NCBI GenBank assembly: GCA_913049555.1
Contig: CAJWYM010000004.1
Span: forward strand, 15,509-79,508
DNA length: 64,000 nt
Direction of reading: 5' to 3'
From: an uncultured Opitutia bacterium
GTDB taxonomy: Bacteria > Verrucomicrobiota > Verrucomicrobiia > Opitutales > CAJWYM01
In this document: one piece after another, positions 1 through 64,000 of the stretch
Layout of the letters: each line of letters starts with the position of its first letter
How positions within the stretch are numbered: position 1 is the stretch's first letter
Position numbers and translations under genes: made by a program
Notes under the pieces: generated by a model
What the model was told of the DNA's origin: nothing
The model's input: only the letters and a program-made list of their open reading frames with translations
Databases searched by the model: none

Positions 1-1
1 G

Positions 2-2800
2 GCAATTCAATTGGAAATGGAACAGGGCCCTCTCGGATTTCTAGATGGGATCCTTCGCAAAGCAGTAGAGCATAAAGAAATCGATATTGGATTAAAAAGT
101 ATTTACCGTATTATTCATGACCTCGAGCATATGGTGGAAGACATTCAGCATCCTTCTAAACAAAGAACCCTCAACTTGATAGAGCAACTGGAAGAACTTT
201 ATATAAAATCTCTGCATGGCAATCCTAATTGGAAAGAAGCCAAAACTCTTATTCAGGCGATTACAAGCTCAGGGATTGAGGGGCTCACGGGTTGGGGAAA
301 AGCTCCAGGAACAGTTATGGTGCATAAAGATAAAATGATCATTCCCGGGATTCACTATGGGAATATTTTTATAGCACCTCAACCTCCAAGAGGCTGGGAG
401 GTCAAGGAGGAGATTTTGCATGCCAATATGGCAATCCCACCCCACCATCAATACCTAGGTTTCTATCACTATATTAAGGATATATTTAAAGCCGATGCCA
501 TCATACATTTAGGAAGACATTCTACTTATGAATTTTTACCGCGACATCGAGCTGGGCTAACAGAAAAAGACTACCCAACGATCATTGCTGGGAATACTCC
601 TGGAATTTATCCTTATATCGTCGATGGAATCGGAGAAGGAATTCAAGCAAAAAGAAGAGGACTCGCAGTCATGATTAGTCATCTCACTCCCCCACTGCGG
701 AGCACACCTCTTTATGAAGATTTACTCGAGTTGCGTCAACTCGTGGAAAACTTTGAAGCCTCCAATCCAGAAGGGGAAACAGTCGCGCAAAGAAGAAGAT
801 TTGATGAAATAAAAAGACTCGTGATCCAGCTCAACCTTCAAGAAGAAATCGTAGCTGAGCTGATTAAAGAACATCACCTAGATTCAAAGACTCAGTTTGA
901 AGATTTAGACGATGATATGCTGATTCATGAGATCGGTCATTATCTTACGGACGTTCAAGAAAGATTTATGCCACTCGGATTGCATGTTTTTGGCAAAAAT
1001 TGGCAAGAAGACGCACTTGCATTGATGATAGAATCTATGGAGTCTGCACCAGGTTCAGATGCAGACAAAAATCTTAGAGCATCCCCAAAGGCAGAACTAG
1101 ACGCTTTCATAAATGGACTTCAAGGAGGGTTTATCCAACCTGGAAAAGGAAATGACCCGATAAGAACGGTAGAGTCCTTACCCACAGGAAGAAACTTTTA
1201 TGCATTGGACAGTAGTTTGTTACCCACAAAAATAGCCTGGGGAATAGGAGAAGATCTTGCAAAAAAAGCCAAATTACAAAAAAACGATCCGCAAGAAAGT
1301 GCAGCCATTGTGCTGTGGGCATCGGATGCAGTGAGAGATCATGGAGCTATGATTGCATTCGGTTTAGATTTACTTGGAGTGAAACCGAAGTGGAATCGAA
1401 GAGGGATTGTAAATGGCCTAGAAAGAATTCCACTGGATGAGGAGAGAACTTACAGAAAAGATGTCGTCTTCTCTATCTCCGGTTTATTCAGAGATTTGTA
1501 CGGACAACAAGTAAATCTTTTGGATCAAGCTGTACTTATGGCTCTTGATGCCTCCTCCTTAAAGATACAGAGCCAATATCCACATTTAAGTCATTGCCTA
1601 GATGAAGCCTTGAAGCAACTTAAAGACAAGAGAGACCCAGGCAATGAACCTTTGGACCAAAACTATATTGCCGCTCATTGGGTGCAGGAAATAGAAGCTC
1701 TAAAGAATCCAACCACCGAAAGAATAAAAAAATCGACCCTCCGGATTTTTGGAACACCTCCAGGAAGTTATGGCGCAGGAATCAATCGTCTTGTCGAACG
1801 ATCTGGTTCTTGGCAAAGTCGGGAAGATGTTTTCAATGTTTATTTAAGAGGCATGGGTCACGCATACGGCATTGAAAAAGAGGGCGATCCTGCCTACAAA
1901 AGTTTCGAAAGACGCTTGCATCAAATCGGTGAAACTTATCTCGGTAGATCCAGTCATCTATATGGATTGTTGGATAACAATGATGCTTTTGACTTTCAGG
2001 GAGGACTTAGTTTAGCGATTGAACAAATCCGAGGAAAAGTTCCAGAAAACTATGTAATTCGTCATGCGGATCCAAAGAATCTAAAGATTGATTCTCTACA
2101 AAGCTCCATCCTTCAAGAACTTAGAGGTCGCTTTTTAAACCCTGCTTGGCTTCAACCTTTGATGGGACATGATTATGCGGGTGCAAGAACCATGGGAAGT
2201 GAATTTCTGGAATACTTATGGGGTTGGCAGGTAACGAACCCTGAAATTATAAAAAGCTGGGTTTGGGATGAGGTGAACGCGGTCTACTTTGAAGATAAAC
2301 ATCAGATTCAATTAGATCAATTTTTAGAAACGGGCAACAATGTGCATGTAAAAATAAATATGGAAGCCATATTCCTAGTCGCAGCTCACAAAGAATTTTG
2401 GGATACTGATGAGGAAACACTTCATAATTTGGCTAATAAATTTGCAAGTAAAGTGATTGAGCACGGTCTTCCGGGGAGTGGTCACACAAGGCCAGATCAT
2501 CCAATGTTTGAATGGATCCTGCCTAAACTCGATCCAAAATTAAAACAAAACTTGATAGAAGTTTTGAAAAAAGCTCAGGCACCAATAGAAAAGCCTATCG
2601 ACCAAACCCTGACAACCGTGAGTGAAATTAAAATCAAAGAATCAAACAAACAGCCAGATAAAGAGTCAGAGGCAGTCAGTGATCAAGAAATCGAAACCCA
2701 GCCAGCAAAACTCTTTTTCAATCAACACCCCTTATGGATACTTGGAATTGCAACGATCCTAATTGGGATTGGTTATTACACCGGTCGATACAAAAAATAA
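2..2800 (+). CDS. cobN: CobN/Mg-chelatase-family large subunit, 5'-truncated by the window edge, with a C-terminal membrane anchor (HmuS-like layout)
   Basis: The frame is open back to base 2 with no upstream stop. Family-typical stretches are PPHHQYLGFYHYIKDIF, DGIGEGIQAKRRG, LPTGRNFYALD and PPGSYGAGI. The last ~25 aa are hydrophobic plus basic (LWILGIATILIGIGYYTGRYKK). Confidence 0.85.
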   Translation, partial: AIQLEMEQGPLGFLDGILRKAVEHKEIDIGLKSIYRIIHDLEHMVEDIQHPSKQRTLNLIEQLEELYIKSLHGNPNWKEAKTLIQAITSSGIEGLTGWGKAPGTVMVHKDKMIIPGIHYGNIFIAPQPPRGWEVKEEILHANMAIPPHHQYLGFYHYIKDIFKADAIIHLGRHSTYEFLPRHRAGLTEKDYPTIIAGNTPGIYPYIVDGIGEGIQAKRRGLAVMISHLTPPLRSTPLYEDLLELRQLVENFEASNPEGETVAQRRRFDEIKRLVIQLNLQEEIVAELIKEHHLDSKTQFEDLDDDMLIHEIGHYLTDVQERFMPLGLHVFGKNWQEDALALMIESMESAPGSDADKNLRASPKAELDAFINGLQGGFIQPGKGNDPIRTVESLPTGRNFYALDSSLLPTKIAWGIGEDLAKKAKLQKNDPQESAAIVLWASDAVRDHGAMIAFGLDLLGVKPKWNRRGIVNGLERIPLDEERTYRKDVVFSISGLFRDLYGQQVNLLDQAVLMALDASSLKIQSQYPHLSHCLDEALKQLKDKRDPGNEPLDQNYIAAHWVQEIEALKNPTTERIKKSTLRIFGTPPGSYGAGINRLVERSGSWQSREDVFNVYLRGMGHAYGIEKEGDPAYKSFERRLHQIGETYLGRSSHLYGLLDNNDAFDFQGGLSLAIEQIRGKVPENYVIRHADPKNLKIDSLQSSILQELRGRFLNPAWLQPLMGHDYAGARTMGSEFLEYLWGWQVTNPEIIKSWVWDEVNAVYFEDKHQIQLDQFLETGNNVHVKINMEAIFLVAAHKEFWDTDEETLHNLANKFASKVIEHGLPGSGHTRPDHPMFEWILPKLDPKLKQNLIEVLKKAQAPIEKPIDQTLTTVSEIKIKESNKQPDKESEAVSDQEIETQPAKLFFNQHPLWILGIATILIGIGYYTGRYKK

Positions 2801-2801
2801 A

Positions 2802-3230
2802 ATGCTGACAGAACTTTTACACCAAGCAGTTTCTTTACTTTTAAATCCAGTCATTTTACTTCTTCTGATGATGGCAGTCATTGCGATTCTTGAAATCGGA
2901 ATTGCCCTGGGTGAGCGATTGGGAGGAATGCAAGAAATGGCAAAAAGCAAGTCCTTTCAATCTGTAGAAAAAATCGCTAAAAAAAGAATTGAACGAGCAG
3001 ACCTGATCACTCGGATTGCACCTATTTTAGGCTTGATGGGAACGCTCATTCCTCTAGGACCCGGCCTCGCTGAATTGAGTGTAGGAAGTTTTGCAGGACT
3101 AGCAGCCTCTATTAGCATAGCATTTGATACCACAGTTTTAGGATTATTCTCTGGAATGATCTGCTTTATCATCGGTCGTAAAAGAAGGCGATGGTACGAC
3201 CAACTATTAGTCCAAATTGAAGGAAAATAA
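2802..3230 (+). CDS. Small MotA/TolQ/ExbB-family proton-channel-like membrane protein
   Basis: ATG at 2802 lies 1 nt after the cobN stop; the ORF-track start at 2763 is a TTG extension inside cobN. There are three hydrophobic helices. Signature-like segments are APILGLMGTLIPLGPGL and AFDTTVLGLFSGMICFIIG. Confidence 0.7.
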   Translation: MLTELLHQAVSLLLNPVILLLLMMAVIAILEIGIALGERLGGMQEMAKSKSFQSVEKIAKKRIERADLITRIAPILGLMGTLIPLGPGLAELSVGSFAGLAASISIAFDTTVLGLFSGMICFIIGRKRRRWYDQLLVQIEGK

Positions 3231-3238
3231 TAATAATA

Positions 3239-3538
3239 ATGAAATCACGAAATTGGAAATCAGACCGATTTATAGAGGAATCTGAAGATCCGCTTGAATC
3301 TATGGCCAATCTGGTAGATATCATGCTTGTATTCATCTGTGGGTTAGTAGCCGCTTTAGCAGCCTCTAGCGAAAACTTCATACAGCAATACAATACAAAA
3401 GAAATTCTCCAAGAGGAAAAAGAACTTCCTCAAATACCAGAGGGGATTGGCAATCAGGGTGGAAATGGATATCAAAAAGTGGGGCAAGTCTATAAAGACC
3501 CAGAAACTGGAAAACTAATCTTAGTGGGCTCTGAGTAA
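3239..3538 (+). CDS. DUF2149-like single-pass membrane protein (ExbD/TolR-like anchor)
   Basis: 99 aa with an acidic N-terminus, one TM (LVDIMLVFICGLVAALAA) and a soluble tail. It follows the MotA-like gene after a TAA-TAA-TAA-TAA run. The family assignment is from memory of DUF2149 neighbourhoods. Confidence 0.55.
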   Translation: MKSRNWKSDRFIEESEDPLESMANLVDIMLVFICGLVAALAASSENFIQQYNTKEILQEEKELPQIPEGIGNQGGNGYQKVGQVYKDPETGKLILVGSE

Positions 3539-3583
3539 AAAAGCAATTTTTGCTCCTGAGAAAAAGAAAAATAAGTAGAAAGT

Positions 3584-4177
3584 ATGTTAGAAAGTAGAAA
3601 AAAGAAAGTCGTTGAAAAAAGAATCGCCTCTTGTGAAGGAAATGAAAAAGGGCTTCATATGGTGCACACCGGAAATGGGAAGGGAAAGACAAGTGCTGCC
3701 ATGAATATGGTCTATCGCCATCTAGCTCATAATATGCCAGCGGTGGTTGTTCAATTTGTAAAGTGCGAGGATGAATATCCAGATGGAGATCGTCGACTCC
3801 TGATGAAACTTTCTGAGCAAGGATTCCCAGTCACTATTTTAACGATGGGAACTGGTTTTTCATGGAACTCAACAGACAAAAATAAAGACATTGAGGCTGC
3901 TGAAAATGCCTTTAAAAAAGCTGTAGAATATTTAAATGATGAGACCACTAGCCTTGTCCTCTTGGACGAAGTTCATATCGCAATCTCACTCGCTTATCTC
4001 GATGAAGGTAGAGTTCTCGAAGCTATTAAAAACAAACCCGACTTCAAGCACGTGGTGACGACAGGTCGTAGAGCCCCTGAGAGCTTTATTGAAAATGCAG
4101 ATCTGGTTACTGAAATGAAACAAATCAAGCATCCAATGTCCAAAAAGATTCCAGCCCAAATAGGCATCGAATATTAA
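3584..4177 (+). CDS. cobO: Cob(I)yrinic acid a,c-diamide / cob(I)alamin adenosyltransferase (CobO/BtuR type)
   Basis: HTGNGKGKTSAA P-loop followed by VVQFVK. Size (197 aa) and the basic N-terminal extension match BtuR/CobO. Confidence 0.9.
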   Translation: MLESRKKKVVEKRIASCEGNEKGLHMVHTGNGKGKTSAAMNMVYRHLAHNMPAVVVQFVKCEDEYPDGDRRLLMKLSEQGFPVTILTMGTGFSWNSTDKNKDIEAAENAFKKAVEYLNDETTSLVLLDEVHIAISLAYLDEGRVLEAIKNKPDFKHVVTTGRRAPESFIENADLVTEMKQIKHPMSKKIPAQIGIEY

Positions 4178-4308
4178 AAACCCAAAGATGGACTCGATCG
4201 TGCTTTTTTAAAGCAGTAAAATTGCTTCAAAAAAGATCCGCAGAGTTCCAATCAAATAAAATATTGTCTTCTATATCACAATCCTAATCCTCTTCCGAAA
4301 TATTGCCC

Positions 4309-4920
4309 ATGATAGAAAATTTAGAATCTGTTTTTTTAGACCTTGGTAGAGTTCTGTTTCATTTAAACTACCGCGAAACCTTCGAAAAAATCTTTTCCAA
4401 GAGTCGACTCGACCAAGATAAACTCAAAAGAGTACTGACTTACAATGGCTTGAATATTGAGTTTGAAACTGGAAAGATTACAGAGGAAGCGTTCTTTCTC
4501 AAAATGATTCATCAAGCAGAGTTTACAGGCTCGGACAAGGAGTTCATCCAGCCTTGGATTCAGATCCTTTCACCCATTAAAAAAAACCTTGAATTTGCTC
4601 AAGAGTTGGCCCAAAAATACAAGATTGGAATCATCTCTAACACCAATGAGGCCCACCTACGATTTATGGAGAAAACAGGAGGACTCGCTGCTTTTAGTGA
4701 ACATAGAATTTATTCTTGTCGTGTTGGCTATATGAAACCGAGGAAAGAAATTTACAAAGCAGCCCTATCCCAAAGCAATGCAATTCCTCAAAGATCGATT
4801 TTTTTAGACGATAGAGAGGAGAATGTTGAAACGGCTCAGTCTCTAGGATTTCATGCCTATCTATTTCCCAAAGGAGAAGACTTACGAAAATTTTGGAACG
4901 AAAAGATCTTACATGTCTAA
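4309..4920 (+). CDS. HAD-IA family phosphatase (YihX-like motifs)
   Basis: Motif I is FLDLGRVLF, motif II is IISNTN, and motifs III/IV are KPRKEIY and FLDDREENV. ATG at 4309; the track start at 4303 is TTG. Its stop overlaps the cobU start by 8 nt (ATGTCTAA). Confidence 0.8.
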   Translation: MIENLESVFLDLGRVLFHLNYRETFEKIFSKSRLDQDKLKRVLTYNGLNIEFETGKITEEAFFLKMIHQAEFTGSDKEFIQPWIQILSPIKKNLEFAQELAQKYKIGIISNTNEAHLRFMEKTGGLAAFSEHRIYSCRVGYMKPRKEIYKAALSQSNAIPQRSIFLDDREENVETAQSLGFHAYLFPKGEDLRKFWNEKILHV

Positions 4921-5443
4921 TAAGATTCATCTTGTTCTTGGAGGGAGTCGAAGTGGCAAAAGCAGCTACGCTGAGAAATTAGCGGAAGAACAGGAGCGCC
5001 CCGTTGTCTATGTAGCCACATGTCGAACTGAAGGACTGGATGAAGAAATGCAAACAAGGGTGCAAGCGCACCAAATTGGAAGACCCCAAGATTGGATCAC
5101 ACTGGAAAATCAATTTCACTTTCCTGACATTGTCCAAAGATACAAAGACTCTTGTATACTGATAGATTGTTTGACCTTGTGGATAGGCAATGCCATGGAA
5201 ACCTTGCAAGATGAAGCGGAGATCAACAAACAATTGGAAGATGCATGCAAATCAATCCAATCCCTCGACGTTCACGTCTTGATTGTGAGCAATGAGCTGG
5301 GAATGGGATTGATTCCTGAGAGTCGCATAGGTCGTCAATTCAAAGACTTATGTGGTCGAGCCAATCAAATGATTGCTGCTCACGCAGATAAAGTGACTTT
5401 TATGATCGCTGGCATTCCATGGCAGATAAAACCTGAGAGATGA
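4913..5443 (+). CDS. cobU: Adenosylcobinamide kinase / adenosylcobinamide-phosphate guanylyltransferase
   Basis: LVLGGSRSGKSSYAE P-loop near the N-terminus and VSNELGMGLIPE. About 176 aa from the ATG at 4913. Confidence 0.9.
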   Translation: MSNKIHLVLGGSRSGKSSYAEKLAEEQERPVVYVATCRTEGLDEEMQTRVQAHQIGRPQDWITLENQFHFPDIVQRYKDSCILIDCLTLWIGNAMETLQDEAEINKQLEDACKSIQSLDVHVLIVSNELGMGLIPESRIGRQFKDLCGRANQMIAAHADKVTFMIAGIPWQIKPER

Positions 5444-6537
5444 ATAATCCTCCGCGTGTCAATCAAACCCACCATGGAGGAAAGGTATACGAAGCTGCCA
5501 AAAAACTAAAATGCCTGCCCTCTGAAATCTTAGATTTCAGTGCAAATCTCAATCATTATACACCGGAAATTAAAGAAAAGGATTGGCTAAAATTCAAAGA
5601 TTCTATTTTTCAATATCCCCCTGAAGAAAACGAACTCAAAGAACTTTTAGCTCATTTGTATCAAACGGATCCAAATTTTATAATTCCTACTGTTGGTGCA
5701 ATCCAAGCTCTACACTTGGCCTGTTCTTTCTTTAAAGGCAAGAGAATGCTCTGGCTGGAACCTGGCTTCTCTGAATACTCAAGAATCGCAAGCATTGAAG
5801 GCCTAGAGCCAGTACCTATTTCGGTAGAGTTGTCTTTATCCGCAGAGGAAAAATTTCAAAAACTCGTAAAACATTCCAAAGAGGGAGACGTGATCCTGCT
5901 TTGCATCCCACAAAACCCAAGTGGCGAGCAACTTCAATGGAGTGCTTTGATACCAGTCGTTGAAGAATTTTCCGATCGAAATATTTCTTGGATATTGGAT
6001 GAATCTTTTATTGAAATGACCCAATCCAACTATCAAGGCTCCCTTGAATTTCTAGATCAATTTCCAAACCTATTCTCCTGTAGATCTTTGACCAAAAACT
6101 GGAAAATTCCAGGTTTGAGATTTGGTTTCCTATCGACTTCTAATGCAGAAATGCTTGAAAGATCCGAAAAGAACAGGAAACAATGGTCCATCTCGGGGGT
6201 AACTAATAGCTGGGCTCAAACCTTCCTAAATAAAAATCTACTCCAAAAAAACCAAACAGCGATCGCTCGTTTATTGCTGGAAACACAAAGCTTAATAAAA
6301 ACTCTCGAGCAGAACTTTTACTGGAAAATATACCCCACAGATACAAGTTTCTTTCTTTGTGAATTACCGAACCCTCTGGATGCCTTGGATTTATCACAGC
6401 AATTGTTACAAAAAAAGATACTCCTCAGAACTTACCCAGGGGATCCATCTCTGAAAGATAGGTCTCATCTTAGAATAGGCTCCAGAACAAAAGAACAAAA
6501 TCTCCTCCTAATTGAAGCTTTGAGAGAAACAATCTAG
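5440..6537 (+). CDS. cobD: Threonine-phosphate decarboxylase-like class I/II aminotransferase (CobD; CobC in some nomenclatures)
   Basis: ATGA overlap with cobU. PLP-fold motifs are PQNPSGEQ and RSLTKNWKIPGLRFGF. It sits in a B12 nucleotide-loop context. Confidence 0.8.
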   Translation: MNNPPRVNQTHHGGKVYEAAKKLKCLPSEILDFSANLNHYTPEIKEKDWLKFKDSIFQYPPEENELKELLAHLYQTDPNFIIPTVGAIQALHLACSFFKGKRMLWLEPGFSEYSRIASIEGLEPVPISVELSLSAEEKFQKLVKHSKEGDVILLCIPQNPSGEQLQWSALIPVVEEFSDRNISWILDESFIEMTQSNYQGSLEFLDQFPNLFSCRSLTKNWKIPGLRFGFLSTSNAEMLERSEKNRKQWSISGVTNSWAQTFLNKNLLQKNQTAIARLLLETQSLIKTLEQNFYWKIYPTDTSFFLCELPNPLDALDLSQQLLQKKILLRTYPGDPSLKDRSHLRIGSRTKEQNLLLIEALRETI

Positions 6538-6696
6538 GAAACTCTTTAGACCTGTATTCTTGATAGAACTTTGATTTTAATGGCTGCAATGAGTTCAAAA
6601 ATTTTCACGGATCCAAAAGCCTTCATTTATGAATTGAAACACTCATTATGCTCGGATGTCTTTTGCTTGAATCTCACTTTCTAGCATCCATTGATT

Positions 6697-7461
6697 TTAA
6701 AGAGCCAGAGAACAAAGAATCAGAACAAAGCACTCGACAGTTAAAATACTTGCACCTAAGCAATCCCCAGTAATTCCATTAAAATTTCTTTTAAAGTAGA
6801 GATAAAAGACTCCCACCACAAATGCAGACGATACAGAAAGCAATAAGGCATGCCAAAAACTCAATAACAAAGAGGCCAAGAGAGTTAACAAAACCCAATG
6901 AAGAGAACACCTGAATGTAGTAGGAGCTTCTAATGAATTGCCGATCCCTGTTCCTTTTTCACCAGACCTTTCCAAGAAAGCCAAAGCTCTCATCAAGGGC
7001 AAAGCCGCAGTTCTGCTAAAAGCGACGGATAAAAAGAGGGATACGAAAAGAAGCTTTGGATAAACGGCCAAAGCGCTTATAGAGCCAAAGCGAATCAAAG
7101 AACTCAGAACAATTGCCAAAACGCCATAGGTTCCCAAGCGAGAATCCCTCATAATTTCCAGCTTTTTCTCTAATTCAAATCGACCTGCACTGTCTGCCAA
7201 ATCAGCTAGACCATCTTCATGGATGCACCCTGTGAGCAGAACCTGAAATCCAAGAACTAGGGCAGCAAGGAGTAGCGGTGGAATCCAAAAAGAGAGAACC
7301 AGCCCGAAAGAACCTGCTAGAAGTCCAAGGAAAAGGCCGACTGGAGTAAACCATCGCGGAATTTTACTCCAGCAATCTGGGTACTTTTCACATAAATCAT
7401 AAGGAATTGGAATCCTTGATAAAAAACTCAGAGAAGCTAAAAATGTTGCAATAAGCTTCAC
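6697..7461 (-). CDS. cobS: Adenosylcobinamide-GDP ribazoletransferase (cobalamin 5'-phosphate synthase)
   Basis: Polytopic membrane protein with an HEDGLADLADS motif. GTG start forms a GTGA overlap with the cobT stop. Confidence 0.9.
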   Translation of the reverse strand: MKLIATFLASLSFLSRIPIPYDLCEKYPDCWSKIPRWFTPVGLFLGLLAGSFGLVLSFWIPPLLLAALVLGFQVLLTGCIHEDGLADLADSAGRFELEKKLEIMRDSRLGTYGVLAIVLSSLIRFGSISALAVYPKLLFVSLFLSVAFSRTAALPLMRALAFLERSGEKGTGIGNSLEAPTTFRCSLHWVLLTLLASLLLSFWHALLLSVSSAFVVGVFYLYFKRNFNGITGDCLGASILTVECFVLILCSLAL

Positions 7462-8486
7462 TGACTGACGCCTGCACTTTCAAAAGTTGCCATATTTTGG
7501 TAACAACTCAAGGCCCCTTGAATCACCCCCATAGCCATTGCAGCTCCGGAGCCCTCTCCTAGATGCATTTTAAAATCCAATAGAGGTTTTAGGCTATAGT
7601 ACTTCAAGAGTTTTAGATGAGCCGGCTCTTTCGAACAGTGCCCAGATTTGCAAAAGGCCAAACTACTTGGTTGGATTTCGAAAGCAATCGAGGCAGCAAC
7701 CGTCGCAATCAGACCATCCAAAACAATAGGGATTGAAGAAGCACTGGCTCTTAAAACAGCAGCACACATCGAGACAATTTCTCTCCCTCCGAGTCTGCGA
7801 ATTCGTTCCCAAGGGTCGTTTAAGTATTTGTGGTGAAGCTCTAAAGCTTGTTTGATTCTTTTTGCTTTGTGTTGCATCTGATTTGCGTTGATACCCGTTC
7901 CTCGTCCCACTAAAGACTCTGGATCTTCTTGAAGCAAAGCAGCACACAAAGCAGTCGCACTGGTCGTATTGCCAATTCCCATTTCCCCAATTGCATACAA
8001 ACTCGAATTTGATGGCACCGCCTCCCATCCTCTTTTAAAAGCACGGACAAATTCTTCATGATTCATTGCAGCTGCCTCAGCAAAGTTTTGAGTGGGACTT
8101 TCGATTCCACAATCAACTGCTTGAAAGTGAATTCCATAAGTAGAACAAATGGCGTTGATTGCAGCGCCCCCAGCTATGAAATTGGCAAACATTTGGGCGT
8201 TCACTTCAGAAGGATAGGCACTCACACCATCCTTAGCAATGCCATGACTACCCGCAAAAACCGTAAGATGGAAAAGCTTTTTATCCAATGAATCGGAACC
8301 CTTACAACGAGCCATCCAACTTACTAAATCTTCCAATTCGCCCAAACTACCAATCGGCTTTGTTTTTTGATCCCATTTGGCTGAGACTGCATCATCAATT
8401 GATCTTTCCTTCATGGAGATCGATTCAATCTCTTGGATCATCGAGGCAGGCAATAACAACTTTATACTTTCGGGTGCTTCAACCAT
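7458..8486 (-). CDS. cobT: Nicotinate-nucleotide--dimethylbenzimidazole phosphoribosyltransferase
   Basis: GEMGIGNTTSATAL, VFAGSHGIA and HLGEGSGAAMAMG are typical of CobT. Confidence 0.92.
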   Translation of the reverse strand: MVEAPESIKLLLPASMIQEIESISMKERSIDDAVSAKWDQKTKPIGSLGELEDLVSWMARCKGSDSLDKKLFHLTVFAGSHGIAKDGVSAYPSEVNAQMFANFIAGGAAINAICSTYGIHFQAVDCGIESPTQNFAEAAAMNHEEFVRAFKRGWEAVPSNSSLYAIGEMGIGNTTSATALCAALLQEDPESLVGRGTGINANQMQHKAKRIKQALELHHKYLNDPWERIRRLGGREIVSMCAAVLRASASSIPIVLDGLIATVAASIAFEIQPSSLAFCKSGHCSKEPAHLKLLKYYSLKPLLDFKMHLGEGSGAAMAMGVIQGALSCYQNMATFESAGVSQ

Positions 8487-8750
8487 CCAGTTAAGTTAAA
8501 AAATTAATCCTAAATCTGCGAGAAAAATGGATTTTAATAACAAGCATCCTTGACCAAAGCCTGCGAAAAGGAACTCGCTCATTTTTTAGTCCAATAGAAA
8601 AGCTGTAGGAAACTAAATTCCCTCTTAAACTCTGTCTTTACGAGTTCACAAAAGGCAGTCACTTACTACGAAGATTTGTTAAAGCCAAGAATGCAATCAG
8701 CGATTTGAGGAAGCATCATTTGATTGGGGTGAAATCCCAAATTCCTCTCC

Positions 8751-8804
8751 TACCAGAACAATTTGGTTTAAAATCTTATAAATCCAATTGAGTTGGTTCT
8801 GGTA
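8751..8804. other. Imperfect extended hairpin in the cobT upstream / orphan-ORF downstream spacer
   Basis: Outer stem TACCAGAAC (8751-8759) pairs with GTTCTGGTA (8796-8804). Inner stem AATT(T)GG pairs with CCAATT, with a 6-nt bulge on the 3' arm. Confidence 0.4.
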
Positions 8805-8894
8805 AAATGAATGCTCAGGTGAAAAGAATTGCAAAACATCCAAATAACAGAAGCTCAAAAAAAACGTTCAGGTATGGGCTCACTAAAACGAAAG

Positions 8895-9263
8895 TCAAAG
8901 CAACTGATCTTTTTTTATCTGAAAAGGAATGCCTAGACACAACTTTCCAAGTATAAAACCAATCGGTTTAGCAATATTTTTGAAGAATTGATAGGTCTTG
9001 CTATAAACATGGGGAGCGGCTGTATCAATTTTGCCGACTCGAGTGTAGTGGGTGTATTCCTTCCCAACACAAACTTTTATATTTTTATAGGAGAACAAAG
9101 GCTGATAAAAATGCTTGGTAAAACCATATTTAAAACCATTGATCATGTCACTGGGAGCACCAGTAACCACATCGTGGGGAGTTTCACGAGGGGATTCTTC
9201 TTTTTCCTTCTCATGGGCTACCTGCCTTGAGATTCGAATTTGAGTGAGGGGTCTTTTTTCCAT
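8895..9263 (-). CDS. Hypothetical protein, no motif recognised
   Basis: 122-aa ATG ORF flanked by 408 and 438 bp of non-coding AT-rich sequence. Its composition looks protein-like, whereas the antisense ORF 8988..9230 does not. Confidence 0.4.
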   Translation of the reverse strand: MEKRPLTQIRISRQVAHEKEKEESPRETPHDVVTGAPSDMINGFKYGFTKHFYQPLFSYKNIKVCVGKEYTHYTRVGKIDTAAPHVYSKTYQFFKNIAKPIGFILGKLCLGIPFQIKKDQLL

Positions 9264-9701
9264 GGGGTATAGTAGAATTTACAATGAATAGAAAAGAATA
9301 ATTAACGACACAATTTACGAATTGTCAAATCATTGTTCTCCTTGATGATCTCTAGAATCCGTGTTTTTAATCCATCCTTTTAAGGCATTTGGACACTCTT
9401 TAGCCAACTATTCTTTAGGGTCTCTATTAGGCTCAATTAGATAAGTCTTTGAAAGCGCTATCAAAGCACAAAATTTGAGACCCCTTTAAATTCAAGAGTG
9501 CCTGCAAATTCATACCGACAAACCAAACAAATACCAATAGCTACATTCAATACTTTAAAAATTAAAATTGGATGAAACTAAAGAACTCAATCCTTTTGGT
9601 TTCTGCTTTCTAGATCATATCAACAAAGAGACATGCATAAAAGAAAACTTAAAATGCAAGCGTTTGAAGGAGGTAATTCATTTTGAGAGAATCAGTAAAG
9701 T

Positions 9702-10607
9702 TTAAGATTTATGCATAAACTCTCTCAATATCTCCATTTTTTTCTTTTGCAGTTCTGCTTCCTTTAAATCTTCGGCAGTGTGTTGAACTTCTTTTTTTGC
9801 CATTTTCTTTTTCAATTTTTTCAAGGCAGTGAACTGCAACTGTCGAACTCTCTCTCGCGTAATGCTGAAATGATTGCCCACTTCCTCTAGAGTTTTTGCT
9901 GCAATTCCATCCAAACCAAACCGCATTCGAATTATTTGAGCTTCGCGAGGATCCAACTGATTCAAAATACGATGCACATCATTGATTTGGGTTTTATTAC
10001 TCAAAGAATCCAATGGATTGATTGCTTTTTCATCTCCAACAAGTTGACCTAACTCGGTTTCTTCACCATCTCCGACGGGGGCATCTAAAGAGGAAGGACG
10101 AACCGATACACTTTTTAAATGCGCTACTTTAGAAACGGAAATTCCTAAATTGACAGAAACCTCCTCATTTGTGGGTTCTCTTCCTAATTCTTCGTTCAAG
10201 CGATTGATTTCTTTTCGCATTTTTGAGATTTTATCCACCATGTGAACAGGAAGTCGAATGGTCTTACTTTGGTTGGCCAAAGCCCTTTTAATCGATTGCT
10301 TAATCCACCAAGAAGCATAGGTCCCCAATTTACCTCCTTTATTTGGGTCGAAACGCTCTACAGCTTTTACAAGTCCGATATTGCCTTCGCTGATTAAATC
10401 TAAAATAGGAAGTCCAAAATTATTGTAATCATAGGCAATTTTAACAACCAACCTCAAATTGGCTTTGATCATTCTCTCCCGTGCTTTTTCATCCCCTTGT
10501 TTGATTAGACCTGCTAAATCGATCTCCTCTTGAGGAGTTAATAAAGCGGTTTTACCAATTTCTTGGAGGTATATTTTGACTGAACTGTCTTCTCCGTAAT
10601 AAGCCAT
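9702..10607 (-). CDS. rpoD: Sigma-70 family RNA polymerase sigma factor, RpoD/SigA-like short form
   Basis: Starts at region 1.2 (VKIYLQEIGKTALLTPQEEIDLA). Region 2 is NLRLVVKIAYDY...GNIGLVKAVERFD...YASWWIKQSI. Region 4.2 is TLEEVGNHFSITRERVRQLQ. There is no region 1.1, and the C-terminal tail is Lys/Glu-rich. Confidence 0.88.
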   Translation of the reverse strand: MAYYGEDSSVKIYLQEIGKTALLTPQEEIDLAGLIKQGDEKARERMIKANLRLVVKIAYDYNNFGLPILDLISEGNIGLVKAVERFDPNKGGKLGTYASWWIKQSIKRALANQSKTIRLPVHMVDKISKMRKEINRLNEELGREPTNEEVSVNLGISVSKVAHLKSVSVRPSSLDAPVGDGEETELGQLVGDEKAINPLDSLSNKTQINDVHRILNQLDPREAQIIRMRFGLDGIAAKTLEEVGNHFSITRERVRQLQFTALKKLKKKMAKKEVQHTAEDLKEAELQKKKMEILREFMHKS

Positions 10608-11084
10608 TTAAATGAGGAAATTCTTGAATGAGGTAGTTGTGGACTGTATACTGCATTCTTTTATAAAGAAAGCAAGGCCTTCATTAAACTTTATTTATTC
10701 AATTTAAAGAAGCAAAAAAACTTAATATCATCCTTGAGAAATCACAGGCTCTTTTATTTCCAATTCATAATAAATCCGCCGAAAGTCTTTGTATTAAATT
10801 TTCATCTTAACTCCGATTTCTTCCAAATAATAACTGGAAATTTCATACAAAAAAAATTTAGGCTGATTTCCTTAATAACATGGAAAAGACAAGCACCGCC
10901 CTATTAGGAGATTTCATAATACATTTTAAAAGAGGGAATAAGTGAAAAAACGAACCATTAAAAGGGACATTTGGACTCCATAATTTATCAATGATTATTG
11001 TATTCGATTTAAATCTCATTAGGATGGATTTCCTTTTGATGATATTCGATAATTTTTAGACCGCAAAAGAACTTGAACCTCCAG

Positions 11085-12233
11085 ATGAATACAGAAATCA
11101 ACCAATTTGACATTGAAATAGATCGCACGAATACAGACAGCTTAAAATGGGAAAAATATGCAGGATCTGATATCTTGCCTTTATGGGTTGCTGATATGGA
11201 TTTCAAGGCATCTGATGCAATCATAAAAGCCCTCCACGAAAAAGTTGAATTTGGTATCTTTGGCTATACAAATGTTCCCGAAGAACTTAAGAGCACCCTT
11301 CAACAACGTCTGCTACATTTTTATAATTGGGAAACAAAAAAAGATTGGCAAGTATGGATGCCTGGGATGGTTCCGGGTCTAAATATTGCTTGCAGGGCCT
11401 ATGCCGAAGAAGGCGATGATGTCATTACAGGAATTCCCGTCTACCCTCCTTTTTTATTGGCTCCTGGTAATTTCAATCAAAACATCCTAAAAGTTCCTTT
11501 AATTGAAAAGAACAATGTCTGGAAATACGATCTTGAAGCGATGCGATCCATGGTGACTCCAAGAACAAAAATCTTTGAGCTTTGCAATCCGCACAACCCA
11601 GTAGGTCGAGTATTTTCCAAGCAAGAACTTCAGGATTTGGCTGATTTTTGCATGGAGGAAGACTTGGTTATTTGCTCCGATGAGATTCACTGCGAACTCG
11701 TTCTGGACAAAAACAAAAAGCACATCCCTACGGCCACACTTTCCCCTGAAATTGAAAGTCGAACCGTAACAATGATGGCCCCTAGCAAAACATTCAACAT
11801 TCCGGGATTTGGATGTTCACTGGCAATTATCTCGAATCCAAAACTGCGCAACCAGTTTAAAAAAGCTTTAGCAGGCATTGTTCCGGATGCAGCCGCTCTA
11901 GGTTACTACGCCGCTCTGGCTGCTTATAAAGACAGCGAAGTCTGGAGACAGGAACTTCTAGAATATTTGAGAAACAATCGAGATTACTTACTCAGAGAAT
12001 TTGAGAATATACCAGGCATAAAGATGTTTCCAGTTGAGTCCACTTACCTTGGATGGCTGGATGTTTCTGAACTGAATTTAGAGAATCCAGACAAATTCTT
12101 TGAAGATGCTGGAGTGGGACTCTCTGATGGCCGACCGTTTGGCATGACCGGTTATATGAGGATCAATTTCGGCTGTCCAAAATCTACCTTGGTTGAGGCA
12201 GTGAGGCGGATTAGAAAAGCACTGGTAGTTTAA
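11085..12233 (+). CDS. PatB/MalY-type PLP-dependent C-S lyase (cystathionine beta-lyase family aminotransferase)
   Basis: RTNTDSLKWEKY and LWVADMDF at the N-terminus, NPHNPVGR, and the SKTFNIPG lysine motif. ATG at 11085; the track start at 11073 is TTG. Confidence 0.85.
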   Translation: MNTEINQFDIEIDRTNTDSLKWEKYAGSDILPLWVADMDFKASDAIIKALHEKVEFGIFGYTNVPEELKSTLQQRLLHFYNWETKKDWQVWMPGMVPGLNIACRAYAEEGDDVITGIPVYPPFLLAPGNFNQNILKVPLIEKNNVWKYDLEAMRSMVTPRTKIFELCNPHNPVGRVFSKQELQDLADFCMEEDLVICSDEIHCELVLDKNKKHIPTATLSPEIESRTVTMMAPSKTFNIPGFGCSLAIISNPKLRNQFKKALAGIVPDAAALGYYAALAAYKDSEVWRQELLEYLRNNRDYLLREFENIPGIKMFPVESTYLGWLDVSELNLENPDKFFEDAGVGLSDGRPFGMTGYMRINFGCPKSTLVEAVRRIRKALVV

Positions 12234-12240
12234 CTAAATT

Positions 12241-13464
12241 CTAGACATATGCTTTTTTGACCTGAGAATTTACATAATATATGTAAATACAAAGATTGAT
12301 CAAAGAAAATAGAAAGAACCCCCAAGTCGATTCCGGAGAGATCCAACTGAATGGAACCTCCAGTCCAAAATTTTTGTAAAACTGAATCCATCGGCCTCGA
12401 AAAATAAAAAAACTGATCCCTGTCAAAACACAGGCAAGGCCGTAACACCCAAAACACAATTGAAAGTACCAAAGAGTCAACCTAGCTCGAGGGACTCCCA
12501 ACAAACTCAACTTTCTGAGATTGCTACCCGCACTTGAAATAAAAGATCGAATGGTCAACAGGCAAACCAATGAAGATAAAAAGGCAACCAATACTCCTAG
12601 AACAAAAGCACCAAAAATTGCCAACAAAACAAAGGAGTACACCCGACCTCTCGTTGCACCCTCATGATTGCTTTGCCAGGAATTGTTCTTTAAAAACTCA
12701 AAAAAAGAATCCTCCTTACTTCTGTCCAACCGGACCATCAAACGAGTCGGATTTTTATCTGAACCGACTTCTCCATACTTTTGATTCGCCCATTCCATAA
12801 ATGTCACTGGCACGATCAAACTATTGATTCTCTTACTAAATCCAACAATCCTACCCACTTTATTTTCCGAGGAACCCCGCCCTCCAATTCGAATATGCAG
12901 GTCTAGTTTCTTAGCCATATTTTCTGACAAATTGGGCAAGCCTCTACTGGGTGCAAAACCAAAGTTGTACAATGAAAAGAAGGTGTATGGAATTAAAACA
13001 GGCACAAAAGAGCTGGTCTCTTCTTTCCAGTTCCAATCCTTTGAATCTATAGGGATATCTATCATCAAGGGGTCGATACTTTCAAAAAATAAATCCACTG
13101 AATATCTTGCAAAACGAGCTCCTCCAATAGATAAGCTGGCATTGAAATCGTTTGAAACGAAGGGAACTGCCTTTTTTACAACATCGAGAGCGCTTATTTC
13201 ATCAATCTCCTCCGGTTGAAACCCCTGCTTTCTCAGTTTGAATGTATCCAACCAATCAATCGTTTTATTAACAATGTAATGACTTTCTCCATCCAAATCA
13301 TCTTGACGGTTCCAAGTGGAGAGATCTACATAGATTTGCATAGAAACGAGGAGAATAAAAAGAGAAAAATAAAACCCTAAAAAAGCAAAACATAAAAAAA
13401 ACAAAGGTTTTTTCTCTGCCAATAAGAGACGAACTGTAGATCTAAAGCTTAAATTTAGCATCAT
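12241..13464 (-). CDS. ABC transporter permease, FtsX/MacB-like (one N-terminal TM, a large periplasmic domain, three C-terminal TMs)
   Basis: Topology read from the hydrophobic segments. The gene overlaps the upstream ATPase gene by 23 nt. Confidence 0.7.
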   Translation of the reverse strand: MMLNLSFRSTVRLLLAEKKPLFFLCFAFLGFYFSLFILLVSMQIYVDLSTWNRQDDLDGESHYIVNKTIDWLDTFKLRKQGFQPEEIDEISALDVVKKAVPFVSNDFNASLSIGGARFARYSVDLFFESIDPLMIDIPIDSKDWNWKEETSSFVPVLIPYTFFSLYNFGFAPSRGLPNLSENMAKKLDLHIRIGGRGSSENKVGRIVGFSKRINSLIVPVTFMEWANQKYGEVGSDKNPTRLMVRLDRSKEDSFFEFLKNNSWQSNHEGATRGRVYSFVLLAIFGAFVLGVLVAFLSSLVCLLTIRSFISSAGSNLRKLSLLGVPRARLTLWYFQLCFGCYGLACVLTGISFFIFRGRWIQFYKNFGLEVPFSWISPESTWGFFLFSLINLCIYIYYVNSQVKKAYV

Positions 13465-14071
13465 AATTCATCCCATAATCCTCCTCCAATGAAAAAAGCA
13501 TCATACCGGCATTTTTTTGATGGGTCACTTCTAGGATTAAGCTTTTAACCGGCTCGATCGTTTCATAATCCAGATGGCTGAAAGGTTCATCCATCAATAG
13601 AAAAGAATAGGGTTTGGCCAAGGCCCTGAGGATTGCAACTCTCTGTTTTTGACCTTTAGATAAGGAAGAACAGGTCGTTCTCCAATGAAATCCAATTCCA
13701 ACTCGATCCGCCCAATCTTGATAAATCTCCTCATTTTTTGATGAATTTTCTAACATTTGAACATTTTCTTGAACGGTCAAATTTTCAAACAGCTCGAGCT
13801 CTTGAAACACAAAACTCATCCTATTTGTGCGATATTCTAAAACTTCCCTCTGGGAAAAAGATTCTATAGGTCTGCCATCCCATGAGATGACTCCCGTATA
13901 TGAAATTTTCAAACCACATAGGAGGTTGAATAGCGTTGATTTACCCGCTCCAGAGGGTGCCGTTATAAGGTAACTTTTTTCAGAACAGAAACTCAATTCT
14001 TTCCCCCATATATCAGAACGATCGGTTTCCCAAATAAAAGGGGAATTTAATTGTTTAATATGGATTTGCAT
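13442..14071 (-). CDS. ABC transporter ATP-binding protein
   Basis: Walker A is APSGAGKST, signature is LSKGQKQRVAI, Walker B is LLMDEPFSHLD. ATG at 14071; the track start at 14110 is TTG. Confidence 0.88.
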   Translation of the reverse strand: MQIHIKQLNSPFIWETDRSDIWGKELSFCSEKSYLITAPSGAGKSTLFNLLCGLKISYTGVISWDGRPIESFSQREVLEYRTNRMSFVFQELELFENLTVQENVQMLENSSKNEEIYQDWADRVGIGFHWRTTCSSLSKGQKQRVAILRALAKPYSFLLMDEPFSHLDYETIEPVKSLILEVTHQKNAGMMLFSLEEDYGMNYDAKFKL

Positions 14072-14264
14072 CACAGTGAATACTAAAGATCTCTCCGACA
14101 AAATAGACAATTACAAATCGATAAAAAGCCTAGGAAAATGGATTTTGCAAGAGGTTGGCAAGTTAATTGCTTTTATATGATTTCTTGTAACATACAGGCA
14201 TATTTTACCAGACAGCTTTCCATTAAAAAAATCACTTAATTTTCAATAACGAACCCAAACGCAT

Positions 14265-15647
14265 ATGTCCTCAGGATTAATCGGCAGTATTTACAAAAAT
14301 GCGCAAGCACTCAACTACCATCAAAGAAATGTTGAGATTAATGGAAATAATTTAGCCAATGTAAACAATCCAGAATATGCTCGGCAAAGAACTCTGCTAA
14401 AGAACGGATACATGACCGGATCTCGGTATGGTTTAGAAACCAGTGCGATTGAATCCGATGGTTTGGAGCATTTGCGAGACAAGCTTCTAGACAACCAAAT
14501 CACCAAACAAATTTCCACTACGGAATCCCTAAAGGAACAAGCGGAGTTGGTAAACTTAATGACTGCCGTGATTGCCGAGGAAATCCGCAGAGCCGAAGAA
14601 CCCCAAAGCTTAGATGGTGCTCAAGAGGAACAAATCGACACTGGCACGATCTCCCGAGCAATCGACCGTTTTTTCAATTCTTGGCACGAACTTTCAGCAG
14701 ATCCAAACAACATAGCAGCCAAGCAGGTGGTTTACAGCGAAACCGAAGCTATGATCCAAACTTTCAGTGTTACTGGAGAAAGACTCACGAACCTCAAAAC
14801 AAACTTTGAAACATTGAGTGCGGATGCTAACGACAAGATCGATTCTCTACTCAATGAAATTGCTCAGTTAAACACACTGATTTCCAAAACTGAATTTATC
14901 AACCAAGGACAGGCGGTGACCTACAGAGATGACAGGCAGGCCGCTATAGAAGAACTGGCAACTTACATGGATGTCACCGTTTCAGAAGATCCTCTTGTCA
15001 ATGGTGCTGTTACAATCAAATCAGGTTCGACCGATTTTGAGTTGATCAATGCCGCCACTGGAAGAACTGGAGAGAAATTCGAAGATCAGGCTACTTCAGT
15101 TCTTTCCACTGGAGGGAAACTCCATGCCTATGCCCAAGTTACCAGTGCTACAGGTAGTCTGACCAATTTGATTACAAGCTTAACCAAATTGACCTCCACT
15201 ATAGTGACCGAGGTAAACACTGCCTACACTGGCTTTTTAGCTGGTACTACTATTGCCACCTTGGCCTTTGGGACTGGGATTAATAAAGCTTCTGACATAG
15301 CTGCATCTGCCAGCACATCGAGTTCAGGTGCAAATGATATTGCTTTGGCTGTCGCTGAAATTAAGGACAAAACGCACACAGGCTTAGACGAAATGAACAT
15401 GATTGACTACCTAAGTTCTAAAGTAGCTGAGTTTGGTTCACAAGGCAAGTTGATCAACGACAGCTTAGACCACCAGACAGATATCTTAGATTCCTTAAAA
15501 AACAATCGTCAATCAGTCAGTGGGGTCTCCATTGATGAAGAGGTTGCCAATATGATGGCCAACCAAAGAGCATTTCAGGCTTCTTCTAGAGTGATCACTA
15601 CCATAGACAGCTTACTGGATTTAGTAGTCAACGGCTTGATTCGTTAG
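14265..15647 (+). CDS. flgK: Flagellar hook-associated protein 1 (FlgK)
   Basis: The N-terminus (GLIGSIYKNAQALNYHQRNVEINGNNLANVNNPEYARQR) and C-terminus (SGVSIDEEVANMMANQRAFQASSRVITTIDSLLD) match the conserved FlgK/rod-hook termini. Confidence 0.88.
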   Translation: MSSGLIGSIYKNAQALNYHQRNVEINGNNLANVNNPEYARQRTLLKNGYMTGSRYGLETSAIESDGLEHLRDKLLDNQITKQISTTESLKEQAELVNLMTAVIAEEIRRAEEPQSLDGAQEEQIDTGTISRAIDRFFNSWHELSADPNNIAAKQVVYSETEAMIQTFSVTGERLTNLKTNFETLSADANDKIDSLLNEIAQLNTLISKTEFINQGQAVTYRDDRQAAIEELATYMDVTVSEDPLVNGAVTIKSGSTDFELINAATGRTGEKFEDQATSVLSTGGKLHAYAQVTSATGSLTNLITSLTKLTSTIVTEVNTAYTGFLAGTTIATLAFGTGINKASDIAASASTSSSGANDIALAVAEIKDKTHTGLDEMNMIDYLSSKVAEFGSQGKLINDSLDHQTDILDSLKNNRQSVSGVSIDEEVANMMANQRAFQASSRVITTIDSLLDLVVNGLIR

Positions 15648-15663
15648 TTTTACAGGATTTAAC

Positions 15664-15876
15664 ATGTCTTGGACAAGAAAAGTCAATTGGCACCCTCTGA
15701 CTCCCCTCTGCCTTTTTTTATTAGTTTTTTGGAAAGCATCCATTTCCTTTAAGGATTACAACTATCCCTGGCACACCTTTTTGTTCCTGAGTGTGTTATC
15801 AGTCTGGTTTTTACTGACTTTAGTCAATCTATTTACCAAACAAGGAATTACAAAGCGTCTCTACAACAATCATTAA
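15664..15876 (+). CDS. Possible small two-TM membrane protein
   Basis: 70-aa ATG ORF 16 nt after flgK with two hydrophobic stretches. There is no other support. Confidence 0.25.
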   Translation: MSWTRKVNWHPLTPLCLFLLVFWKASISFKDYNYPWHTFLFLSVLSVWFLLTLVNLFTKQGITKRLYNNH

Positions 15877-16329
15877 ATTTCTTCGTCTTACTAAGTCTAT
15901 TTTTAGCTACTGAAACTTTTAAGTGTTTGCATTTTTTGTAATCAAGCCGAGTATTATGATGCAGTTTTTGTTTGTCGATCGCTACCGTTCGATTCCTATT
16001 TTAATGGATGAACTGAGATAAAAGCAATTAAAGATGGATGCAATTGATAAATCGCAGGAAAATTTACAATTTAGCACAGGTCATTTTTATAAATTTTAAA
16101 AGCACCATTTAGCTATCTTTAGGCAAATCCAAAAAGGGAAAGATTGCCTCAATGATTCAAAGCTTTCAACGTGAAATAAAAAGAACCCACAAGACCCTGT
16201 ATCAGAGAACTAGCACTTTTGAGAACTGTAAACATGAACTAAAGTTGTGGAACTCTGATCAAAAATCTACAAAATTAAGAATGAAAAGAGACAGAGTAGA
16301 AAACAAAAATCAAATTCTCTGAAAATGAT

Positions 16330-17310
16330 TCAAACAGAACCTGACAAAACTTTCTTCACTTTTTTGTCTTTCTTGCGAGGAAACCAAGTTTTTAACTTAC
16401 CCTCTTTGTGGTTGTAAAATCTTAAACGGTAAGCCAAACGGTATTTTCCCAAACCCACCCACTTTAAAGGATAACTTAAGACCGCAAAAAGCATGATAAC
16501 CACAAAACTAACGTCAAATTCCCACCAACGGTGGCCATGGTTGACTGCAGATTGTGTATAATGATGATTGTTGTGCCATCCCTCACCGTATGCCAAAACA
16601 GCAACTACTGGATTATTACGACTTTCATCTGTAGTTTTATAATTCTTGTACCCCCAAATGTGAGAGGCAGAATTTACCATCCAGGTGGCATGAAGGACCC
16701 AAATCATTCTGAAAAAGAAACCCCACGCAACAAATGACATTGCCATGTAAGAGGCAGAATGAGCCTCTGAGAAATGCAAACCATAATAGTATCCAGTACC
16801 ATAAACGATCGCTAACAAACCAAGATGCCAAAAAAAGTAGGATTTCTCCAAAAATTGATAAAATGGAACCTTAACCAGATCCGGAGCCCACTTACCATAT
16901 AGAGCTCCGAGTTTGACTTTGTGTTGTTTAGGAAAGATCCAGAGCATGTGCGCCCACCAAAAGTTGTCAGTAATGGGACTGTGCGGATCCCCTTCTAAAT
17001 CGCTGAATTTATGATGCTTTCGGTGCAAGGCTACCCAAAAAACAGGAGGCCCTTCACCGGATAACAAACCCATCACCGCCAAAACTTTGTTCACCCACAT
17101 GGGGGAATCAAAGGAAGAGTGGGTAAGTTTACGATGATAACCAATCGTAACACCTAGTCCAGTAATCAAATAAAGAATTAAAAAAGAGACCACACCCGGC
17201 CAGGATGGATAAAGGATGCACAATACAACTGGAACAATGTGAACCACTGCCATAAATCCTATTACCGGCCACTCTACTCCCTTAGCAAAATAATTTTTTT
17301 CCTCACTCAT
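16330..17310 (-). CDS. Acyl-CoA/acyl-lipid (delta-9 type) fatty acid desaturase
   Basis: The three histidine boxes are GYHRKLTH, HRKHHKFSD and WHNNHH, with membrane helices between them. Confidence 0.9.
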   Translation of the reverse strand: MSEEKNYFAKGVEWPVIGFMAVVHIVPVVLCILYPSWPGVVSFLILYLITGLGVTIGYHRKLTHSSFDSPMWVNKVLAVMGLLSGEGPPVFWVALHRKHHKFSDLEGDPHSPITDNFWWAHMLWIFPKQHKVKLGALYGKWAPDLVKVPFYQFLEKSYFFWHLGLLAIVYGTGYYYGLHFSEAHSASYMAMSFVAWGFFFRMIWVLHATWMVNSASHIWGYKNYKTTDESRNNPVVAVLAYGEGWHNNHHYTQSAVNHGHRWWEFDVSFVVIMLFAVLSYPLKWVGLGKYRLAYRLRFYNHKEGKLKTWFPRKKDKKVKKVLSGSV

Positions 17311-17395
17311 ATCAAATTTCTCATATTACCACTTCTTTGTAACAAAGTCGATAAACATCGTTCAAAGATTTTAATTATAATAAATGCAGTTTTAT

Positions 17396-17740
17396 CTAAA
17401 TCCCAAATTTTTTTTTCATAAACTCATAGGCCTCATTCAATTCCGCAGTTTTTTTCTTTGCTAAATCTTGGAATTCGGGAGCCATGTTTTGGAGAGTGTC
17501 AGGATGGTACTTTCTAACTTTCTCCCGATACGCTTTCTTAATTTCTTCTTTTGTTACTTTTCCTGTGAGACCCAATACAGATCCATATTTTTTTAAATCA
17601 GAAGCCTCCACTTTACCCTCTGTTTGGGAACCCTCTTTAACTTTTTGGTTTGTTGCTTTTAAAAACTCAATCCAGATCATGCGAACCATTCTTAAAAATA
17701 GAACCAGAGCAATGACAAAGATAACTATACGTAGATACAT
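17396..17740 (-). CDS. Membrane-anchored J-domain (DnaJ-like) protein
   Basis: N-terminal TM (MYLRIVIFVIALVLFL) and a C-terminal J domain (YGSVLGL...IKKAYREKVRKYHPD...LNEAYEF). Start taken at the internal ATG at 17740. Confidence 0.75.
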   Translation of the reverse strand: MYLRIVIFVIALVLFLRMVRMIWIEFLKATNQKVKEGSQTEGKVEASDLKKYGSVLGLTGKVTKEEIKKAYREKVRKYHPDTLQNMAPEFQDLAKKKTAELNEAYEFMKKKFGI

Positions 17741-17921
17741 AAGCTTTATATTACACAGTCTGTTGTTTAAGAACAATTCTATTGATATAAATTTTGAATA
17801 TCCACAAAACATGAGTATGTTTAATTGGTACTTATTTCAGTTTTTTTTAATTAATATCCAGACTCACGACTCACAAATGAATTCATTTGTTAGAGTTGCG
17901 ATTATCCCCTAAAAATGAATT

Positions 17922-18239
17922 ATGGATATGTCTTTCTATCAGTATTTTGATTCCCTAGCCTACACAGGTTGGTATGAAAATGTTCTTAACTTCTATGACA
18001 AATCTTACTTGGCCTATGTAAAGGTAGGAGATGTTCATTTACTGTTTGGTTCCGTTCTTGATCTAACAGGACCTGAATTTGAAAATATTGAAGGGCATTT
18101 CGGTGATGACTTAGGAGTAAACTGGAGTTACTCAATTCAAGAAAATCTGAGTTTACAAATAGATGTGGGTTGCGACCTAGACTTTAGCTGTTTCATGAAA
18201 AATCCATCTGCAGGAATTTACCTCAATTACAATTATTGA
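17922..18239 (+). CDS. Hypothetical 105-aa protein with an outer-membrane-barrel-like aromatic C-terminus
   Basis: ATG ORF bounded upstream by TGA at 17916. It ends ...AGIYLNYNY and has no signal peptide. It could be a gene remnant. Confidence 0.3.
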   Translation: MDMSFYQYFDSLAYTGWYENVLNFYDKSYLAYVKVGDVHLLFGSVLDLTGPEFENIEGHFGDDLGVNWSYSIQENLSLQIDVGCDLDFSCFMKNPSAGIYLNYNY

Positions 18240-18562
18240 TAGTAAACCTCCAACAGAGGATCCTCGAGGGACTGTCATTTTTTTCAATCAATAGAACTTA
18301 ATATTTACTACTCCAGTCATAAAATTCTAAACAATTCCATAAATCTCTTAGATCCCTTTGAAAGAAATTCAGATCTCAGAAAGTGTTTTAGAAAGAAAGC
18401 GTTCATTGAAGATACCGCAGAACTCATAATAGTACTTGAAGCCACTTTTGCCCAATACGTCCAGCAAGAAAATGCTTTATTATGAGAAATAGGAAAAGGG
18501 GAAAGATTTGCTAGATCACATTATGCAAATCTTTTTAGCAAAATACATCCTTGGAAATTATC

Positions 18563-19006
18563 TTATTCAAGAGATGAATGGAAACGAACAAAATGAGCAC
18601 CATTGTCTATAAAAAGCTCCAATCTATAAATGGGACCGAACAATTCGTAGTTTAGATTTTCAGGCCACTCAACCAATACAACCCAAGGCTCTTGCAAAAA
18701 ATCTTCAATCATTAGAGCATCCAAAGCCTCTGGAGATTCCAAACGGTAAGCATCCATATGAATAATTTGTCTGGTTCCCTCATAGATATTCATTATGTTA
18801 TAGCTGGGACTTTTAACGACTTCTGTAATTCCCCAGGATCGGACCATTCCAGCCGCAAAAGAAGTTTTACCAACCCCCAATTCTCCACTCAGACCAACCG
18901 TGCAATTCGGAGGGAGTTGCAAGGCAAAATCTTGAGCAAGCTCTTGAGCTTGCTCCAAGCTTTTTGTTTCAATACTCTTCCCTTTGAATTGGTTAAAAAT
19001 GTTCAT
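18563..19006 (-). CDS. tsaE: tRNA threonylcarbamoyladenosine biosynthesis ATPase TsaE
   Basis: GELGVGKTSFAAGM P-loop and HMDAYRL. ATG at 19006 overlaps the thiL stop by 14 nt. Confidence 0.88.
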   Translation of the reverse strand: MNIFNQFKGKSIETKSLEQAQELAQDFALQLPPNCTVGLSGELGVGKTSFAAGMVRSWGITEVVKSPSYNIMNIYEGTRQIIHMDAYRLESPEALDALMIEDFLQEPWVVLVEWPENLNYELFGPIYRLELFIDNGAHFVRFHSSLE

Positions 19007-19961
19007 ATCCTGAGAAGCCTTCAATGGTTTTGCCAGTAAGTGCATCTTGGATACCCGACTGCTTTACAAGAACTCCAATTTTGGTCAATTCTAGATCAAA
19101 AATTCGCCCCCATTTTTGATGAAATGCGATCCCATCTGCATCCTTTGAAAGAATAAACAAAAGCTCATAATCTTCCCCATCTGTAAGGGCATGTTCTAAT
19201 ACTGATTTCTTTGATTCCTGAGCCAATAAAAAACAATCCTCAGAAATTGGAAAGACTTCCAAGTTTATAGAAACCCCTATCTCCCTAGTTAAAAGGCTGT
19301 TTATATCTTTTGCAAAACCATCGGTAATATCTAGCATCGAACGAACTTCTTTTTGCTTTGAAAGCCATAGACCTTCCTCCAGCCTAGGCTTAAAATCGAG
19401 GTGCTTTGCGAGAATACTCCCCCCTAATTTTCCTGTAACATAGAGAGAGTCTCCAACAACTGCACCCTTTCTAAGAACTGGATTTTCTGCAAAACCAACC
19501 AGACTCATGTTGCCTATAAACTGCCGATCCTCTCCTCTGCAGAGGTCTCCTCCAACAATCTTGAGGTTTACATCACTCGCAGCTTTATAAACCCCCTCAA
19601 TGAAACGAATCATCCACTGCTTGCTTAACTGAGGGGATACAATTAAATTTAAAAGTGCAGTGCTCGGAACCCCTCCCATAGAAGCAACATCACTTAAATT
19701 GCGATTCACTAATTTTCTCCCAACTCTATAAGGATCGGAGTCCTCAAAAAAATGGCGACCCAAAAGAACCGAGTCGGTGGTCAAGACTGCTAAATTCTTA
19801 TTTCCCGAGAAATCAACAACTGCACAGTCATCACCAATACCCTCAGGATAACGTGGATTGACTTCTCTGAGAAACTCTTGGATCAAATCGATCATACCCA
19901 ATTCTCCCAAGAATCCGATCTGAGATTCAAAATCCTCAGACCACATATTTACTAAACCCAT
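18993..19961 (-). CDS. thiL: Thiamine-monophosphate kinase
   Basis: IGDDCAVV, NLSDVASMGG and DITDGFAKD motifs of the AIR-synthase-related fold. Confidence 0.88.
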   Translation of the reverse strand: MGLVNMWSEDFESQIGFLGELGMIDLIQEFLREVNPRYPEGIGDDCAVVDFSGNKNLAVLTTDSVLLGRHFFEDSDPYRVGRKLVNRNLSDVASMGGVPSTALLNLIVSPQLSKQWMIRFIEGVYKAASDVNLKIVGGDLCRGEDRQFIGNMSLVGFAENPVLRKGAVVGDSLYVTGKLGGSILAKHLDFKPRLEEGLWLSKQKEVRSMLDITDGFAKDINSLLTREIGVSINLEVFPISEDCFLLAQESKKSVLEHALTDGEDYELLFILSKDADGIAFHQKWGRIFDLELTKIGVLVKQSGIQDALTGKTIEGFSGYEHF

Positions 19962-20857
19962 AAATGGCTGGGATAATTTCCTTGATCCACCAAATCCAAA
20001 ATCTTAGCTTTGACTAATCCTACGTCTTCACTGTAAGTAACACCAAACCACTCGGCGTGAGTAGGAAGCACAGAAACAGAAATTTCCTTTTTTTGAATGC
20101 GATCTGTAATTACTGAGGGTAAATAAAACTCAGAGTCGAGTTCCTGACCAAAATCTTTTAGAAAGGATTCAAACGCGGACTCCAAAAAATCAAAAAATTC
20201 GGTCTCAAAGCCAAACAAATTCATAGACACAGTCTCTTTCCCTGACAAAAAGATGGGTTCATTTCCAGCGACACCTGTAATGGATCCTGACTGATCCACT
20301 ACTTCGTGGGTTTCGTTCAAAGAGACTAAATGACCCCCACTGGAAACATCACAGATCCCTCTAGAAACCGAACCGGAATCCGACAAAGTTTTCTCTAAAG
20401 TATAGCCAATCATCAAATAATCAAATTTTGTCAGAGACGACAAACCCAAAAAAGCTTTTTGAAAAGCATCTCTACCATAGAAATCATCTCCATTAATAAC
20501 AACAAAAGGTCCTTGAATACATTTCTTGGCCATTAAAACCGCTTGACCGGTACCCCAAGGTTTTGTTCTACCTGATGGAACGTTAAAACCATCAGGCAGA
20601 GCTTGAAGGTCTTGAAACACATAAATGACTCGGACTCTCTCAGCAATTCGATTGCCCAAAACTTGACGAAACTCATTTTCAATCTCTTTTCTGATAATAA
20701 AAACCACTTGGTCAAACCCTGCCACGATTGCGTCGTAAATAGAATAATCCAACAGGGTCTCTCCATGCTTTCCAAATCGAGCTAGTTGCTTCAATCCCCC
20801 AAATCGACTCCCCATTCCAGCTGCCATTACAACTAAACTCGCACCCTTATTGTCCAT
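19952..20857 (-). CDS. Sugar-phosphate nucleotidyltransferase family protein
   Basis: N-terminal VVMAAGMGSRFGGLKQL, plus KPWGTGQAV and INGDDFYG. Confidence 0.75.
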   Translation of the reverse strand: MDNKGASLVVMAAGMGSRFGGLKQLARFGKHGETLLDYSIYDAIVAGFDQVVFIIRKEIENEFRQVLGNRIAERVRVIYVFQDLQALPDGFNVPSGRTKPWGTGQAVLMAKKCIQGPFVVINGDDFYGRDAFQKAFLGLSSLTKFDYLMIGYTLEKTLSDSGSVSRGICDVSSGGHLVSLNETHEVVDQSGSITGVAGNEPIFLSGKETVSMNLFGFETEFFDFLESAFESFLKDFGQELDSEFYLPSVITDRIQKKEISVSVLPTHAEWFGVTYSEDVGLVKAKILDLVDQGNYPSHLWV

Positions 20858-20858
20858 A

Positions 20859-21398
20859 CTAAGCTTGATAGTTACAAATCTTTAGCATTGCAACAATAAC
20901 TACGCCTGTTATCGAGACATAAATCCAAATTGGATAGGTCCATCGGGCCAATTTTTTGTGAGCCGAAAACTTTTTTGAGGCTGCGAAAAATAGAGTCGTA
21001 AATATCATAGGGACCATGGCAATCGATAAAAGGATATGACTGATCAACACAAAGAAATAAATGGGTCGTATAAATCCCTCTCCCATAAATGGCGTATCCC
21101 CATGAAAATTGTGATACACAATATAACTCACTAAAAACAATCCAGAAGCGGTTGTGGCCCCTATCATGCAGATTGCATGCTTCTTTTTCTGTTCCGACTT
21201 AATGTAAAGGATTCCCAATACGATAAAGGAAGCAGCAATAGTATTTAAGGTAGAATTCAAATAAGGTAGGTATTCTACCCAACCAAAGGTGGTTTTAGTA
21301 GGTTCTTTGAAATAAATCAGCCAAAATAAGAAAGCAACCACAAGCGAACTGACAGCAAGGATGGCCGAAACTGCAGTTCTAGTTTGAATCACAATCAT
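20859..21398 (-). CDS. DUF420-family membrane protein (the family containing CtaM)
   Basis: 179 aa with four to five TM helices and conserved His residues (YHNFHG, ISHILL). 1-nt TAATG overlap with the upstream gene. The family call is from memory. Confidence 0.6.
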   Translation of the reverse strand: MIVIQTRTAVSAILAVSSLVVAFLFWLIYFKEPTKTTFGWVEYLPYLNSTLNTIAASFIVLGILYIKSEQKKKHAICMIGATTASGLFLVSYIVYHNFHGDTPFMGEGFIRPIYFFVLISHILLSIAMVPMIFTTLFFAASKKFSAHKKLARWTYPIWIYVSITGVVIVAMLKICNYQA

Positions 21399-22306
21399 TA
21401 ACCTTCAACATTTAGATTGAAGGGGATGAACAACTCTTCCCCGTTGAGCTTTACTTGGGCCCAAAGCCTGTAGTTGCCTGGGTCGAAAACATTGAAAGAA
21501 AAAGACAGATCAGGATTTGTAATGTCTTGATTGAGACTGGAGTTGAGTGGGTGTAGGTGGGCAAATCCAGATCTTTTCTCATCAAAGGCAACTAAATGAG
21601 CATAAGCACCCATAACAGGCTCAAATTTTGCATAGTATCCTTTGGATTTGAGCTTCAGCCTAAAAACTTCAGGTTGACGAACCTTCAACGTCTCATGATC
21701 AGAGGTCAATTCAAACACATGCCCTGCTACTTCACTGTTCCAGTCATAGGAATCGAAGTCTGGTTCTTCCTCTGAACCCGGTATATCTACCTTGGCGAGC
21801 AATAAGATTTTTCTGCCCGTCTCAGCAACTACAAAATCAAAAAAACCACAATAAGTACCGCTTCGTTGAGGAGTCATCTTAAACCGAAACAACCCTGGGG
21901 AACCTTCCTCTGTAGGGTGGACATGTTGGTAATCTTTGAGACTGGGATCTACCATCATGAGATGAATTTTTTCCGTATGGGTAACTCCTATATCATCTGC
22001 GATCAATAAGCCCCCAGAAATGGTTTCCAATGAAAATTCAAATTCGCACTCTTTACCTACAACTAAATCGGTTAAAGGCTTTAATTCCACTTGTATGGGA
22101 AAACGAATTTCCTCTAAATTGTAAAAATTGGTCTCATCTGGACCACAATACTCAACAACCCCGTTTTCTGTCACCTCCTCTTTGTAATGCAAAAAATTAC
22201 AGGGCTCCACAGGCATGTTTCGAATCACAAAGTACAGAGCAATACAGCCAAGGGTCAAGAGGACTACTTGTTTGTTCATTTTGCGTGTGGCGTCTCTATA
22301 ATTCAT
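21398..22306 (-). CDS. Exported protein with two tandem beta-rich repeats, each carrying an HxHP motif (putative metal-binding)
   Basis: N-terminal TM/signal (NKQVVLLTLGCIALYFVI). Repeat 1 is EKIHLMMVDPSLKDYQHVHP and repeat 2 is GAYAHLVAFDEKRSGFAHLHP. Confidence 0.6.
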   Translation of the reverse strand: MNYRDATRKMNKQVVLLTLGCIALYFVIRNMPVEPCNFLHYKEEVTENGVVEYCGPDETNFYNLEEIRFPIQVELKPLTDLVVGKECEFEFSLETISGGLLIADDIGVTHTEKIHLMMVDPSLKDYQHVHPTEEGSPGLFRFKMTPQRSGTYCGFFDFVVAETGRKILLLAKVDIPGSEEEPDFDSYDWNSEVAGHVFELTSDHETLKVRQPEVFRLKLKSKGYYAKFEPVMGAYAHLVAFDEKRSGFAHLHPLNSSLNQDITNPDLSFSFNVFDPGNYRLWAQVKLNGEELFIPFNLNVEG

Positions 22307-22312
22307 CTGGGT

Positions 22313-23143
22313 CTAAATTTCATCGGCTAGTTTCTTAATCCTAGACAAATAATCATCTGCAGACCAAAAACTGCCTGGAACTTGGTAATAAACATTTTTT
22401 TTGGGGTCGATTACTACAGTCATCATCGTATGGTAAATACCAAAGGTTTCATCATCTTTCGTCTCTATTCCATGGTGCTTTTGCATATCCTCTACAGCTT
22501 TCGTAGGACCCGTTAAAAAGTGGAAATTATTATCTTCTATACCTTTAGATTTTGCATACTCATTCAAAATTCCAGGGGTGTCATAATCTGGATCTAAAGT
22601 GATCGAAAAAACTTGGACATTTTTAATGCCCGAATCTTTAGTCATCGCCAAAAGTTTTGTAATTCTTTCGGTAGCTGCCGGACACATGTTAGGGATTCTA
22701 CATCGGGTAAAGATAAAATTAAGCAGAGTAATCTTTCCTTGCAACATAGAACTCCGGATTAGTTCTCCGCGGTGGCTGTAAAACGCAAATGTTGGCATAG
22801 GATCTTTAAATGAACGAAAAGCTTTCCGACCCATACGCTCTGTTTCGCGCCTTAGGGTGCGATTGGAATCCTTCAATATTTTTTCATCGATCCGATTGTT
22901 CGGCCAAACTCGCTCCAACATCCAATCACCGTCGCTCATAATCGAATTGGCTCGTATAAATGAACTTTCTTTTAGGTACGAAGCATCCCCTAGGCCTATC
23001 TTATAACGATTGATGGAACCCTTTACATCTAAATTCAAAAGTCGAGCCTCACGATCAATGCTTTTTATCAAACCAATTACATTCTCCCCTTGCGCAAGGA
23101 AAGTAGTAAAAAAAAGAGACAAAATGATCAAATTTAATTTCAT
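22313..23143 (-). CDS. SCO1/SenC-family thioredoxin-fold copper chaperone with an N-terminal extra domain
   Basis: Signal peptide (MKLNLIILSLFFTTFLAQG). NFIFTRCRIPNMCPA sits where SCO1 has FTxCPxxCP, and a downstream IYHTMMTVVID provides the conserved His. Confidence 0.75.
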   Translation of the reverse strand: MKLNLIILSLFFTTFLAQGENVIGLIKSIDREARLLNLDVKGSINRYKIGLGDASYLKESSFIRANSIMSDGDWMLERVWPNNRIDEKILKDSNRTLRRETERMGRKAFRSFKDPMPTFAFYSHRGELIRSSMLQGKITLLNFIFTRCRIPNMCPAATERITKLLAMTKDSGIKNVQVFSITLDPDYDTPGILNEYAKSKGIEDNNFHFLTGPTKAVEDMQKHHGIETKDDETFGIYHTMMTVVIDPKKNVYYQVPGSFWSADDYLSRIKKLADEI

Positions 23144-23229
23144 GATTAGTATTAGATAAATAAATGAGTTTGTTTTAGGGAGCTTATTCCAATGGAGGCT
23201 TTAAAACATTGGAGTATAATTGCCTCTTA

Positions 23230-23868
23230 TTACCACTCAAAATCAATCTTATCTAAAAAGGCCTTGGCAATAATCATATGTCCAGTGACATTTGGATGCA
23301 CTCGGTCCGGAGATAAGGTTTGAGTGGCTCTTTTTTCTAAATAGGAATCAAAGTTTTTTTGAATATCAATAAACATTAAATTATACTCTCCAGCTATTTT
23401 TTCGACCACTCTCCCATATTCATCCATCTTCTTTCTCATTGGCTCCTCGGTGTTCTCCTCTAGATAGAAAGGGGACATCAGAAAAACTCTCTCAGATCTT
23501 GCAACCGCCTGTTCAACAAGCTTGACCAACGAACGCTCATAGATGTCTATGGTAACTTGCATCAGGGCCGATGGGTTGTCGAATTGACGCCAAACATCAT
23601 TGATACCAATCAGAATTGAAATGTAATCGGGCTCTTGAATAACGACATCTTCATCCCAGCGTTCTTGCAAGTTAGAAACCCGGTTGCCATTGACACCCAT
23701 GTTTAAAGTTCTGAGGTTTAATTCAGGATACTGACTCTCAAGCAAAGCATGGATCAAATGGACATATCCAGAACCCAGTCCATTTCCCTCTCCTATAGGT
23801 CTAGATCGTCCACAGTCCGTGATTGAATCTCCAATAAAAAGGAGTGTTTTGTCTTTTTCTAATTGCAT
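23230..23868 (-). CDS. SGNH/GDSL-family hydrolase
   Basis: Block I is LLFIGDSITDCGR. GINDV and the DRVHPN catalytic D-x-x-H block follow. ATG at 23868; the track start at 23889 is TTG. Confidence 0.85.
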   Translation of the reverse strand: MQLEKDKTLLFIGDSITDCGRSRPIGEGNGLGSGYVHLIHALLESQYPELNLRTLNMGVNGNRVSNLQERWDEDVVIQEPDYISILIGINDVWRQFDNPSALMQVTIDIYERSLVKLVEQAVARSERVFLMSPFYLEENTEEPMRKKMDEYGRVVEKIAGEYNLMFIDIQKNFDSYLEKRATQTLSPDRVHPNVTGHMIIAKAFLDKIDFEW

Positions 23869-23921
23869 GGAAATTACTTTGTGGCTCAATAATAGGGATC
23901 ACAACAAAATTTCTTCCAAAA

Positions 23922-24281
23922 TTGAAAAATTTATTCCTATCTATCGCACTGTTCGCATTTCTGTTTTTTTTCACATTTGCAGGCTCACAAAATCCTGAAA
24001 ATTTAAATGGAAATATCCTAGAAATGAAGGTGGAAGGAATGGTTTGCGGTCATTGTGCCCAAGGAATCAAAGAGGCTCTAAAAAAAGAAAGCTTCATCTC
24101 CAATCTATTCATCAGCATAGAGCATGATCTTGTTGCCATCGAGTTAGATCCATCCCAAAAAATCAAAGAGGAAACCATTCAGAAAATACTCAAAAAAACG
24201 AATTTTTCAGCTTCTAAAATTGTAAGGAAAAATTCAGATTTCAAAGATTGGAAATTCAATTTCCTAAAAGATCACAAATAG
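23922..24281 (+). CDS. Secreted heavy-metal-associated (HMA) domain protein, CopZ-like
   Basis: MKVEGMVCGHCAQGIKEAL carries the MxCxxC motif. A TTG start at 23922 gives a good signal peptide (KNLFLSIALFAFLFFFTFAGS). The longer track ORF would overlap the divergent GDSL gene. Confidence 0.7.
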   Translation: MKNLFLSIALFAFLFFFTFAGSQNPENLNGNILEMKVEGMVCGHCAQGIKEALKKESFISNLFISIEHDLVAIELDPSQKIKEETIQKILKKTNFSASKIVRKNSDFKDWKFNFLKDHK

Positions 24282-24397
24282 GACCTTTGAAATTCTAATG
24301 AATGGAATGTTCTTTTAATACGACCCTACTAAGGAAACAATCTCTCTAATGGCGCCTTTATTCAATCCTACTACTCACTAGAATCTAATTCTCTTTT

Positions 24398-24958
24398 ATG
24401 CCTGCGATAGAAAAGCGCCATTTTGCAAATTTTACTATTTTGTATTTTAAGGTTCCAGAATCCTCCTCTCTCATTCAAGAAATTTTAGATGAATTCCAAA
24501 ATGCTCAAGAATTTCATGAATACTCCCATAAAATTGGCGGCAGATGGGAAAATACTTACACCCCAGTAAGTCTAGTTCCTTCCTCTAAAAAATTGTTCCA
24601 TGTAGCAATAAAAACAGTGAGTGCTCATTTCAATCGATCCACTCTAGTCACTCACTCTGTAACTGGAATGAAAAATGTAGGCTTTTGGTTCAATCATATG
24701 CCACCTGGAAGCAGAACGGGTCTTCATGATCACAAAAAAAACGCTTTTATGTCCGGGGTCTTTTACTTGGACGTTCCTAAGAATAGTGGCAATCTTTTCT
24801 TTCAAAATAAAACTCAGGAAGAACTAGAAATTAAAAGTGAATCAGGGAAGATGCTACTCTTTCCTCCCAGTATCAAACACCGTGTTTCTGAAAATAAAAG
24901 TTCTGGTAATAGAATCTCTTTGGCTTTCAATCTCCATACATTGCCTCTAGAGATCTAA
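24398..24958 (+). CDS. Putative 2OG-Fe(II) oxygenase-like protein (TIGR02466-like)
   Basis: LHDHKKNAFMSGVFYL...LLFPPSIKHRV...RISLAFN fits an HxD...H facial triad in a cupin/JmjC-like strand pattern. Confidence 0.55.
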   Translation: MPAIEKRHFANFTILYFKVPESSSLIQEILDEFQNAQEFHEYSHKIGGRWENTYTPVSLVPSSKKLFHVAIKTVSAHFNRSTLVTHSVTGMKNVGFWFNHMPPGSRTGLHDHKKNAFMSGVFYLDVPKNSGNLFFQNKTQEELEIKSESGKMLLFPPSIKHRVSENKSSGNRISLAFNLHTLPLEI

Positions 24959-25262
24959 GATTCTTTTCTTTCACAAAAAGACCCTCTTAATGAGATAGCA
25001 CTGGTTTTAAAAGATCCGAGCTCTTTATTATTTTTTATAATTGCTAAAAATATTCTGAAAAAACTTAACTCATGCGAGACCGCAGTCTAAGTAAAAACAC
25101 TGCCATTCTCAGATTTAAGATTTCTCAGCAATCGCTTTGCGAACTATTGAGTCTTTCGTGGATTTATTGGGTTTTACAAAAATTCAGAAGATCCAATTCA
25201 CCCGAATCATAGGCTCTTATTTCCTCTTGAAAGTTATCATTTCCAACTTATAGTTTTGTCCT

Positions 25263-26540
25263 ATGACCACTTTGGATTTAGAACAAATTGTAGTAAAAAT
25301 TGCACAAAATGCTCGTGAAGCCTCTCTGGAGCTGAACCAATTAAGCACTGAAACAAAGAATGCAATCCTTCATGATTTATCTGTGCTTGTCATAGAGAAT
25401 AAAGACGCTTTAATTTGTGAAAATCAAAAAGATATTGATAAGGCACCGGACTTCAATCTTTCAGGTGCAATGGTGGATCGATTGCGTTTTGATGACAAAA
25501 GGATTCAAGCGATGGTGGAGGGTATCCAACAAGTGATCGACCTCCCAGATCCAGTAGGCAATGTATTAGAATCCAACACTCGCCCGAATGGAATTCTTAT
25601 TGAAAAAACTCAAGTCCCGATTGGAGTCATTGGCATTATCTTTGAATCTAGACCGAATGTTACAGTGGATTGTGCCATTCTTTGTCTCAAATCTGGAAAT
25701 GCCTCTATTTTGAGAGGTGGAAAAGAAGCTTTTCATTCAAATACTTTTTTAGCCTCACTCATACAACATGCAATCGAAAGAAACGGAGCGAATCCTAAAA
25801 TGGTTCAATTGATCCCCACAACCAGTCGAGAGGCCTTCAATATTCTTTTAAAACAAGATCAATTTGTTCATGCAATTATCCCTAGAGGAGGAGAAAACCT
25901 AATCCGTTTTGTCTCTGAAAATTCTCACATACCTGTAATCAAACATTATAAAGGGGTCTGCAGCGTTTATGTGGACAAAAATGCTGATATTGAGATGGCA
26001 AAAGCCATTATAATCAATTCCAAATGTCAAAGACCTGGGGTTTGCAATGCGATTGAGAATTTGTATATTCACAAGATGATTGCTCCCTCTGCATTGCCTG
26101 AGATTGCTAATCTTTTGATCCAAAATAAAGTGCTCCTCAAAGCAGAAGAAAAAGCGTCTTTAATATTAAAGGATCAATCAATCCCGCATGAAATTGCATC
26201 GGAAATGGACTTTTATGAGGAATACTTGGATCTAATCCTATCCATCAAAATTGTTGAAAATTCAGAGGAGGCGATTCGTTGCGTAAACACTTATGGTAGC
26301 AGCCACAGTGACAGCATTGTAACCGAGGACAAGGAAACGGCTAAAAGATACCAATTAGCAATCGATACATCTACCGCCTATTGGAATGCTAGCACCCGCT
26401 TTACAGATGGTTTTGAGTTTGGGCTAGGAGCTGAAATTGGAATTTCAACGGACAAACTTCATGCCCGAGGACCGATGGGCCTAAAAGAACTTTGCACCTA
26501 CAAGTATATCATCCATGGATCGGGACAAATAAAGGCTTAA
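25263..26540 (+). CDS. proA: Gamma-glutamyl phosphate reductase
   Basis: PIGVIGIIFESRPNVTVD, NASILRGGKEA, CNAIENL and STRFTDGFEFGLGAEIGIST are ProA hallmarks. Confidence 0.93.
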   Translation: MTTLDLEQIVVKIAQNAREASLELNQLSTETKNAILHDLSVLVIENKDALICENQKDIDKAPDFNLSGAMVDRLRFDDKRIQAMVEGIQQVIDLPDPVGNVLESNTRPNGILIEKTQVPIGVIGIIFESRPNVTVDCAILCLKSGNASILRGGKEAFHSNTFLASLIQHAIERNGANPKMVQLIPTTSREAFNILLKQDQFVHAIIPRGGENLIRFVSENSHIPVIKHYKGVCSVYVDKNADIEMAKAIIINSKCQRPGVCNAIENLYIHKMIAPSALPEIANLLIQNKVLLKAEEKASLILKDQSIPHEIASEMDFYEEYLDLILSIKIVENSEEAIRCVNTYGSSHSDSIVTEDKETAKRYQLAIDTSTAYWNASTRFTDGFEFGLGAEIGISTDKLHARGPMGLKELCTYKYIIHGSGQIKA

Positions 26541-26551
26541 GTTCGATCTAT

Positions 26552-27310
26552 TCAATCTTTGTAATACACTTCCTCTAAAAACAAACCTTTCGCTGGGGCT
26601 GTTTTGACTCGTTCGGTTCTTTTTTTACTTTCAAGGATCTCCTCCAAATCTCCCCGGGTCAACTTTTCTTCTCCAACACGGATCAAAGCGCCAGTAAGAC
26701 TACGAATCATTTTATATAAAAAACTACTCCCCTCGAAATAAATTCTAATTTTAGCATGCTCCTGAATCATCTCGATTTTTTGGATGGTTTTTACAGGATT
26801 GATTCGACCTTTTTGCACTCCCTCAGAGGCCGCTGAATAAGCTGTAAAATCGTGCTTACCTAAAAAAACGGAGCTAGCCTCTTGCATTAAATCGAAATCT
26901 AAAATTGTTTTTCTTTCTCCAGTTGAAAAGTAATACCGACTATCCTCTGGAGCTGCAAAACCTCTAAAGATCTGATATACATATCTTTTTCCTATTGCGG
27001 AAAACCTAGCATGAAAATCAACAGGAACTTCAAAAAAGGAATGGATTTGAATACTATCGGGCAAAAGGGTCATCAATGCCATTTTCATGGCTTTCTCTCC
27101 ATAAGACCAATCCGCATCAAAATGAAAGACTTGTCCTCTAGCATGGGCTCCAGAATCAGTGCGGCCACTTCCAAAAATATCGATTTTTCTTTTTAGAATT
27201 TTTGATAAGGCTGCTTCTATTTTATCTTGGACTCCCCTAAAGGTCGGCTGACTTTGCCAACCATAAAAATCTGTTCCATCATAGGAGCATGTGCATTTCC
27301 ACCTTTTCAT
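26552..27310 (-). CDS. truA: tRNA pseudouridine(38-40) synthase
   Basis: MKRWKCTCSYDGTDFYGWQSQ and GSGRTDSGAHA (catalytic Asp). The ATG at 27310 lies just after the fur-family stop. Confidence 0.9.
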   Translation of the reverse strand: MKRWKCTCSYDGTDFYGWQSQPTFRGVQDKIEAALSKILKRKIDIFGSGRTDSGAHARGQVFHFDADWSYGEKAMKMALMTLLPDSIQIHSFFEVPVDFHARFSAIGKRYVYQIFRGFAAPEDSRYYFSTGERKTILDFDLMQEASSVFLGKHDFTAYSAASEGVQKGRINPVKTIQKIEMIQEHAKIRIYFEGSSFLYKMIRSLTGALIRVGEEKLTRGDLEEILESKKRTERVKTAPAKGLFLEEVYYKD

Positions 27311-27314
27311 AATT

Positions 27315-27770
27315 CTATGAAAATGACTTGTCTTCCCTCTTAGTACAAGAGTTCTTTTGGCAATTCCCATACAAGATTAATTCAACCCCTATAATATTAA
27401 AGTCTGGCTCTTCAATTTCAATTTTAGGCATACCCCCGTTCATCCAAAACACCTTTTTACAAGTTGTACATATTATGTGAGGACGCTCATGCCCTGTTAC
27501 AAATTCATAGCGCATTGGCTGGCCTGGATAATCCACTCGAGCCAATTTGGAGTCATCGATCAATGCATCAATATTTCGATAAATAGTTCTCAATCCTATG
27601 CTTGGAATCACCTCTTTGCTGAGCTTCAAAATTTCATCCACTGTAAAAGGTCGATCTGCTTGCTTTAAAATGTCCAAAATACACTTTTTTTGCCGTGTAA
27701 TCCTCGATTTTTTTGAGGAAACTGGGATTTTGGAAGACTTAAGCTGTGATTTTCTCTTCAATTTTACCAA
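27315..27770 (-). CDS. Fur-family metalloregulator (Fur/Zur/PerR type); start uncertain
   Basis: The winged-helix part is ITRQKKCILDILKQADRPFTVDEILK...GLRTIYRNIDAL. The C-terminal part has HIICTTCKKV and a second Cys pair, GNCQKNSC. There is no ATG in the N-terminal region. Candidate TTG starts are at 27830, 27770 and 27761, and the longest form overlaps thiE by 92 nt. Confidence 0.75.
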   Translation of the reverse strand: MVKLKRKSQLKSSKIPVSSKKSRITRQKKCILDILKQADRPFTVDEILKLSKEVIPSIGLRTIYRNIDALIDDSKLARVDYPGQPMRYEFVTGHERPHIICTTCKKVFWMNGGMPKIEIEEPDFNIIGVELILYGNCQKNSCTKREDKSFS

Positions 27771-28374
27771 TCGTTTGGTTGACTGCCATTTTAATATTCT
27801 GATCACACAAAATATCAGAGACAATGACAACTCCAGGAGCGCCCGCCTCTACAACCTGATGAACATTTCCTCTGTTTATTCCGCCTACAGCATAAAAGGG
27901 AATGGATGGAGACTTTGAATGAGCATATTGAACAATCTGAACACCGACAGGAGGACATTCGGGCTTCGTTTTTGAAGGAAAAACAGGCCCTATTGAAAAA
28001 TAGTCCAAGTCATCGGACAAATTAAGGATTGCGTCGATCTGTACTTGAGAAAGCGCAGATGTTCCCAAAATTCGATCTTTCCCAATGGCATCACGAGCTT
28101 CTTCAACAAAGCTTAACTGACTTATATGCAAACCCACATCTGGGTATTTTTTAGCCAACTTCCAATCAGCATTGAGAATTAAAGGGACATCCCCTGTTTC
28201 AAATATAGGAAGCAATCGATTGAGAAGTGCCTCTCGCTCTTTAGCATCCTTATTTTTGGCTCTGAATTGGATCATACCAGCACCTCCAAGGATTAAAGAT
28301 CTGCAACAAGCTTCCAGATTATCGTCTTCTATATAACCAGTATCTAAAATTCCGTAAAAAGGATACTGTTTCAT
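27739..28374 (-). CDS. thiE: Thiamine-phosphate synthase
   Basis: YGILDTGY, IQFRAKN, FSIGPVFPSKTK and YAVGGI motifs of the TMP-synthase TIM barrel. Confidence 0.88.
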   Translation of the reverse strand: MKQYPFYGILDTGYIEDDNLEACCRSLILGGAGMIQFRAKNKDAKEREALLNRLLPIFETGDVPLILNADWKLAKKYPDVGLHISQLSFVEEARDAIGKDRILGTSALSQVQIDAILNLSDDLDYFSIGPVFPSKTKPECPPVGVQIVQYAHSKSPSIPFYAVGGINRGNVHQVVEAGAPGVVIVSDILCDQNIKMAVNQTIGKIEEKITA

Positions 28375-28541
28375 GGAACTCTAATGCATTGGAAGATTGG
28401 AAGATTACAATAGCGGTCTGATAGGAATATTTTAGAGAGTTTCAAAGAGTCCCAATCTGTATTCTGGTATACTCTATCAGCCATGGCAGTCAAAATTATA
28501 AAGTCCAAAATCATTCTAAAATGTAGAACTAGGGTTGGAAA

Positions 28542-29117
28542 TTAAGAGGAATCTTTCTTTTCTTTCTGCCAATCCAACGATTCAGAATCCTCCGCTGAAC
28601 TTACAGCATCTTGTTCGATTTCGGTCACAGGGGATGAGAGAGTCAATGCCGTGCTATCCTCAGATGCATATTTGGTCTCGAAATCTGTCACCAAAACATG
28701 AATCGAACTTAATTTCTCCAATCCAAAATCGCATCGCAAAGATTCTTCCAAATGGGTCCTAAGGATTTCGCGAACTTCCCGCAGATTACAACCTTCTTGT
28801 ATGCCCACCTTCACATAAATGGCAATTTTATTGCCGGTCATTTTTATAGATGGTCTCGGATTTTGAACCCCAGGAACTCGATTGCATTTGTTAAAAATCA
28901 AAGTTTTCAACGCATATTTACTAATGGATACCCGACCGCTTTCATCTTCAAAGGCCAAAACATCCTTTCCTTTGCCTCGAACAAATCGAACCAACATAGA
29001 AAAAATAAGTAGAATAAAAAGGAGGAGAGCAAGGCCCGAAAACCATTCGAGGTAATCGGTGCAAAAATAGATAGTATTTTGAGCCCATTCAGGGAATTGC
29101 TGGAGATCTATGTTCAT
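28542..29117 (-). CDS. Membrane-anchored Asp23/Gls24-like protein (AmaP-like)
   Basis: N-terminal TM (FSGLALLLFILLIFSMLV) followed by an Asp23-like core (GRVSISKYALKTLI...VPGV...IAIYVKVGIQEGCNLREV...IHVLVTDF). Confidence 0.55.
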   Translation of the reverse strand: MNIDLQQFPEWAQNTIYFCTDYLEWFSGLALLLFILLIFSMLVRFVRGKGKDVLAFEDESGRVSISKYALKTLIFNKCNRVPGVQNPRPSIKMTGNKIAIYVKVGIQEGCNLREVREILRTHLEESLRCDFGLEKLSSIHVLVTDFETKYASEDSTALTLSSPVTEIEQDAVSSAEDSESLDWQKEKKDSS

Positions 29118-29219
29118 GGAATTTTTTTCTATTTAATGAAAAATTGGGGGTTCGTGAGATACAGAAAAGGCGATCCTTTTCGTTGATCGCCTTTGAATAA
29201 TTAAAATGAAAAACAAGGG

Positions 29220-29675
29220 TCAGTCGGTTGCGTCATTTCCCCAAGCGTGTTCCTCTGAGTCTTTATTTTCCTCAAGACGCACTTCATCAATAATTACATC
29301 GATCTGACGAACCGTATTGGAAGTCATCTTAACGATTTGATCTTTGACTCGCTCTTGAACAAGCCCGGCTGTTTTAGCAAGCTCAACCCCAAACTTCAGG
29401 ACTACCCGAATTTCAATCACATAGGAACCGCCTTCATCTTCTTCGACGTTGACTCCTTGGGCATCTTTTTTAGGAAAAATTCCCAAACCATCCACAAAAC
29501 TTCCCGTTCCAACTGAAATCACTCCGTCTACCTCTAAAGTGGCTAGACGAACAATGCTGGCTACAACACTGTGGTTGATCTTAATATCTCCCAAAGACGC
29601 TGACTCTTCTGAAATAGTAGGGATACTAGTTATTTCGTTTCCTTCTGTTTTGATTGTATCATCCGTTTTACTCAT
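29220..29675 (-). CDS. Asp23/Gls24-family (alkaline shock protein type) protein
   Basis: [24 protein letters not shown] and [30 protein letters not shown]. 4-nt overlap with the accC stop. Confidence 0.8.
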
Positions 29676-31051
29676 TTAACTTCCTCGTTTGTGAACACTT
29701 CTGTTGGGGTTCTACTCATAAATTCTTCGATGTAACTTGTAGTGGCATCTCCATTGCGAAAAGTAGGGTCTTGCAAGATTGCTTTATTAAAACCGATGTT
29801 CGTTTTGATGCCGCGAATTAGATACTCAGACAAAGCGCGAATCATGCGGTCGATCGCAATCTCTCTTGTTTTGCCATAAGTAATTACCTTGGAGATCATG
29901 CTGTCGTAATAAGGTGAAATTTTATAACCCCCATATGCATGAGAATCGATACGAACTCCATGACCACCGGGAGCGTAGTAAAGACCGATTTCTCCAGGAC
30001 TCGGTGCAAAATTGTTGGCTGGATCTTCAGCACAAACCCGAACTTCTATCGAATGCCGATTGATTTGAATATCTTTTTGGCTGTATTTTAGAGGCTCCCC
30101 AGCAGCAATTAAAATTTGTTCTTTAATCAAGTCAATGCCAGTGACTTCCTCAGTCACCCCATGTTCCACTTGAATGCGAGTATTCATCTCTATGAAGTAA
30201 AAATCGCCGTGTTTATCCACTAGATATTCGACCGTTCCTGCATTTTCATAGCCACAGGATTCAGCTGCTTTAATAGTGGCACGCCCCATTTTCTTGCGTA
30301 AGTCAGGAGTCAAAAAAGGAGAAGGTGCTTCCTCAACTACCTTTTGGTGCCTTCTTTGAACGGAACAATCTCTCTCACCGAGATGAATCACATTTCCTCT
30401 AGAATCCGCAAGTAACTGAAACTCAATGTGCCTGGGGGACTCAATATACTTTTCAACATACAAAGATCCGTCTCCAAAGGCTTTCTCGGCCTCCATACGA
30501 GCAGAGTCAAATTCTTTTGAAAAGGCGACAGCATTGTGAGCAACCCGCATTCCTCGACCCCCTCCACCAGAAACTGCCTTGATGATAACAGGAAAACCAA
30601 TTTGATTGGCGACCTTCAGTCCTTGGGTTGCATTCGCAACTGTTCCATCACTGCCTGGAATCACAGGAACTTTGTAGGATTTGACCGTTTCTCGGGCAAC
30701 GGCTTTGTCTCCCATCATTCTGATTGTCGAAGATCTAGGCCCGATAAACTTAATTTTGCAAGTCTCGCACTGCTCCGCAAACTTTGCATTTTCAGACAAA
30801 AACCCATAACCAGGATGGATTGCATCCACGTTTGCAATTTCAGCAGCACTGATAATTTGATCCGCTTTGAGATAACTATCCATTGCTTGGGGACCCCCAA
30901 TACAAATTGCCTCGTCAGCGAGTTGAACATGCAGTGACTGCTCGTCCGCTTCTGAATAAACGGCCAAAGTCTTGATACCAAGTTCTCGGCAGGCTCTAAC
31001 TATGCGCAGTGCAATCTCCCCACGGTTTGCGATTAAAATCTTTTTAAACAT
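29672..31051 (-). CDS. accC: Acetyl-CoA carboxylase, biotin carboxylase subunit
   Basis: [35 protein letters not shown]. Full-length ATP-grasp enzyme of 459 aa. Confidence 0.95.
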
Positions 31052-31060
31052 TGGGTATTG

Positions 31061-31543
31061 TTATCCCTTTTTGACTTTGAAAAGTGGCTGCCCGTATTCA
31101 ACAGGTTCACCACTCTCAACGAGAGCTTCAATGATTTTGCCGCTCAAGTCTGCTTTGATCTCATTCATCACCTTCATAGCCTCTACTATACAAACAATGG
31201 TTTCATTGTTTACACTGGAGCCAATGTCGACAAATAAAGGACTCTCAGGAGAAGGAGCGCGATAAAAAGTCCCAACCATCGGAGACTTTATAATTTCAAC
31301 ATTCGGGTCCACTGCAGGAGCCCCTTGATTTCCGGGAGCTGCTTCCATTCCCGGCTGTGGAATTATGACAGGAGCCGGTGCTTGCATGGGCAATTGTAAA
31401 GGCGCCATGTTGGTGACACTCAAACCTTCGTTGGGTGTTCCTCTTTTAATGCGAATCTTAAAATTTTCTTCTTCGAGTTCGAATTCAGTCAAATTCGCTT
31501 CGTTGATCAGATCAACAACTTTTTTTAAATCTCTAATGTCCAA
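31061..31543 (-). CDS. accB: Acetyl-CoA carboxylase biotin carboxyl carrier protein
   Basis: Pro/Ala-rich linker and the biotinyl-lysine motif EAMKVMNEI near the C-terminus. Confidence 0.93.
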   Translation of the reverse strand: MDIRDLKKVVDLINEANLTEFELEEENFKIRIKRGTPNEGLSVTNMAPLQLPMQAPAPVIIPQPGMEAAPGNQGAPAVDPNVEIIKSPMVGTFYRAPSPESPLFVDIGSSVNNETIVCIVEAMKVMNEIKADLSGKIIEALVESGEPVEYGQPLFKVKKG

Positions 31544-31678
31544 AACAATTTTCTCTAATAACTGGTTAACTTTTAGTGGATTTCAATACTTTGAATGACT
31601 TTTTACTGACTGACAATCGAAATCATTAACAAAGGATTAATTAATGAATGTCCAAACTAGAAAAATCTGTAAGGAGGA

Positions 31679-32086
31679 TTAAGCAATGATTACAGCAAAG
31701 GCTTGCGCAAGAGAACTCGTATGAGACAATGAAATCAACACCTCTTTTCCTCCAAGTTCTGAGAGAAGTGTTTTTCCTTTTTGATCCAAACGTATCCATG
31801 GTTCTTCTCGATCGCCCTTAATTACTTGAATCGACTTCCAATCTAAATATTTGCTTATCCCCGTTGTAAATGCTTTGCTAACAGCCTCTTTGGCAGCAAA
31901 ACGAACTGCATAGTATGGATAAGGGTTCCGTTTGGAAGAACAATAATAAATCTCTTCTTCTGTAAAAATTCTACCAATAAAACGATCCTCGTGGTTTTCG
32001 CAGGCTTCTTTTATTCGATGAATATCGATTAAATCAGTTCCGACACCGATTACTTTTCCTCCATTTCTTAATTTAAAATCCACCAT
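31679..32086 (-). CDS. acpS: Holo-[acyl-carrier-protein] synthase
   Basis: GVGTDLIDIHRI, FAAKEAVSKA and ISLSHT motifs; 135 aa. Confidence 0.9.
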   Translation of the reverse strand: MVDFKLRNGGKVIGVGTDLIDIHRIKEACENHEDRFIGRIFTEEEIYYCSSKRNPYPYYAVRFAAKEAVSKAFTTGISKYLDWKSIQVIKGDREEPWIRLDQKGKTLLSELGGKEVLISLSHTSSLAQAFAVIIA

Positions 32087-32314
32087 CTTGCATTAAAATT
32101 ACAATGCCAAAGCAAAGGGTCGAAGTCAACGACTCCCGAAGTGCAAAAATAGATGTATAAACAATGAACACATATTCAAGCTGGTATTAAATCTGCAAAA
32201 TTAGCTTAAAATATGGATAAAATTATTATTGCCAGTCTAAAGATAAAGAATAACTTCTTACAACATTCTCTATCCGCCCTCTCTAATTTAATATCAAATT
32301 TGGGATAATACTTA

Positions 32315-33577
32315 ATGCCAAAGAATATCGGTTTTATTTCAACTCGCTTCGCCGGAACGGACGGAGTCTCTCTAGAAAGCGCTAAATGGGCGGAAACACT
32401 TTGGCAAGATGGCCATGTAAGTTATTGGTATAGTGGTAAAAGTGATCGAGATCCAAACATCAGCCACTGCGTTCCAGAAGCTTATTTTGGACACCCAGAG
32501 AATGAATGGATCAATCGTAGAATTTGGTCTACGACGAATCGCAGCCAACATATTTCTGAAAGAATACGAGAAATGGCTGGTTACTTAAAATCCACCCTCT
32601 ATGAATTTGTAGAAAAATATCAGATCGATGCGCTCATTCCCCAAAATTGTAATGCAATTCCAATGCATGTTCCTCTCGGAATAGCAGTTACAGAATTTTT
32701 AGCGGAGACCCAAATTCCATCAATTGCCCATCATCATGATTTTTATTGGGAAAGACCCCGATTTAGCTTGGGGGCCATAAAAGACTATTTGGACATGGCT
32801 TTTCCCCCTAATTTACCAATGATGAGGCATGTTGTGATCAACAATGCTGCCCAAGAGCAACTTTCCTTCCGCAAAGGAATTTCATCTTTGATGGTTCCAA
32901 ATGTGTTTAACTTTCAAGTGCCCCCTCCACAACCAGATGAATACACAAAGGATATAAGAAAAGAAATCGGATTGGCCAAAGATGATTTTTTCATTTTGCA
33001 ACCAACAAGAGTGGTTCCACGAAAAGGAATCGAACATGCCATAAAATTAGTGGCGATGCTTAATAATCCTAAATGCAAACTCGTAATTTCTCACGATGCG
33101 GGGGATGAGGGAATGGATTATGCCGACATGCTCTATGAGCTTGCAGAGCAAGAGGGAGTGGATCTAAGGATCATAGCTACTCGAGTCGGTGAGGTTCGGC
33201 AATTGAACGCGGAAGGCAACAAAATTTATACTCTTTGGGATATTTACCCGCATGCAGATTTAGTGACATATCCAAGTCTTTATGAAGGATTTGGGAACGC
33301 TTTATTGGAGGCGATTTACTTCAAAAAACCCGTTGTCATAAATCGATACTCGATCTTTATTCAGGACATTGAACCCAAAGGCTTCAAGTTGGCTGTCATG
33401 GATGGTTTTGTGACTAGTTCTCTAATTAAAATCGTTGATAAAATTATGAATGATAAGAACTTTTGTAAAGATATGGTAGAACACAATTATGAAGTTGCTA
33501 ATCAGTTTTATGGTTATGACGTATTAAAACGCAGTCTTCAAACCCACTTAACGAGCTTATTTGGAAACAACGTATGA
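32315..33577 (+). CDS. GT4-like retaining glycosyltransferase; candidate glycoside compatible-solute synthase (glucosylglycerate/mannosylglucosylglycerate-type)
   Basis: C-terminal GT-B signature with EX7E (YEGFGNALLEAIYFKKPVV). N-terminus is IGFISTRFAGTDGVSLE. ATGA overlap with the downstream GH13 gene. The specific product is inference only. Confidence 0.6.
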   Translation: MPKNIGFISTRFAGTDGVSLESAKWAETLWQDGHVSYWYSGKSDRDPNISHCVPEAYFGHPENEWINRRIWSTTNRSQHISERIREMAGYLKSTLYEFVEKYQIDALIPQNCNAIPMHVPLGIAVTEFLAETQIPSIAHHHDFYWERPRFSLGAIKDYLDMAFPPNLPMMRHVVINNAAQEQLSFRKGISSLMVPNVFNFQVPPPQPDEYTKDIRKEIGLAKDDFFILQPTRVVPRKGIEHAIKLVAMLNNPKCKLVISHDAGDEGMDYADMLYELAEQEGVDLRIIATRVGEVRQLNAEGNKIYTLWDIYPHADLVTYPSLYEGFGNALLEAIYFKKPVVINRYSIFIQDIEPKGFKLAVMDGFVTSSLIKIVDKIMNDKNFCKDMVEHNYEVANQFYGYDVLKRSLQTHLTSLFGNNV

Positions 33578-35331
33578 ATAAACCCTCTTTTTCTACGATC
33601 AAACCCGTATCACGGGATCAACTAAAACGACTGCGCCGTAGACTCCTTAAGCTCTATGGAAATGATGCTGAGAAAATGCTGGAGCGATTCTACATGATGA
33701 TCGGTAGATACGGCATCGGCTTAGAGACATTGCCCATTCGAAAACGATGGAATGAAAAAGATGCCGTCTTAATTACCTATGCAGATATGGTTCAAGACAA
33801 TGAAAACAACGCTTTAAGTGTTTTGAACCAATTTTGTAACCGACATCTTAAAGGCGCCGTCAACACTCTCCATTTGCTCCCTTTTTACCCTTGGTCTTCA
33901 GACGATGGTTTTTCCGTCATTGATTACAGACAGGTCGCTACTGAAAATGGCACTTGGCAGGATGTTCAGCATATAGGCAAAGATTTTCATTTGATGTTTG
34001 ATTTTGTCTTAAATCACTGCTCCGCGAAGAGCCGCTGGTTTAAAGATTATGTAAGTGGAATTGAACCAGAGAAAAACTATTTCGTAGAGGCCAATCCAAA
34101 AGAGGACCTCAGTCTAGTCACGAGACCCCGAGCGAGTCCGCTTCTAACCAAAACTCAAACTAGAGCTGGAACAAAATATGTTTGGACCACATTCAGTGCA
34201 GATCAAGTAGACCTTAATTGGAAGTCTCCAGATCTATTGTTTGAATTCCTCGATATCCTGTTCTACTACCTGTCTATGGGTGCTAAAATTTTTCGCTTAG
34301 ATGCCGTTGCATTTATGTGGAAAAAGATAGGAACCAATTGTTTGCATCTACCAGAAACTCACGAAATCGTAAAACTTTTTCGGGATGTTTTAGAAATCGT
34401 TTCACCAGAAAGTATTCTTATAACTGAGACCAATGTACCTCATGAGGAAAATATAAGTTACTTCGGCAGAGGAGATGAGGCCCACATGGTTTATCAGTTT
34501 ACTTTACCCCCATTGTTACTCCATGGATTATTGAACGAAAAATCAAATCATCTAACAGAATGGGCGCTTCAGTTACCGAAATTACGGAAAGGATGCACCT
34601 ACCTTAACTTTACAGCCAGCCACGATGGAGTTGGAGTCCGTCCTTTACAAGGGATCCTAGATAATAAGGAAATTAAAAAACTCGTCCGGATGATGGAGGC
34701 GAGAGGGGGTAAAGTAAATTGGAAGAGCAATTCTGATGGAACTAAAAGTCCCTACGAGTTGAACATCACCTACTATGACGCCATGTCGGATCTTAAAGAC
34801 GATACTCTAGGAATGCGCAGATTTTTTTGTTCTCAAGCTTTGGCCCTCTCTATGCAAGGAATCCCTGCAGTCTACTTTCACAGTCTAATTGGAACCCTCA
34901 ACAATTATGAAGGGGTCAAAAAAACGAATGAAAACCGAACCATCAATCGAAGAAAGTGGAATGTTACAGAACTCAATGCTCTTATTGAAAACCCTGAAAC
35001 TCACCATTCCATTGTGTTTCAACTTTATCAAAAGTTATTGAGAAAAAGAACCGATCAACCTGCTTTTGATCCAGATGCCCTGCAAATTATACACGATCTA
35101 GGCAAAAATTTCTTTGCTTTGACCCGTGAATCCGTAGACAAAAGCCAAAAGATTTTGTGTCTGTATAACTTTACTTCTAAAACAAAATCACTCAAAAAAC
35201 CCATCTTTCTAAAGTCAGCAAAGAAACGGTTTTTTGATATTGCAAGTGGAAAAACCATTCCTTTTACAGCTAGAGGACTGAGCTTCAAACCTTATCATTT
35301 CTATTGGTTACTGATTGACGAATCAGAATAA
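33574..35331 (+). CDS. GH13 subfamily-18-like glycoside phosphorylase (sucrose-phosphorylase-like)
   Basis: GH13 conserved regions are DFVLNHCS, the nucleophile block IFRLDAVAFMWK, the acid/base block ITETNVPHEEN, and FTASHDGVGVRP. Confidence 0.8.
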   Translation: MNKPSFSTIKPVSRDQLKRLRRRLLKLYGNDAEKMLERFYMMIGRYGIGLETLPIRKRWNEKDAVLITYADMVQDNENNALSVLNQFCNRHLKGAVNTLHLLPFYPWSSDDGFSVIDYRQVATENGTWQDVQHIGKDFHLMFDFVLNHCSAKSRWFKDYVSGIEPEKNYFVEANPKEDLSLVTRPRASPLLTKTQTRAGTKYVWTTFSADQVDLNWKSPDLLFEFLDILFYYLSMGAKIFRLDAVAFMWKKIGTNCLHLPETHEIVKLFRDVLEIVSPESILITETNVPHEENISYFGRGDEAHMVYQFTLPPLLLHGLLNEKSNHLTEWALQLPKLRKGCTYLNFTASHDGVGVRPLQGILDNKEIKKLVRMMEARGGKVNWKSNSDGTKSPYELNITYYDAMSDLKDDTLGMRRFFCSQALALSMQGIPAVYFHSLIGTLNNYEGVKKTNENRTINRRKWNVTELNALIENPETHHSIVFQLYQKLLRKRTDQPAFDPDALQIIHDLGKNFFALTRESVDKSQKILCLYNFTSKTKSLKKPIFLKSAKKRFFDIASGKTIPFTARGLSFKPYHFYWLLIDESE

Positions 35332-35376
35332 TTAAACCATTTTACCCAAAAAAACTGGGATCAGAAAAATTTGGCA

Positions 35377-35928
35377 TCAATTTATTTTCAATAAATCGTT
35401 CTTCAAGGATCGTGTTTTCTCATGATCTCCTAACCAAATACTTAAATATAATTTTGCGAAATCATCTCCTTCCACTTTCACTGCTAAATTGTCTTTCCAC
35501 CAAATTTCAATTCCTTGACTCGGGTAATAATACAGCTCGTAAAAATCACCTTTTTTTACAGATTGCATGGCATTCTCAACGAGGGCCAATTCTTTGAAAT
35601 AAAGATCCAACAATTTTGGAGAATACAAATCTTGTAAAATATCCTGTCCCGCACGCACCAGCTTTTCTGCTCGAATATCACGATAGTATTGTAACTTTAA
35701 AACAATGGGAACTGCACTGGGAAATTGATAAGCAGCTTTGTGCTCAATATCTATGTAAAGACTCGCCTCCAGAATTTTAAAAAAGAATCCCCTTTTGTAA
35801 GTGGAGTTCGAATACAGACCCCAAATTTTTCCATCTTTGGAAATACTATTGTGCAACTCAAATTCTTTAGCGTATGAAAAGGATGCAGCGTTGATCACTA
35901 GTGAAAGGAGTATAATTATGAATTTCAT
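35377..35928 (-). CDS. Secreted chalcone-isomerase-like family protein
   Basis: Signal peptide (MKFIIILLSLVINAASFSYA). FFFKILEASLYID and PIVLKLQYYRDIRAEKL resemble the bacterial Chalcone_3 pattern. Confidence 0.55.
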   Translation of the reverse strand: MKFIIILLSLVINAASFSYAKEFELHNSISKDGKIWGLYSNSTYKRGFFFKILEASLYIDIEHKAAYQFPSAVPIVLKLQYYRDIRAEKLVRAGQDILQDLYSPKLLDLYFKELALVENAMQSVKKGDFYELYYYPSQGIEIWWKDNLAVKVEGDDFAKLYLSIWLGDHEKTRSLKNDLLKIN

Positions 35929-36266
35929 AATACTACAATATAAGCGCCTGGATTTTTATTTTGGCAAGTGTAAAACTTAATTTTTTTGGAAAACTTCAAA
36001 TGAGAAAGTATTTTTTCAATTTCCACCCTAATTTTACCTGATCCTACAATCAATTTCACTTTTCCATATTTTTTGTGGATGCCATAGTCCAGAGTCGCAT
36101 ACATTTTATCTACAGCCTCAGCGACGGTCTCCTGCTGGTGGGCGATGTCATAGGTCCAAGTTTTTGATCGATTCAATAATCGCAAATCCCATCCACACTT
36201 TGCACAATCTTCCAATCCATGTTCCCAGATAGATCCGCATTGCTCACAATGGACCGTCTTTTTCAT
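35925..36266 (-). CDS. Zinc-ribbon plus Smr-like domain protein with degenerate catalytic motifs
   Basis: CEQCGS...CAKCG is a four-Cys ribbon. YDIAHQQETVAEAV sits where Smr has LDLHG..EA, KLIVGSG where Smr has IIHGKG, and NPGAYIVVL where Smr has GG.GA..V.L. Confidence 0.45.
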   Translation of the reverse strand: MKKTVHCEQCGSIWEHGLEDCAKCGWDLRLLNRSKTWTYDIAHQQETVAEAVDKMYATLDYGIHKKYGKVKLIVGSGKIRVEIEKILSHLKFSKKIKFYTCQNKNPGAYIVVL

Positions 36267-36478
36267 GTTTCTGCGTTCACCCGAATCTCCTCCCCAGCAA
36301 AAGAAACAATATCCCCATTTTTAAGTTTGTTCCTTTTTCGGGTTTCAATGACACCATTTACAGAAACCATTAGATCTTCAATCACCATCTTTGCTTCACC
36401 ACCACTAGCCACTAGATTGGCTAGTTTTAATAATTTATAGAGTTCTATATATTTACCACTTACTTTTTGTTCGATCAT
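36263..36478 (-). CDS. ybcJ: S4-domain ribosome-associated RNA-binding protein YbcJ
   Basis: IELYKLLKLANLVASGGEAKMVIEDLMVSVNGVIETRKRNKLKNGDIVSFAGEEIRV aligns closely with E. coli YbcJ as I recall it. ATG at 36478. ATGA overlap with the next gene. Confidence 0.8.
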   Translation of the reverse strand: MIEQKVSGKYIELYKLLKLANLVASGGEAKMVIEDLMVSVNGVIETRKRNKLKNGDIVSFAGEEIRVNAET

Positions 36479-36831
36479 ATCTACTTTGGATTCAATAAAG
36501 GTCGGCAAATTGCTCAAGATAATTCTGTTAAGTAGGGACAAGATCTAATAGAATCTCTCCGTTTGGATCTATTTTGGTTTTTAATATGCAATTTAGCTTC
36601 TGAAGCACGTTGGAATCTCTATTTCAAATCTAACCAGCTTAAAAACCGTTTATCAAGCTGATTTTAAGGTCCTTAATAGAATCGATCTCATAAAAATTGG
36701 GAATGAAATCGTGCCTAGCCAATCGATTTGAAATAACAAGGTTCGGTTCCTTAAACTTGATATTTAAGAATTTGTATTCAACTCAATGCCCTTTGGTATT
36801 TCCTAACATTCTTTAAATGATTTCATTCAAA

Positions 36832-37944
36832 TTATTGTGGGATCTCTCCATCCTCGAATAGATCTTTTGGGTTTAAAAATGATTGGTATACTTTTAGATA
36901 ATTTTGGCTCATCTTGTGGATACAAAATTTCTTAGATTGTTCGAAGCCATTTTTTGCAATTCTTTCTCTCAGTCTCTCGTCCTCCATCAGTCGATCGAGA
37001 GCCCGGGCAATTTCCGCTGGATCTTTAGGATTGACCAACAACGCAGATTCATCATTTGTGCCAGCCACCTCTGAGACTCCCTCAATATTACTTACAATAC
37101 ATGGAAGTTCACTTGCCATCGCCTCTGCAACGACTAGTCCAAAACCCTCCCACTTTGAACTCAGTAAAAAGAGATCGGCTTGTGCTAGAATATCAGGAAT
37201 TTTATTAGAATGTCCTTTAAGATCCACTTGCATCTCTAATCCGAGATTTGAAATCAAATCTTTCAACTCTTGGTAAGAAGATCCTTCTCCATAAATATGA
37301 TATTCATAATTTTTGTTTTTCAACAATAAGCAGGCCCTAATAGCCGTATCGAAATTCTTTTTTGGCAACAATCGACCGATAGAAATAATTCGCATTTTCT
37401 CTTTTTTTTGGATCGGTTTCTTCTTATAAAATGCATTCAACTCAATGCCGTTTAAAACCACTACTGATTTTTTCTCAGCATTTGGAAACCAACGAATAAA
37501 TGATTGATGTACTCCATCACTGATTGAGATGATTTGATCGTATGGATTGTATAAAAAACGATCGAAAAGTGCACCCATTGTAGAGGCTCTTCTTTGATTC
37601 CATGTATCATGCTCCGTTGTGATCAAACAAAATTTGCTTTTGATTGAAAACTGAATGCATGCTGCCCAGAACTGACTTTGGGTCAAATGACTGTGGACAA
37701 TGTCGATCCGACTCCCGACATCCAATTGAAGGATTAAGTTTCGAATCTTAAAATACAAGTAAGGATGCCAAGGCGATTTAGCTCCCAAACAAAAAATTCT
37801 CCCGCATTTATATTGTTCAGGAATATCAAGAAGACTGATGATATAACTTTGGTGCCCAGCCTCTAGAAAGCTTTCATGCAATTGAATTACCAATCTCTCT
37901 GCTCCCCCACCTTGCAGCTGGTTGATAATTTGAACGATTTTCAT
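36832..37944 (-). CDS. Glycosyltransferase family 4
   Basis: GGAERLVIQL at the N-terminus and EGFGLVVAEAMASELPCIVSN (EX7E) at the C-terminus. Confidence 0.85.
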   Translation of the reverse strand: MKIVQIINQLQGGGAERLVIQLHESFLEAGHQSYIISLLDIPEQYKCGRIFCLGAKSPWHPYLYFKIRNLILQLDVGSRIDIVHSHLTQSQFWAACIQFSIKSKFCLITTEHDTWNQRRASTMGALFDRFLYNPYDQIISISDGVHQSFIRWFPNAEKKSVVVLNGIELNAFYKKKPIQKKEKMRIISIGRLLPKKNFDTAIRACLLLKNKNYEYHIYGEGSSYQELKDLISNLGLEMQVDLKGHSNKIPDILAQADLFLLSSKWEGFGLVVAEAMASELPCIVSNIEGVSEVAGTNDESALLVNPKDPAEIARALDRLMEDERLRERIAKNGFEQSKKFCIHKMSQNYLKVYQSFLNPKDLFEDGEIPQ

Positions 37945-37986
37945 TAAAACAACAGAAGTTCTTTATTTAAAACACCCATCTCTTCA

Positions 37987-38736
37987 CTAAACTCGGCCCA
38001 ATCGCATAATTTTTGAACCAATATTTTTAACCTCGTTGTTGTTCACTTCAGAGTTTTCATCTAATTTTTTCAAGAGCTTATAAAAATTTCTAGAATGATT
38101 CATTTCCTGTAAATGAGCCAATTCATGAAGAATAATGTGATCCTGTAAATGAAAAGGGATTAATAACAACCTCCAATTAAGAGAGATCGTTCGGTTCTGC
38201 GAACAAGATCCCCACCGAGTCGCTTGATTGCCGATACGAATGGAGCTTGGGATCAAATTTGTGTACTGAGCGAGTTCCTTTGTTCTTTCTTCTAGGACTT
38301 GACTTGCGAAGCGTCGAGTCACCAACATCAATTGAAGCTCTAAATTTTTATCTCGATTCAGTTTGATATCAACCGAGCTGGTTTTTTGATCCAACCGATA
38401 CCGAGCTTGTTTGCCTTGATACTGAATCTGAAGACGCCATTTTTTATTGTAAGCATTCCAAAAGGGCTGCTTCATGTAGTATTCGCTGATTGTCTCAGAG
38501 CGATGAGTATGGTCTAGGTGCTTCTTTACCCAATCTCCTTGCGTCATCAAAAATTGAACCCCTTCTTCATAGGAAAATCGCCAGGGAACTGTAATTACAA
38601 CCTGACTTTTCCACCCGATAGATAGTCGAACAGATTTTGCTTTGCGAGAGCGATGAAACTCATAGGGAACTAAAAGATCTCCTTGAGAAGTGGGAACCGA
38701 ACTGTAGTGCAATGCTACTTGTTTTTTTACAGTCAA
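37987..38736 (-). CDS. YgjP-like (DUF45) zinc metallohydrolase
   Basis: HELAHLQEMNHS HExxH motif near the C-terminus and RWGSCS upstream of it. Confidence 0.8.
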   Translation of the reverse strand: MTVKKQVALHYSSVPTSQGDLLVPYEFHRSRKAKSVRLSIGWKSQVVITVPWRFSYEEGVQFLMTQGDWVKKHLDHTHRSETISEYYMKQPFWNAYNKKWRLQIQYQGKQARYRLDQKTSSVDIKLNRDKNLELQLMLVTRRFASQVLEERTKELAQYTNLIPSSIRIGNQATRWGSCSQNRTISLNWRLLLIPFHLQDHIILHELAHLQEMNHSRNFYKLLKKLDENSEVNNNEVKNIGSKIMRLGRV

Positions 38737-39383
38737 GACAACTCCCTCATTAGATTGCTTGTGTATCTCCTCAAAGCAGATTCTGGATCCAAATTCGCTA
38801 ATTTAGCAGCAGATGACAAATTAAAGAGTTCCTCCCCCAGTTTTTCTTCTGTAAGACACATCGATTTTTTTTGAATATCCGCTTCATCTATGTGACCTCT
38901 CAAAGTTATTTTCTTATTTTTTATTTGTTTGAATACGTCTTTAGCAAAAACCAAAGCCGGCAATTGAGGAGGTAAGTCTTTAAAAGTAGAGGAAGATACA
39001 GAACCTTTTTTTTCTTTTTCAAGTTGTTTAATCTCTTCCCAATTTAAAAGAACGTCTTCACTCGTATGAATCCCTTCTAATTGACCAAATACATGGGGAT
39101 GACGGCGGATCAACTTCTCATTGATATCTCGGGCTGTGTCTTCAAAATTAAAATGGTTCGATTCCTCAGCTATCTGTGCATGCATAACTACTTGCAATAA
39201 TAGGTCACCCAACTCCTCACGCATGTGTGGGTAATCCTCTCGATCAATGGTATCCAAAACTTCCGAACATTCTTCAATCAAGCAATTTGTTAGACTTTTA
39301 TGCGTTTGAACCTTGTCCCATGGACAACCATTTGGAGATCTGAGTTTTGCGACTGTTTTTTTTAGTTCAATTAATTCCTTCAT
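38733..39383 (-). CDS. mazG: Nucleoside triphosphate pyrophosphohydrolase MazG
   Basis: LRSPNGCPWDKVQTHKSL, EEC.EV...EELGDLLLQVV and IRRHPHVF. The start at the internal ATG 39383 matches the MazG N-terminal spacing; an alternative ATG lies at 39422. Confidence 0.88.
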   Translation of the reverse strand: MKELIELKKTVAKLRSPNGCPWDKVQTHKSLTNCLIEECSEVLDTIDREDYPHMREELGDLLLQVVMHAQIAEESNHFNFEDTARDINEKLIRRHPHVFGQLEGIHTSEDVLLNWEEIKQLEKEKKGSVSSSTFKDLPPQLPALVFAKDVFKQIKNKKITLRGHIDEADIQKKSMCLTEEKLGEELFNLSSAAKLANLDPESALRRYTSNLMRELS

Positions 39384-39433
39384 TGCATTTAAAAGTTGGA
39401 AGATCTTTAAAAATTCCACCATAATTATTAAAT

Positions 39434-40231
39434 ATGGACAAGTTGAATGAAATAATGGCGTGGAAAGAGCAGGAAATCAAGAATCGGATTCGCCCAATTA
39501 AAGATATTGAACTCTCAAGACTTTCTTCAATGACTCGAGGGTTTGATTCCTTTTCGCAAGCCCTCTCTTCAAATGAAGAATTAAGTATCATTGCAGAAAT
39601 CAAGCGAAAAAGTCCTTCGGCTGGAGCCATTGCCTCAAAAATAGATGCTAAAGAACAAGCCCGAAATTATGTAAATGCCAATGCAGATGCCATTTCTGTT
39701 CTTACAGACGAAAAGTTTTTTGACGGAAAAATCCAAGACCTTTGGGATGTTACGGAGTTTTTAACAATCCACAATCGCACAACGCCTTGTATTCGCAAAG
39801 ACTTCATGATACACCCAATCCAAGTCATTGAAGCTGCGGAAGCTGGAGCTAGAGCCATTTTAATCATTGTTCGGGCATTGACAGATGAAAAAATCAAGCT
39901 CTTATATGATGCGAGTCAATTAGCAGGTTTAGACAGCTTGTTTGAAATTCACTCGGTAGCTGAACTGGATCGAGCTTTAGCGGCGGGTGCTAAAATTATT
40001 GGTGTCAATAATCGTGATTTAAAGCACTTCTTCACAGATCTTTCCCTTTCGGAAACGCTCCTTCCTCAAATTCCTGACGATATTTTAGCAATCAGTGAAA
40101 GCGGTATTCACACCACAGAAGATGCTGAGAGGGTTCGGAAAGCAGGAGCCGATGCTATTCTTGTAGGCGAAGCTTTAATGAAACACGAAAACCCTGAAGA
40201 ATGGATTCAAGAAATTAAAGAACTCGGGTAA
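39434..40231 (+). CDS. trpC: Indole-3-glycerol phosphate synthase
   Basis: IIAEIKRKSPSAG, ISVLTDEKFF, IRKDF and VNNRDL motifs. Confidence 0.92.
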   Translation: MDKLNEIMAWKEQEIKNRIRPIKDIELSRLSSMTRGFDSFSQALSSNEELSIIAEIKRKSPSAGAIASKIDAKEQARNYVNANADAISVLTDEKFFDGKIQDLWDVTEFLTIHNRTTPCIRKDFMIHPIQVIEAAEAGARAILIIVRALTDEKIKLLYDASQLAGLDSLFEIHSVAELDRALAAGAKIIGVNNRDLKHFFTDLSLSETLLPQIPDDILAISESGIHTTEDAERVRKAGADAILVGEALMKHENPEEWIQEIKELG

Positions 40232-40238
40232 ACAACTT

Positions 40239-41072
40239 ATGTTGACCCCCTCCAAAACCCAGTCCATTCTGTCAGAAATGGGTCACACCCCAGATAAAAA
40301 TCTGGGTCAAAACTTTTTGATTGATAGCAATATTATTAGGAAATCAATCGAGTTAGCTACTGTAGAAACCAAGGATACTATCCTAGAGATTGGCCCTGGT
40401 CTTGGAACTTTAACGCTCTCTCTACTAGAAAAAGGTTGCAAGCTCTACGCAGTTGAAAAAGATCCACGACTTTATGAGAGACTTTCTGCAATGAAGAAAA
40501 AAAAGAGTTTAGACCAATTAACTCTGACCTATGGGGATGCCATGCAGTTTCCAAAAGCAAATATCCCAGAGGACGTTACAGATTTTAAGATTGTCGCCAA
40601 CTTGCCCTACTCCATCACCACTCCTTGGATTGAAAAGATCCTGTCTAATCCTTTGCCAAAAATAATGGTATTGATGGTTCAAAAAGAGGCTGCAGATCGA
40701 TTGACCGCACTTCCAAATACTAAAAATTTCAGTGCGATCTCAATCCTTTTACAAGCGAGCTACAAACGTCTCAAAGGTCATGCTGTCTCTAAAAAATGCT
40801 TCCTACCCGAACCAAAAGTGGACTCCACTTTACTCGTTCTTGAAAGAAAAGAAAATTTTTATCTATTTGATGAATCGACTCGAACAACCATGCGGATCAT
40901 CTTTACGAAAAGAAGGAAACAAATTAAGAGCATCCTAAAAGCAATGGAAACCCACAAAGAAATTCTAGAGATTTGGCTTAAAAAACTTCCCTCTGAAACA
41001 ATGCGACCCGATACAATCTTCCCAGAATATTGGATAGATTTGAATAATATGATCAAAAAATCTATCCCATGA
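40239..41072 (+). CDS. rsmA: 16S rRNA (adenine1518/1519-N6)-dimethyltransferase
   Basis: LGQNFLID, the SAM site LEIGPGLGTLT, and VANLPYSITTP. Confidence 0.92.
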   Translation: MLTPSKTQSILSEMGHTPDKNLGQNFLIDSNIIRKSIELATVETKDTILEIGPGLGTLTLSLLEKGCKLYAVEKDPRLYERLSAMKKKKSLDQLTLTYGDAMQFPKANIPEDVTDFKIVANLPYSITTPWIEKILSNPLPKIMVLMVQKEAADRLTALPNTKNFSAISILLQASYKRLKGHAVSKKCFLPEPKVDSTLLVLERKENFYLFDESTRTTMRIIFTKRRKQIKSILKAMETHKEILEIWLKKLPSETMRPDTIFPEYWIDLNNMIKKSIP

Positions 41073-41524
41073 AGTCTTGCTTTTTACTGTTGATACTCCC
41101 TTTTTTTCTTTTATGCAGTTGTAATAATAGCTCGGAAAACAGGGATAAAAATCCAAGACGAGATTCAATTCCAGCAAAAATTGGCAACGCTCTCATACAG
41201 GTCGAAATTGCTGATACCCTAGAGTTGAGACGATTAGGACTCATGTATCGAAAAGAGCTCCCTCATAACTGTGGGATGCTCTTTAAATTTGATCAGGTCT
41301 CTAAACAAAGCTTCTGGATGAAAAACACTTTCATCCCTCTGGATATTGGATACATCGATTCTTCTGGAACCTTGTTAGAAATTTATCCAATGAGACCCCT
41401 AGACAATCGATCCACTGAATCTCTAAGTGATCAAATAGCCATGGTTTTAGAAATGAATCAAGGTTGGTTTAGAGAAAATAAGGTATCGGTTGGTTCCAGA
41501 CTTTTTTTATTAAATCATGAATAA
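41069..41524 (+). CDS. DUF192 (COG1430) family secreted protein
   Basis: Lipoprotein-like signal (LLLILPFFLLCSC), GLMYRKELP...GMLF...FWMKNTFIPLDIGYID. ATGA overlap with rsmA. Confidence 0.75.
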   Translation: MKSCFLLLILPFFLLCSCNNSSENRDKNPRRDSIPAKIGNALIQVEIADTLELRRLGLMYRKELPHNCGMLFKFDQVSKQSFWMKNTFIPLDIGYIDSSGTLLEIYPMRPLDNRSTESLSDQIAMVLEMNQGWFRENKVSVGSRLFLLNHE

Positions 41525-43214
41525 ATGTCTTTCTGGATCCTTTTCAGGGATTAAATCAATCCAAAAATGGAGCGCTTACTTACCCCTTTTTGTTGGTTTA
41601 TTTACCACAACGACCTTCACGCTTTCCTTCCCGCCTTTTGATTCCTCACAACTAATTTTTATTTGCTTTGTCCCACTGTCATTGTGGGCAATGATTGGAC
41701 CTCAAAAAAGATATCTGATAACCTGCTTTTTATCAGGATTTGCATCGTGGTCGATCCTCTTGTCTTGGTTTAGGCATATCGGTGATTTTATGGAGGGTTG
41801 GATTCTCTCTGGGTATATAGCCATTCTTTTGATTGCCTCTATTATCTCACTCCTATTTACGATTTGGTGTTACTTCTTGCGCAAAATATTGTTGAGTGTA
41901 AAAAATAAAAATACATGGACTCGATTTACTGGAATTTTCGCTATTGCTGGTTTGTGGGTAATTCTTGAGTGGGCTCGAACCTTCTTAATCTTTGGATTTC
42001 CATGGTTACCCTTGGCCGCGAGTCAGTGGAAAAATCCTTTGATGCTCCAGCCTGCTGCTTGGCTAGGATGCTATGGCATCTCTTTTATGATAATCATTAT
42101 CAATTTAGGACTCTTTTTTTATCTGAAACACCTTTTCGGCTCCAAGAAAAAAGGTAAAATTCCATTTATTAAAAAATTATGCCCAGAGTTTTATCTAGCT
42201 CTGTCCTGCGTGGGAGGGAGCTTTTATTTATTCACCAAAGAATGGCCGGGAGATCAACCAAAAGACCTCCTTTTCAATGCTTGTATCGTCCAGCCTGCAA
42301 CGCCACAATCCGTCAAATGGGATCCAAATGAAGCCCTCAATAATTGGTTTCATTTAGAATATTTAACCAAAAAAGCAATAAGAGAAAACCCACACTCCAA
42401 TTTATTGCTATGGCCTGAATCTGCAACACCGACCCCTCTCTTAGGCGATGATGAATTGAAATTAGTGGTGGAAAAGCTAGTTCAAGAACTATCCGTTCCA
42501 CTCATTTCCGGAAATATGGCGATAGAAGATGAATCGGATCGTATATTCAATGCAGTTTTTGTAATTGATCCAGACTCGGGAGTGCAGGATTTATTTTACA
42601 AAAAAAGGAAACTCGTCCCCTTTGGAGAGTATGTTCCCATGAAGTGGTTTCCATTTGTAAATAAAATTTTTAACACTGGTTGGGATTTTACAGCTGGCAA
42701 TCAAGCCAGTGTTCTAAAAGTTCAGCTCAAGGAATCAAAAGGAGAAGAGGGAACAATCAAATACCCTGCTTATTTCAGCAATGTGGGCCCATTAGTATGT
42801 TACGAAGATACATTTCCCGGACTCAGTCGAGATCTAGTGAAAAACAAAGCTGATTTTTTATTTGTAACCACGAACAATGGATGGTTTGGCAAAGAGGGGG
42901 CTGCCTTCCAACATGCTGCGCATTCTGTACTGAGAGCCGTCGAGAATAGGAGACCGGTTATTCGATGTGGCAATGCTGGTTGGAGTGGTTGGATTGATGA
43001 ATATGGATTTATTAGAGATACATTTGAAAAAGAGGGGACTATCTATGAGGATGGTTTCAAATGTTTTGCCGTCACTCGATATATAAAGTTCATTGACCAC
43101 ACTACTTTCTATACCGCTAACGGAGATTGCTTTGTTCTCTTGTGTCTCTTCTTTTTTATTCGGGCTCTTAGATTCAAGAGTAAAAAAGTTACACAATTAA
43201 AAAACACTCCCTAA
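41517..43214 (+). CDS. lnt: Apolipoprotein N-acyltransferase
   Basis: Multi-TM N-terminal half. The C-terminal CN-hydrolase domain has the E-K-C triad contexts LLWPESA, KRKLVPFGEYVP and VCYEDTFP. Confidence 0.9.
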   Translation: MNKCLSGSFSGIKSIQKWSAYLPLFVGLFTTTTFTLSFPPFDSSQLIFICFVPLSLWAMIGPQKRYLITCFLSGFASWSILLSWFRHIGDFMEGWILSGYIAILLIASIISLLFTIWCYFLRKILLSVKNKNTWTRFTGIFAIAGLWVILEWARTFLIFGFPWLPLAASQWKNPLMLQPAAWLGCYGISFMIIIINLGLFFYLKHLFGSKKKGKIPFIKKLCPEFYLALSCVGGSFYLFTKEWPGDQPKDLLFNACIVQPATPQSVKWDPNEALNNWFHLEYLTKKAIRENPHSNLLLWPESATPTPLLGDDELKLVVEKLVQELSVPLISGNMAIEDESDRIFNAVFVIDPDSGVQDLFYKKRKLVPFGEYVPMKWFPFVNKIFNTGWDFTAGNQASVLKVQLKESKGEEGTIKYPAYFSNVGPLVCYEDTFPGLSRDLVKNKADFLFVTTNNGWFGKEGAAFQHAAHSVLRAVENRRPVIRCGNAGWSGWIDEYGFIRDTFEKEGTIYEDGFKCFAVTRYIKFIDHTTFYTANGDCFVLLCLFFFIRALRFKSKKVTQLKNTP

Positions 43215-43221
43215 GGCTCCA

Positions 43222-44574
43222 TTAATTCCGGTCGATTTCCCCTAAGATTTGCCACTGCGTATCATCAAAAAACCACAAGGCAGTTTCCAGTTCGACAATC
43301 TCTTTTTCAAGAACCTGACTAGTCATCCACCATTTCTCAAAGAGTTGCATTCGCTCTTGAAAAACACTCATGGTAGTGGGAACGCTTAAGCTATTTAAAA
43401 TTTGCCATCTCACTTGTTGCTTCTTCAATTGAGTACGAACTGTATTCAATTGTTCATTCACTTGACTCAACTGAAGCAACCAAGAAACTATTTTCTTTTC
43501 TAAAACCTTGTCTTGAACTTCTCTTTCTCGAATAAATTCTTGTTTTTGCCGCTTGATCTTTCCCCTTGTGTCTAATTGCCATATCAAATCCGCTCCTACC
43601 CTTATATTGTCAGTATTCCAAAGACTTTTGGACTGTCCTGAAAATCTAAATAAAGAGGGGGTTGAAACCGATAAATTTAAATCCGGCCAATATTGTAAAT
43701 CAATTTGGCGAGATCTTAGACGTGCACCTTCAAGTTCAATCGCCATCAGTTTAATCTGATCTTGTGCAATGTGCTCAATCAATTCTAAATTGAGCCCGCC
43801 CTGATCCACATAAGGCAATTTAATAAGTTGAGTGGGGCGTATACGCCAAATTTTACTAGAATCACTCAAGTGATCATTCAACCGCAATTGGAGTTTGCGA
43901 CCTTTTTCCTCAAAGACTTTTTCTGAACTGTTATCTTTGTAGAATAAGATGGCAGCGAGGTCTTCTACGGGCAAACGTTTTTTAAAACTGTCTTTCCACA
44001 GTGAAAATTCAATGCTTTTCTCGAGCATCTCTTGTTCACGAAAAATTTTATACAATTCAATGACCGCTTTTCGGATTTTGAGTGTTTTGGAGGTATTGGC
44101 TCGAACGAGACTCAATCGGCTCGTATACAATCTTGAGGGAATCTGTTGTAGATAAGCAAAATTAAAAAAACTATCAATTCCATAGGTCCAACCATTTGCA
44201 AATACAGAAGCAGATCCACTTATGAACTCGGAATAACCTCCTTTTAAGGTAAGTTTAGGAATAAGATCTCGGTATACAAATTTAAGATCATTTTCTGCTC
44301 TGAATAAATCCATTTCAGAAGTAGTCAGATCAATGTTGCTTTCTAAAAGGATTTCTAAAGCTTCTGTAAAAGAAACAAATTCTTCATCACTGTTGTCTAA
44401 CTTATCTAAATTTGATCTCCACAGCTCTCTTAGATTTACCTCATTCGTCTCTAAATTTTCTTCAACACTTTTACAAGAAACTGATAAAAACATTGTATAC
44501 AAACAAAAACAAAGGCTGCCAAAAATCGACAGCCTTTGTTTCTTGAAAAAAATATCTAGAAATTTACTCAACAA
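43222..44574 (-). CDS. TolC-like outer-membrane factor family protein (possible lipoprotein)
   Basis: 450 aa with the signal ending FLSVSC. Two-fold helical/strand repeat pattern with a typical LTEALEILLESNIDL...AENDL opening. Its start overlaps the secretin stop by 11 nt. Confidence 0.55.
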   Translation of the reverse strand: MLSKFLDIFFKKQRLSIFGSLCFCLYTMFLSVSCKSVEENLETNEVNLRELWRSNLDKLDNSDEEFVSFTEALEILLESNIDLTTSEMDLFRAENDLKFVYRDLIPKLTLKGGYSEFISGSASVFANGWTYGIDSFFNFAYLQQIPSRLYTSRLSLVRANTSKTLKIRKAVIELYKIFREQEMLEKSIEFSLWKDSFKKRLPVEDLAAILFYKDNSSEKVFEEKGRKLQLRLNDHLSDSSKIWRIRPTQLIKLPYVDQGGLNLELIEHIAQDQIKLMAIELEGARLRSRQIDLQYWPDLNLSVSTPSLFRFSGQSKSLWNTDNIRVGADLIWQLDTRGKIKRQKQEFIREREVQDKVLEKKIVSWLLQLSQVNEQLNTVRTQLKKQQVRWQILNSLSVPTTMSVFQERMQLFEKWWMTSQVLEKEIVELETALWFFDDTQWQILGEIDRN

Positions 44575-47332
44575 CTGCTCGACGAGTTTCGGTTCCAGTC
44601 GGGGATACGATCACCGGATTTTGGAACAAAGAGTTAGGTTTTAAATTGCCAATACGCTGTTTTGATGGAGAACCCCCCGGAGAGATTAAGTTCGCAGTAA
44701 CAAATATGAGTAAGTTTCTCTTAACACTGGTCTCTCCTCGGTTCTGAAAAAATCTACCCACAATCGGCAAGTCTCCAATAACTGGAACAGAATCGTTGAT
44801 TGTTTTGATCTCATTACGTGTCAGTCCACCGATTACAACCGTCGCACCATCAAATACACTCACTTGGGTTTCTACTATTCTTGTTGAGAAAATCGGCTGG
44901 AAATAACCGGATGGAGCCGTAACAGTAGTGCTCCCAGAAATTGCAATATTAGGAGAACCATATTGGACAAAACCCTCAAACTCAGTGACTATAGGAGACA
45001 AACGAAGAGTGATGATATCCCCTTGCTCAACAGTGGGAGTTACGATCAACTCTACACCCACTAACCTTGATTGGAAATCACTGGGTAAGGGTGAAGTGAT
45101 TCCTACGGATGCAGGCGAAGTTGTATTACCACCGCCACCGCCGCCGCCACCACCACCAGTAGTAACTTCTCCAGCTTCATACTCTGTGGGGTATAAAAAT
45201 TCTTGACCCACTTGAATTCTGCCTTCCATACCAGCCAACATTGTAACCTTCGGGGCTGACATTAGGTCAGAAGTCGATTTCCTAGAAAGGGCATTGATTA
45301 CTAAATTAAACTCGGTATTTCTAAGAATACCTCTGAAAGAAATCAAATCCGATGCCCCAGTTGCCAGATCTGCAGTCGATGGGAAAGGTGGAGGTAAATT
45401 AGGAACCTCAGTTGTGGATTGAGCACCCGAAGAGGAGCTTTGGATAATTCTTGTAAAGCTATCACTGTCAGCAGCTGTAAAAGTCTCGGCTAATTTTCGA
45501 TTTTGAGTATCGAACGATCCTGAAGTTCGAGTCTCATCTGTATATACATTGTTCCAGTCAAAGCCTAATTCATCCAGATCGTTTTGATTGACCTCTAAAA
45601 ACTTCGCTTCAACTTCAACTTGTTTGGTTTCATTGTATCTTCTGAGAATCGTCCGGACTCTTTCAAGATTCTTTGTAGATTGAGTAATAATCAACTCCGT
45701 TCCCTCATAGGCAAGAGTAGATCCAGGAATGCTGAAACTAACACCCGCTCTTTCAAAAAAGCTTTTGATCGCTGATTCATCCCCACTGCCTGAGTCAGAA
45801 GAAACGGAATCACTGGGATCTGCAAATGGATCCACTGCAGAGTCAGAACTGCTCCCCCCTCCACTACCTCCGGTTATACGGACTACGGCTGCTTGACTGA
45901 TAGGGAAAAAATCTGTTTCAAGAAATTCTTGGTTGTCCCCCATGCTTGGCTTTACAACAATGGCATCCTCTGTAACTTCAAAAGAATAGCCTACTTGTTG
46001 AGTGACGAATTGAAGCACTCGCTCTACCGTTAGATTCCTCAGATTGATATTTACTTCAGGATCACTGTTAGATGGATCGAGGAGAACAACATTCACTCCC
46101 TTTTCACCCTCGGCGGCAGTAAAATCATATTCCATGGACAATTCACTAATAGTCTCAACTACATTTGAAAGAGGCATACCTATGAACTGAGCTCTCGGAA
46201 CTTTGATTTTTTTTATTTTTGATTGCAGCGCACCGCTACTTTTTACTTCAGGCGTGGGGGGTTCTTCAAAAAGAAAAACTCGTGGTCTTTGCCATGAGGA
46301 ACTCACTTCTTCTAATAATTGAGATCTGGTTTTTAGACGAGTAGCATAATTTTGAGAGTCTAACCTTTCAGCAATTTTTTTAAGGAAAAGATTGGATTCA
46401 ATGTGCCCAGGTTGAATGGTATCGATCTCTTGAAATGCTCGGCTCGCTCCTTCAAAATTTCCAGCTAAGTAAAGACTTCTACCTTTGAGTAAAAGGTCCT
46501 TAACCTTTTGTTCCTGTTTTGGAAAACTAGGATCCATTCTATCAGTATTTTGGCGAAAAGGATTGTACGCATCATGGTCAATCAACTTCTGAAACTTCTG
46601 AGATTTACGGTTTTCCCCAAACTCTTGATTGTAGGTTTTAAGTTCTTCTTGAGCGTCTTTATAGCGAAGGTCTTCATAGGAACTCACAGAAGCTTCAAAT
46701 TGCTCATCTCCCATTTCTTGCTGTAAATCCGATTCTACAGAGCGTATTTGTCTGTCAGAACCAAAATACTTTTTGTAATCCATCACTTGTGAGACTGCGT
46801 CCTCATATTCATTGGCCTCAAAAGTGTCCTTAGCCTGTGTGAAAAAAACTTTTTTTCTCTTATCAGCTAAATCTTCAGTTAAAAATTTTGTCGCAATACT
46901 GTTGTAGGGTTGAATGTTCGCTTCAGCTGTTTGTAGCTCCTTCAAGGCCAAAGCGTAATTTTTTTCTTTCAATGCTTGTCTGGCAAAGCTCATCCTTTTT
47001 TTAGCATCCACAATTGCGTCTTTTTGCTTCTCTTCAACATTGCTAAGTAGAGTATTGTACTTATTTGCCTCTGATTTATCGACAGCATCTGCACCTTGAG
47101 ATTCTAACTCCGCCTCCAAAGCTTCCATTTGATTTGTGATTTGACTGTCTGCGGGAGAGGCGTTGGCAATTTGTTCTAACAACGCTCGAGCCTCTTTGAC
47201 ATTCCCATTTTCTCTTGCTTCAATCGCTCTAGTTAAAAGTTTCATTCTCTCGGCCTCACTCATGGAGGACTGACCATTTAAAGTGCCCAAAAAGAGTAAA
47301 ATAGAGAAACAAAATGTTCCAAGATGTTTCAT
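44564..47332 (-). CDS. pilQ: Secretin (PilQ/GspD family) with a long TPR-like N-terminal extension
   Basis: The C-terminal secretin core is GVELIVTPTV...VVIGGL...VPVIGDLPIVGRFF...KRNLLIFVTANLI. The signal peptide follows the ATG at 47332 (MKHLGTFCFSILLFLGTLNG). The first ~330 aa are helical repeats. Confidence 0.88.
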   Translation of the reverse strand: MKHLGTFCFSILLFLGTLNGQSSMSEAERMKLLTRAIEARENGNVKEARALLEQIANASPADSQITNQMEALEAELESQGADAVDKSEANKYNTLLSNVEEKQKDAIVDAKKRMSFARQALKEKNYALALKELQTAEANIQPYNSIATKFLTEDLADKRKKVFFTQAKDTFEANEYEDAVSQVMDYKKYFGSDRQIRSVESDLQQEMGDEQFEASVSSYEDLRYKDAQEELKTYNQEFGENRKSQKFQKLIDHDAYNPFRQNTDRMDPSFPKQEQKVKDLLLKGRSLYLAGNFEGASRAFQEIDTIQPGHIESNLFLKKIAERLDSQNYATRLKTRSQLLEEVSSSWQRPRVFLFEEPPTPEVKSSGALQSKIKKIKVPRAQFIGMPLSNVVETISELSMEYDFTAAEGEKGVNVVLLDPSNSDPEVNINLRNLTVERVLQFVTQQVGYSFEVTEDAIVVKPSMGDNQEFLETDFFPISQAAVVRITGGSGGGSSSDSAVDPFADPSDSVSSDSGSGDESAIKSFFERAGVSFSIPGSTLAYEGTELIITQSTKNLERVRTILRRYNETKQVEVEAKFLEVNQNDLDELGFDWNNVYTDETRTSGSFDTQNRKLAETFTAADSDSFTRIIQSSSSGAQSTTEVPNLPPPFPSTADLATGASDLISFRGILRNTEFNLVINALSRKSTSDLMSAPKVTMLAGMEGRIQVGQEFLYPTEYEAGEVTTGGGGGGGGGGNTTSPASVGITSPLPSDFQSRLVGVELIVTPTVEQGDIITLRLSPIVTEFEGFVQYGSPNIAISGSTTVTAPSGYFQPIFSTRIVETQVSVFDGATVVIGGLTRNEIKTINDSVPVIGDLPIVGRFFQNRGETSVKRNLLIFVTANLISPGGSPSKQRIGNLKPNSLFQNPVIVSPTGTETRRAVVE
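45128..45157 (-). repeat. (GGY)10 glycine-codon tract inside the secretin core
   Basis: The plus strand reads ACC ACC GCC ACC GCC GCC GCC ACC ACC ACC, encoding TT-GGGGGGGGGG-NTT. It is almost pure G/C in an AT-rich gene. Confidence 0.9.
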
Positions 47333-47428
47333 GTTAATATTCCAATTTGTGTGTAGGTGTTTCATTATTTTAGTCGCCGATAAAAATTATTTATAATAGA
47401 AGAATGAGAAGAGGAGAGTTTCAAGCAT

Positions 47429-48400
47429 TTAATTCAGTAGAAAGGGATCTTGAGTGGAATCCTCAGGACTGTCCTCAGATACTTCTTCTAGGATGTTTCC
47501 CTCTAAATCGTAAAGAACCTCTTTTTCCAAAAGCATTTCAATACTCGTTCCGTCCTCTTTATTTGTTTTGGAAATCAGAACTTTTTTATCATCAAAGTAG
47601 ACTTCGGTTAGCTTGTATGTAAAATTTTCTTCAAAGTTAAAAACTTTGAAAGTCTTAAAGGGAGATGAACTGGAATCAAAACGATTCAATTGAATAATCT
47701 CATTTACAGCTGGATCGAGTTGAGAAGTGATCGTAATGTTTAAAGTTCCAGTGTACACTTTCTCCTCTCCGATTTGATTGGTGAGGGTAAACTCTTTACC
47801 AGATTCCAAATCGCGAACTCTAAGCCTGGCAACTCGAACCAACCGCAACCCTTTTTCATTTATGATCTCCTCTTTTTTTTCAGTAAAAGAAAGGAACTTT
47901 ATTTTTGCTTCTCGATTCGTTTCACCTATTCTACCAGATACTACATCGGTAGAATCTTCCGTATTAATAATGGAAATCTTTGCCTTCTCCACCGTTCCAG
48001 AAAAGCTGCTATACTGATACCTAAATTTCTCCCTGCTAATATCGGTAAATACAACACCAAAGGGAGGGATTACTTTCGGTGGTGGAGGAAGGACAAGAAC
48101 TCCAGGTTCCTTAGCAATCAATTCCCCATCATCATCAATATAAATTTTGGGAGGTGTAAACACAGAATATTTCCAAAATTCGTCGGGAATGTCCCTTTGC
48201 ATTTTTGGCTCCTTCCACTCCTCAGGATCAGCAATATTTTGATCTACAACCACATTTTCATAATCGTTCATCTGAGCGAAACTAGGCAAATCCAAATCAA
48301 GAGCTTTCAAACCATTGTATTGGGTTAGGGTCAAAAAACCTGTTATGAGCAGAGTTATCAGAACTGCTAATAAAATAAGTTTGTCGTATAATTTTTCCAT
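47429..48400 (-). CDS. Bitopic hypothetical protein of the pilus-like cluster (position of a PilP analogue)
   Basis: N-terminal TM (LILLAVLITLLITGFLTL), a Pro-rich segment (VLVLPPPPKVIPPFG), a beta-rich body and an acidic tail. Confidence 0.7.
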   Translation of the reverse strand: MEKLYDKLILLAVLITLLITGFLTLTQYNGLKALDLDLPSFAQMNDYENVVVDQNIADPEEWKEPKMQRDIPDEFWKYSVFTPPKIYIDDDGELIAKEPGVLVLPPPPKVIPPFGVVFTDISREKFRYQYSSFSGTVEKAKISIINTEDSTDVVSGRIGETNREAKIKFLSFTEKKEEIINEKGLRLVRVARLRVRDLESGKEFTLTNQIGEEKVYTGTLNITITSQLDPAVNEIIQLNRFDSSSSPFKTFKVFNFEENFTYKLTEVYFDDKKVLISKTNKEDGTSIEMLLEKEVLYDLEGNILEEVSEDSPEDSTQDPFLLN

Positions 48401-48412
48401 AACAAATTCTAA

Positions 48413-49471
48413 TTACTCAAACTCACTTTGTTGATCAAGAGTTTCATTGCTACCCAACATTTCTTCAATATCGTAAATATACTCTATATACTCAACCACG
48501 ACTGTAAAAGAAGAAGCATCTTCTTTAATCAGAGGAGGTCGAGTGGGCATGGTGACTTCTTTAACATCCTCTTCGTTTTCTTTTTCCTCTTGTGGGCTTA
48601 CCCCAAATAAAGCGGCGAAAGCACTGCTGGGTTCGGTTGTATCTACTTGTCTTCGAACTTCATTTGACCTGAAAGCTGATTCTTCAATTTCTTTTTTAGA
48701 GGAACTCTTGACTCGGATGTCTTGAACAATCAAAGGATAATAACTGTCATCGGAAACTCGGTTTAAAAACTTCCTAAGAGAGGAAGTGTGACCATAAAAT
48801 GACAATTCAAAGGCCAATGTGTCCACGACTCCTTCTTTTCTTACCGAAAGTAATGGGTTGAGTTTGTACCTATCTTCGGCAGTTGAAGTTCTCTCCTGAC
48901 CATCTTGATCTTGATATTCTAAATATTCTCTTTTGATATTTGTAATTCCATCCGGACCAGATTCAATCAAAGCTTTCGATAAATGTTCTAACAACTGCCT
49001 TTGCTTGTCGATAATGGAAACATAGGGTTTCATCTCCTCAGTAAAGGTGGTTCCTTCAAAATACTGGGCAAAACCAAAGCCAAATTTTTCAGGTATCTTG
49101 ATCTTAAATTGTTCCTTATTTTCATCAGATCTGCAAAGATTCGTCAAAATTTTAATATGGTCTCGAACCGATCCAAGAAATCGATTGTCATCGGTTTCAG
49201 TTAAAATTGGGTTTCGAGCCTCTACGAGTCGAGTCTTTCTATCATAGACTTGAGCTAGATGAGTTATGTTTTTTTCAGAGTCTAATTCTACTTGCTCGGT
49301 AAGAGAGGGTTGACTTTCGAGAAGTTCTCCAAGGGCTCTTTGATATCGGTTGATATTTTTTGTAATTTTATTTTCTTCAGAATGGGCAAGAAAAAGCATC
49401 ACAATCCCCACTAAAAATAGAGCTATTAAAACTCCAATTGATACAAAAAATGTGATATTTTTTTTAACCAT
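48413..49471 (-). CDS. Amuc_1100-like / PilO-like bitopic protein
   Basis: N-terminal TM (ITFFVSIGVLIALFLVGIVMLFL). Blocks FGFGFAQY, LLEHLSKALIESG, LAFELSFYGHTSSLRKFLNRV...PLIVQDIRVKS and FTVVVEYIEYIY parallel the Akkermansia Amuc_1100 sequence as I recall it. ATG at 49471. Confidence 0.6.
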   Translation of the reverse strand: MVKKNITFFVSIGVLIALFLVGIVMLFLAHSEENKITKNINRYQRALGELLESQPSLTEQVELDSEKNITHLAQVYDRKTRLVEARNPILTETDDNRFLGSVRDHIKILTNLCRSDENKEQFKIKIPEKFGFGFAQYFEGTTFTEEMKPYVSIIDKQRQLLEHLSKALIESGPDGITNIKREYLEYQDQDGQERTSTAEDRYKLNPLLSVRKEGVVDTLAFELSFYGHTSSLRKFLNRVSDDSYYPLIVQDIRVKSSSKKEIEESAFRSNEVRRQVDTTEPSSAFAALFGVSPQEEKENEEDVKEVTMPTRPPLIKEDASSFTVVVEYIEYIYDIEEMLGSNETLDQQSEFE

Positions 49472-49521
49472 AACACTCAAACTCTAAAAACAATTAAAAT
49501 ACTCAATAATATTCAATCAAA

Positions 49522-51207
49522 CTAAAGGGGTTTGTCTTGATTCACTTCAAAGGTAATTTCAAAAGGCAAAACTTTTAAACCCTTATTTAAATTTTCAAAT
49601 CCTATTTTAGAACTTTTTTCTTTAACGATAAAATCAGAGGCAATCAAACCGTTTTTAAATTCGATAATGCGATCCCCAAGTATTTTTTGATCCACCGCTT
49701 GAATCACTCCATCTTCATTTTTTTCACTTCGAACCAAGAGTCTGCCTTTAAGATCCAAATAGGAAACCGCTGGATTTCTTGAGTTTCCCTGAGAACGATT
49801 GACCTTCATATCATCCAACCAAACATCTTTGATATCAAAAAGGATCTCCTGAATATTGCTTAAAAATAGAATCCAATTGTATTTAGAATCTACTATCGAA
49901 CCGATCTCATTGATCGCATCTTTATACTTTTCCGCAATAGTTATATTGGTTTCTATCTTGTTGCGGGAGTCTTCAAGGGGTGGAATTTCGTTTTTAATCA
50001 TCCTTGTAAACTTCCTTTTTTGAGAAATTTCTTGATTTTTCAAGAAATAGGAACCAAAAGGCAAGATCGCCAATAAAAGGGCCGAAACAATTAAGATGGG
50101 TTTCTTTTTGTTAAACTCCTGAGTAGCTTGAAATTCGTTGGGCAGTAAATTCACTCCAACGGGACTTTCAACATAATCCCGAGCTACCGATCCTACCACC
50201 TCATTTAAGTTGAATTGATCAATAGACATTGACTCTTCATCAATCCCTGATCCTAATGTGAGTGAGGTTAAAGTCTGGAAGTAATCAATTTCAACCCTTT
50301 GTTTTTCACCAATAAATTCAGACAAACCGCCAACTAAAGATCCTTTGCCAGTTAAGAATATGTGAGTCGGAGACTTGCCCTTTTTTTGTCTTTTATAAGT
50401 AACGATCGATCTCGTTACTTCTTGGTTCAGTCGTTTAAAAAACGTTTCAGAGGCTTGTTGCATGACATGAACAGCTGGATCACTGTCATCGACCTCGAGT
50501 TCCCCAGAAAAATACTGGATTTTGAGATCATCCGCATCCTCAAAGCTCATACCCAAGTTGTCTGAAATATTTTGGGTTAAGGTATTGCCACCAACATTGA
50601 TCGTCCGAACTAAAAATCCGCTTGGATTTATAAAAAGTAAATTCGTAGATCTTGAACCAATGTTAATAATTAAATTTTCAGTATCCGCAGTTTCGTAGCC
50701 AGAAAAATGAAATGCGTTCACGTCTAAAATTGAAGACGCACCCATTGAGACAGGAAATAAACCCAGCGTATTTACCCGAGAACAAAAATCTTTGGCAATG
50801 TCTTTTTTGATGGCAATCAATAAGGCTTCATTGTCAATATCATCTTCGCTGACGATGTGACTGTCCCAAACGACATCTGTTAAAGGATAGGGGATATTTT
50901 GTTGGGCTTCAAACTCAATAATCTGTTGTTGTTTGTGTTCCTCAACCCGTGGAACACGAATAGTTTTTGTCAGCAATAAGAATCCCGGCAAAATAAAGTG
51001 AGTTTTTCCTGAAATTTTGTTGTTTTTAGTCAGGCTTTCTAAGCTTTCAATAACCGAGTCCAACCATTGGTAGTCGTCTGAATGTTCATAAGATAAAGAT
51101 TCAGAAAAAGTTTTATCCAAAACTAAGCGATCCTCTCCAACAGAAAATGTGCTTATGGATACATGGCTAGCACCACAATTAACAACAATCTTTTGTTCTG
51201 CTTTCAT
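49522..51207 (-). CDS. pilM: PilM-like actin-fold ATPase fused to a TM and a PilN-like periplasmic domain
   Basis: IVVNCGASHVSIS, LIINIGSRSTNLLF and INVGGNTLTQNISDNLGMSFEDADDLK are PilM/FtsA-like. A TM at about residue 370 (ILIVSALLLAILPFGSYFL) is followed by a ~170-aa domain. Confidence 0.8.
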   Translation of the reverse strand: MKAEQKIVVNCGASHVSISTFSVGEDRLVLDKTFSESLSYEHSDDYQWLDSVIESLESLTKNNKISGKTHFILPGFLLLTKTIRVPRVEEHKQQQIIEFEAQQNIPYPLTDVVWDSHIVSEDDIDNEALLIAIKKDIAKDFCSRVNTLGLFPVSMGASSILDVNAFHFSGYETADTENLIINIGSRSTNLLFINPSGFLVRTINVGGNTLTQNISDNLGMSFEDADDLKIQYFSGELEVDDSDPAVHVMQQASETFFKRLNQEVTRSIVTYKRQKKGKSPTHIFLTGKGSLVGGLSEFIGEKQRVEIDYFQTLTSLTLGSGIDEESMSIDQFNLNEVVGSVARDYVESPVGVNLLPNEFQATQEFNKKKPILIVSALLLAILPFGSYFLKNQEISQKRKFTRMIKNEIPPLEDSRNKIETNITIAEKYKDAINEIGSIVDSKYNWILFLSNIQEILFDIKDVWLDDMKVNRSQGNSRNPAVSYLDLKGRLLVRSEKNEDGVIQAVDQKILGDRIIEFKNGLIASDFIVKEKSSKIGFENLNKGLKVLPFEITFEVNQDKPL

Positions 51208-51280
51208 GAAATACTTTTATAGAGGCATTGAGGGTTAGAGAAAAGGTATGAATCGAATGATGGACTATTAGAATTTTGGA

Positions 51281-51877
51281 TTATTCCGCATCTTTTCGCT
51301 TAAATTCTGGCTGATTCTCAAGTTTTGCAGTTACAAAATTTGGTGCCAAATAAGACGGAACTAATAAGTCTTCGGTTTCAGAAACCCCTGCATTCGCTTT
51401 GGCAATAAATGAAGTAGCGTTTTTTTGTAATTTTTTGGAAAGATGATCTTTGTGGGGCTCCACTTTTTGACCATCCACCTCTATTTCTACCATCCAAGCG
51501 TAAGGATCTTTTGAAAGTTTGTCTCTTTCGGAAATAGAGCCAGGTAAAGCAAAATAGATATTTTTAGGAGCCGACGTTTTCATAGTAATGATTTCAACTT
51601 CAGATCGGTAAAAGTCATAATGATTATCAGGCAAATTCTCAGATTTTGGTTGATAAGCAAGGGTCAAAATAACCTTAACATTGTCAAGGTAGTCTTCATT
51701 TCGAGCTTTTTCTCCCTTAGGATTCTTTAAAGGGTCAATTTTTACTTCAGCAACAATCCAATTGTCCGTAGAGTAAGCAAATTTGACGCCTTTCACAGAC
51801 ACTAAATCCTCTTTCGCATGGAGAAAAGTAGATAACAAAACAATGAGTATGACAGTAGGTAAATGAGGGAAATTCAT
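51281..51877 (-). CDS. Secreted hypothetical protein, first gene of the pilus-like cluster
   Basis: Signal peptide (PTVILIVLLSTFLHAKE) and a beta-rich 198-aa protein with no recognised motif. Confidence 0.65.
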   Translation of the reverse strand: MNFPHLPTVILIVLLSTFLHAKEDLVSVKGVKFAYSTDNWIVAEVKIDPLKNPKGEKARNEDYLDNVKVILTLAYQPKSENLPDNHYDFYRSEVEIITMKTSAPKNIYFALPGSISERDKLSKDPYAWMVEIEVDGQKVEPHKDHLSKKLQKNATSFIAKANAGVSETEDLLVPSYLAPNFVTAKLENQPEFKRKDAE

Positions 51878-51937
51878 CTAATTTTTTTAGCTATTAATCC
51901 AGATAAAAGCAACAAATTTTTTCAAACTAACCTAAAG

Positions 51938-53617
51938 TTACCTACATTTAGATCGATTTATTGCACTCATTAAAGCCTTGAAACTTGCTAGTTCAATACT
52001 AGAGTCAATACCACATCCGAAAGTAGATTTAGATCCACAATCAATCTCAATATATGCTACAGCATCGGTATCCGAACCTTTTCCAATCGAGTGTTGTCTG
52101 TAATCTATTAGGGAGAAATCCTTCAAACATGCATGATCAAAAGCTTGAACTAAAGCGTTGATGGGACCATTGCCTTTCCCCTCCAGAGATACTTTTTTCC
52201 CTCGATTTAACAACATCCCAGTGAAAATAAATTCATGTTTATTTTCAACCAATCGATTGATATTATAGGACCCCAAGGCTAGAGGTTCTTGAGTTTGTGA
52301 AAACTCTTTAATAAAAATATCATAAATCTCCTTTGAATTGAGTTCTCTTGATTCTTGATCCGCAATTCCATTCACAATGGCTCCCACTTCTGCTCGCAGT
52401 TTTTTGGGTAAATCCAAGCCATATTCTGCATTTAATATGTAAGCAACACCCCCTTTTCCACTCTGGCTATTGATTCGAATAATGGCCTCGTAATCCCTAC
52501 CGATATCACTGGGATCCATCGAAAGATAAGGAACTTCCCATAATTCTTGTTCTGCCATAGGCTTCTTTTTCCTCTGATCTAAACCTTTTTTAATTGCATC
52601 TTGATGAGATCCTGAAAATGCTGTGAAGACAAGATCCCCTGCATATGGATGACGAGGATGCACATGCATGCGAGTGCATCGCTCATAGAGAGCACGAATT
52701 TCCAATAAATTGGAAAATTCTAATTTCGGATCCACACCTTGGGAAAACAGATTAAGAGCAACAGTGACAATGTCTAAATTTCCGGTTCTTTCCCCATTTC
52801 CGAATAGAGTTCCTTCAACTCTATCTGCTCCTGCCAACAATCCTAATTCTGTCGCTGCAGTTCCAGTGCCTCGATCATTGTGCGTATGCAGACTTATGCG
52901 TACCTTGTTTCTTTCTTTAATATTGGAACAAAACCACTCAATTTGATCCGCATGAATGTTGGGAGTAGAAACTTCAACTGTAGCCGGCAAATTTAAGATC
53001 ATTTTATTCTCAAAAGTTGGATTCCAAACATTTACAACTGCTTCGCAAACTTCCAATGCATATTCAACTTCAGTGTCTGAAAAACTTTCGGGCGAATATT
53101 GAAGGATTACTTGCGTATCTGAGTATTCTTTGCAGAGGTTTTTAATCAAACGAACCCCCTCAATTGCAATCTCTTTTATTTCCTCTTTTGTTTTGCCAAA
53201 AGTAATCTTTCTTTGGACGGGCGAAGTACTGTTATACAAATGAACAATGGCTCTCTTACATCCTTCCAGAGCTTGAAAAGATTTTCTTATCAAATGATCT
53301 CGGGACTGGGTCAATACTTGAACCGTCACATCCTCAGGAATCTTATTTTGATCTATCAGGGCTCGCGCAAAAGCAAATTCAGTTTCAGAGGCTGAAGGAA
53401 AACCAATTTCGATTTCTTTGAAACCGATCGCCACCAACTGATCAAACATCTCTAATTTTTCTTGCAAATTCATTGGAATCGCAAGCGCTTGGTTTCCATC
53501 TCTTAAATCAACAGAACACCAATCGGGAGCAGATTTTATAACCTGATTAGGCCAATTTCTCTCCTTCATTGAAATCGGAGGAAATGGTTTGTACTTTTTA
53601 ATAGGATGATTTTGCAT
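51938..53617 (-). CDS. leuA: 2-isopropylmalate synthase (long LeuA type)
   Basis: WCSVDLRDGNQA, LHTHNDRGTGTAATELGLLAGADRVEGTLFGNGERTGN, and a C-terminal regulatory domain. Confidence 0.93.
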   Translation of the reverse strand: MQNHPIKKYKPFPPISMKERNWPNQVIKSAPDWCSVDLRDGNQALAIPMNLQEKLEMFDQLVAIGFKEIEIGFPSASETEFAFARALIDQNKIPEDVTVQVLTQSRDHLIRKSFQALEGCKRAIVHLYNSTSPVQRKITFGKTKEEIKEIAIEGVRLIKNLCKEYSDTQVILQYSPESFSDTEVEYALEVCEAVVNVWNPTFENKMILNLPATVEVSTPNIHADQIEWFCSNIKERNKVRISLHTHNDRGTGTAATELGLLAGADRVEGTLFGNGERTGNLDIVTVALNLFSQGVDPKLEFSNLLEIRALYERCTRMHVHPRHPYAGDLVFTAFSGSHQDAIKKGLDQRKKKPMAEQELWEVPYLSMDPSDIGRDYEAIIRINSQSGKGGVAYILNAEYGLDLPKKLRAEVGAIVNGIADQESRELNSKEIYDIFIKEFSQTQEPLALGSYNINRLVENKHEFIFTGMLLNRGKKVSLEGKGNGPINALVQAFDHACLKDFSLIDYRQHSIGKGSDTDAVAYIEIDCGSKSTFGCGIDSSIELASFKALMSAINRSKCR

Positions 53618-53802
53618 AGAAAGAAATCTTCTCGTTGCTCAAATTAAGATGTTTACCAGTCGATATACGCTTCATATTTCTTATCCACTTGTCAACTACA
53701 CATTTTCTTGTTCTTTCCATTCCAATTAATTATACTTAAGGATGTTTTATTTTTAATAATTATAGTTCCCCATCACTGAAAACAAACAATCACCATCGCA
53801 GA

Positions 53803-54372
53803 ATGTTATTCGAAGATTCCCATCCATCTCATGTTTTGAAAAATAAAAATATTTTGCTGGGATTGACCGGTTCTATCGCTGCCTACAAGTCTGCAGACCT
53901 AGTAAGTAAACTCGTTCAAGCGGGCGCAGATGTTCATGTCATAATGACTGAATCCGCTACAAAATTTATAACTCCTCTTACCCTTAAAACTTTATCCAAA
54001 AATCCTGTTTCTATAGACTTATGGGAGGAAGAAAGTGATTGGCATCCTGGTCATGTTGAGCTGGCTGACAAATGTGATCTTTTTGTGATCGCTCCAGCAA
54101 CCGCTAACACTCTTGCCCAATTCGCCCATGGTAATGCCGAAAGTCTCCTCTCTTCCGTTTATCTCGTAAATCGGTCTACCGTTTTAATTGCACCTGCTAT
54201 GAACGGAAAAATGTGGGACCACCCTGCTACCGTTGCAAACAAAAAAACTCTAATCGAACGCGGCCACCTATTTATTGAACCCGTTGATGGAATGTTAGCT
54301 TGTGGCTATGAAGGTTGTGGAAAATTAGCACCGGTCGATCATATATTTAAGGCAATTTTGACCCAATTTTGA
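53803..54372 (+). CDS. coaC: Stand-alone phosphopantothenoylcysteine decarboxylase flavoprotein (CoaC / HFCD family)
   Basis: LLGLTGSIAAYKSADL, APAMNGKMW (PxMNxxMW) and the substrate clamp LACGYEGCGKLA. It is 189 aa and no CoaB domain follows. Confidence 0.85.
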   Translation: MLFEDSHPSHVLKNKNILLGLTGSIAAYKSADLVSKLVQAGADVHVIMTESATKFITPLTLKTLSKNPVSIDLWEEESDWHPGHVELADKCDLFVIAPATANTLAQFAHGNAESLLSSVYLVNRSTVLIAPAMNGKMWDHPATVANKKTLIERGHLFIEPVDGMLACGYEGCGKLAPVDHIFKAILTQF

Positions 54373-54380
54373 AAAGTTTC

Positions 54381-55541
54381 ATGAGTACTGAAAATGAAAA
54401 CTCTGATCGATCCCAGAGATCGAGAAGGAAAAAACGAACTCACAAGAAAAAACCATTGGCTCGCTGGAATTACTTTTTAAAAAAAGTTTTTTTTATTCTT
54501 ATTGATCTTAGCCCCAGTGAATTGCTGAGGCATTGGAGACGTTACAAAAATAAGAAAAGACAATCTTTAAACCCAAAACCAGACCCATTGAGCAATGATT
54601 ATGAAAAAATCCCTGGTTTTTCCGTAAAAATGCGCAATGAGCGCATCCAAGCAATGACTATTCTCAATCAAAGAAGAGCGAGTATGAGTGAGGATCAGTT
54701 GATCAAAAAAGAGCACAAAGAAAAAAGAATTTTCTCTTCACAAAAGACAAATTCTAAATCTGAAAAAAAGAAAGTTCCGAAACAAAAAGCCCCGTCCGTA
54801 TGGCCCAAAACCATTTTATACACAGTTATTGCATCAATCCTGATGGTCGGAATTGCTTACACATATCATGAAGTTTTAGGAATTAAGTTCGAACCGGAAA
54901 CCGATTTCAAAGTTTACTACAAACAGACTGCTATCAATAATCAAGGGGGTGAAGGAGCTGTCTTAGCTCTGAAACAAATTACAATCAGTGCAAGCTGGGA
55001 AACCAATGACGAAAAATTTACCTTTGTCATGTTTCATGATATTGGCAAAAAAATTTGGTTAAGAAAATCAAACGGCCAAGTAATCAAACATACCAAAGAA
55101 TTAGGCTGGATCAGCTCCAAACAAAAAGGGCAAAACAAAGAGTGGCATCCGATTTCCTCTGATTTACAATTCCTTTTAGATCATTTGTCTATGCCTCTAG
55201 CTCCTCTTTCGCTGATGGAAAGACAAGAAGGAGTGGTTGTATTTGATAATTTCAAAAATACTTTCGATCTTCTCTGCTATCAATTGACTCATACGGATCA
55301 ATCTATTAGCACCCAGTATTATGCTGCTTATAAGCGAGGTTTAACGATTCTTGCTGAAAGAATTATTGGGTCAACCACTTGCCAACTGACATTTGGAAAT
55401 TTCAAAAAATTGAAACCATTTGAATTCCCCTATATTATTCATCAAAAATTTAATGGGGAAAAAAAACTGACCATCCGAATAAAATCGATCCAATTTAAAA
55501 CAGAATGGAAAAAAGAAAAAACAGAATCCAGCGTTTCTTAA
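54381..55541 (+). CDS. Bitopic hypothetical protein with a highly basic N-terminal region
   Basis: Arg/Lys-rich first ~150 aa (RSRRKKRTHKKK, KSEKKKVPKQK), one TM (ILYTVIASILMVGIAYTY), then a ~220-aa beta-rich domain. ATG at 54381. Confidence 0.6.
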   Translation: MSTENENSDRSQRSRRKKRTHKKKPLARWNYFLKKVFFILIDLSPSELLRHWRRYKNKKRQSLNPKPDPLSNDYEKIPGFSVKMRNERIQAMTILNQRRASMSEDQLIKKEHKEKRIFSSQKTNSKSEKKKVPKQKAPSVWPKTILYTVIASILMVGIAYTYHEVLGIKFEPETDFKVYYKQTAINNQGGEGAVLALKQITISASWETNDEKFTFVMFHDIGKKIWLRKSNGQVIKHTKELGWISSKQKGQNKEWHPISSDLQFLLDHLSMPLAPLSLMERQEGVVVFDNFKNTFDLLCYQLTHTDQSISTQYYAAYKRGLTILAERIIGSTTCQLTFGNFKKLKPFEFPYIIHQKFNGEKKLTIRIKSIQFKTEWKKEKTESSVS

Positions 55542-56428
55542 ATCATTTAGAAGCATCTCCAATTTTAAATATAGGGAACCTACCCTACCCAAAATTGGCC
55601 CAAGGAAAGGTGCGGGAAATTTATGACCTCGAAGATCATTTATTAATTGTAGCCTCTGACCGATTGTCAGCCTTTGATGTTATTATGCACCAAGGTATAC
55701 CTGGAAAAGGAGCTCTATTGACTCAATTGAGTCTTTTTTGGTTTGATCAGATAGATACCTTACTACCAAACCACTTGGCAGACGATCATGACGATCAGAT
55801 CGATGAAATTTTAAAAGATTATCCCCATCTTCAATCAAGATCAATGATAGTAAAGAAATTAAAGCCCCTGCCACTTGAAGCAGTTGTTAGAGGTTATTTG
55901 GCAGGAAGTGGTTGGAAAGAATATCAAAAAACTGGAAAATTATTCCAATACGAATTAGGTTCAGATCTCCTTGAAAACAGCGTCCTTTCTAAGCCTCTCT
56001 TTACACCTACTACAAAGGTGAATGAAGGGCACGATATGCCTGTCACAACTGATCAGGCCGCTAAAATTGTTGGTAGGGAAGTGCTCAATCAAATAATGAA
56101 CTGTAGTTTTGATATTTATGAAAAAGGTCAGTCTTTCGCCCAAAAATCCGGTCTCATTCTTGCAGATACTAAATTTGAATTTGGCCAAGATGAAACGGGC
56201 CAAATTTACCTCATAGATGAAATTCTCACCCCAGATTCCTCTCGCTATTGGCCCGCAAATGAATACAAACCAGGCTTCAGTCAAGCGAGTTATGACAAAC
56301 AATATGTTCGAGATTTTCTGGACAATTCAGATTGGGACAAGCAACTACCGGCCCCCACTTTGCCAGATTTCGTAATTTCCGGCACCAGAGAGCGCTATCG
56401 AACCGCTCTTGAAAAACTAATCCAATAG
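55505..56428 (+). CDS. purC: Phosphoribosylaminoimidazole-succinocarboxamide synthase
   Basis: GKVREIYD, ASDRLSAFDV, ADTKFEFG and TPDSSRYW motifs (long PurC form). The ORF overlaps the previous ORF by 37 nt. Confidence 0.9.
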   Translation: MEKRKNRIQRFLNHLEASPILNIGNLPYPKLAQGKVREIYDLEDHLLIVASDRLSAFDVIMHQGIPGKGALLTQLSLFWFDQIDTLLPNHLADDHDDQIDEILKDYPHLQSRSMIVKKLKPLPLEAVVRGYLAGSGWKEYQKTGKLFQYELGSDLLENSVLSKPLFTPTTKVNEGHDMPVTTDQAAKIVGREVLNQIMNCSFDIYEKGQSFAQKSGLILADTKFEFGQDETGQIYLIDEILTPDSSRYWPANEYKPGFSQASYDKQYVRDFLDNSDWDKQLPAPTLPDFVISGTRERYRTALEKLIQ

Positions 56429-56442
56429 TTTTTTTATTAACA

Positions 56443-58356
56443 GTGAATAAGTCTCCTAATAAAAGACGAATGAAACACTTCTTTAGATCCATGGGTGAAG
56501 ACTTTCGTCTAATGGTGTTTGGCTCTGAAAAAGAAGCCATAGAAAGGGATTTAATTCCTTCCAAGAACCCTTTAAAAAACGAAAAGCTTCATTCTAAAGA
56601 GGACAAAGCCTTTGAGGAAATCTCAGAGGAAGAACTGAAAGTTCAAGAAGAACATAGGGAGGACTTAGCAAAGATTGCCCATTGGAAAAATCAGTTTCGT
56701 CAATCTATTGAGATTCAAAAACAAGCGAGCGAAAATGCGGAAATTTTCTTTAAAAAAAATCACGATGATTTTTTATCGCTTCTTGAATCTTCCAACCAAA
56801 TTAAAGATTTTACTACCGCAGAAAAAACTCAAACCACTGAGGAAGAGGAGTTGGATCTTTCAAGCATCATTGATCTCTCTAGTCCCCATTGTACAAATCA
56901 AGAAAACAACCATACAAACCACAGTCAGATGGATTATTCTGACTACCGATTGCCTGCATTGAATCAACTAGATTCGATGAATTCTGCCAACACTGTAATT
57001 GTCAAAGAAGAAGAATTAGAGGAACAAAAGCGCATCCTTCAAGATGCATTGGATAGCTTTACCATAGATGCGATTGTTTATGATGCAATTGTTGGACCTC
57101 GGGTCACTCAGTTTCGTGTTCAACCTGGAATTGGAGTTCGAGTCGAGGAAATTGCTGGATTAGATAAAAACATTGCCCTCGCCCTTTCTGCACAATCAGT
57201 TCGAATTCAAGCCCCGATCCCGGGAGAACCCTTTGTAGGTATAGAAGTTCCAAACAATAATTCCATTCATTTGACGCTGAGAGCAATGATGGAGTCTGAA
57301 AGATGGAAACTTACAAAAGATGTAATTCCCCTTGTCTTAGGAATGGATCTGACTGGGAATCGCATTGTAACAGATTTGACTAAAGCGCCTCATTTACTAA
57401 TCGCTGGTGCTACAGGAAGTGGAAAATCTGTTTGTATCAGTAATATTATTATGAGCTTATTATTCCATTTTAAACCCAATGAAATGGAACTCTTACTAAT
57501 CGATCCTAAAAGGGTAGAATTTACTCTTTACAGCAAAATTCCGCATCTCATTCATCCCGTTGTTACAGAACCTAAAAAAGTGGTTCAAGTTCTCAAGTGG
57601 ATTGTAAAAGAAATGGACAACCGCTACAGAATGTTGTCGGAAAAAAAAGTCCGGAATATTTTTAGCTACAATGAAAAAGCAGAAAAAGAAAACTTTAAAA
57701 AACTCCCTTTTATTGTGATCATTATCGATGAACTTGCAGACTTAATGATGACCTCAAAAGGAGATGTGGAATCCTCTCTTGTTCGATTGGCTCAACTGTC
57801 ACGAGCTGCGGGAATCCACACGATTATTGCAACTCAAAGACCAAGTGTAAATGTAGTTACAGGTGTCATTAAAGCAAACTTTCCAACGCGGATCGCTTTT
57901 AAGGTTTCCTCTCAAATTGATTCGAGAACTATTTTAGATCAAAAAGGAGCTGAGTCCTTAATGGGGCAAGGAGATATGCTTTTTAATCCCCCAGGTATTG
58001 GACGATTGCTTCGTTTGCAGGGACCATGGGTTTCAGATGAAGAAATCAATCGAATCACCTCTTATCTATCCGAACAAAAGCCTCCAAACTTTAAATTAGA
58101 GTTTGCAGAGGAACCTGATGAAGAAACAATCTCGGGTTCAGGTCTGGATGTGAGCTCTGATGATCCGTTATTTAAAGAGGCCCTTGAGTTGGTTGCAAGG
58201 CACCAGAGACCCACCACAAGTTTTATTCAACGTCGTCTAAAAATCGGCTACAATCGGGCTGCAAATCTCATTGAGGAGATGGAAGAAATGGGATACATAG
58301 GTCCTCAATCTGGATCCAATCTTCGTGAAATCTTTATCGGTCCGGAGGATGTTTAA
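56443..58356 (+). CDS. ftsK: FtsK/SpoIIIE-family DNA translocase with no detectable N-terminal membrane domain
   Basis: Walker A is AGATGSGKSV and Walker B is VIIIDELADL, with ATQRPSV. The C-terminal gamma winged helix is TSFIQRRLKIGYNRAANLIEEMEEMG. The first ~240 aa are hydrophilic. GTG start at 56443, or ATG at 56470. Confidence 0.88.
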   Translation: MNKSPNKRRMKHFFRSMGEDFRLMVFGSEKEAIERDLIPSKNPLKNEKLHSKEDKAFEEISEEELKVQEEHREDLAKIAHWKNQFRQSIEIQKQASENAEIFFKKNHDDFLSLLESSNQIKDFTTAEKTQTTEEEELDLSSIIDLSSPHCTNQENNHTNHSQMDYSDYRLPALNQLDSMNSANTVIVKEEELEEQKRILQDALDSFTIDAIVYDAIVGPRVTQFRVQPGIGVRVEEIAGLDKNIALALSAQSVRIQAPIPGEPFVGIEVPNNNSIHLTLRAMMESERWKLTKDVIPLVLGMDLTGNRIVTDLTKAPHLLIAGATGSGKSVCISNIIMSLLFHFKPNEMELLLIDPKRVEFTLYSKIPHLIHPVVTEPKKVVQVLKWIVKEMDNRYRMLSEKKVRNIFSYNEKAEKENFKKLPFIVIIIDELADLMMTSKGDVESSLVRLAQLSRAAGIHTIIATQRPSVNVVTGVIKANFPTRIAFKVSSQIDSRTILDQKGAESLMGQGDMLFNPPGIGRLLRLQGPWVSDEEINRITSYLSEQKPPNFKLEFAEEPDEETISGSGLDVSSDDPLFKEALELVARHQRPTTSFIQRRLKIGYNRAANLIEEMEEMGYIGPQSGSNLREIFIGPEDV

Positions 58357-58535
58357 CCTTGAGGATGCAATAAAAAATGAGATTCAAGCAAAAGATATTA
58401 GAGCGAAATGAGATACTAAATCCTGAAATGGAACTTTTTGGTTCCTTGCGCGTTTCCATAAATCCTTGCAGCCGAATCCGTAAAACTTGAAATCAAAGTT
58501 CTAATGAGGAATTCGGGTTGAATCAATAATCAAGC

Positions 58536-60047
58536 ATGACTGAAGAAATTACACTGGAAAGTTTAAAACAAGAAATCCGAAGAGAGGGAACACGGAAGAC
58601 TGCGAATGCTCATAAAAATTTTCCCCTACCAACGCGTCTTCTAAAAGACCTTTATGAACAAGAACCCGAGGCTATCGACCTCCAATTTATAGCATGCTAT
58701 CCAACTTCACCCAGTTTACTGATCGAAAAAATTGCTGAAAACGTTCAAGATGAAGAAATTCTATCCAGAATAGCACTCAATCCTAGAACCCCTCAACTGG
58801 TTCTCAATCGTCTATCCCACAACGCGCAGCCCAATATTCGACTCGCAATTGCAGGCAATCGACTTCTCTCTGCCCGTGATTTTGAAAGCCTCATTCAAGA
58901 TCCCATTGAGTTTGTTCGTCGAGCCTTATCAACGAATCCAGGATTGAAAGGGCACCAACAAGCTCAACTAGCCAAAGACCCTGCTCCTTCAGTTCGGATG
59001 GCACTGTTGAAAAATAAATCCTTAGAACTTCCCATTCTGATTCAACTGTCTCAAGACGAGAGTATATTAGTTCGAACCTATGTTGTGGCTCAAGCAAAAG
59101 TGGATGATGCAATTTTAATTCACTGGGCAAATTCAAATATTGAGGAAGTTCAACTCGCTCTTTTCAGTCGCAAAAATTGCCCCGATTCTATCTATAAATT
59201 GCTTAAGTTCTCACCACATTCCAGTGTTCGTAAAATAGCACTCACCAAAACAACAGTTCAAGAAGAAGAGTTTCTATGGTTGAGTGAATCAGAATCTTCA
59301 GAAGATCGAATGTGTTTGTTGGAATCTCCCAATTTGCCTCGGGCGATTCAAAGATTGTTAGCTCAAGATCCATCCTCAAGTGTTCGTATTAAATTAAGTT
59401 TACATCCTGGAATAGATCCCAAACTCGCTCGAGAAATTGCTAGTAATGGTGAAATAAGAACCTGTCTGGCTTTAACAAACAATCCGACGATTGACAAAAA
59501 AGTTCTGGAAATCTTATCTAGAAATGAAAATATAGAGGTTGTTAAACGACTTCTTTACAGGGAAGACCTTCGATTAGAAAACATAGAAACCGTCCTCTTG
59601 AATCATTCTGATGAAATCCTATGGGATCACCTAGCCATCCAGGAACTTCGATTGAATAAGACTCCCAAGGCCTTGGCAAATATTTGGATAAAAAGCCCGA
59701 AGGCAAGCATTCGAGCAATGGGAGCCCAAGCTCTGTGTTTGTCTGACTCTCAAATTGAAAACTTAACCAATGACCCCTCCTACTTAGTACGAACAGGTGT
59801 AGCAAAAAATCCGAACATACCCCCAAAGTTATTGATTCAATTAGAAGAAGATATTCATCCGGAAGTTGTAGAAGCAGTGAAAACATCCATGCAACAGCTG
59901 AATAAAATATCTCAAAAAAACAGCATCCTTCTCAAAAATTCAGACAAACAAGAAAACCATTCCCAAGCAGACAATAAACCCGTTCCGAGAAAATCAAAAA
60001 AAAGGAGCAGCTTTCTAAATCAAATCAAAGCACTTATTTTAGATTAA
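58536..60047 (+). CDS. Leucine-rich-repeat-variant / HEAT-like repeat protein with a basic C-terminal tail
   Basis: At least 10 units of the pattern NP..P...L..La.D....VR..va are present, for example ALNPRTPQLVLNRLSHNAQPNIRLAIAGN, AKDPAPSVRMALLKN and AQDPSSSVRIKLSLHP. Confidence 0.7.
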   Translation: MTEEITLESLKQEIRREGTRKTANAHKNFPLPTRLLKDLYEQEPEAIDLQFIACYPTSPSLLIEKIAENVQDEEILSRIALNPRTPQLVLNRLSHNAQPNIRLAIAGNRLLSARDFESLIQDPIEFVRRALSTNPGLKGHQQAQLAKDPAPSVRMALLKNKSLELPILIQLSQDESILVRTYVVAQAKVDDAILIHWANSNIEEVQLALFSRKNCPDSIYKLLKFSPHSSVRKIALTKTTVQEEEFLWLSESESSEDRMCLLESPNLPRAIQRLLAQDPSSSVRIKLSLHPGIDPKLAREIASNGEIRTCLALTNNPTIDKKVLEILSRNENIEVVKRLLYREDLRLENIETVLLNHSDEILWDHLAIQELRLNKTPKALANIWIKSPKASIRAMGAQALCLSDSQIENLTNDPSYLVRTGVAKNPNIPPKLLIQLEEDIHPEVVEAVKTSMQQLNKISQKNSILLKNSDKQENHSQADNKPVPRKSKKRSSFLNQIKALILD

Positions 60048-60066
60048 AGAAATAAAAATTATCGCC

Positions 60067-60525
60067 ATGAAAAATAACAAAGAGTTGAGTTTTATCGACA
60101 TCGTCCTCAATGCAGACGCAGAAACAATCCAGCAAGCGTTGGAAGCAAAAAACAAAATTGACGCACTGTTAACCGAACGTGAAATAGCCTACCAAAAAAT
60201 CTTCGATTTGGAGGTTCGTATTGAAGAAGTTGTCGGTGAAAAAGGAGTCTTTCCATTTCCGGAGCCACCCGTTCCTATAGCCAATTTTGGAAGCAAAAAG
60301 CCAAAATCTAGAAAAATTCTACCACCAAGAAAGACTGCCTCTCCTGTCAATAAAACATTTGAACCCTCTCAAATGATTGAAGAGAAATTGATTCCTCAAT
60401 CGGATATAAATACTGACAAACAAGGTTTGGATTCTTCTTCAGATCCATCCATCTCAGAAGCTTCCGAATCATCAAAAAATCAAGATTTTGATTCAGGTCC
60501 AACTCCATCTTCTAAAAATTCTTGA
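60067..60525 (+). CDS. Small hypothetical protein: N-terminal helix, basic patch, Ser/Asp-rich tail (paralogue 1)
   Basis: ATG ORF 19 nt after the repeat protein. It shares the block LL.ERE......F.LE.....V.G....F..P with the next ORF. Confidence 0.6.
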   Translation: MKNNKELSFIDIVLNADAETIQQALEAKNKIDALLTEREIAYQKIFDLEVRIEEVVGEKGVFPFPEPPVPIANFGSKKPKSRKILPPRKTASPVNKTFEPSQMIEEKLIPQSDINTDKQGLDSSSDPSISEASESSKNQDFDSGPTPSSKNS

Positions 60526-60586
60526 GCCATCGACTTTCCATTTTTATTTCATAAAAACATCCCAACCATATTACTTAAAGAAGAGA

Positions 60587-61048
60587 ATGCCAACATCGGA
60601 CGAAATATTACTCAATGAACTTCTTATGGAAAGAGAGGAATATTTTGGCACGGTCTTTAATCTGGAACAAGAAGTTTACAAGGTTCTGGGAACTGAAATT
60701 GATTTCGAAAGTCCGATAAATTTACCTTCAAAACAAAAGCGAAAAAAGAAGTCTAAAGTTCCCAAAATACAAAAAAAGAAATCATTTAAACTCAGAAAAT
60801 TAAAGGAATCCGAAGCCGCTTTTTCTGTAAAATATCAAAATAAAGACGATCTTATTACCGAAAAACTCATCGATCCATTAGCCATAGAAACTTTGATTCA
60901 AACCCCCCCCAAATTTCTTGTAATTTTAAGCGTTCATACAGTCTCTATGGAAGATATTGCGATCGATTGTCTCTACTCAAAAGAAATTCAGTCTTTATCA
61001 AGCCCTGTAGATCCATTCGTAAATAAAAATCATAATATATTAGAATAG
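60587..61048 (+). CDS. Small hypothetical protein: N-terminal helix, poly-Lys patch, globular tail (paralogue 2)
   Basis: ATG at 60587 is preceded by purine-rich aaagaagaga; the track start at 60488 overlaps the previous gene. It carries the same N-terminal block, then KQKRKKKSKVPKIQKKK. Confidence 0.6.
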   Translation: MPTSDEILLNELLMEREEYFGTVFNLEQEVYKVLGTEIDFESPINLPSKQKRKKKSKVPKIQKKKSFKLRKLKESEAAFSVKYQNKDDLITEKLIDPLAIETLIQTPPKFLVILSVHTVSMEDIAIDCLYSKEIQSLSSPVDPFVNKNHNILE

Positions 61049-61126
61049 AATGGTTTATAAAATTATAAAAAGCTTTTAAGCTGTAATGATCCACAAAAGA
61101 GAGTGCATTGGTTCCCAAAACGCTCG

Positions 61127-62176
61127 TTATTTATTTGAATATTTGGCCATCAAAGCAGCGCCAATTGCTTGTGAAAGTTCACCCAAAGTAGCTTGGACAA
61201 AGGATATTTTAGACCTTTGACTCGGCCATAATAAGGGTTTAGCTGCCTTTTCTATCCCATCCATGTAACGTTTTCTAAACCGATCTGAGGTTGATTCAGG
61301 GTCTATTAGCCCGCCACCTATAACCACAATACTGGGATCTAAAACCATACACAAATTGGCAGCATGGATACCGAGCGCTCTCGCTTGAGTGTCGAAAATT
61401 TTGAGTGCTAGTGCATCCTCTTCTTGAGCGAGTCCTCTCAAAGATAGAGCATTTTCCTTTGGAGTAGCGGTTGAATGATGAAATGGATGATCTGGAAATT
61501 GAGGCAAAAAGAAATCAATATACTGGGGCAAGCCAGAGATCGCAGCATAAGCCTCTATACAACCCCAAGGGCGTTCACAACCGCAAGTAAAAGGTGGAAC
61601 CTTATCCAAACCCTCCCCTAAGTAATGCAAAGGAACAGGCATATGTCCTCCTTCCATACCAGCAAAATTATCTCCGGTCAAAGGAATCCCCTCAGGATTT
61701 ACATAGGCCGTTCCAAGACCCGAACCTGGAGCTAAGAGGAGAACGGATTTTTGGTTGTTGTCATTTACTTGGGCTGCTTCCCCGACCCCTCCAAAATCTC
61801 CATCATTTCCAACGATCAGATCCATATCTTTACCCGACGCCGTAGACAAAGCATTTTTATAGTCCTCATAAAAGTTCCAACCTACAAAACTAGCGGGTAA
61901 ATTAGGGGTATTTCCCATCACCCCATAACTCTGGTAGGGACCAGGAAGGGCCAAACCAACCCCTTGAACTTGTTCCCAACTTATGTCATTTTCCTTTAGA
62001 AACCCAAGAACTCCATCAATCCAACCGGAAATTACAGCTTCGGTTCCATTTTGAGAGTTGGTAGAACTTTGTCTCAGTTCTGTTGAAACAATAGATCCGT
62101 CTTCCCAAATACCTCCTGTTTTAGAAGTCGTGGCTCCACTGTCCGTTCCAATAAATACATTTCGTTTGTCAGTCAT
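61127..62176 (-). CDS. ROK-family sugar kinase
   Basis: N-terminal GTDSGATTSK phosphate-1 motif, GNDGDFGGVGE, the zinc motif CGCERPWGCIEAY, and VIGGGL. Confidence 0.8.
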   Translation of the reverse strand: MTDKRNVFIGTDSGATTSKTGGIWEDGSIVSTELRQSSTNSQNGTEAVISGWIDGVLGFLKENDISWEQVQGVGLALPGPYQSYGVMGNTPNLPASFVGWNFYEDYKNALSTASGKDMDLIVGNDGDFGGVGEAAQVNDNNQKSVLLLAPGSGLGTAYVNPEGIPLTGDNFAGMEGGHMPVPLHYLGEGLDKVPPFTCGCERPWGCIEAYAAISGLPQYIDFFLPQFPDHPFHHSTATPKENALSLRGLAQEEDALALKIFDTQARALGIHAANLCMVLDPSIVVIGGGLIDPESTSDRFRKRYMDGIEKAAKPLLWPSQRSKISFVQATLGELSQAIGAALMAKYSNK

Positions 62177-62435
62177 AAAGGCTATTCAATTTACATTAAC
62201 AAGAATTGACCAAAGGAATAGAATGACCTCCAATCTTAAAATTAACAATCACAATCCTTGTTCCATTAGAGATCCGAAAAGCAGACAAACCTTCCGATTC
62301 TGCGGATCATAAACTAAATTTAAGGTTTGGATTCCATCTGTTAAGCAGAAAATTCCAAACTTTTTTGATAAATACTTACAGACTTTGCATCCGAACCTAT
62401 AAGTTGAAGAGTCACTTTTAAAGCGATAATTTGAA

Positions 62436-64000
62436 TCAAAACTCAAGTTCCATCTGGGATGGATTTTGAAATTTAGGGATCTTTTTTTTGCGTTTTACTG
62501 GCTTGGTCATTGCTTGAATATTGCCCACCTCAATTTGGTGTTTCCCTCCGCTTTCTTGTTCAAGGTAAGTAAGAATTTCTTTTGCACGATCGATTACAGT
62601 TTTTGGAATACCTGCCAAACGAGCGACTTGAATACCATATGAACGATCCGCTGCACCGCGAATCACTTGACGAACGAACAGGATCTCATCATTCCATTCT
62701 CGCACCGCAACAGAGTAATTTTGCAATCGACTTAAATTTTGTTCTAGTTTTGTTAATTCGTGATAATGCGTGGCGAACAAAGTTCTAGGTCCCTGTTCCT
62801 CAGAACTATGTAAATGTTCAATGACCGACCAGGCGATACTCAAACCATCATAAGTGCTGGTTCCACGACCAATTTCATCTAAAATTACGAGACTTCGATG
62901 GGTTCCATTGTTCAGGATATTGGCAGTCTCATTCATCTCCACCATGAAGGTTGAATTGCCTCGAGCCAATTCATCACTTGCTCCTACTCGAGAAAAAATA
63001 CGATCCACTATTCCGATCGAACATGATTTTGCTGGAACCCAACTTCCCACTTGAGCCATCATTGTAATCAGTGCTACTTGTCGAATATAAGTGGATTTAC
63101 CAGCCATATTAGGACCGGTCAAAAGGGCTATTTGCTCTTCACTGGAGGAAAGCTGTGTATCATTAGGAACAAAGGAGTGAGCCCCTGCTAAAGATCCAGT
63201 TTCTTTTTTTAATGATTGCTCTACAACTGGATGCCTCCCCTGCTCTATGTCCAAACGATCGCTTTCATCCACCAGCGGGCGGCAATAGTTCCATTCTCTC
63301 GCAATTTTCGACCAAGCAATATACAAGTCTAACTCCGCTAAAGATCGGGCCGTATCTTTCATGCTTTGTGCAACTTCCAAGACATCTGAAACAAGAGCTC
63401 TAAATAGTTCTTCCTCGCGGGCTAAAGACCTTTCCTCTGCATTCAGAATCTCTTTTTCTTTTTGCTTCAATTCATTTGTATAATAACGCTCAGCATTGGT
63501 CAGTGTTTGTCTACGTATATAATGATCTGGAACAAGACTTGTATTCGCCTTGGAAACTTCAATAAAATAGCCATAAGCTCCATTATACTTAATGCGAAGG
63601 TTGTTGATCCCCGTTTTTTGTTTCTCCTCTTGCTCGAGATTCGCAAGCCAACTTTTATTATCTTTGGAGAGAGATTTTAGATGATCCAATTTTTCATCAT
63701 ACCCTTCTTGGATCAATCCGCCCTCTTGAATATTTGACGGAAGCTCGTCTTGTAAAACACGCTTTAATTTTTCTCTCAATGACTCCTGTGTATCAATTTG
63801 GCTTTGATATGAGGAAATGCTTAGATTTGAGGCCCCGGCTAATAATTCCACAATAGGAGGCAATTGTTCCAAACTGGATCTGATTCCTCCTAATTCTCTT
63901 GGTCGACAAAGCTTGTTTTGTAAGCGACCCAGAATTCGAGACAAATCATTGATTTTTCCAAGATGAGAATGGATCTTCTCAGACAACATAGGAACACTAA
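62436..64000 (-). CDS. mutS: DNA mismatch repair protein MutS, N-terminal part lost beyond the right window edge
   Basis: LLTGPNMAGKSTYIRQVAL, ILDEIGRGTSTYDGLSIA, FATHYHELT. The frame stays open from 63989 to base 64000. Confidence 0.93.
   Translation of the reverse strand, partial: SVPMLSEKIHSHLGKINDLSRILGRLQNKLCRPRELGGIRSSLEQLPPIVELLAGASNLSISSYQSQIDTQESLREKLKRVLQDELPSNIQEGGLIQEGYDEKLDHLKSLSKDNKSWLANLEQEEKQKTGINNLRIKYNGAYGYFIEVSKANTSLVPDHYIRRQTLTNAERYYTNELKQKEKEILNAEERSLAREEELFRALVSDVLEVAQSMKDTARSLAELDLYIAWSKIAREWNYCRPLVDESDRLDIEQGRHPVVEQSLKKETGSLAGAHSFVPNDTQLSSSEEQIALLTGPNMAGKSTYIRQVALITMMAQVGSWVPAKSCSIGIVDRIFSRVGASDELARGNSTFMVEMNETANILNNGTHRSLVILDEIGRGTSTYDGLSIAWSVIEHLHSSEEQGPRTLFATHYHELTKLEQNLSRLQNYSVAVREWNDEILFVRQVIRGAADRSYGIQVARLAGIPKTVIDRAKEILTYLEQESGGKHQIEVGNIQAMTKPVKRKKKIPKFQNPSQMELEF

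Follow-up and report, generated by a model that had tools for sequence, protein, structure and literature searches.

The complete locus described here is an operon for corrinoid uptake and salvage in an uncultured Opitutia bacterium, and its adjacent genes for a CobN-like, a MotA/ExbB-like and a DUF2149 protein (the trio) are best read as one conserved module for B12 (corrinoid) acquisition and salvage. We judge the chances to be roughly even that the trio encodes a periplasmic, (de)chelatase-like enzyme of the B12 pathway whose membrane anchor couples it to a minimal, proton-driven stator. The window, the 64,000-nucleotide stretch that was analysed, opens within the CobN-like gene (Table 1); the 10 kb to its left were read from an identical Tara Oceans contig.

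The operon and its CobN-like protein

The genes run in the order cobQ, TonB-dependent receptor, btuFCD-like, cbiZ, cbiB, trio, cobO, cobU and cobD, with cobS and cobT convergent; the receptor gene belongs to the same run of genes, 7.7 kb upstream, and cobO follows the DUF2149 stop after 45 nt, as the first-pass annotation had noted. That annotation had also seen no AAA+/vWA chelatase subunit in the window, and Pfam found none among 37 window ORFs (including all of compatible size) or in the 10 kb to the left, where the inspection it had advised turned up the N-terminus of the CobN-like protein and the receptor. Corrin ring-synthesis genes were not visible among the Pfam-checked window ORFs and the upstream contig, hmuY and hmuT are absent, and no cobalamin riboswitch was detected at the locus, a point against the reading given above.

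Table 1. Features of the trio and its downstream neighbours, in window coordinates.
Feature	Position	Strand	Basis
CobN-like gene (C-terminal 932 aa and stop), BtuS/HmuS-like membrane-anchored type	2-2800	+	Pfam CobN-Mg_chel
Catalytic-core motifs H675-S-T-Y-E679 (518-532) and G-I-G-E714-G (E codon 635-637)	518-637	+	Full-length numbering; translations checked
D1160-N-N-D1163 motif, invariant in clade	1973-1984	+	phmmer alignments to PDB chains 9d26, 9uk9; translation
Predicted C-terminal transmembrane helix LWILGIATILIGIGY and basic tail YTGRYKK (stop-transfer, cytoplasmic side)	2732-2797	+	Hydropathy, charge
MotA/TolQ/ExbB-family protein, minimal, 142 aa, 3 TM helices	2802-3230	+	Pfam MotA_ExbB
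MotA-like TM helices	2850-2906, 3015-3071, 3117-3173	+	Hydrophobicity; ExbB/TolQ topology by positive-inside rule
DUF2149 protein, 99 aa, one TM helix	3239-3538	+	Pfam DUF2149; alignments A1, A3, A6; AlphaFold2 model
cobO, ATP:corrinoid adenosyltransferase	3584-4177	+	Pfam and NCBIfam above cut-off
HAD-family phosphatase	4309-4920	+	Pfam; NCBIfam, generic HAD-IA matches only
cobU	4913-5443	+	Pfam; gene calls on L001
cobD-type aminotransferase	5440-6537	+	Pfam; gene calls on L001
cobS, nucleotide-loop assembly, convergent	6697-7461	-	Pfam CobS on L001; window ORFs
cobT, nucleotide-loop assembly, convergent	7458-8486	-	Pfam DBI_PRT on L001; window ORFs

The CobN-like frame is open at the window's left edge, ends in LWILGIATILIGIGYYTGRYKK before its stop and supplies the last 932 of the 1434 residues of a CobN/ChlH-superfamily protein (Pfam CobN-Mg_chel, E=1.6e-194), the N-terminal 502 aa lying left of the window; the full-length protein (P0001) was taken from Tara contigs L001 and L002, with a reported identity of 100%. 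It falls below the cut-offs of all NCBIfam CobN and BchH equivalogs, reaching 542 bits against the 822 required by the CobN equivalog TIGR02257. Full-length scores are similar for ChlH (363 bits), HmuS (351) and CobN (333), the C-terminal third being slightly nearer HmuS (119 bits, versus about 100 for CobN/ChlH), and the protein is about equally distant from all three.

The H675-S-T-Y-E679 and G-I-G-E714-G motifs are invariant across 69 clade members and match by position His-538/Glu-577 of HmuS, whose activity is abolished by H538A, and Glu-660 of ChlH. At the D1160-N-N-D1163 site, phmmer alignment to 9d26 and 9uk9 places Asp-1208/His-1209 of HmuS and the D-S-D-D of a solved CobN. Across the 69 sequences, which come from several phyla, identity is at least 97% at 309 of 1434 positions, H675, E679 and E714 among them, a pattern indicative of purifying selection. 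Judged by sequence, the protein fails both HmuS-specific and canonical CobN tests, yet retains the catalytic His/Glu.

Hydropathy and charge bear out the earlier description of a C-terminal hydrophobic helix followed by a basic stop-transfer segment. All but one of the 69 sequences (68) have the helix, and the median number of K/R behind it is four (RYKK lies in the tail here). No conserved polar residue resembling the TonB motif was found in it across the clade, which counts against coupling. The N-terminus carries K/R and then a hydrophobic, signal-like stretch, and the features of both termini are kept in the clade. The protein is thus predicted to be exported, periplasm-facing and membrane-anchored, as has been reported of HmuS and BtuS.

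The two small membrane proteins

The placement of a 142-aa, three-helix MotA/TolQ/ExbB-like protein one nucleotide after the CobN-like stop was correct (TAA at 2798-2800, ATG at 2802; Pfam MotA_ExbB, E=1e-10, 41.9 bits against a cut-off of 22.9). Alignment with ExbB and TolQ of E. coli matches its P-x-x-G-L-x-G-T (TM2) and T-x-x-G-L (TM3) signatures, and an Asp in TM3 does not vary within the clade. With three helices and these signatures it shares PF01618 with the 5:2 ion-driven motors ExbB-ExbD-TonB, TolQ-TolR-TolA and MotA-MotB, but at 142 aa, versus 244 for ExbB, it has only short cytoplasmic segments and lacks ExbB's large cytoplasmic domain.

The 99-aa protein had been called DUF2149/ExbD-like; the first half of that label stands (Pfam, E=5e-9, 36.8 bits against 27.1), whereas membership of the ExbD/TolR family was rejected, the resemblance being confined to a transmembrane helix with an Asp. 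Like ExbD and TolR, the protein has a cytoplasmic N-terminus and a single helix, in which the invariant Asp27 (codon 3317-3319, translation checked) is matched by hhalign with the transmembrane Asp of ExbD from E. coli, taken here to be Asp25. ExbD has a folded periplasmic domain, which contacts TonB; the DUF2149 protein instead continues through a flexible linker to a C-terminal hairpin that is conserved (G-x-V-Y-x-D-P-x-T-G-K-L), matches neither ExbD, TolR nor MotB in sequence outside the helix, and has no folded periplasmic domain in its AlphaFold2 model. The candidate analogue of TonB or TolA is the co-encoded CobN-like protein, with its membrane anchor and large periplasmic part, although TonB and TolA are elongated linkers and the third protein here is an enzyme homologue.

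Linkage, anchor and regulation in relatives

The first-pass annotation had described the trio as fused onto a corrinoid nucleotide-loop operon. The arrangement is not peculiar to this locus: the trio is a widespread, mostly B12-riboswitch-controlled module, comparable with BtuS and PA1922-PA1925 (see below). The synteny check it proposed showed the three genes colinear in all 76 DUF2149-anchored genome loci having enough upstream DNA, mostly separated by a few bases or overlapping (start codons approximately assigned). The commonest gene directly downstream is cobO, which occupies one of the first two downstream positions in 10 loci. Neither AAA+/vWA nor TonB families were enriched among the trio's nearest neighbours in 80 loci, and no AAA+/vWA genes were found among the neighbours there. 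Of 11 relatives' loci tested, 7 have an Rfam cobalamin riboswitch directly upstream, and a riboswitch-derived nhmmer profile matched directly upstream of 50 of 71 loci, plus some 7 before the operon's first gene; about 70-80% of DUF2149-anchored loci sit behind such a riboswitch. Many trios stand alone with their own riboswitch directly in front.

Among CobN-anchored metagenome loci, 42 have both the C-terminal helix of the CobN-like protein and the MotA-like/DUF2149 pair, 26 have neither, two have the helix only and none the pair only. A TonB-dependent receptor lies within 5 kb of 11 of 46 pair-positive loci versus 22 of 25 pair-negative ones. The pair thus follows the membrane anchor, not the receptor, which favours coupling on comparative grounds. 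The sister lineage that lacks the helix also lacks the pair, though it adjoins a receptor; as this lineage is a single clade, the correlation is essentially one evolutionary event. Being nonetheless conserved and B12-regulated, the anchor-less lineage indicates that the enzyme can function without the motor.

MotA_ExbB and DUF2149 genes are also paired in Coriobacteriia and Clostridiales, whose pair-carrying members are presumably monoderm. Such pairs have been described in methanogens as well (PMC9425974), and therefore the pair is not tied to an outer-membrane receptor.

Known systems and alternative readings

The trio itself is already known, as the HmuS-HmuU-HmuV core, as the B12-regulated "BtuS" class and as Pseudomonas aeruginosa PA1923-PA1925; what is added here is the 76/76 colinearity, the share of riboswitches, the joint loss of anchor and pair, and the failed HmuS and CobN tests with His/Glu kept. 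The parallel drawn earlier with hmuSTUV was apt: hmuS is CobN-like, hmuU MotA/TolQ/ExbB and hmuV DUF2149 (PMC11681262), and HmuS, rightly linked to the removal of iron from haem, is a proven, periplasm-facing haem dechelatase (PMC12583661). In the Bacteroidota hmuYRSTUV operon, as here, a CobN-like protein with hydrophobic N- and C-termini (HmuS, PDB 9D26, about 1450 aa; alongside HmuT, HmuU and HmuV), the catalytic His/Glu (H538/E577), the MotA/TolQ/ExbB gene followed by the DUF2149 gene, and a TonB-dependent receptor occur with no AAA+ partner; the context there is iron/haem. In vitro, a soluble HmuS that lacks its helices turns haem into protoporphyrin IX when given NADH, with neither HmuU nor HmuV present, so a motor is not required for haem dechelation chemistry. 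The earlier proposal of a (de)chelatase energised by a proton-channel module therefore gains from the comparative pattern and loses from the activity of HmuS alone.

BtuS goes back to 2003 comparative genomics; in the passages of PMC6460266 that cite it, the class is CobN-like, predicted periplasmic and membrane-anchored, and found in B12-regulated corrinoid transport and salvage loci, with a predicted role in salvage, not de novo synthesis, and our comparison rests on that description. The label 'CobN-like chelatase BtuS' is used in a proteomics paper (PMC10846266), and the only BtuS experiments concern haem-iron use, to which Bacteroides fragilis BtuS1, of a btu-type operon, contributes. PA1922-PA1925 (receptor, CobN-like, 'ExbD'/MotA-ExbB-like, DUF2149) is likened by gene order and its three families, and a connection with cobalt has been raised, but it is under the control of Zur (zinc starvation), not of a B12 riboswitch, and always has its receptor adjacent. 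The class I chelatases CobNST and ChlHID/BchHID share superfamily, domain and catalytic His/Glu with the CobN-like protein, whose gene occupies the pathway position of a cobaltochelatase, adjoining cobO and preceding the genes for later steps. The classical enzymes are soluble proteins of the cytoplasm, powered by ATP through AAA+/vWA partners, whereas the protein here is predicted to be exported and anchored, with no such partners nearby.

A serious alternative, though distinctly less probable than coupling, is that the MotA-like and DUF2149 proteins work as an ExbB/ExbD-type pair dedicated to the BtuB-like outer-membrane receptor, which they would energise with a TonB encoded elsewhere, the CobN-like protein being an independent periplasmic enzyme or binding protein that has no need of energy from the pair. 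The literature describes HmuU/HmuV and PA1924 in these terms, the operon has its own receptor, and soluble HmuS works unaided. A TonB gene also lies beside receptor and trio in Thiohalophilus (riboswitch, receptor, TonB, then trio) and in Geobacter lovleyi (cobN-exbB-exbD-tonB), which fits this conventional reading and speaks against coupling. However, a receptor occurs within 10 kb in about 16 of 80 genome loci only, with TonB almost never adjacent; many trios stand alone; the pair is missing from the very lineage that is nearly always beside a receptor and present in presumed monoderms; and the modelled DUF2149 protein appears to lack the periplasmic fold of ExbD.

We think it improbable that the module serves metal-ion acquisition as a B12-riboswitch-controlled cobalt uptake system. 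In that scheme an imported chelate would give up its cobalt (zinc for the Zur-regulated Pseudomonas paralogue) to the periplasmic CobN-like domain, by capture or stripping, and the ion would enter the cell through the MotA-like/DUF2149 channel or a neighbouring ABC importer. B12 riboswitches often control cobalt importers and the BtuF-like CbtJKL of Sinorhizobium meliloti imports cobalt (review PMC7689651), PA1922-PA1925 has been connected with higher cellular cobalt in a znuA mutant, and the DUF2149 helix and TM3 of the MotA-like protein each carry an invariant acidic residue. Yet the locus, which includes cbiZ, is an operon for corrinoid salvage and remodelling in which no ring-synthesis genes are visible, and MotA/ExbB-family proteins are known as proton or sodium channels, not as transition-metal importers. 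Azotobacter vinelandii DJ has a riboswitch-controlled trio yet no corrin-ring pathway (PMC4465626), and cobalt supply for de novo synthesis therefore cannot be what the module does in general.

An orthologue of HmuS harvesting haem iron is very unlikely, despite the shared architecture, the slightly closer C-terminal third and the haem-iron role of BtuS1. The methionine-rich insertion of HmuS is absent (at most 4 Met per any 60 residues), its haem ligand His-254 is replaced by Asp302 and its Asp-1208/His-1209 by Asn/Asp, the head domain has no detectable similarity to that of HmuS, full-length scores do not single out HmuS, and the context and relatives' regulation point to B12, not iron; with these HmuS-specific features missing, a haem role is unlikely. 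A canonical cytoplasmic CobN of the aerobic B12 pathway, with CobS/CobT elsewhere and the two small genes as passengers, is hardly credible: the NCBI name of relatives ('cobaltochelatase subunit CobN'), the adjoining cobO and the CobN-like D-x-x-D motif favour it, but the curated thresholds and the predicted export contradict it. The strict conservation of the trio also speaks against it, as does the lack of AAA+/vWA genes in the window, in the 10 kb upstream and among the neighbours in 80 loci.

In the coupled reading that we prefer, export would bring the CobN-like protein to the periplasmic side of the inner membrane, where its C-terminal helix, at the least, would anchor it. The operon's receptor would bring in a B12-pathway tetrapyrrole, on which the enzyme would act before BtuFCD-type import, in a compartment that is out of reach for ATP and AAA+ partners. 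We infer that the minimal ExbB-like and DUF2149 proteins form a proton-conducting, stator-like complex that uses the proton-motive force to act on the CobN-like protein through its anchor, and so would fill the role that ChlI/ChlD or CobS/CobT have for the cytoplasmic enzymes. Since the His/Glu core of CobN, ChlH and HmuS is kept, metal-macrocycle chemistry is most likely. A corrinoid or another scavenged metallotetrapyrrole had been suggested as substrate; the B12 context supports the former. Cobalt removal from corrin is chemically doubtful, and we lean away from it. We know of no metal-free corrinoid pool in seawater, a point against the coupled reading. Because the locus holds every later step (cobO, cobQ, cbiB/cobD, cobU, cobS and cobT), we lean towards a reaction in which cobalt would be inserted into a scavenged corrinoid, or its metal exchanged.

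The three-gene locus and its corrinoid setting

At the left edge of the window, the C-terminal part of a CobN-like gene is followed by a MotA-like and a DUF2149 gene, with profile matches of 649 bits (E=1.6e-194, cut-off 24.5) for the CobN-like fragment against Pfam CobN-Mg_chel (PF02514), 41.9 bits (cut-off 22.9) against MotA_ExbB (PF01618) for a longer TTG-initiated ORF containing the 142-codon gene, and 36.8 bits (cut-off 27.1) against DUF2149 (PF09919) for the window ORF. The first-pass annotation of this DNA had described a CobN-family ORF ending in a hydrophobic helix with a basic stop-transfer (here the helix is followed by RYKK), a three-helix MotA/TolQ/ExbB-like protein one nucleotide past its stop (here with matching TM2 and TM3 signatures), and then a single-TM protein and cobO; each of these elements is borne out.

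Coordinates of the trio, its neighbours and features of related loci (P0001, full-length CobN-like protein; L numbers, locus handles)
Feature	Sequence	Position	Strand	Remarks
CobN-like fragment, 932 residues, ending ...LWILGIATILIGIGYYTGRYKK	window	2..2800 (TAA 2798-2800)	+	frame from base 2, open at left edge
MotA-like gene, 142 codons	window	ATG at 2802	+	1 base after CobN-like stop; gene calls
DUF2149 protein, 99 aa	window	3239-3538	+	starts 8 bases past MotA-like stop
cobO	window	starts 3584	+	45 nt past DUF2149 gene
HAD-family (HAD-IA) hydrolase	window	4309-4920		first gene 3' of cobO
cobU, cobD-type aminotransferase	window			next 3', in this order
cobS, cobT	window		opposite	convergent, following cobD-type gene
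cobQ, TonB-dependent receptor, BtuF-like binding protein, FecCD-type permease, ABC ATPase, cbiZ, cbiB	Tara contig			5' of CobN-like gene, in this order
cbiZ and cbiB	L001 (Tara contig)	7863-9951		immediately 5' of CobN-like gene
Three ORFs, 322-449 aa	window	47429-49480 and 43222-44571		adjoining secretin and PilM genes
Flavodoxin gene	L006 (Marinobacterium)	4075-4710		just 5' of trio
ORF 79% identical to flavodoxin	L011	2900-3580
CMAS-type methyltransferase	L004 (A. vinelandii DJ)	8447-9610		divergent from trio
Helix-less sister lineage (L122-L164), example	L164	3028-10972
Distant DUF2149 genes	L088, L089, L090, L172	~9001
Distant DUF2149 gene	L171	5117

Tara Oceans contigs reaching 10 kb further to the left carry the full-length protein of 1434 residues (P0001), which was reported as 100% identical to the window fragment. 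Inspection of the DNA left of the window, as proposed at first pass, thus supplied the N-terminus and a TonB-dependent receptor, but no AAA+/vWA chelatase gene in these 10 kb; nor is such a subunit encoded by the 37 window ORFs scanned, which include all of compatible size, in agreement with the earlier reading. The closest relatives of the large protein belong to Verrucomicrobiota (~55% identity), including a Limisphaerales genome. Around positions ~92-94 the window encodes ...DGILRKAV..., where the region of P0001 residue 533 reads ...DGIIRKAV..., and the convergent cobS is offset by 1 nt between window and Tara contig; the window strain is therefore very close to the Tara one, but not identical to it.

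The setting of the CobN-like gene is one of corrinoid transport and salvage, with a receptor, BtuF/C/D-like genes, cbiZ, cbiB, cobO, cobU, cobD, cobS, cobT and cobQ. The cobyric acid synthase CobQ passes its NCBIfam cut-off, and the top matches of the TonB-dependent receptor are B12 and haem receptors, all sub-threshold. The adenosylcobinamide amidohydrolase CbiZ is unusually long (378 aa), with a weak match to the bifunctional CbiS, and the presence of cbiZ and cbiB beside the CobN-like gene points to cobamide remodelling rather than mere uptake. Between cobO and cobU, where one might look for a CobC-type alpha-ribazole-phosphate phosphatase, the HAD-IA hydrolase matches generic HAD models only in NCBIfam and may be a non-orthologous replacement of that phosphatase. 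The remainder of the window carries diderm housekeeping genes (secretin, PilM, Lnt, FlgK); three ORFs next to the first two of these gave no match in Pfam at E<=1e-5 and are probably divergent pilus or secretion components.

Searching one genome per GTDB species with a DUF2149 alignment gave 369 relatives, of which the best 80 loci were analysed. Among these 80, a MotA-like gene lies directly 5' of the DUF2149 gene in every case, and the colinear order CobN-like/MotA-like/DUF2149 is found in all 76 loci with sufficient upstream DNA, the remaining four ending at a contig edge. Chance adjacency is thereby ruled out, and the linkage of the small membrane genes to the CobN-like gene, for which a synteny check had been suggested, is confirmed. 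In most cases the genes overlap or stand a few bases apart, with start codons approximate, which suggests translational coupling. Hosts of the trio include Gamma- and Alphaproteobacteria, Verrucomicrobiota, Nitrospinota, Nitrospirales, Thermodesulfobacteriota and Binatia. Within 10 kb, cob/btu genes occur in ~30 and a receptor in ~16 of the best 80 loci, and the only families recurring among the two nearest genes on each side are TonB-dependent receptors, CobO, CobB/CobQ-type amidotransferases, CobU and CobT; the 25 most frequent nearest-neighbour families in these loci contain no Mg-chelatase AAA+, vWA or TonB family.

Of 11 related loci tested with Rfam, 7 have a cobalamin riboswitch immediately 5' of the CobN-like gene or its operon, namely those of Azotobacter vinelandii DJ, Thiohalophilus, Marinobacterium, Pseudomonas taeanensis, Zhongshania, Oleispira and Methylophaga, the negative loci being that of the window and those of a Verrucomicrobiota, a Thermodesulfobacteriota and a Binatia MAG. 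With eight Rfam-confirmed riboswitches as its seed, an nhmmer profile found a match on the same strand, at most 900 nt upstream, in 50 of 71 loci (44 at E<1e-8), and ahead of the upstream receptor or first gene in ~7 more; about 70-80% of related trios are riboswitch-controlled. Neither Rfam nor the nhmmer profile detected a cobalamin riboswitch in the window (1-64000) or in the 10 kb upstream (L001:1-10000), despite the full corrinoid salvage set.

Family placement of the CobN-like protein

P0001 begins with MPLKRS and a hydrophobic stretch, and ends in a hydrophobic helix of 15-17 residues before its basic tail. Hydropathy and the positive-inside rule predict that the bulk of the protein is periplasmic. 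Of 69 clade members, 68 carry the C-terminal helix, with four K/R behind it in the median, and 60 an N-terminal hydrophobic segment, start codons having been crudely chosen. The same topology has been reported for HmuS and BtuS. Canonical CobN, in contrast, is soluble and cytoplasmic and works with AAA+/vWA partners (CobS/CobT or ChlI/ChlD), whereas the protein described here starts with a signal-like segment and closes with a helix and basic tail; such partners might still be encoded at other places in the genome.

Bit scores against solved structures are 363 for ChlH, 351 for HmuS, and 333 and 300 for CobN, so that the distances are about equal. P0001 falls below the curated cut-offs of all nine NCBIfam CobN/BchH equivalog models (TIGR02257, NF0046xx), scoring 542 against the 822 bits of TIGR02257. 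Because it lies below every CobN and BchH cut-off, we assign it to a separate clade within the CobN/ChlH superfamily; on these thresholds, together with the predicted exported and membrane-anchored topology, the canonical CobN of the aerobic pathway was rejected.

The catalytic core is kept. Across 69 clade sequences from several phyla, 309 of the 1434 positions are at least 97% identical, and the invariant positions include H675, E679 and E714, with E625/E660 of ChlH as positional counterparts. By the same kind of mapping, H675/E714 correspond to the site-2 dyad His-538/Glu-577 of HmuS, the activity of which is abolished by H538A. The other site-2 dyad of HmuS, Asp-1208/His-1209, corresponds to Asn1162/Asp1163, within an invariant D-N-N-D motif closer in appearance to the D-S-D-D of a solved CobN.

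In Bacteroides thetaiotaomicron, HmuS is a haem dechelatase that is bound to the membrane and faces the periplasm; in vitro, where it was studied without its terminal helices, it is NADH-dependent (PMC12583661). Its specific features are missing from the protein described here, and an HmuS orthologue was rejected on that ground. The axial haem ligand His-254 aligns with Asp302; residues 1-298 of the CobN-like protein have no alignment to HmuS, so that the axial ligand Met-79 falls outside the aligned part; and the methionine-rich insertion of HmuS domain IV is absent, with at most 4 Met per 60-residue window and 1.7% Met overall. The locus also differs from a complete hmuYRSTUV operon in having no hmuY or hmuT equivalent, and its receptor gene is kept apart from the CobN-like gene by the btuFCD-like genes, cbiZ and cbiB. 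As a separate observation, at least one Marinobacterium genome has a flavodoxin gene just ahead of its riboswitch-controlled trio; HmuS requires a reductant, and a flavodoxin is its proposed electron donor.

The two small membrane proteins and their relatives

Like ExbB and TolQ, the MotA-like protein is predicted to be N-out with three helices, and its TM2 (P-x-x-G-L-x-G-T) and TM3 (T-x-x-G-L) motifs align with those of the E. coli proteins; a TM3 Asp is invariant across the clade. ExbB proper (244 aa in E. coli) has a large cytoplasmic TM1-TM2 domain and a C-terminal cytoplasmic extension, whereas the 142-aa protein lacks both, its cytoplasmic loop being ~36 aa and its tail ~18 aa. A single-sequence AlphaFold2 prediction was all helix with a pLDDT of 61, an unusable model.

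The DUF2149 protein is predicted to be N-in with a single helix, in which Asp27 (NLVDIMLVF) is invariant in 88 sequences; there is also an invariant C-terminal motif, G-x-V-Y-x-D-P-x-T-G-K-L, and the two are shared by close and distant relatives alike. Its anchor had been described at first pass as ExbD/TolR/DUF2149-like. The DUF2149 part of that description stood, and hhalign puts Asp27 on the Asp of E. coli ExbD (FIDVMLV) and TolR (LLDVLLV), but membership of the ExbD/TolR family did not hold, the alignment covering 13-17 helix residues only with a probability of at most 2.4%. The DUF2149 profile matched no ExbD, TolR or MotB chain among PDB sequences at E up to 10, and gave just non-significant matches to Cren7-like hairpins (E ~0.4). 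An AlphaFold2 model from 88 sequences, weak evidence at a mean pLDDT of 65, has a helix (20-43), a low-confidence disordered linker and one beta-hairpin (83-96), with no equivalent of the folded periplasmic domain of ExbD/TolR. Taken together, the helix-only match, the PDB search and the modelled lack of a folded domain argue for a protein that is ExbD-like in the membrane and outside the ExbD family. DUF2149 is a small family: a search of 1.84 billion proteins gave 409 cluster representatives at E<=1e-3.

The presence of the pair follows that of the C-terminal anchor. When metagenomes were searched with a CobN-like alignment and loci with sufficient downstream DNA were counted, 42 had both helix and pair, 26 neither, 2 a helix without a detectable pair and none a pair without a helix (Fisher p=3e-17), a correlation worth about one evolutionary event because the helix-less set is one tight clade. 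Comparison with known proteins goes in the same direction, as canonical CobN and ChlH have neither anchor nor pair and HmuS has both. The helix-less sister lineage (~1400 aa, 45-46% identical, with a signal-like N-terminus) has a conserved Cys-containing tail, ...SARKGGS..NDDC..SC, and no MotA/DUF2149 pair; its gene sits between a TonB-dependent receptor and btuF-btuC-btuD, in gene strings of receptor, CobN-like, BtuF, BtuC and BtuD, usually behind a cobalamin riboswitch (18 of 25 loci riboswitch-linked). Of 25 helix-less loci, 22 have a receptor at most 5 kb away, against 11 of 46 pair-positive ones.

Coriobacteriia (Gordonibacter among them) and Clostridiales Family XIII, hosts that we take to be monoderm, have distant DUF2149 proteins. 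Here a larger MotA_ExbB protein (220-274 aa) and DUF2149 are encoded beside giant cell-surface proteins of 1100-2800 aa (Big_2, SLH, LRR, fn3) and Peripla_BP_2/FecCD/ABC importers, and the examined loci (L088-L090, L171 and L172) contain no CobN-like gene. This arrangement suggests that cells lacking an outer membrane have an energising module of the TonB type. In archaea, MotA/DUF2149 pairs may adjoin CobN-like genes. A table entry in PMC9425974 has a methanogen DUF2149 "linked to TolQ". The occurrence of the pair beside surface proteins and importers, and in methanogens, suggests a general module that accompanies large extracytoplasmic proteins and is not bound to outer-membrane receptors.

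Several relatives are on record. In the haem locus, hmuU encodes a MotA/TolQ/ExbB protein and hmuV a DUF2149 protein (PMC11681262); the literature has assumed that they power HmuR, and a 2026 paper says, with nothing further, that they "may affect" HmuS activity (PMC13227078). BtuS is the name for CobN-like proteins of B12-regulated btu loci, with a predicted role in metalloporphyrin salvage, in the account of Rodionov 2003 that PMC6460266 cites. Bacteroides fragilis has hmu-like operons carrying cobalamin riboswitches (PMC10100974), and G. lovleyi has cobN-exbB-exbD-tonB amid cobalamin genes (PMC3403914). The Zur-controlled PA1922-PA1925 of P. aeruginosa have a matching architecture and no assigned function; the methyltransferase PA1921 beside them may be compared with the CMAS-type gene divergent from the A. 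vinelandii DJ trio.

Possible function of the trio

The architecture of the trio is thus that of an already known, BtuS/HmuS-type module, to which the window locus adds a member rather than a new system. The first-pass annotation had proposed a proton-driven (de)chelatase, and the comparative tests, through the co-variation of anchor and pair, lend this moderate support; we keep it as a hypothesis. The CobN-like, MotA-like and DUF2149 proteins would form one complex, in which the flow of protons through the ExbB-like/DUF2149 channel would do conformational work on the CobN-like enzyme via the C-terminal helix of the latter. A minimal stator would then stand in place of the AAA+ motor of class I chelatases, mechanically driving the periplasmic enzyme as it inserts cobalt into a scavenged corrinoid or exchanges the metal there, a reading that, as a whole, we consider tentative and somewhat doubtful. 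An obligatory motor is argued against by the activity of soluble HmuS without HmuU/V, and by the helix-less lineage, which does without the pair.

As for the substrate, our rough apportioning gives forward cobalt insertion or metal exchange on a scavenged corrinoid a tentative first place. Non-catalytic corrinoid capture and hand-off seems rather unlikely, as does metal removal from a tetrapyrrole. Insertion is preferred over removal because the locus has all steps after the cobaltochelatase (cobO, cobQ, cbiB/cobD, cobU, cobS and cobT), because the D-x-x-D motif is CobN-like, and because cobalt, to our knowledge, cannot leave a corrin unless the ring is destroyed. Uptake of cobalt ions appears more doubtful still: A. 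vinelandii DJ has a stand-alone trio under riboswitch control and no corrin-ring pathway (PMC4465626), which counts against a supply of cobalt for de novo synthesis. The remainder of this rough split falls to some other role.

Even if read conservatively, the findings make "cobaltochelatase subunit CobN" a label that misleads, as predictions from genomes would wrongly credit its carriers with making B12 de novo by the aerobic route. The clade has a wide distribution, in marine and soil Proteobacteria, Verrucomicrobiota, Nitrospinota and others, and is usually B12-switched; it touches on the handling of corrinoids between outer-membrane receptor and inner-membrane importer, and on the role of HmuU/HmuV-type proteins. 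If the pair drives a chelatase-like protein, it would represent a new way to energise periplasmic chemistry and would extend the 5:2 motor family past motility, TonB/Tol and gliding. A true stator would make this the first PMF-powered enzyme of tetrapyrrole metal chemistry, and would explain what HmuU/HmuV, PA1924/PA1925 and the DUF2149 family do, archaeal and presumed-monoderm relatives included. Were the substrate a metal-free or mis-metallated corrinoid, the trio would provide a new salvage route in the B12 economy of cobalt-poor waters.

What the first reader, a model, noticed from the sequence alone, without database searches (positions are those of the whole stretch)
43222..51877. 8.6 kb pilus-like envelope cluster resembling the Akkermansia Amuc_1098-1102 locus, with no pilin, ATPase or platform genes in reach
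Seen: six co-directional minus-strand genes have small gaps (12-73 nt) or an overlap between them. In order they are a secreted 198-aa protein, a PilM-like ATPase-fold protein fused to a TM plus periplasmic domain, a bitopic Amuc_1100-like protein, a bitopic Pro-rich protein, a secretin and a TolC-like protein. Established (from memory): in Akkermansia muciniphila the immunomodulatory outer-membrane protein Amuc_1100 lies in a five-gene cluster with a secretin and a PilM/FtsA-like protein that is thought to be type IV pilus related, and its real function is unknown. Inference: this is the same system in another verrucomicrobial lineage. It resembles a PilMNOPQ alignment/secretin subcomplex, yet no PilB/PilT ATPase, PilC platform, prepilin peptidase or pilin gene lies within 8 kb on either side. 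What passes through the secretin is therefore open: a pilus, DNA or a protein substrate.
Basis: partly seen in the sequence, partly recalled or inferred. Interest (0 to 1): 0.72.

Follow-up and report, generated by a model that had tools for sequence, protein, structure and literature searches.

The report
Akkermansia-type pilus-like secretin operon in Opitutales
This is the marine-Opitutales version of the already described Akkermansia Amuc_1102-1098 (MUL2) pilus-like secretin operon. It is a correct but fairly ordinary find, and its one unusual feature is a TolC-like gene tacked on behind the operon's terminator.

Summary
The six minus-strand ORFs exist exactly as described. Five of them (51877 to 44564) form the same operon as Akkermansia muciniphila Amuc_1102-1101-1100-1099-1098 ("MUL2"), in the same order.

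- The PilM-like, Amuc_1100-like and secretin genes hit NCBI's Amuc_1101, Amuc_1100 and Amuc_1098 family models (E 2e-85, 2e-19, 4e-117).
- The 198-aa protein folds like Amuc_1102 (PDB 7DSZ).
- Only the Pro-rich protein is matched by position and architecture alone.

The organism is a marine Opitutales. At least 39 other Opitutales species carry the five genes in the same order. A conserved intrinsic terminator follows the secretin in Opitutales and in Akkermansia.

The sixth gene is a divergent TolC/OprM-type lipoprotein. It lies behind that terminator, occurs only in this sub-lineage, and is not part of the conserved system.

No pilin, ATPase or platform gene exists anywhere in the 64 kb. That is normal for pilMNOPQ-type operons. 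Two Coraliomargaritaceae species have a prepilin and a PilB/GspE ATPase 1.6 kb downstream of the secretin.

The function is no longer "unknown": the Akkermansia genes are needed for mucin uptake.

Verdict: new member of a known kind, moderate interest.

The parts
51281..51877 (-). Gene 1: secreted 198-aa beta-sandwich protein, homolog of Amuc_1102 (MUL2A). It has a Sec-type signal peptide and no prepilin (class III) signal.
   Evidence: ORF. A family profile against Amuc_1102 gave hhalign 82-84%, E about 1e-5. The AF2 model (pLDDT 69.7, pTM 0.71) finds 7DSZ chains A-C as the only PDB hits with E <= 1e-3 (E 2.4e-4, TM 0.45-0.48). It holds the same first position as in Akkermansia.
49522..51207 (-). 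Gene 2: PilM-like actin-fold domain (about residues 4-340), a TM helix (about 370-392) and a 170-aa periplasmic domain. This is the Amuc_1101 (MUL2B) homolog with a GspL-like architecture.
   Evidence: Pfam PilM_2 6.5e-22. NCBIfam Amuc_1101_fam 2.2e-85, 288 bits, below the equivalog cut-off of 650. hhalign against Amuc_1101 gave 100%, E 5e-43. The C-terminal domain has no PDB or Pfam match.
48413..49480 (-). Gene 3: bitopic Amuc_1100-family protein, in the PilO/GspM position. The real start is probably the ATG three codons in (352 aa), as called on the Tara scaffold.
   Evidence: NCBIfam Amuc_1100_fam 1.7e-19 over residues 5-316. Precomputed Pfam PF28028 Amuc_1100 hit on the identical protein. 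hhalign against the Amuc_1100 family gave 92%, E 6e-7, 230 columns.
47429..48400 (-). Gene 4: bitopic 323-aa protein with an N-terminal TM helix, a Pro-rich linker and an all-beta C-terminal part. It is the positional equivalent of Amuc_1099 (PilP/GspC position).
   Evidence: Conserved at this position in 64 of 70 Opitutales loci that reach it. hhalign against Amuc_1099 gave only 13-20%, E about 1e-3. No Pfam, NCBIfam or PDB hit. The AF2 model is unusable (pLDDT 41).
44564..47365 (-). Gene 5: secretin with a long TPR-like N-terminal region and an STN/N0 domain. This is the Amuc_1098 homolog.
   Evidence: Pfam Secretin 4.4e-31 and STN 1e-4. NCBIfam Amuc_1098_fam 3.5e-117 (392 bits, cut-off 750). 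GspD 6e-37, MshL 9e-36 and PilQ 6e-30 are all below their cut-offs.
44505..44543 (-). Intrinsic-terminator-like hairpin (18-bp stem followed by a U-run) starting 20 nt after the secretin stop codon. It marks the end of the conserved five-gene operon and lies inside the signal-peptide-coding part of the next ORF.
   Evidence: dG -25.9 kcal/mol, z -4.4, 0 of 200 shuffles as good. An equivalent hairpin plus U-run follows the secretin in L083 and L084, in 28 of 41 other Opitutales loci against 12 of 210 control segments, and in Akkermansia L085.
43222..44574 (-). Lineage-specific sixth gene: a divergent outer-membrane-factor (TolC/OprM/OprN family) lipoprotein. Its TTG start overlaps the secretin stop codon. 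It is not part of the conserved system.
   Evidence: Pfam OEP 1.5e-5, 25.4 bits against a cut-off of 22. The family profile hits OprN 3e-5, OprM 1.6e-3 and TolC 0.015 in the PDB. 34 of 50 family members hit OEP. Homologs sit directly after the secretin only in L083 (64% identity) and L084 (34%). It is absent from the 80 other loci. The frame and Cys-lipobox are conserved through the hairpin in L083.

Best explanation
**What it is.** The five genes from 51877 to 44564 are the Opitutales ortholog of the Akkermansia Amuc_1102-1098 (MUL2) operon. They form one transcription unit that ends at an intrinsic terminator after the secretin.

**What it encodes.** The operon encodes the envelope-spanning, non-motor half of a type-IV-filament-class machine:
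- a cytoplasmic PilM-like actin-fold domain fused through one TM helix to a periplasmic domain (the GspL / PilM+PilN architecture)
- a bitopic Amuc_1100-family partner (PilO/GspM position)
- a bitopic Pro-rich beta protein that would link to the secretin (PilP/GspC position)
- a TPR-bearing outer-membrane secretin
- a Sec-exported beta-sandwich protein of the Amuc_1102 family

**Shown here.** Homology of four of the five proteins, the gene order, the operon boundary and the wide conservation.

**Inferred.**
- The complex works with a PilB/GspE-type ATPase, a platform protein and prepilins encoded elsewhere in the genome, as pilMNOPQ operons normally do.
- By analogy with Akkermansia (mucin import) and marine Akkermansiaceae (fucoidan uptake), it serves capture or uptake of complex glycans at the cell surface.

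**The sixth gene.** The TolC-like gene is a lineage-specific addition, expressed at most by read-through of the terminator. It most likely serves an ABC-type exporter, as its gene neighbours in L084 suggest.
For: **Family models.** Amuc_1101_fam 2.2e-85, Amuc_1100_fam 1.7e-19 and Amuc_1098_fam 3.5e-117. PilM_2 and Secretin in Pfam.

**Direct comparison with a real Akkermansia locus.** L085 carries Amuc_1100 at 100% identity to PDB 6LAD/6KNY.
- Its gene order and sizes are 242-612-317-337-907 aa, against 198-561-355-323-933 aa here.
- hhalign gave 100% for Amuc_1101, 92% for Amuc_1100 and 84% for Amuc_1102.
- The model of the 198-aa protein finds 7DSZ first in the PDB.

**Conservation.**
- 309 relatives of the PilM-fusion gene occur in GTDB species genomes. 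The best 80 are all Opitutales.
- 39 of those 80 loci have all five genes detectable with the window proteins, and all 39 share the same order and strand.

**Operon boundary.** A terminator follows the secretin in the window, L083, L084, 28 of 41 other loci and Akkermansia.

**Motor elsewhere.**
- A prepilin (N_methyl 2.8e-7) and a T2SSE/MshEN ATPase (3e-125) lie 1.6 kb downstream of the secretin in L038. L045 gave the same motif and tblastn hits.
- This shows that the order has such motors and that they can be linked to this module.

**Function by analogy.**
- PMC13174399 reports that MUL2 is syntenic in aquatic Akkermansiaceae and that these bacteria take up fucoidan.
- PMC12418764 and bioRxiv 10.1101/2024.03.27.586211 report that MUL genes, including those encoding pili, are required for intracellular mucin accumulation.
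Against: - All three Amuc family hits fall well below NCBI's equivalog cut-offs (288 vs 650, 70 vs 180, 392 vs 750 bits). These are distant homologs, not proven functional equivalents.
- The Pro-rich protein is not significantly similar to Amuc_1099.
- No sequence or fold evidence ties the periplasmic parts to PilN, PilO, PilP or GspL/M/C.
- I could not examine this organism's genome beyond 64 kb, so the existence of a motor, platform and prepilins is inferred.
- The ATPase and prepilin linkage is seen in only 2 of about 80 loci.
- The 198-aa protein lacks the N-terminal hydrophobic helix that type IV pilins need to polymerise, so it is not an orthodox pilin.
- An Amuc_1102-like gene is missing at this position in about 17 of 78 Opitutales loci.
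- No glycan-degrading genes flank the operon in this window.
Confidence: 0.6

Rival explanations
1. Type II secretion-like reading. The module is the GspL-GspM-GspC-GspD part of a T2SS-like protein exporter. It would put glycan-degrading or adhesive proteins on or outside the cell. The Akkermansia uptake phenotype would then be an indirect effect of lost secretion.
For: - The PilM-TM-periplasmic fusion is the GspL architecture.
- The Pro-rich protein is bitopic like GspC, not a lipoprotein like PilP (sequence).
- The secretin scores slightly higher with GspD (6e-37) and MshL (9e-36) than with PilQ (6e-30).
- Giant secreted proteins (1300-1590 aa; PD40 and Big_7 domains; a metzincin-like HExxH motif) follow the secretin on the same strand in many Opitutales loci.
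- The ATPase linked to the module in L038 is T2SSE with an MshEN domain.
Against: - No GspL, GspM or GspC Pfam or NCBIfam hit. All GspD, MshL and PilQ scores are below their cut-offs.
- No gspE-K genes lie next to the module, whereas T2SS genes are usually in one operon (established knowledge).
- Pili-like structures and surface-exposed Amuc_1100 are reported for Akkermansia (PMC5332112).
Confidence: 0.2
2. Motor-less import pore. The five proteins form a self-sufficient envelope complex. The secretin would act as a large outer-membrane gate for inward passage of polysaccharide or glycoprotein fragments. The Amuc_1102-like protein would be a periplasmic or surface glycan-handling subunit. No type IV filament or ATPase would be involved.
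For: - The module stands alone in varied housekeeping contexts in Akkermansia and in nearly all Opitutales loci.
- The Amuc_1102-like protein is Sec-exported and cannot polymerise like a pilin (sequence; motif scan).
- The Akkermansia genes are needed for import of mucin into intracellular compartments. Selfish uptake of large glycans is described in marine Verrucomicrobiota.
Against: - A cytoplasmic PilM-like domain has no evident role without a cytoplasmic partner. In known systems PilM and GspL dock the ATPase and platform (established knowledge).
- Separate loci for alignment and motor genes are normal.
- Prepilin plus ATPase lie next to the module in two species.
- No secretin is known to work without a filament or phage partner (established knowledge).
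Confidence: 0.12
3. Six-gene hybrid machine. In this sub-lineage the TolC-like protein is a true sixth subunit, or a dedicated partner channel, of the secretin system and not an unrelated neighbour.
For: - It is adjacent to the secretin in three genomes (100%, 64% and 34% identity) whose flanks otherwise differ.
- Its start codon overlaps the secretin stop in the window and in L083.
- There is no room for its own promoter after the terminator in L084, so it must be transcribed from the operon.
Against: - It is absent from 80 other Opitutales loci and from Akkermansia.
- It is separated from the secretin by the conserved operon terminator.
- In L084 it heads a run of lipoprotein, ABC ATPase and permease genes, typical of a tripartite ABC exporter.
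- It belongs to a small family (141 clusters) of ordinary OMF length and domain content.
Confidence: 0.08

Closest known systems
Akkermansia muciniphila Amuc_1102-Amuc_1098 cluster (MUL2 locus; Ottman 2017 PMC5332112; Wilkie 2026 PMC13174399)
   Same: - Five genes in the same order and of similar sizes.
- The PilM-TM-periplasmic fusion, Amuc_1100-family protein, TPR-secretin and Amuc_1102-fold protein are homologous.
- A terminator follows the secretin.
- No motor or pilin genes lie nearby.
   Different: - Only distant homology: all NCBIfam scores are below the equivalog cut-offs, and identity is about 17-26%.
- The Amuc_1099 equivalence is not shown by sequence.
- The host is a free-living marine Opitutales, not a gut Akkermansiaceae.
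- The flanking genes differ (leuA and lnt here, against lgt/peptidase and coaE/rho).
- A TolC-like gene is appended here.
Type IVa pilus alignment subcomplex and secretin, PilMNOPQ (Pseudomonas, Myxococcus, Thermus)
   Same: - A PilM actin-fold protein (Pfam PilM_2 above its cut-off), two to three bitopic or periplasmic partners, then a secretin, in that gene order.
- The operon is typically separate from pilA, pilBCD and pilT.
   Different: - PilM is fused to its membrane partner.
- There are no PilN, PilO or PilP family hits.
- The partner before the secretin is bitopic, not a lipoprotein.
- The secretin has a TPR N-terminus in place of AMIN domains.
- An extra Sec-exported beta-sandwich gene comes first.
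Type II secretion GspL-GspM-GspC-GspD
   Same: - GspL is likewise a PilM-like domain, a TM helix and a periplasmic domain.
- GspM and GspC are bitopic.
- The secretin scores best with GspD among the classical models.
   Different: - No GspL, GspM or GspC sequence match.
- The module is not embedded in a gspC-O operon.
- No pseudopilin genes are adjacent.
Outer membrane factors TolC / OprM / OprN (for the sixth gene)
   Same: - An OEP repeat, about 450 aa, and a Cys-lipobox signal like OprM and NodT lipoproteins.
- The family profile aligns collinearly with OprN.
   Different: - Very divergent: only one OEP repeat is detected in this member.
- It sits behind a secretin gene, with no adaptor or transporter gene next to it in this genome.

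Membership tests
Amuc_1098-1102 / MUL2 cluster | Five co-directional genes in the order Amuc_1102-like, PilM-like fusion, Amuc_1100-like, bitopic protein, secretin | tested here: met
   Window ORFs compared with Akkermansia locus L085. The same order is seen in 39 of 39 Opitutales loci with all five genes detected.
Amuc_1098-1102 / MUL2 cluster | PilM-like protein belongs to NCBIfam Amuc_1101_fam | tested here: inconclusive
   E 2.2e-85, 287.7 bits over residues 4-471, but the equivalog cut-off is 650. hhalign against Amuc_1101 gave 100%, E 5e-43. It is a homolog; equivalence is not certified.
Amuc_1098-1102 / MUL2 cluster | Amuc_1100-family protein | tested here: met
   NCBIfam Amuc_1100_fam 1.7e-19 (70 bits, below the equivalog cut-off of 180). 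Pfam PF28028 Amuc_1100 hit on record for the identical protein. hhalign 92%, E 6e-7.
Amuc_1098-1102 / MUL2 cluster | Amuc_1098-family secretin | tested here: met
   Amuc_1098_fam 3.5e-117 over residues 167-902, by far the best secretin model, although below the equivalog cut-off (392 vs 750 bits).
Amuc_1098-1102 / MUL2 cluster | Amuc_1102 (MUL2A) fold in the first gene product | tested here: met
   Foldseek against the PDB: 7DSZ chains A/B/C are the only hits with E <= 1e-3 (2.4e-4, TM 0.45-0.48). The model has moderate confidence (pLDDT 69.7). hhalign 84%, E 7.5e-6.
Amuc_1098-1102 / MUL2 cluster | Amuc_1099 homolog | tested here: inconclusive
   hhalign 13-20%, E about 1e-3 over about 95 C-terminal columns. 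Position, size and the N-terminal TM anchor are the same. The structure model is unusable.
Amuc_1098-1102 / MUL2 cluster | Required for uptake or binding of complex glycans | not testable with these tools
   Reported for Akkermansia only in papers read here.
Type IVa pilus PilMNOPQ | PilM actin-like protein | tested here: met
   Pfam PilM_2 78.4 bits against a cut-off of 27. TIGR01175 pilM gave 86 bits, below its cut-off of 133.
Type IVa pilus PilMNOPQ | Separate PilN, PilO and PilP family proteins | tested here: not met
   No PilN, PilO or PilP Pfam or NCBIfam hit at E <= 0.1 for any of the three candidates. Profiles find no PilN/O/P structures in the PDB. PilM is fused to its membrane partner.
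Type IVa pilus PilMNOPQ | PilQ-type secretin | tested here: not met
   TIGR02515 PilQ gave 104.6 bits against a cut-off of 284. No AMIN domain hit. Only the generic Secretin domain is present.
Type IVa pilus PilMNOPQ | Pilin, PilB/PilT ATPase, PilC platform and PilD peptidase in the genome | not testable with these tools
   None in the 64-kb window. The rest of the genome is not available. A prepilin and a T2SSE ATPase lie next to the module in L038 and L045.
Type II secretion system | GspD, GspL, GspM and GspC family membership | tested here: not met
   TIGR02517 GspD gave 127 bits against a cut-off of 351. No GspL, GspM or GspC hits.
Type IV pilin (for the 198-aa protein) | Class III signal peptide and hydrophobic N-terminal helix (G-F/M-T-L-I/L-E) | tested here: not met
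   The sequence has a Sec-type signal (MNFPHLPTVILIVLLSTFLHA|KE). No N_methyl hit. The six-frame motif scan was negative.
Outer membrane factor (TolC/OprM) family (for the 450-aa protein) | OEP repeats, about 450 aa, outer-membrane lipoprotein signal | tested here: met
   Pfam OEP 25.4 bits against a cut-off of 22, one repeat only. The family profile hits OprN 3.2e-5, OprM 1.6e-3 and TolC 0.015. 34 of 50 relatives hit OEP. Cys34 after a hydrophobic stretch is conserved in L083 and L084.

The most novel reading that the evidence does not exclude
The conserved five-gene module may be a motor-independent, secretin-based import gate for large glycans, found across Verrucomicrobiota from Akkermansia to Opitutales. 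The Sec-exported Amuc_1102-like protein would take the place of a pilin. In this sub-lineage the gate would have recruited a TolC-like channel whose expression is set by read-through of the operon terminator. That would be a secretin used for uptake instead of export, and a first secretin-OMF pairing.
Probability: 0.1. Interest if true: 0.8.

Novelty: new member of a known kind. Interest (0 to 1): 0.35.

Why it matters
The Amuc_1100 cluster is studied mainly for its effect on human hosts. This locus shows that the same five-gene operon, terminator included, is a standard envelope feature of marine Opitutales: 309 relatives of the PilM-fusion gene were found in GTDB species genomes. That supports the view that the system is an old verrucomicrobial device for handling complex glycans, not a gut adaptation. 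It also offers culturable marine relatives (Coraliomargarita, Cerasicoccus, Thalassobacterium) in which the mechanism could be tested. The two species with a prepilin and an ATPase next to the module name concrete candidates for the missing motor. The practical gain is modest, because the system, its wider conservation and its likely role are already published for neighbouring orders.

Tried and rejected
**Searches and models that gave nothing**
- PDB sequence searches with the 355-aa and 198-aa proteins alone found nothing.
- The Opitutales Amuc_1100-like profile did not find the Amuc_1100 crystal chains by hmmsearch. Homology had to be shown with NCBIfam and two-sided hhalign.
- The profile of the Pro-rich family found no solved structure. 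Its AF2 model (11-sequence alignment) had pLDDT 41, and its Foldseek hits were meaningless.
- The profile of the periplasmic domain of the PilM fusion found no PilN, PilO or GspL in the PDB or Pfam.
- The word-indexed protein search with the 198-aa family alignment returned only 4 proteins. That structure model therefore rests on a 5-sequence alignment.
- Rfam and tRNA scans of the window found nothing.

**Leads that turned out to be nothing**
- A 171-nt difference in the first gene between the window and the Tara scaffold looked like a deletion. It is a run of N in the scaffold.
- I tested whether the window's ABC ATPase and permease at 12.2-14.1 kb are the partners seen after the TolC-like gene in L084. 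They share only generic ATPase similarity (34%), and the permeases do not match.

**Resources not available**
- Davey 2023, Hughes 2025 and Mou 2020 are not held in the paper library. What I say about them comes from papers that cite them.
Full report
**Observation.** The gaps are 73, 41, 12 and 63 nt, followed by an 11-nt overlap. The sequences show a Sec signal on the first protein and a TM helix near residue 370-392 of the second. The third and fourth have N-terminal anchors, and the fourth has a proline run.

**Family assignment.** Pfam finds PilM_2 (6.5e-22) in the 561-aa protein. It finds Secretin (4.4e-31) plus STN and TPR in the 933-aa protein, and OEP (1.5e-5, above the cut-off) in the 450-aa protein. 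NCBIfam holds models built around the Akkermansia genes, and they are the best hits: Amuc_1101_fam 2.2e-85, Amuc_1100_fam 1.7e-19 and Amuc_1098_fam 3.5e-117. All three are well below NCBI's equivalog cut-offs, so these are distant homologs. The identical Amuc_1100-like protein on a public contig also carries a precomputed Pfam PF28028 'Amuc_1100' hit.

**Direct comparison with Akkermansia.**
- I recalled the Amuc_1100 sequence from memory and checked it. Residues 31-317 are identical to PDB 6LAD/6KNY.
- With it I fetched real Akkermansia contigs.
- Locus L085 has, in transcription order, Amuc_1102 (242 aa), Amuc_1101 (612 aa), Amuc_1100 (317 aa), Amuc_1099 (337 aa) and Amuc_1098 (907 aa), followed by coaE and rho. 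This is the same order and nearly the same sizes as here.
- Profile-profile comparison of Opitutales families with the Akkermansia families gave 100% (E 5e-43) for the PilM fusion, 92% (E 6e-7) for Amuc_1100, 84% (E 7.5e-6) for Amuc_1102, and only 13-20% for Amuc_1099.
- An AlphaFold model of the 198-aa protein (pLDDT 69.7, pTM 0.71) finds the three chains of 7DSZ (Amuc_1102) as the only PDB hits with E <= 1e-3.
- Four of the five proteins are therefore shown to be homologous. The Pro-rich one matches by position and architecture only.

**Organism and distribution.**
- The PilM-fusion protein is identical to one on a Tara Oceans scaffold.
- Its named relatives, at about 40% identity, are Coraliomargarita, Ruficoccus and Puniceicoccaceae.
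- A scan of one genome per GTDB species found 309 relatives. The best 80 are all Opitutales.
- In 39 of these 80 loci all five genes are detectable with the window's proteins, and in all 39 they share the same order and strand. The first gene is missing from its position in about 17 of 78 loci.
- The neighbours vary and are housekeeping genes: a LysM/TPR protein, an aminotransferase, a RecF-like protein, NUDIX and a 5'-3' exonuclease. In many loci a giant secreted protein follows the secretin.

**Operon boundary.**
- An 18-bp hairpin followed by a U-run starts 20 nt after the secretin stop codon (44543-44505; dG -25.9 kcal/mol, z -4.4).
- Equivalent hairpins follow the secretin in the two closest relatives (L083, L084) and in 28 of 41 other Opitutales loci, against 12 of 210 control segments. 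One also follows it in Akkermansia.
- The conserved unit is therefore five genes ending at the secretin.

**The sixth gene.**
- The 450-aa protein is a divergent TolC/OprM-type outer membrane factor. Its family profile hits OprN (3e-5), OprM and TolC in the PDB, and 34 of 50 relatives hit Pfam OEP.
- It has homologs directly after the secretin only in L083 (64% identity) and L084 (34%). None occurs in the 80 other loci or in Akkermansia.
- In the window and in L083 its TTG start overlaps the secretin stop, and the hairpin lies in the part encoding its lipoprotein signal peptide. In L084 the hairpin is intergenic and leaves no room for a promoter. The gene can therefore only be expressed by read-through.
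- In L084 it is followed by a lipoprotein, an ABC ATPase and a permease, which is the layout of a tripartite ABC exporter. These partners are not in the window.
- I read it as a lineage-specific neighbour, not a subunit of the conserved system.

**Missing motor genes.**
- Pfam scans of every ORF of 70 aa or more in the window, plus a six-frame motif scan, find no T2SSE, T2SSF, prepilin peptidase or N_methyl pilin in 64 kb.
- The same is true around the Akkermansia cluster.
- Across 2.38 Mb of related loci there are two exceptions. In two Coraliomargaritaceae (L038, L045) a prepilin and a PilB/GspE-type ATPase lie about 1.6 kb downstream of the secretin. Pfam confirmed N_methyl (2.8e-7) and T2SSE (3e-125) with MshEN for the L038 pair.
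- From established knowledge, pilMNOPQ operons of Pseudomonas, Neisseria and Thermus also lie apart from the pilin, ATPase and platform genes. The absence is therefore expected and not anomalous.
- Whether this genome has a motor could not be tested.

**Mechanism.**
- The architecture is a PilM-like domain fused to a membrane-spanning periplasmic part (as in GspL), two bitopic partners and a secretin. This is the non-motor half of a type-IV-filament-class machine, and it fits T2SS about as well as T4P.
- No sequence or fold evidence links the periplasmic parts to PilN/O/P or GspL/M/C. That step is inference.
- The Amuc_1102-like protein is a Sec-exported beta-sandwich without a pilin N-terminal helix. 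It is not an orthodox pilin.
- For function I rely on papers. Proteins of the Akkermansia cluster are abundant in the envelope and Amuc_1100 is surface-exposed (PMC5332112). MUL genes, including those encoding pili, are needed for intracellular mucin accumulation. The MUL2 locus is syntenic in aquatic Akkermansiaceae, which take up fucoidan (PMC13174399).
- The most likely role here is capture or uptake of complex marine glycans, working with a motor encoded elsewhere (confidence about 0.6). The rivals are a T2SS-like exporter (0.2), a motor-less import gate (0.12) and a true six-gene hybrid with the TolC-like protein (0.08).

**Novelty.**
- The system, its pilus-like nature and its conservation outside Akkermansia are published.
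- The 2026 paper tested Verrucomicrobiales, Chthoniobacterales and Methylacidiphilales, but not Opitutales.
- No paper in the searchable library mentions Amuc_1100 together with Opitutales taxa.
- This is a new member of a known kind. The small additions are the conserved terminator, the appended TolC-like gene and the two loci with a linked prepilin and ATPase.

Noticed in passing
L038:17932-20529 and L045: about 19285-21400: In two Coraliomargaritaceae MAGs a prepilin and a PilB/GspE-type ATPase lie about 1.6 kb downstream of the secretin on the same strand. Pfam confirmed N_methyl 2.8e-7 and T2SSE 3e-125 with MshEN for the L038 pair. These are candidates for the module's missing motor.
   Followed up: partly
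L008:16366-21141, L013:16464-20915, L030:16445-20827 and others (L019, L020, L025, L037, L043, L061): Many Opitutales loci carry a giant ORF (about 1300-1590 aa) directly after the secretin on the same strand. One has PD40 and Big_7 domains and one has a metzincin-like HEVGHTLGLLHDG motif. They could be cargo or surface partners.
   Followed up: partly
L084:16701-20985: In the 52%-identity relative, the TolC-like gene is followed by a 406-aa lipoprotein, a 224-aa ABC ATPase and a 380-aa permease. The genes overlap or are tightly spaced, in the layout of a tripartite ABC exporter. The lipoprotein and the permease have no Pfam hit.
   Followed up: partly
window 14265-15647 (+): A FlgK-like flagellar hook-associated protein gene (FlgK_D1 1.7e-25, Flg_bbr_C), so this Opitutales lineage probably has a flagellum. 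A sigma-70-family gene (301 aa) lies at 9702-10607.
   Followed up: no
window 11-8486: A cobalamin-related gene set (CobN-like chelatase, MotA/ExbB-like protein, DUF2149, CobO adenosyltransferase, CobS, CobT/DBI_PRT). No cobalamin riboswitch was detected by Rfam at gathering threshold.
   Followed up: no
window 12241-14110 (-): An ABC ATPase (222 aa) with an adjacent 407-aa multi-TM protein that has no Pfam hit. It is not the partner set seen next to the TolC-like gene in L084.
   Followed up: partly
window 51878-51937: Only 60 nt separate leuA from the first gene of the operon on the same strand. No terminator-like or promoter-like site was detected there. leuA is also upstream in L083 but not in L084, so the 5' end of the transcript is unresolved.
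   Followed up: partly
L032, L033, L035, L036, L040, L044, L049, L051, L056, L060, L063, L078 (upstream of the PilM-fusion gene): In about 17 of 78 Opitutales loci no Amuc_1102-like ORF lies between the NUDIX or GcvH-like gene and the PilM-fusion gene. The four-gene core is therefore more conserved than the 'pilin-like' first gene.
   Followed up: partly
L001:8480-8580: The Tara scaffold has a run of N inside the first gene. This explains why public gene calls show a 70-aa fragment there and a truncated secretin. It is not a biological difference.
   Followed up: yes

Follow-up and report, generated by a model that had tools for sequence, protein, structure and literature searches.

A divergent Amuc_1100-family protein in a five-gene secretin cassette of an uncultured Opitutia bacterium

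The locus and its genes

We analysed a 64-kb stretch of DNA from an uncultured Opitutia bacterium (GCA_913049555.1 CAJWYM010000004.1:15509-79508; hereafter the window). Our subject is a gene for a bitopic protein of 352 aa, hereafter the target, which belongs to a cassette of tightly packed genes, all on the minus strand, and lies between a gene for a PilM-PilN fusion and an Amuc_1099-like gene. The longest ORF at this position in the ORF listing runs from a TTG upstream of the ATG (48413..49480, minus strand). We place the start at the ATG at 49471, which gives the 352-aa product with the N-terminus MVKKN and agrees with the starts of homologues and with the gene call on public contigs. The features of the cassette, in the direction of transcription, are:

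51281..51877, minus strand: gene 1 of the cassette, secreted protein of 198 aa in the Amuc_1102 (MUL2A) position (weak sequence homology)
49522..51207, minus strand: fusion of PilM-like and PilN-like modules, 561 aa, Amuc_1101 orthologue (Pfam, NCBIfam, BLASTP)
48413..49471, minus strand: target gene, Amuc_1100-family bitopic protein of 352 aa (Pfam label, profiles, model)
47429..48400, minus strand: bitopic protein of 323 aa in the Amuc_1099 position, corresponding to PilP in pilMNOPQ (profile)
44564..47365, minus strand: secretin of 933 aa with an N-terminal TPR-like region, Amuc_1098/PilQ orthologue (Pfam, NCBIfam, BLASTP)
44505..44543, minus strand: terminator-like hairpin, an 18-bp stem followed by a T-run, directly past the secretin stop codon (consensus scan only)

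The hairpin probably marks the 3' end of a five-gene operon. The rest of the window is housekeeping in content (cobalamin genes, a sigma factor, FlgK, acetyl-CoA carboxylase, LeuA, FtsK and MutS), and within its 64 kb we found no genes for a pilin, a PilB/PilT ATPase, PilC or any Gsp component, GspE, GspF and GspC included. A TolC/OEP-like gene past the secretin gene is present only in the target's lineage when compared with the Akkermansia locus.

The genes on either side of the target differ in how readily their Akkermansia counterparts are recognised. The secretin matches the Pfam Secretin model (E 4.4e-31) and the NCBIfam model Amuc_1098_fam, "type IV pilus outer membrane protein" (E 3.5e-117), and is 28% identical to Amuc_1098 over about 800 aa by BLASTP (E 3e-71). 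The 561-aa protein matches Pfam PilM_2 (E 6.5e-22), its PilM ATPase-fold domain covering residues 11-333, and NCBIfam Amuc_1101_fam, "PilM-like pilus complex protein" (E 2.2e-85); by BLASTP it is 26% identical to Amuc_1101 (E 3e-43). Past this domain it carries an NLLP motif (residues 353-356, window 50140-50151) directly ahead of a TM helix and a periplasmic domain of about 190 aa. NLLP is the hallmark motif of PilN, where its meaning derives from PilM-PilN binding, and the sequence of this Amuc_1101-type protein reads as a PilM-PilN fusion. The likeness of the C-terminal part to PilN derives from the motif, the gene order and a profile whose top PDB match, aligned in register from the TM helix on, is Myxococcus xanthus PilN (3jc8_Na) with a marginal E (0.014).

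The two remaining genes required profiles. For the 323-aa protein, BLASTP against Amuc_1099 was not convincing (E 0.034), and an iterative search for Amuc_1099 homologues drew in secretins through a long ORF that overlaps both genes (locus L123). We used instead a profile of the 323-aa family built without Akkermansia, which detected Amuc_1099 at E 2e-8 to 9e-6. This protein has no Pfam match and its profile no PDB match, and a PilP role is suggested by position only. For the 198-aa protein, pairwise BLASTP against Amuc_1102 found nothing; a profile built without Akkermansia picked Amuc_1102 among 2197 ORFs at E of about 1e-4, and the only PDB match of this family profile is 7DSZ, which is Amuc_1102, at a non-significant E of 0.45. 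As judged from these sequence comparisons, the operon is collinear with the Akkermansia genes Amuc_1102-1101-1100-1099-1098 (the MUL2 locus). Amuc_1100-family genes lie between an Amuc_1101-type PilM-like gene and genes for Amuc_1099 and the secretin Amuc_1098, and the target has this same context.

Homology of the target to Amuc_1100

A by-eye comparison, the sequence-only reading, had proposed that the target resembles Amuc_1100 in four blocks. We compared the two using an Amuc_1100 reference sequence whose residues 31-317 are 100% identical to PDB 6KNY/6LAD and whose full length is identical in human-gut metagenome loci; crystal structures exist for both Amuc_1100 and Amuc_1102. Simple searches returned little. 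BLASTP aligned a single stretch of 38 residues, corresponding to the third block (E 0.005), and searches of the PDB with single-sequence phmmer or with a three-sequence profile of the target retrieved nothing relevant, so the relation needs deep profiles. These results, together with an identity of only about 15-17% in aligned columns, would fit unrelated bitopic coiled-coil proteins that resemble each other by chance or through composition.

The deep profiles speak against such a chance similarity. An exhaustive HMMER search seeded with the target and two close relatives gave 636 family clusters at E <= 1e-3, from which we built a profile of the target plus 130 relatives (131 sequences). Searched against the PDB, this profile has Amuc_1100 as its sole significant match (E 8.8e-12; next match 0.068) and also matches the truncated core construct 6LAF (E 2.7e-6). 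A locally rebuilt profile of the target family matches Amuc_1100 at E 3.5e-15, and hhalign of the target family against Akkermansia Amuc_1100 variants gives a probability of 97.7 and an E of 1.4e-12 over 235 columns, pairing target residues 1-257 with Amuc_1100 residues 1-241. The profile and profile-profile E-values thus range from 1e-11 to 1e-15 with low bias, in alignments that reach the alpha/beta core, far from what would be expected of random bitopic proteins. Coverage varies with the method: hmmalign to the family HMM aligned just the N-terminal ~190 residues of Amuc_1100, and its second half was aligned to the target only by hhalign and BLASTP.

The first three blocks of the sequence-only reading stand. 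C..FGFGFAQY of the target and C..WLGFQVY of Amuc_1100 are placed in register by hhalign and hmmsearch, the cysteine ahead of the GF motif included. The same two methods align LLEHLSKALIESG with INSLVNKLAECG, and LAFELSFYGHTSSLRKFLNRV..YPLIVQDIRVKS with PLEIAFQGDRESVLKAMNAIT..YLFTVNSIRIRN, the last pair being the one also recovered by BLASTP. The fourth pairing, FTVVVEYIEYIY with VFVQVSLNLVHF, did not hold up as sequence evidence and was rejected on a shuffle test: a C-terminal sub-profile scored -1.2 bits on the C-terminus of Amuc_1100, no better than shuffled sequences (188 of the 548 shuffles that gave scores, out of 1000, equalled or exceeded the real score). The equivalence of these two segments is only by position, each being the last strand after a disordered linker, and the failed pairing is a further point that a chance similarity would explain.

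Public family models agree with the profile results. The NCBIfam model NF038287, "Amuc_1100 family pilus-like protein", matches target residues 5-316 over model positions 4-297 of 326 (E 1.7e-19). The score of 70.4 bits lies below the equivalog cut-off of 180 bits, whereas Amuc_1100 itself scores 300.6 bits; on these scores we place the target as a homologue that falls outside the narrow, Akkermansia-centred equivalog. The Pfam family PF28028, "Amuc_1100", is already recorded publicly for the exact 352-aa target (precomputed, E <= 1e-5) and for relatives 60% and 49% identical to it; this family is newer than the Pfam copy that we searched, and its score is taken as precomputed. The target is confirmed as a divergent member of the Amuc_1100 family. 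Some of its motifs are family-wide (FGFGF, DKQRQ, TLAF and G-T..LR.FLN), present in the target and degenerate in Amuc_1100.

Domain organization and predicted structure

The N-terminus of the target, MVKKNITFFVSIGVLIALF, is short and basic and would be cytoplasmic in a PilO-like topology. It leads into the only strong hydrophobic segment of the protein (residues 10-28, KD19 = 3.0; best elsewhere 0.72). This TM anchor is followed by a helical stalk, a core of two alpha-beta-beta units, an acidic disordered insert (residues 258-318, 15 D/E among 61 residues, net charge -6) and a final strand. The same order of parts had been read from the sequence (TM, helical region, alpha/beta core, acidic insert, final strand), and both hydropathy and the structural model bear it out.

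An AlphaFold2 model built from the 131-sequence alignment (pLDDT 84.7, pTM 0.72) shows a 47-residue helix in which the TM segment runs on into the stalk (residues 6-52), two further helices (59-83 and 95-114), a first alpha-beta-beta unit (H145-170/E175-182/E216-227) and a second (H229-241/E247-257/E319-331), with the low-confidence insert between strands 3 and 4 and a helix at the C-terminal end. The model has the fold of the Amuc_1100 family: a helical N-terminal region and a four-stranded antiparallel sheet made from a pair of alpha-beta-beta motifs. The published Amuc_1100 core has likewise been described as two alpha-beta-beta motifs that resemble T4P/T2SS proteins (PMC13119276).

The sequence-only reading had proposed superposing a model on Amuc_1100 and on PilO/EpsM structures. 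When the target model was searched against the PDB by Foldseek, Amuc_1100 chains took all of the first ten places (E 7e-8 to 1e-6; best rmsd 3.8 A), with TM values, scaled to the crystal chain, of 0.65-0.79. PilO comes next, first that of M. xanthus (3jc8_Oa, E 1.7e-3) and then that of Pseudomonas aeruginosa (2rjz_A, E 0.024, prob 0.98; 5uvr, prob 0.91), with much weaker matches than those to Amuc_1100 (TM 0.40-0.58). The expected likeness to Amuc_1100 and PilO was therefore found, and that to EpsM was not: no EpsM/GspM or GspL structure is among the matches at E <= 10.

With Amuc_1100 at the top of the structural matches, and four adjoining genes homologous to and collinear with those of Akkermansia, the idea of a chance resemblance is refuted by profiles, fold and neighbours together, and we regard it as scarcely credible.

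Target and Amuc_1100 thus share profile homology, topology, the four-stranded core with its repeated alpha-beta-beta unit, a disordered linker ahead of the last strand and the same slot in the Amuc_1102-1101-1100-1099-1098 cassette (Amuc_1100: PDB 6KNY, 6LAD, 6LAF; PF28028; NF038287). They differ in the linker, which is acidic and E/K-rich in the target and Pro/Ala-rich in Amuc_1100.

Distribution and source organism

The window is AT-rich, with a GC content of about 36-42%, and the identical protein and cassette occur on contigs from TARA Oceans and marine metagenomes. We scanned GTDB species representatives with a 14-sequence alignment, a more diverse one being unsuitable, and obtained 58 loci, nearly all of which bear the label Puniceicoccaceae, Opitutaceae, Opitutales or Coraliomargaritaceae. 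When these were pooled with five Akkermansia loci, the window and the marine contigs on which the identical protein occurs, the full 1102-1101-1100-1099-1098 order was present in 40 of 68 loci, the others being cut by contig ends. That the family reaches AT-rich, environmental Verrucomicrobiota, as had been suggested, is borne out by the base composition, the TARA Oceans contigs and the Opitutales/Puniceicoccaceae MAGs.

An Rfam scan of the window found no RNA gene and hence offers no rRNA-based taxonomy. Since the target shares only about 30% identity, and the PilM-like protein and secretin about 40%, with their counterparts in the closest relatives that have resolved genomes, the protein comparisons indicate that the source is a deep-branching marine relative of Opitutales/Puniceicoccaceae-type groups. 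The cassette matches the MUL2 locus of Akkermansiaceae (amuc_1099-1102 plus the secretin gene amuc_1098) in gene order and orthology. It differs in that its nearest relatives, at 30-40% identity, are Puniceicoccaceae/Opitutales-type MAGs, and in its flanks, which are LeuA and Lnt in the window and CoaE and Rho in Akkermansia.

Amuc_1100 homologues have been reported mainly from Verrucomicrobia (PMC11573778). According to a 2026 paper, MUL2 synteny extends, with low sequence identity, to aquatic Akkermansiaceae and to further Verrucomicrobiales, is less marked in Chthoniobacterales and is lacking in Methylacidiphilales. The paper proposes a role of MUL2 in attachment and uptake for aquatic Akkermansiaceae, bacteria that take up labelled fucoidan, and its main text does not mention Opitutales or Puniceicoccaceae (PMC13174399).

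A probable PilO-like subunit of a secretin-based machine

We consider it likely that the target is the PilO equivalent of a PilM/N-O-P-Q-type alignment complex in a secretin-based machine. The PilM-PilN fusion upstream and the bitopic protein and secretin downstream put it in the PilO slot, with a PilO-like fold. Like PilO of the type IVa pilus (2RJZ/5UVR; 3JC8 chain O), it is bitopic, with an N-terminal TM helix, a coiled-coil stalk and a ferredoxin-like core of two alpha-beta-beta units, and PilO is its next-best structural match (Foldseek prob 0.97-0.99); its gene lies 3' of a pilM/pilN-type gene and ahead of genes for a bitopic protein and a secretin. A similarity of Amuc_1100 to PilO/PilN has also been stated for Akkermansia, where the cluster, known as the MUL2 locus, is required to acquire mucin (bioRxiv 10.64898/2025.12.30.696933). 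Unlike PilO, the target has a longer helical region, a disordered insert of about 60 residues and an extra C-terminal helix, and unlike in PilO systems, PilN is fused to PilM and pilin and ATPase genes are not nearby.

In such a complex, the target would be anchored in the inner membrane, and its stalk and core may pair with the periplasmic, PilN-like portion of the fusion protein encoded upstream, much as PilO, a subunit required for pilus assembly, forms a heterodimer with PilN. The target and the Amuc_1099-like protein would jointly link the cytoplasmic PilM platform to the outer-membrane secretin. The output of the machine could be a pilus-like attachment fibre, or the capture and uptake of glycans as reported for Akkermansia MUL2. 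This assignment builds on what is shown for the target itself, namely homology to Amuc_1100, a PilO-like fold and topology and a conserved operon.

Besides the weaker structural matches to PilO, the marginal PilN match of the partner and the purely positional PilP assignment, three points weigh against it. First, our searches returned no sequence-level link to the PilO, PilN or GspM families. The target has no PilO match (PF04350) at E <= 1, nor any other Pfam match in the copy searched; PilO is not among the families most matched by the 131 relatives at E <= 0.1, and no PilO sequence is among the PDB matches of the deep profile at E <= 10. Likewise, when profiles of the PilN-like domain and of the Amuc_1100 family were compared by hhalign, only a 12-column juxtamembrane motif aligned, with no detectable paralogy of the PilN/PilO type. 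Second, pilin, PilB/PilT and PilC genes are absent from the 64-kb window, so the type of machine can be put only as a proposal. Third, an inner-membrane role conflicts with the Akkermansia literature, which puts Amuc_1100 on the outer membrane or on pili.

The main rival reading takes the last point to mean that the target is a surface, pilus-associated or outer-membrane protein, its N-terminal segment being a cleaved signal peptide and the mature protein a part or decoration of an extracellular fibre. In Akkermansia, Amuc_1100 is enriched in outer-membrane fractions, is detected from outside by immunofluorescence and is said to be on type IV pili (PMC5332112; PMC10688800), and the target is firmly homologous to Amuc_1100. 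The N-terminus of the target fits this poorly. The modelled hydrophobic segment is part of one unbroken helix, residues 6-52, as in PilO anchors. The residues ahead of the polar region are, by direct reading, L-F-L-A, with F at -3, which would make a poor signal-peptidase I site. The class III signal peptide of type IV pilins (G at -1, F/M at +1, E at +5) is likewise absent from the N-terminus by reading. The fold is predicted to be like that of PilO and not of pilins, and the slot between the PilM-PilN fusion and the secretin is that of an alignment subunit. We therefore think a surface location unlikely.

A different platform subunit may also be considered. GspM/EpsM are bitopic assembly-platform proteins with a ferredoxin-like periplasmic domain and belong to the same general class as the target, which could be a GspM/GspL-like subunit of a T2SS-like or DNA/macromolecule-transport system, the cassette then carrying glycans, proteins or similar cargo through the outer membrane. 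Its secretin fits the GspD (E 6e-37) and MshL (E 9e-36) models as well as it fits PilQ (E 6e-30). T2SSM_b is the Pfam family most matched by the relatives, if weakly (4 of 131, best E 0.002), and pilin genes are not adjacent. A transport function would also suit the tie of MUL2 to mucin acquisition and the uptake of fucoidan by aquatic relatives (bioRxiv 10.64898/2025.12.30.696933; PMC13174399). Neither a GspM/EpsM structural match nor a T2SS gene context was found for the target, however: Foldseek at E <= 10 returns PilO and not GspM/EpsM or GspL, the partner combines PilM likeness with a PilN motif, as is usual for T4aP and not for T2SS, and GspE, GspF and GspC genes are absent from the window. 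We judge this assignment quite improbable, and retain the PilO-equivalent subunit as the preferred one.

Significance

Amuc_1100 is marketed and has been studied almost wholly as a host-active effector. TLR2 agonism, host signalling and a location on the surface or on pili have been reported for the Akkermansia protein only (PMC5332112; PMC10688800). The target comes from a marine planktonic bacterium, to which TLR2 signalling is irrelevant, and signalling to a host through TLR2 cannot be its selected function in a free-living organism. The sequence-only reading had argued that the primary role of the family lies in an envelope machine and not in host signalling. Conservation of the entire five-gene cassette among free-living marine bacteria makes this a reasonable view.

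Much of this is confirmatory, since models for the family, for the PilM-like partner and for the secretin (Pfam and NCBIfam), the likeness to PilO/PilN and the conservation in aquatic bacteria are already public. To these we add a very divergent open-ocean member below the NCBIfam naming threshold, nearest to Opitutales/Puniceicoccaceae, the view of the Amuc_1101-type protein as a PilM-PilN fusion carrying NLLP, and a lineage-specific TolC-like gene that follows the operon. The range of MUL2-type loci is modestly widened, from Akkermansiaceae/Verrucomicrobiales to Opitutales-type marine lineages.

More tentatively, and with a chance that we put slightly short of even, the MUL2-type cassette may be an ancient PilMNOPQ-derived machine found across Verrucomicrobiota, reaching far beyond Verrucomicrobiales into marine plankton of the Opitutales/Puniceicoccaceae kind, and used for the capture or import of large glycans (selfish uptake) or for attachment to particles. 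Target-type proteins would then be its inner-membrane PilO-like subunit, and the TLR2 activity and "outer-membrane" status of the Akkermansia protein would be incidental. A clear Amuc_1100 homologue in a complete cassette of open-ocean, host-free bacteria supports a structural native job in a secretin-linked envelope machine, and work on the mechanism of Amuc_1100 could make use of these free-living relatives.

The PilN-like domain of the PilM-like protein

The cassette gene immediately upstream of the one encoding the Amuc_1100-like protein encodes a PilM-like protein whose C-terminal part resembles PilN and whose profile aligns with that of the Amuc_1100 family at a short juxtamembrane motif.

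49522-50151 (-), PilN-like part of the PilM-like protein, with the NLLP motif at 50140-50151
49450-49471 and 50095-50130 (-), juxtamembrane motif found by hhalign of the PilN-like domain profile against the Amuc_1100-family profile

Residues 353-356 of the PilM-like protein read NLLP, the hallmark motif of PilN, and are followed by a TM helix and then by a periplasmic domain of ~190 aa. The profile of this C-terminal part found its best PDB match in M. xanthus PilN (3jc8_Na; E 0.014). With its motif, helix and periplasmic domain, the protein is, as judged from its sequence, a PilM-PilN fusion. The Akkermansia orthologue has NIDLEP in the place of NLLP.

When the PilN-like domain and Amuc_1100-family profiles were compared, the sole aligned part was a 12-column motif (hhalign, probability 80%), which reads M.F.KKKP.L in one profile and M..KK.P.F in the other and lies immediately N-terminal to each TM helix. 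It may represent a cytoplasmic or membrane-proximal signal common to both proteins.

The secretin and its downstream neighbor

Two features concern the Amuc_1098/PilQ-like secretin and the gene that follows it.

About 45128-45157 (-), run of ten glycines in the secretin, residues 737-746
43222-44574 (-), TolC/OEP-like outer-membrane-factor gene, Pfam OEP

BLASTP pairs the glycine run with a G/N/Y-rich segment of Amuc_1098; read on the complementary strand, the run yields a poly-proline ORF that is spurious. Directly downstream of the secretin, past a terminator-like hairpin, lies the TolC/OEP-like gene, which matches Pfam OEP at E 1.5e-5 with 25.4 bits against a cut-off of 22 bits. Among the fetched loci, its homologues occurred only on contigs of the window's own lineage, and none were found in the 58 cassette-bearing GTDB loci or in Akkermansia.

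Divergence and occurrence of the cassette

Among the cassette proteins, evolution is fastest in the Amuc_1100-like and the Amuc_1099-like protein, which share about 30% identity with their nearest relatives in the GTDB loci, as compared to about 37% for the Amuc_1102-like protein and about 40% for the PilM-like protein and the secretin. A full Verrucomicrobiota-type cassette is present on two contigs, L008 and L042, from MAGs labeled Polaribacter sp. and Zhongshania aliphaticivorans; these are probably mis-binned Verrucomicrobiota DNA rather than cases of transfer.

In L123, one of the Akkermansia-related loci, a long ORF (10595-13810) spans the secretin gene together with the final part of the Amuc_1099 gene, which it overlaps. 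Through this ORF, which may be just an in-frame extension on the upstream side, an iterative profile search for Amuc_1099 homologues became contaminated with secretins.

Other genes in the window

11-8486, cobalamin biosynthesis/salvage cluster (CobN, CobO/BtuR, CobU, CobS, a CobT-type phosphoribosyltransferase and an aminotransferase)
14265-15647 (+), FlgK-like flagellar hook-associated protein

The FlgK-like gene, whose product matches Pfam FlgK_D1 at E 5e-26, stands alone in the window. Its presence suggests that the source organism is flagellated.
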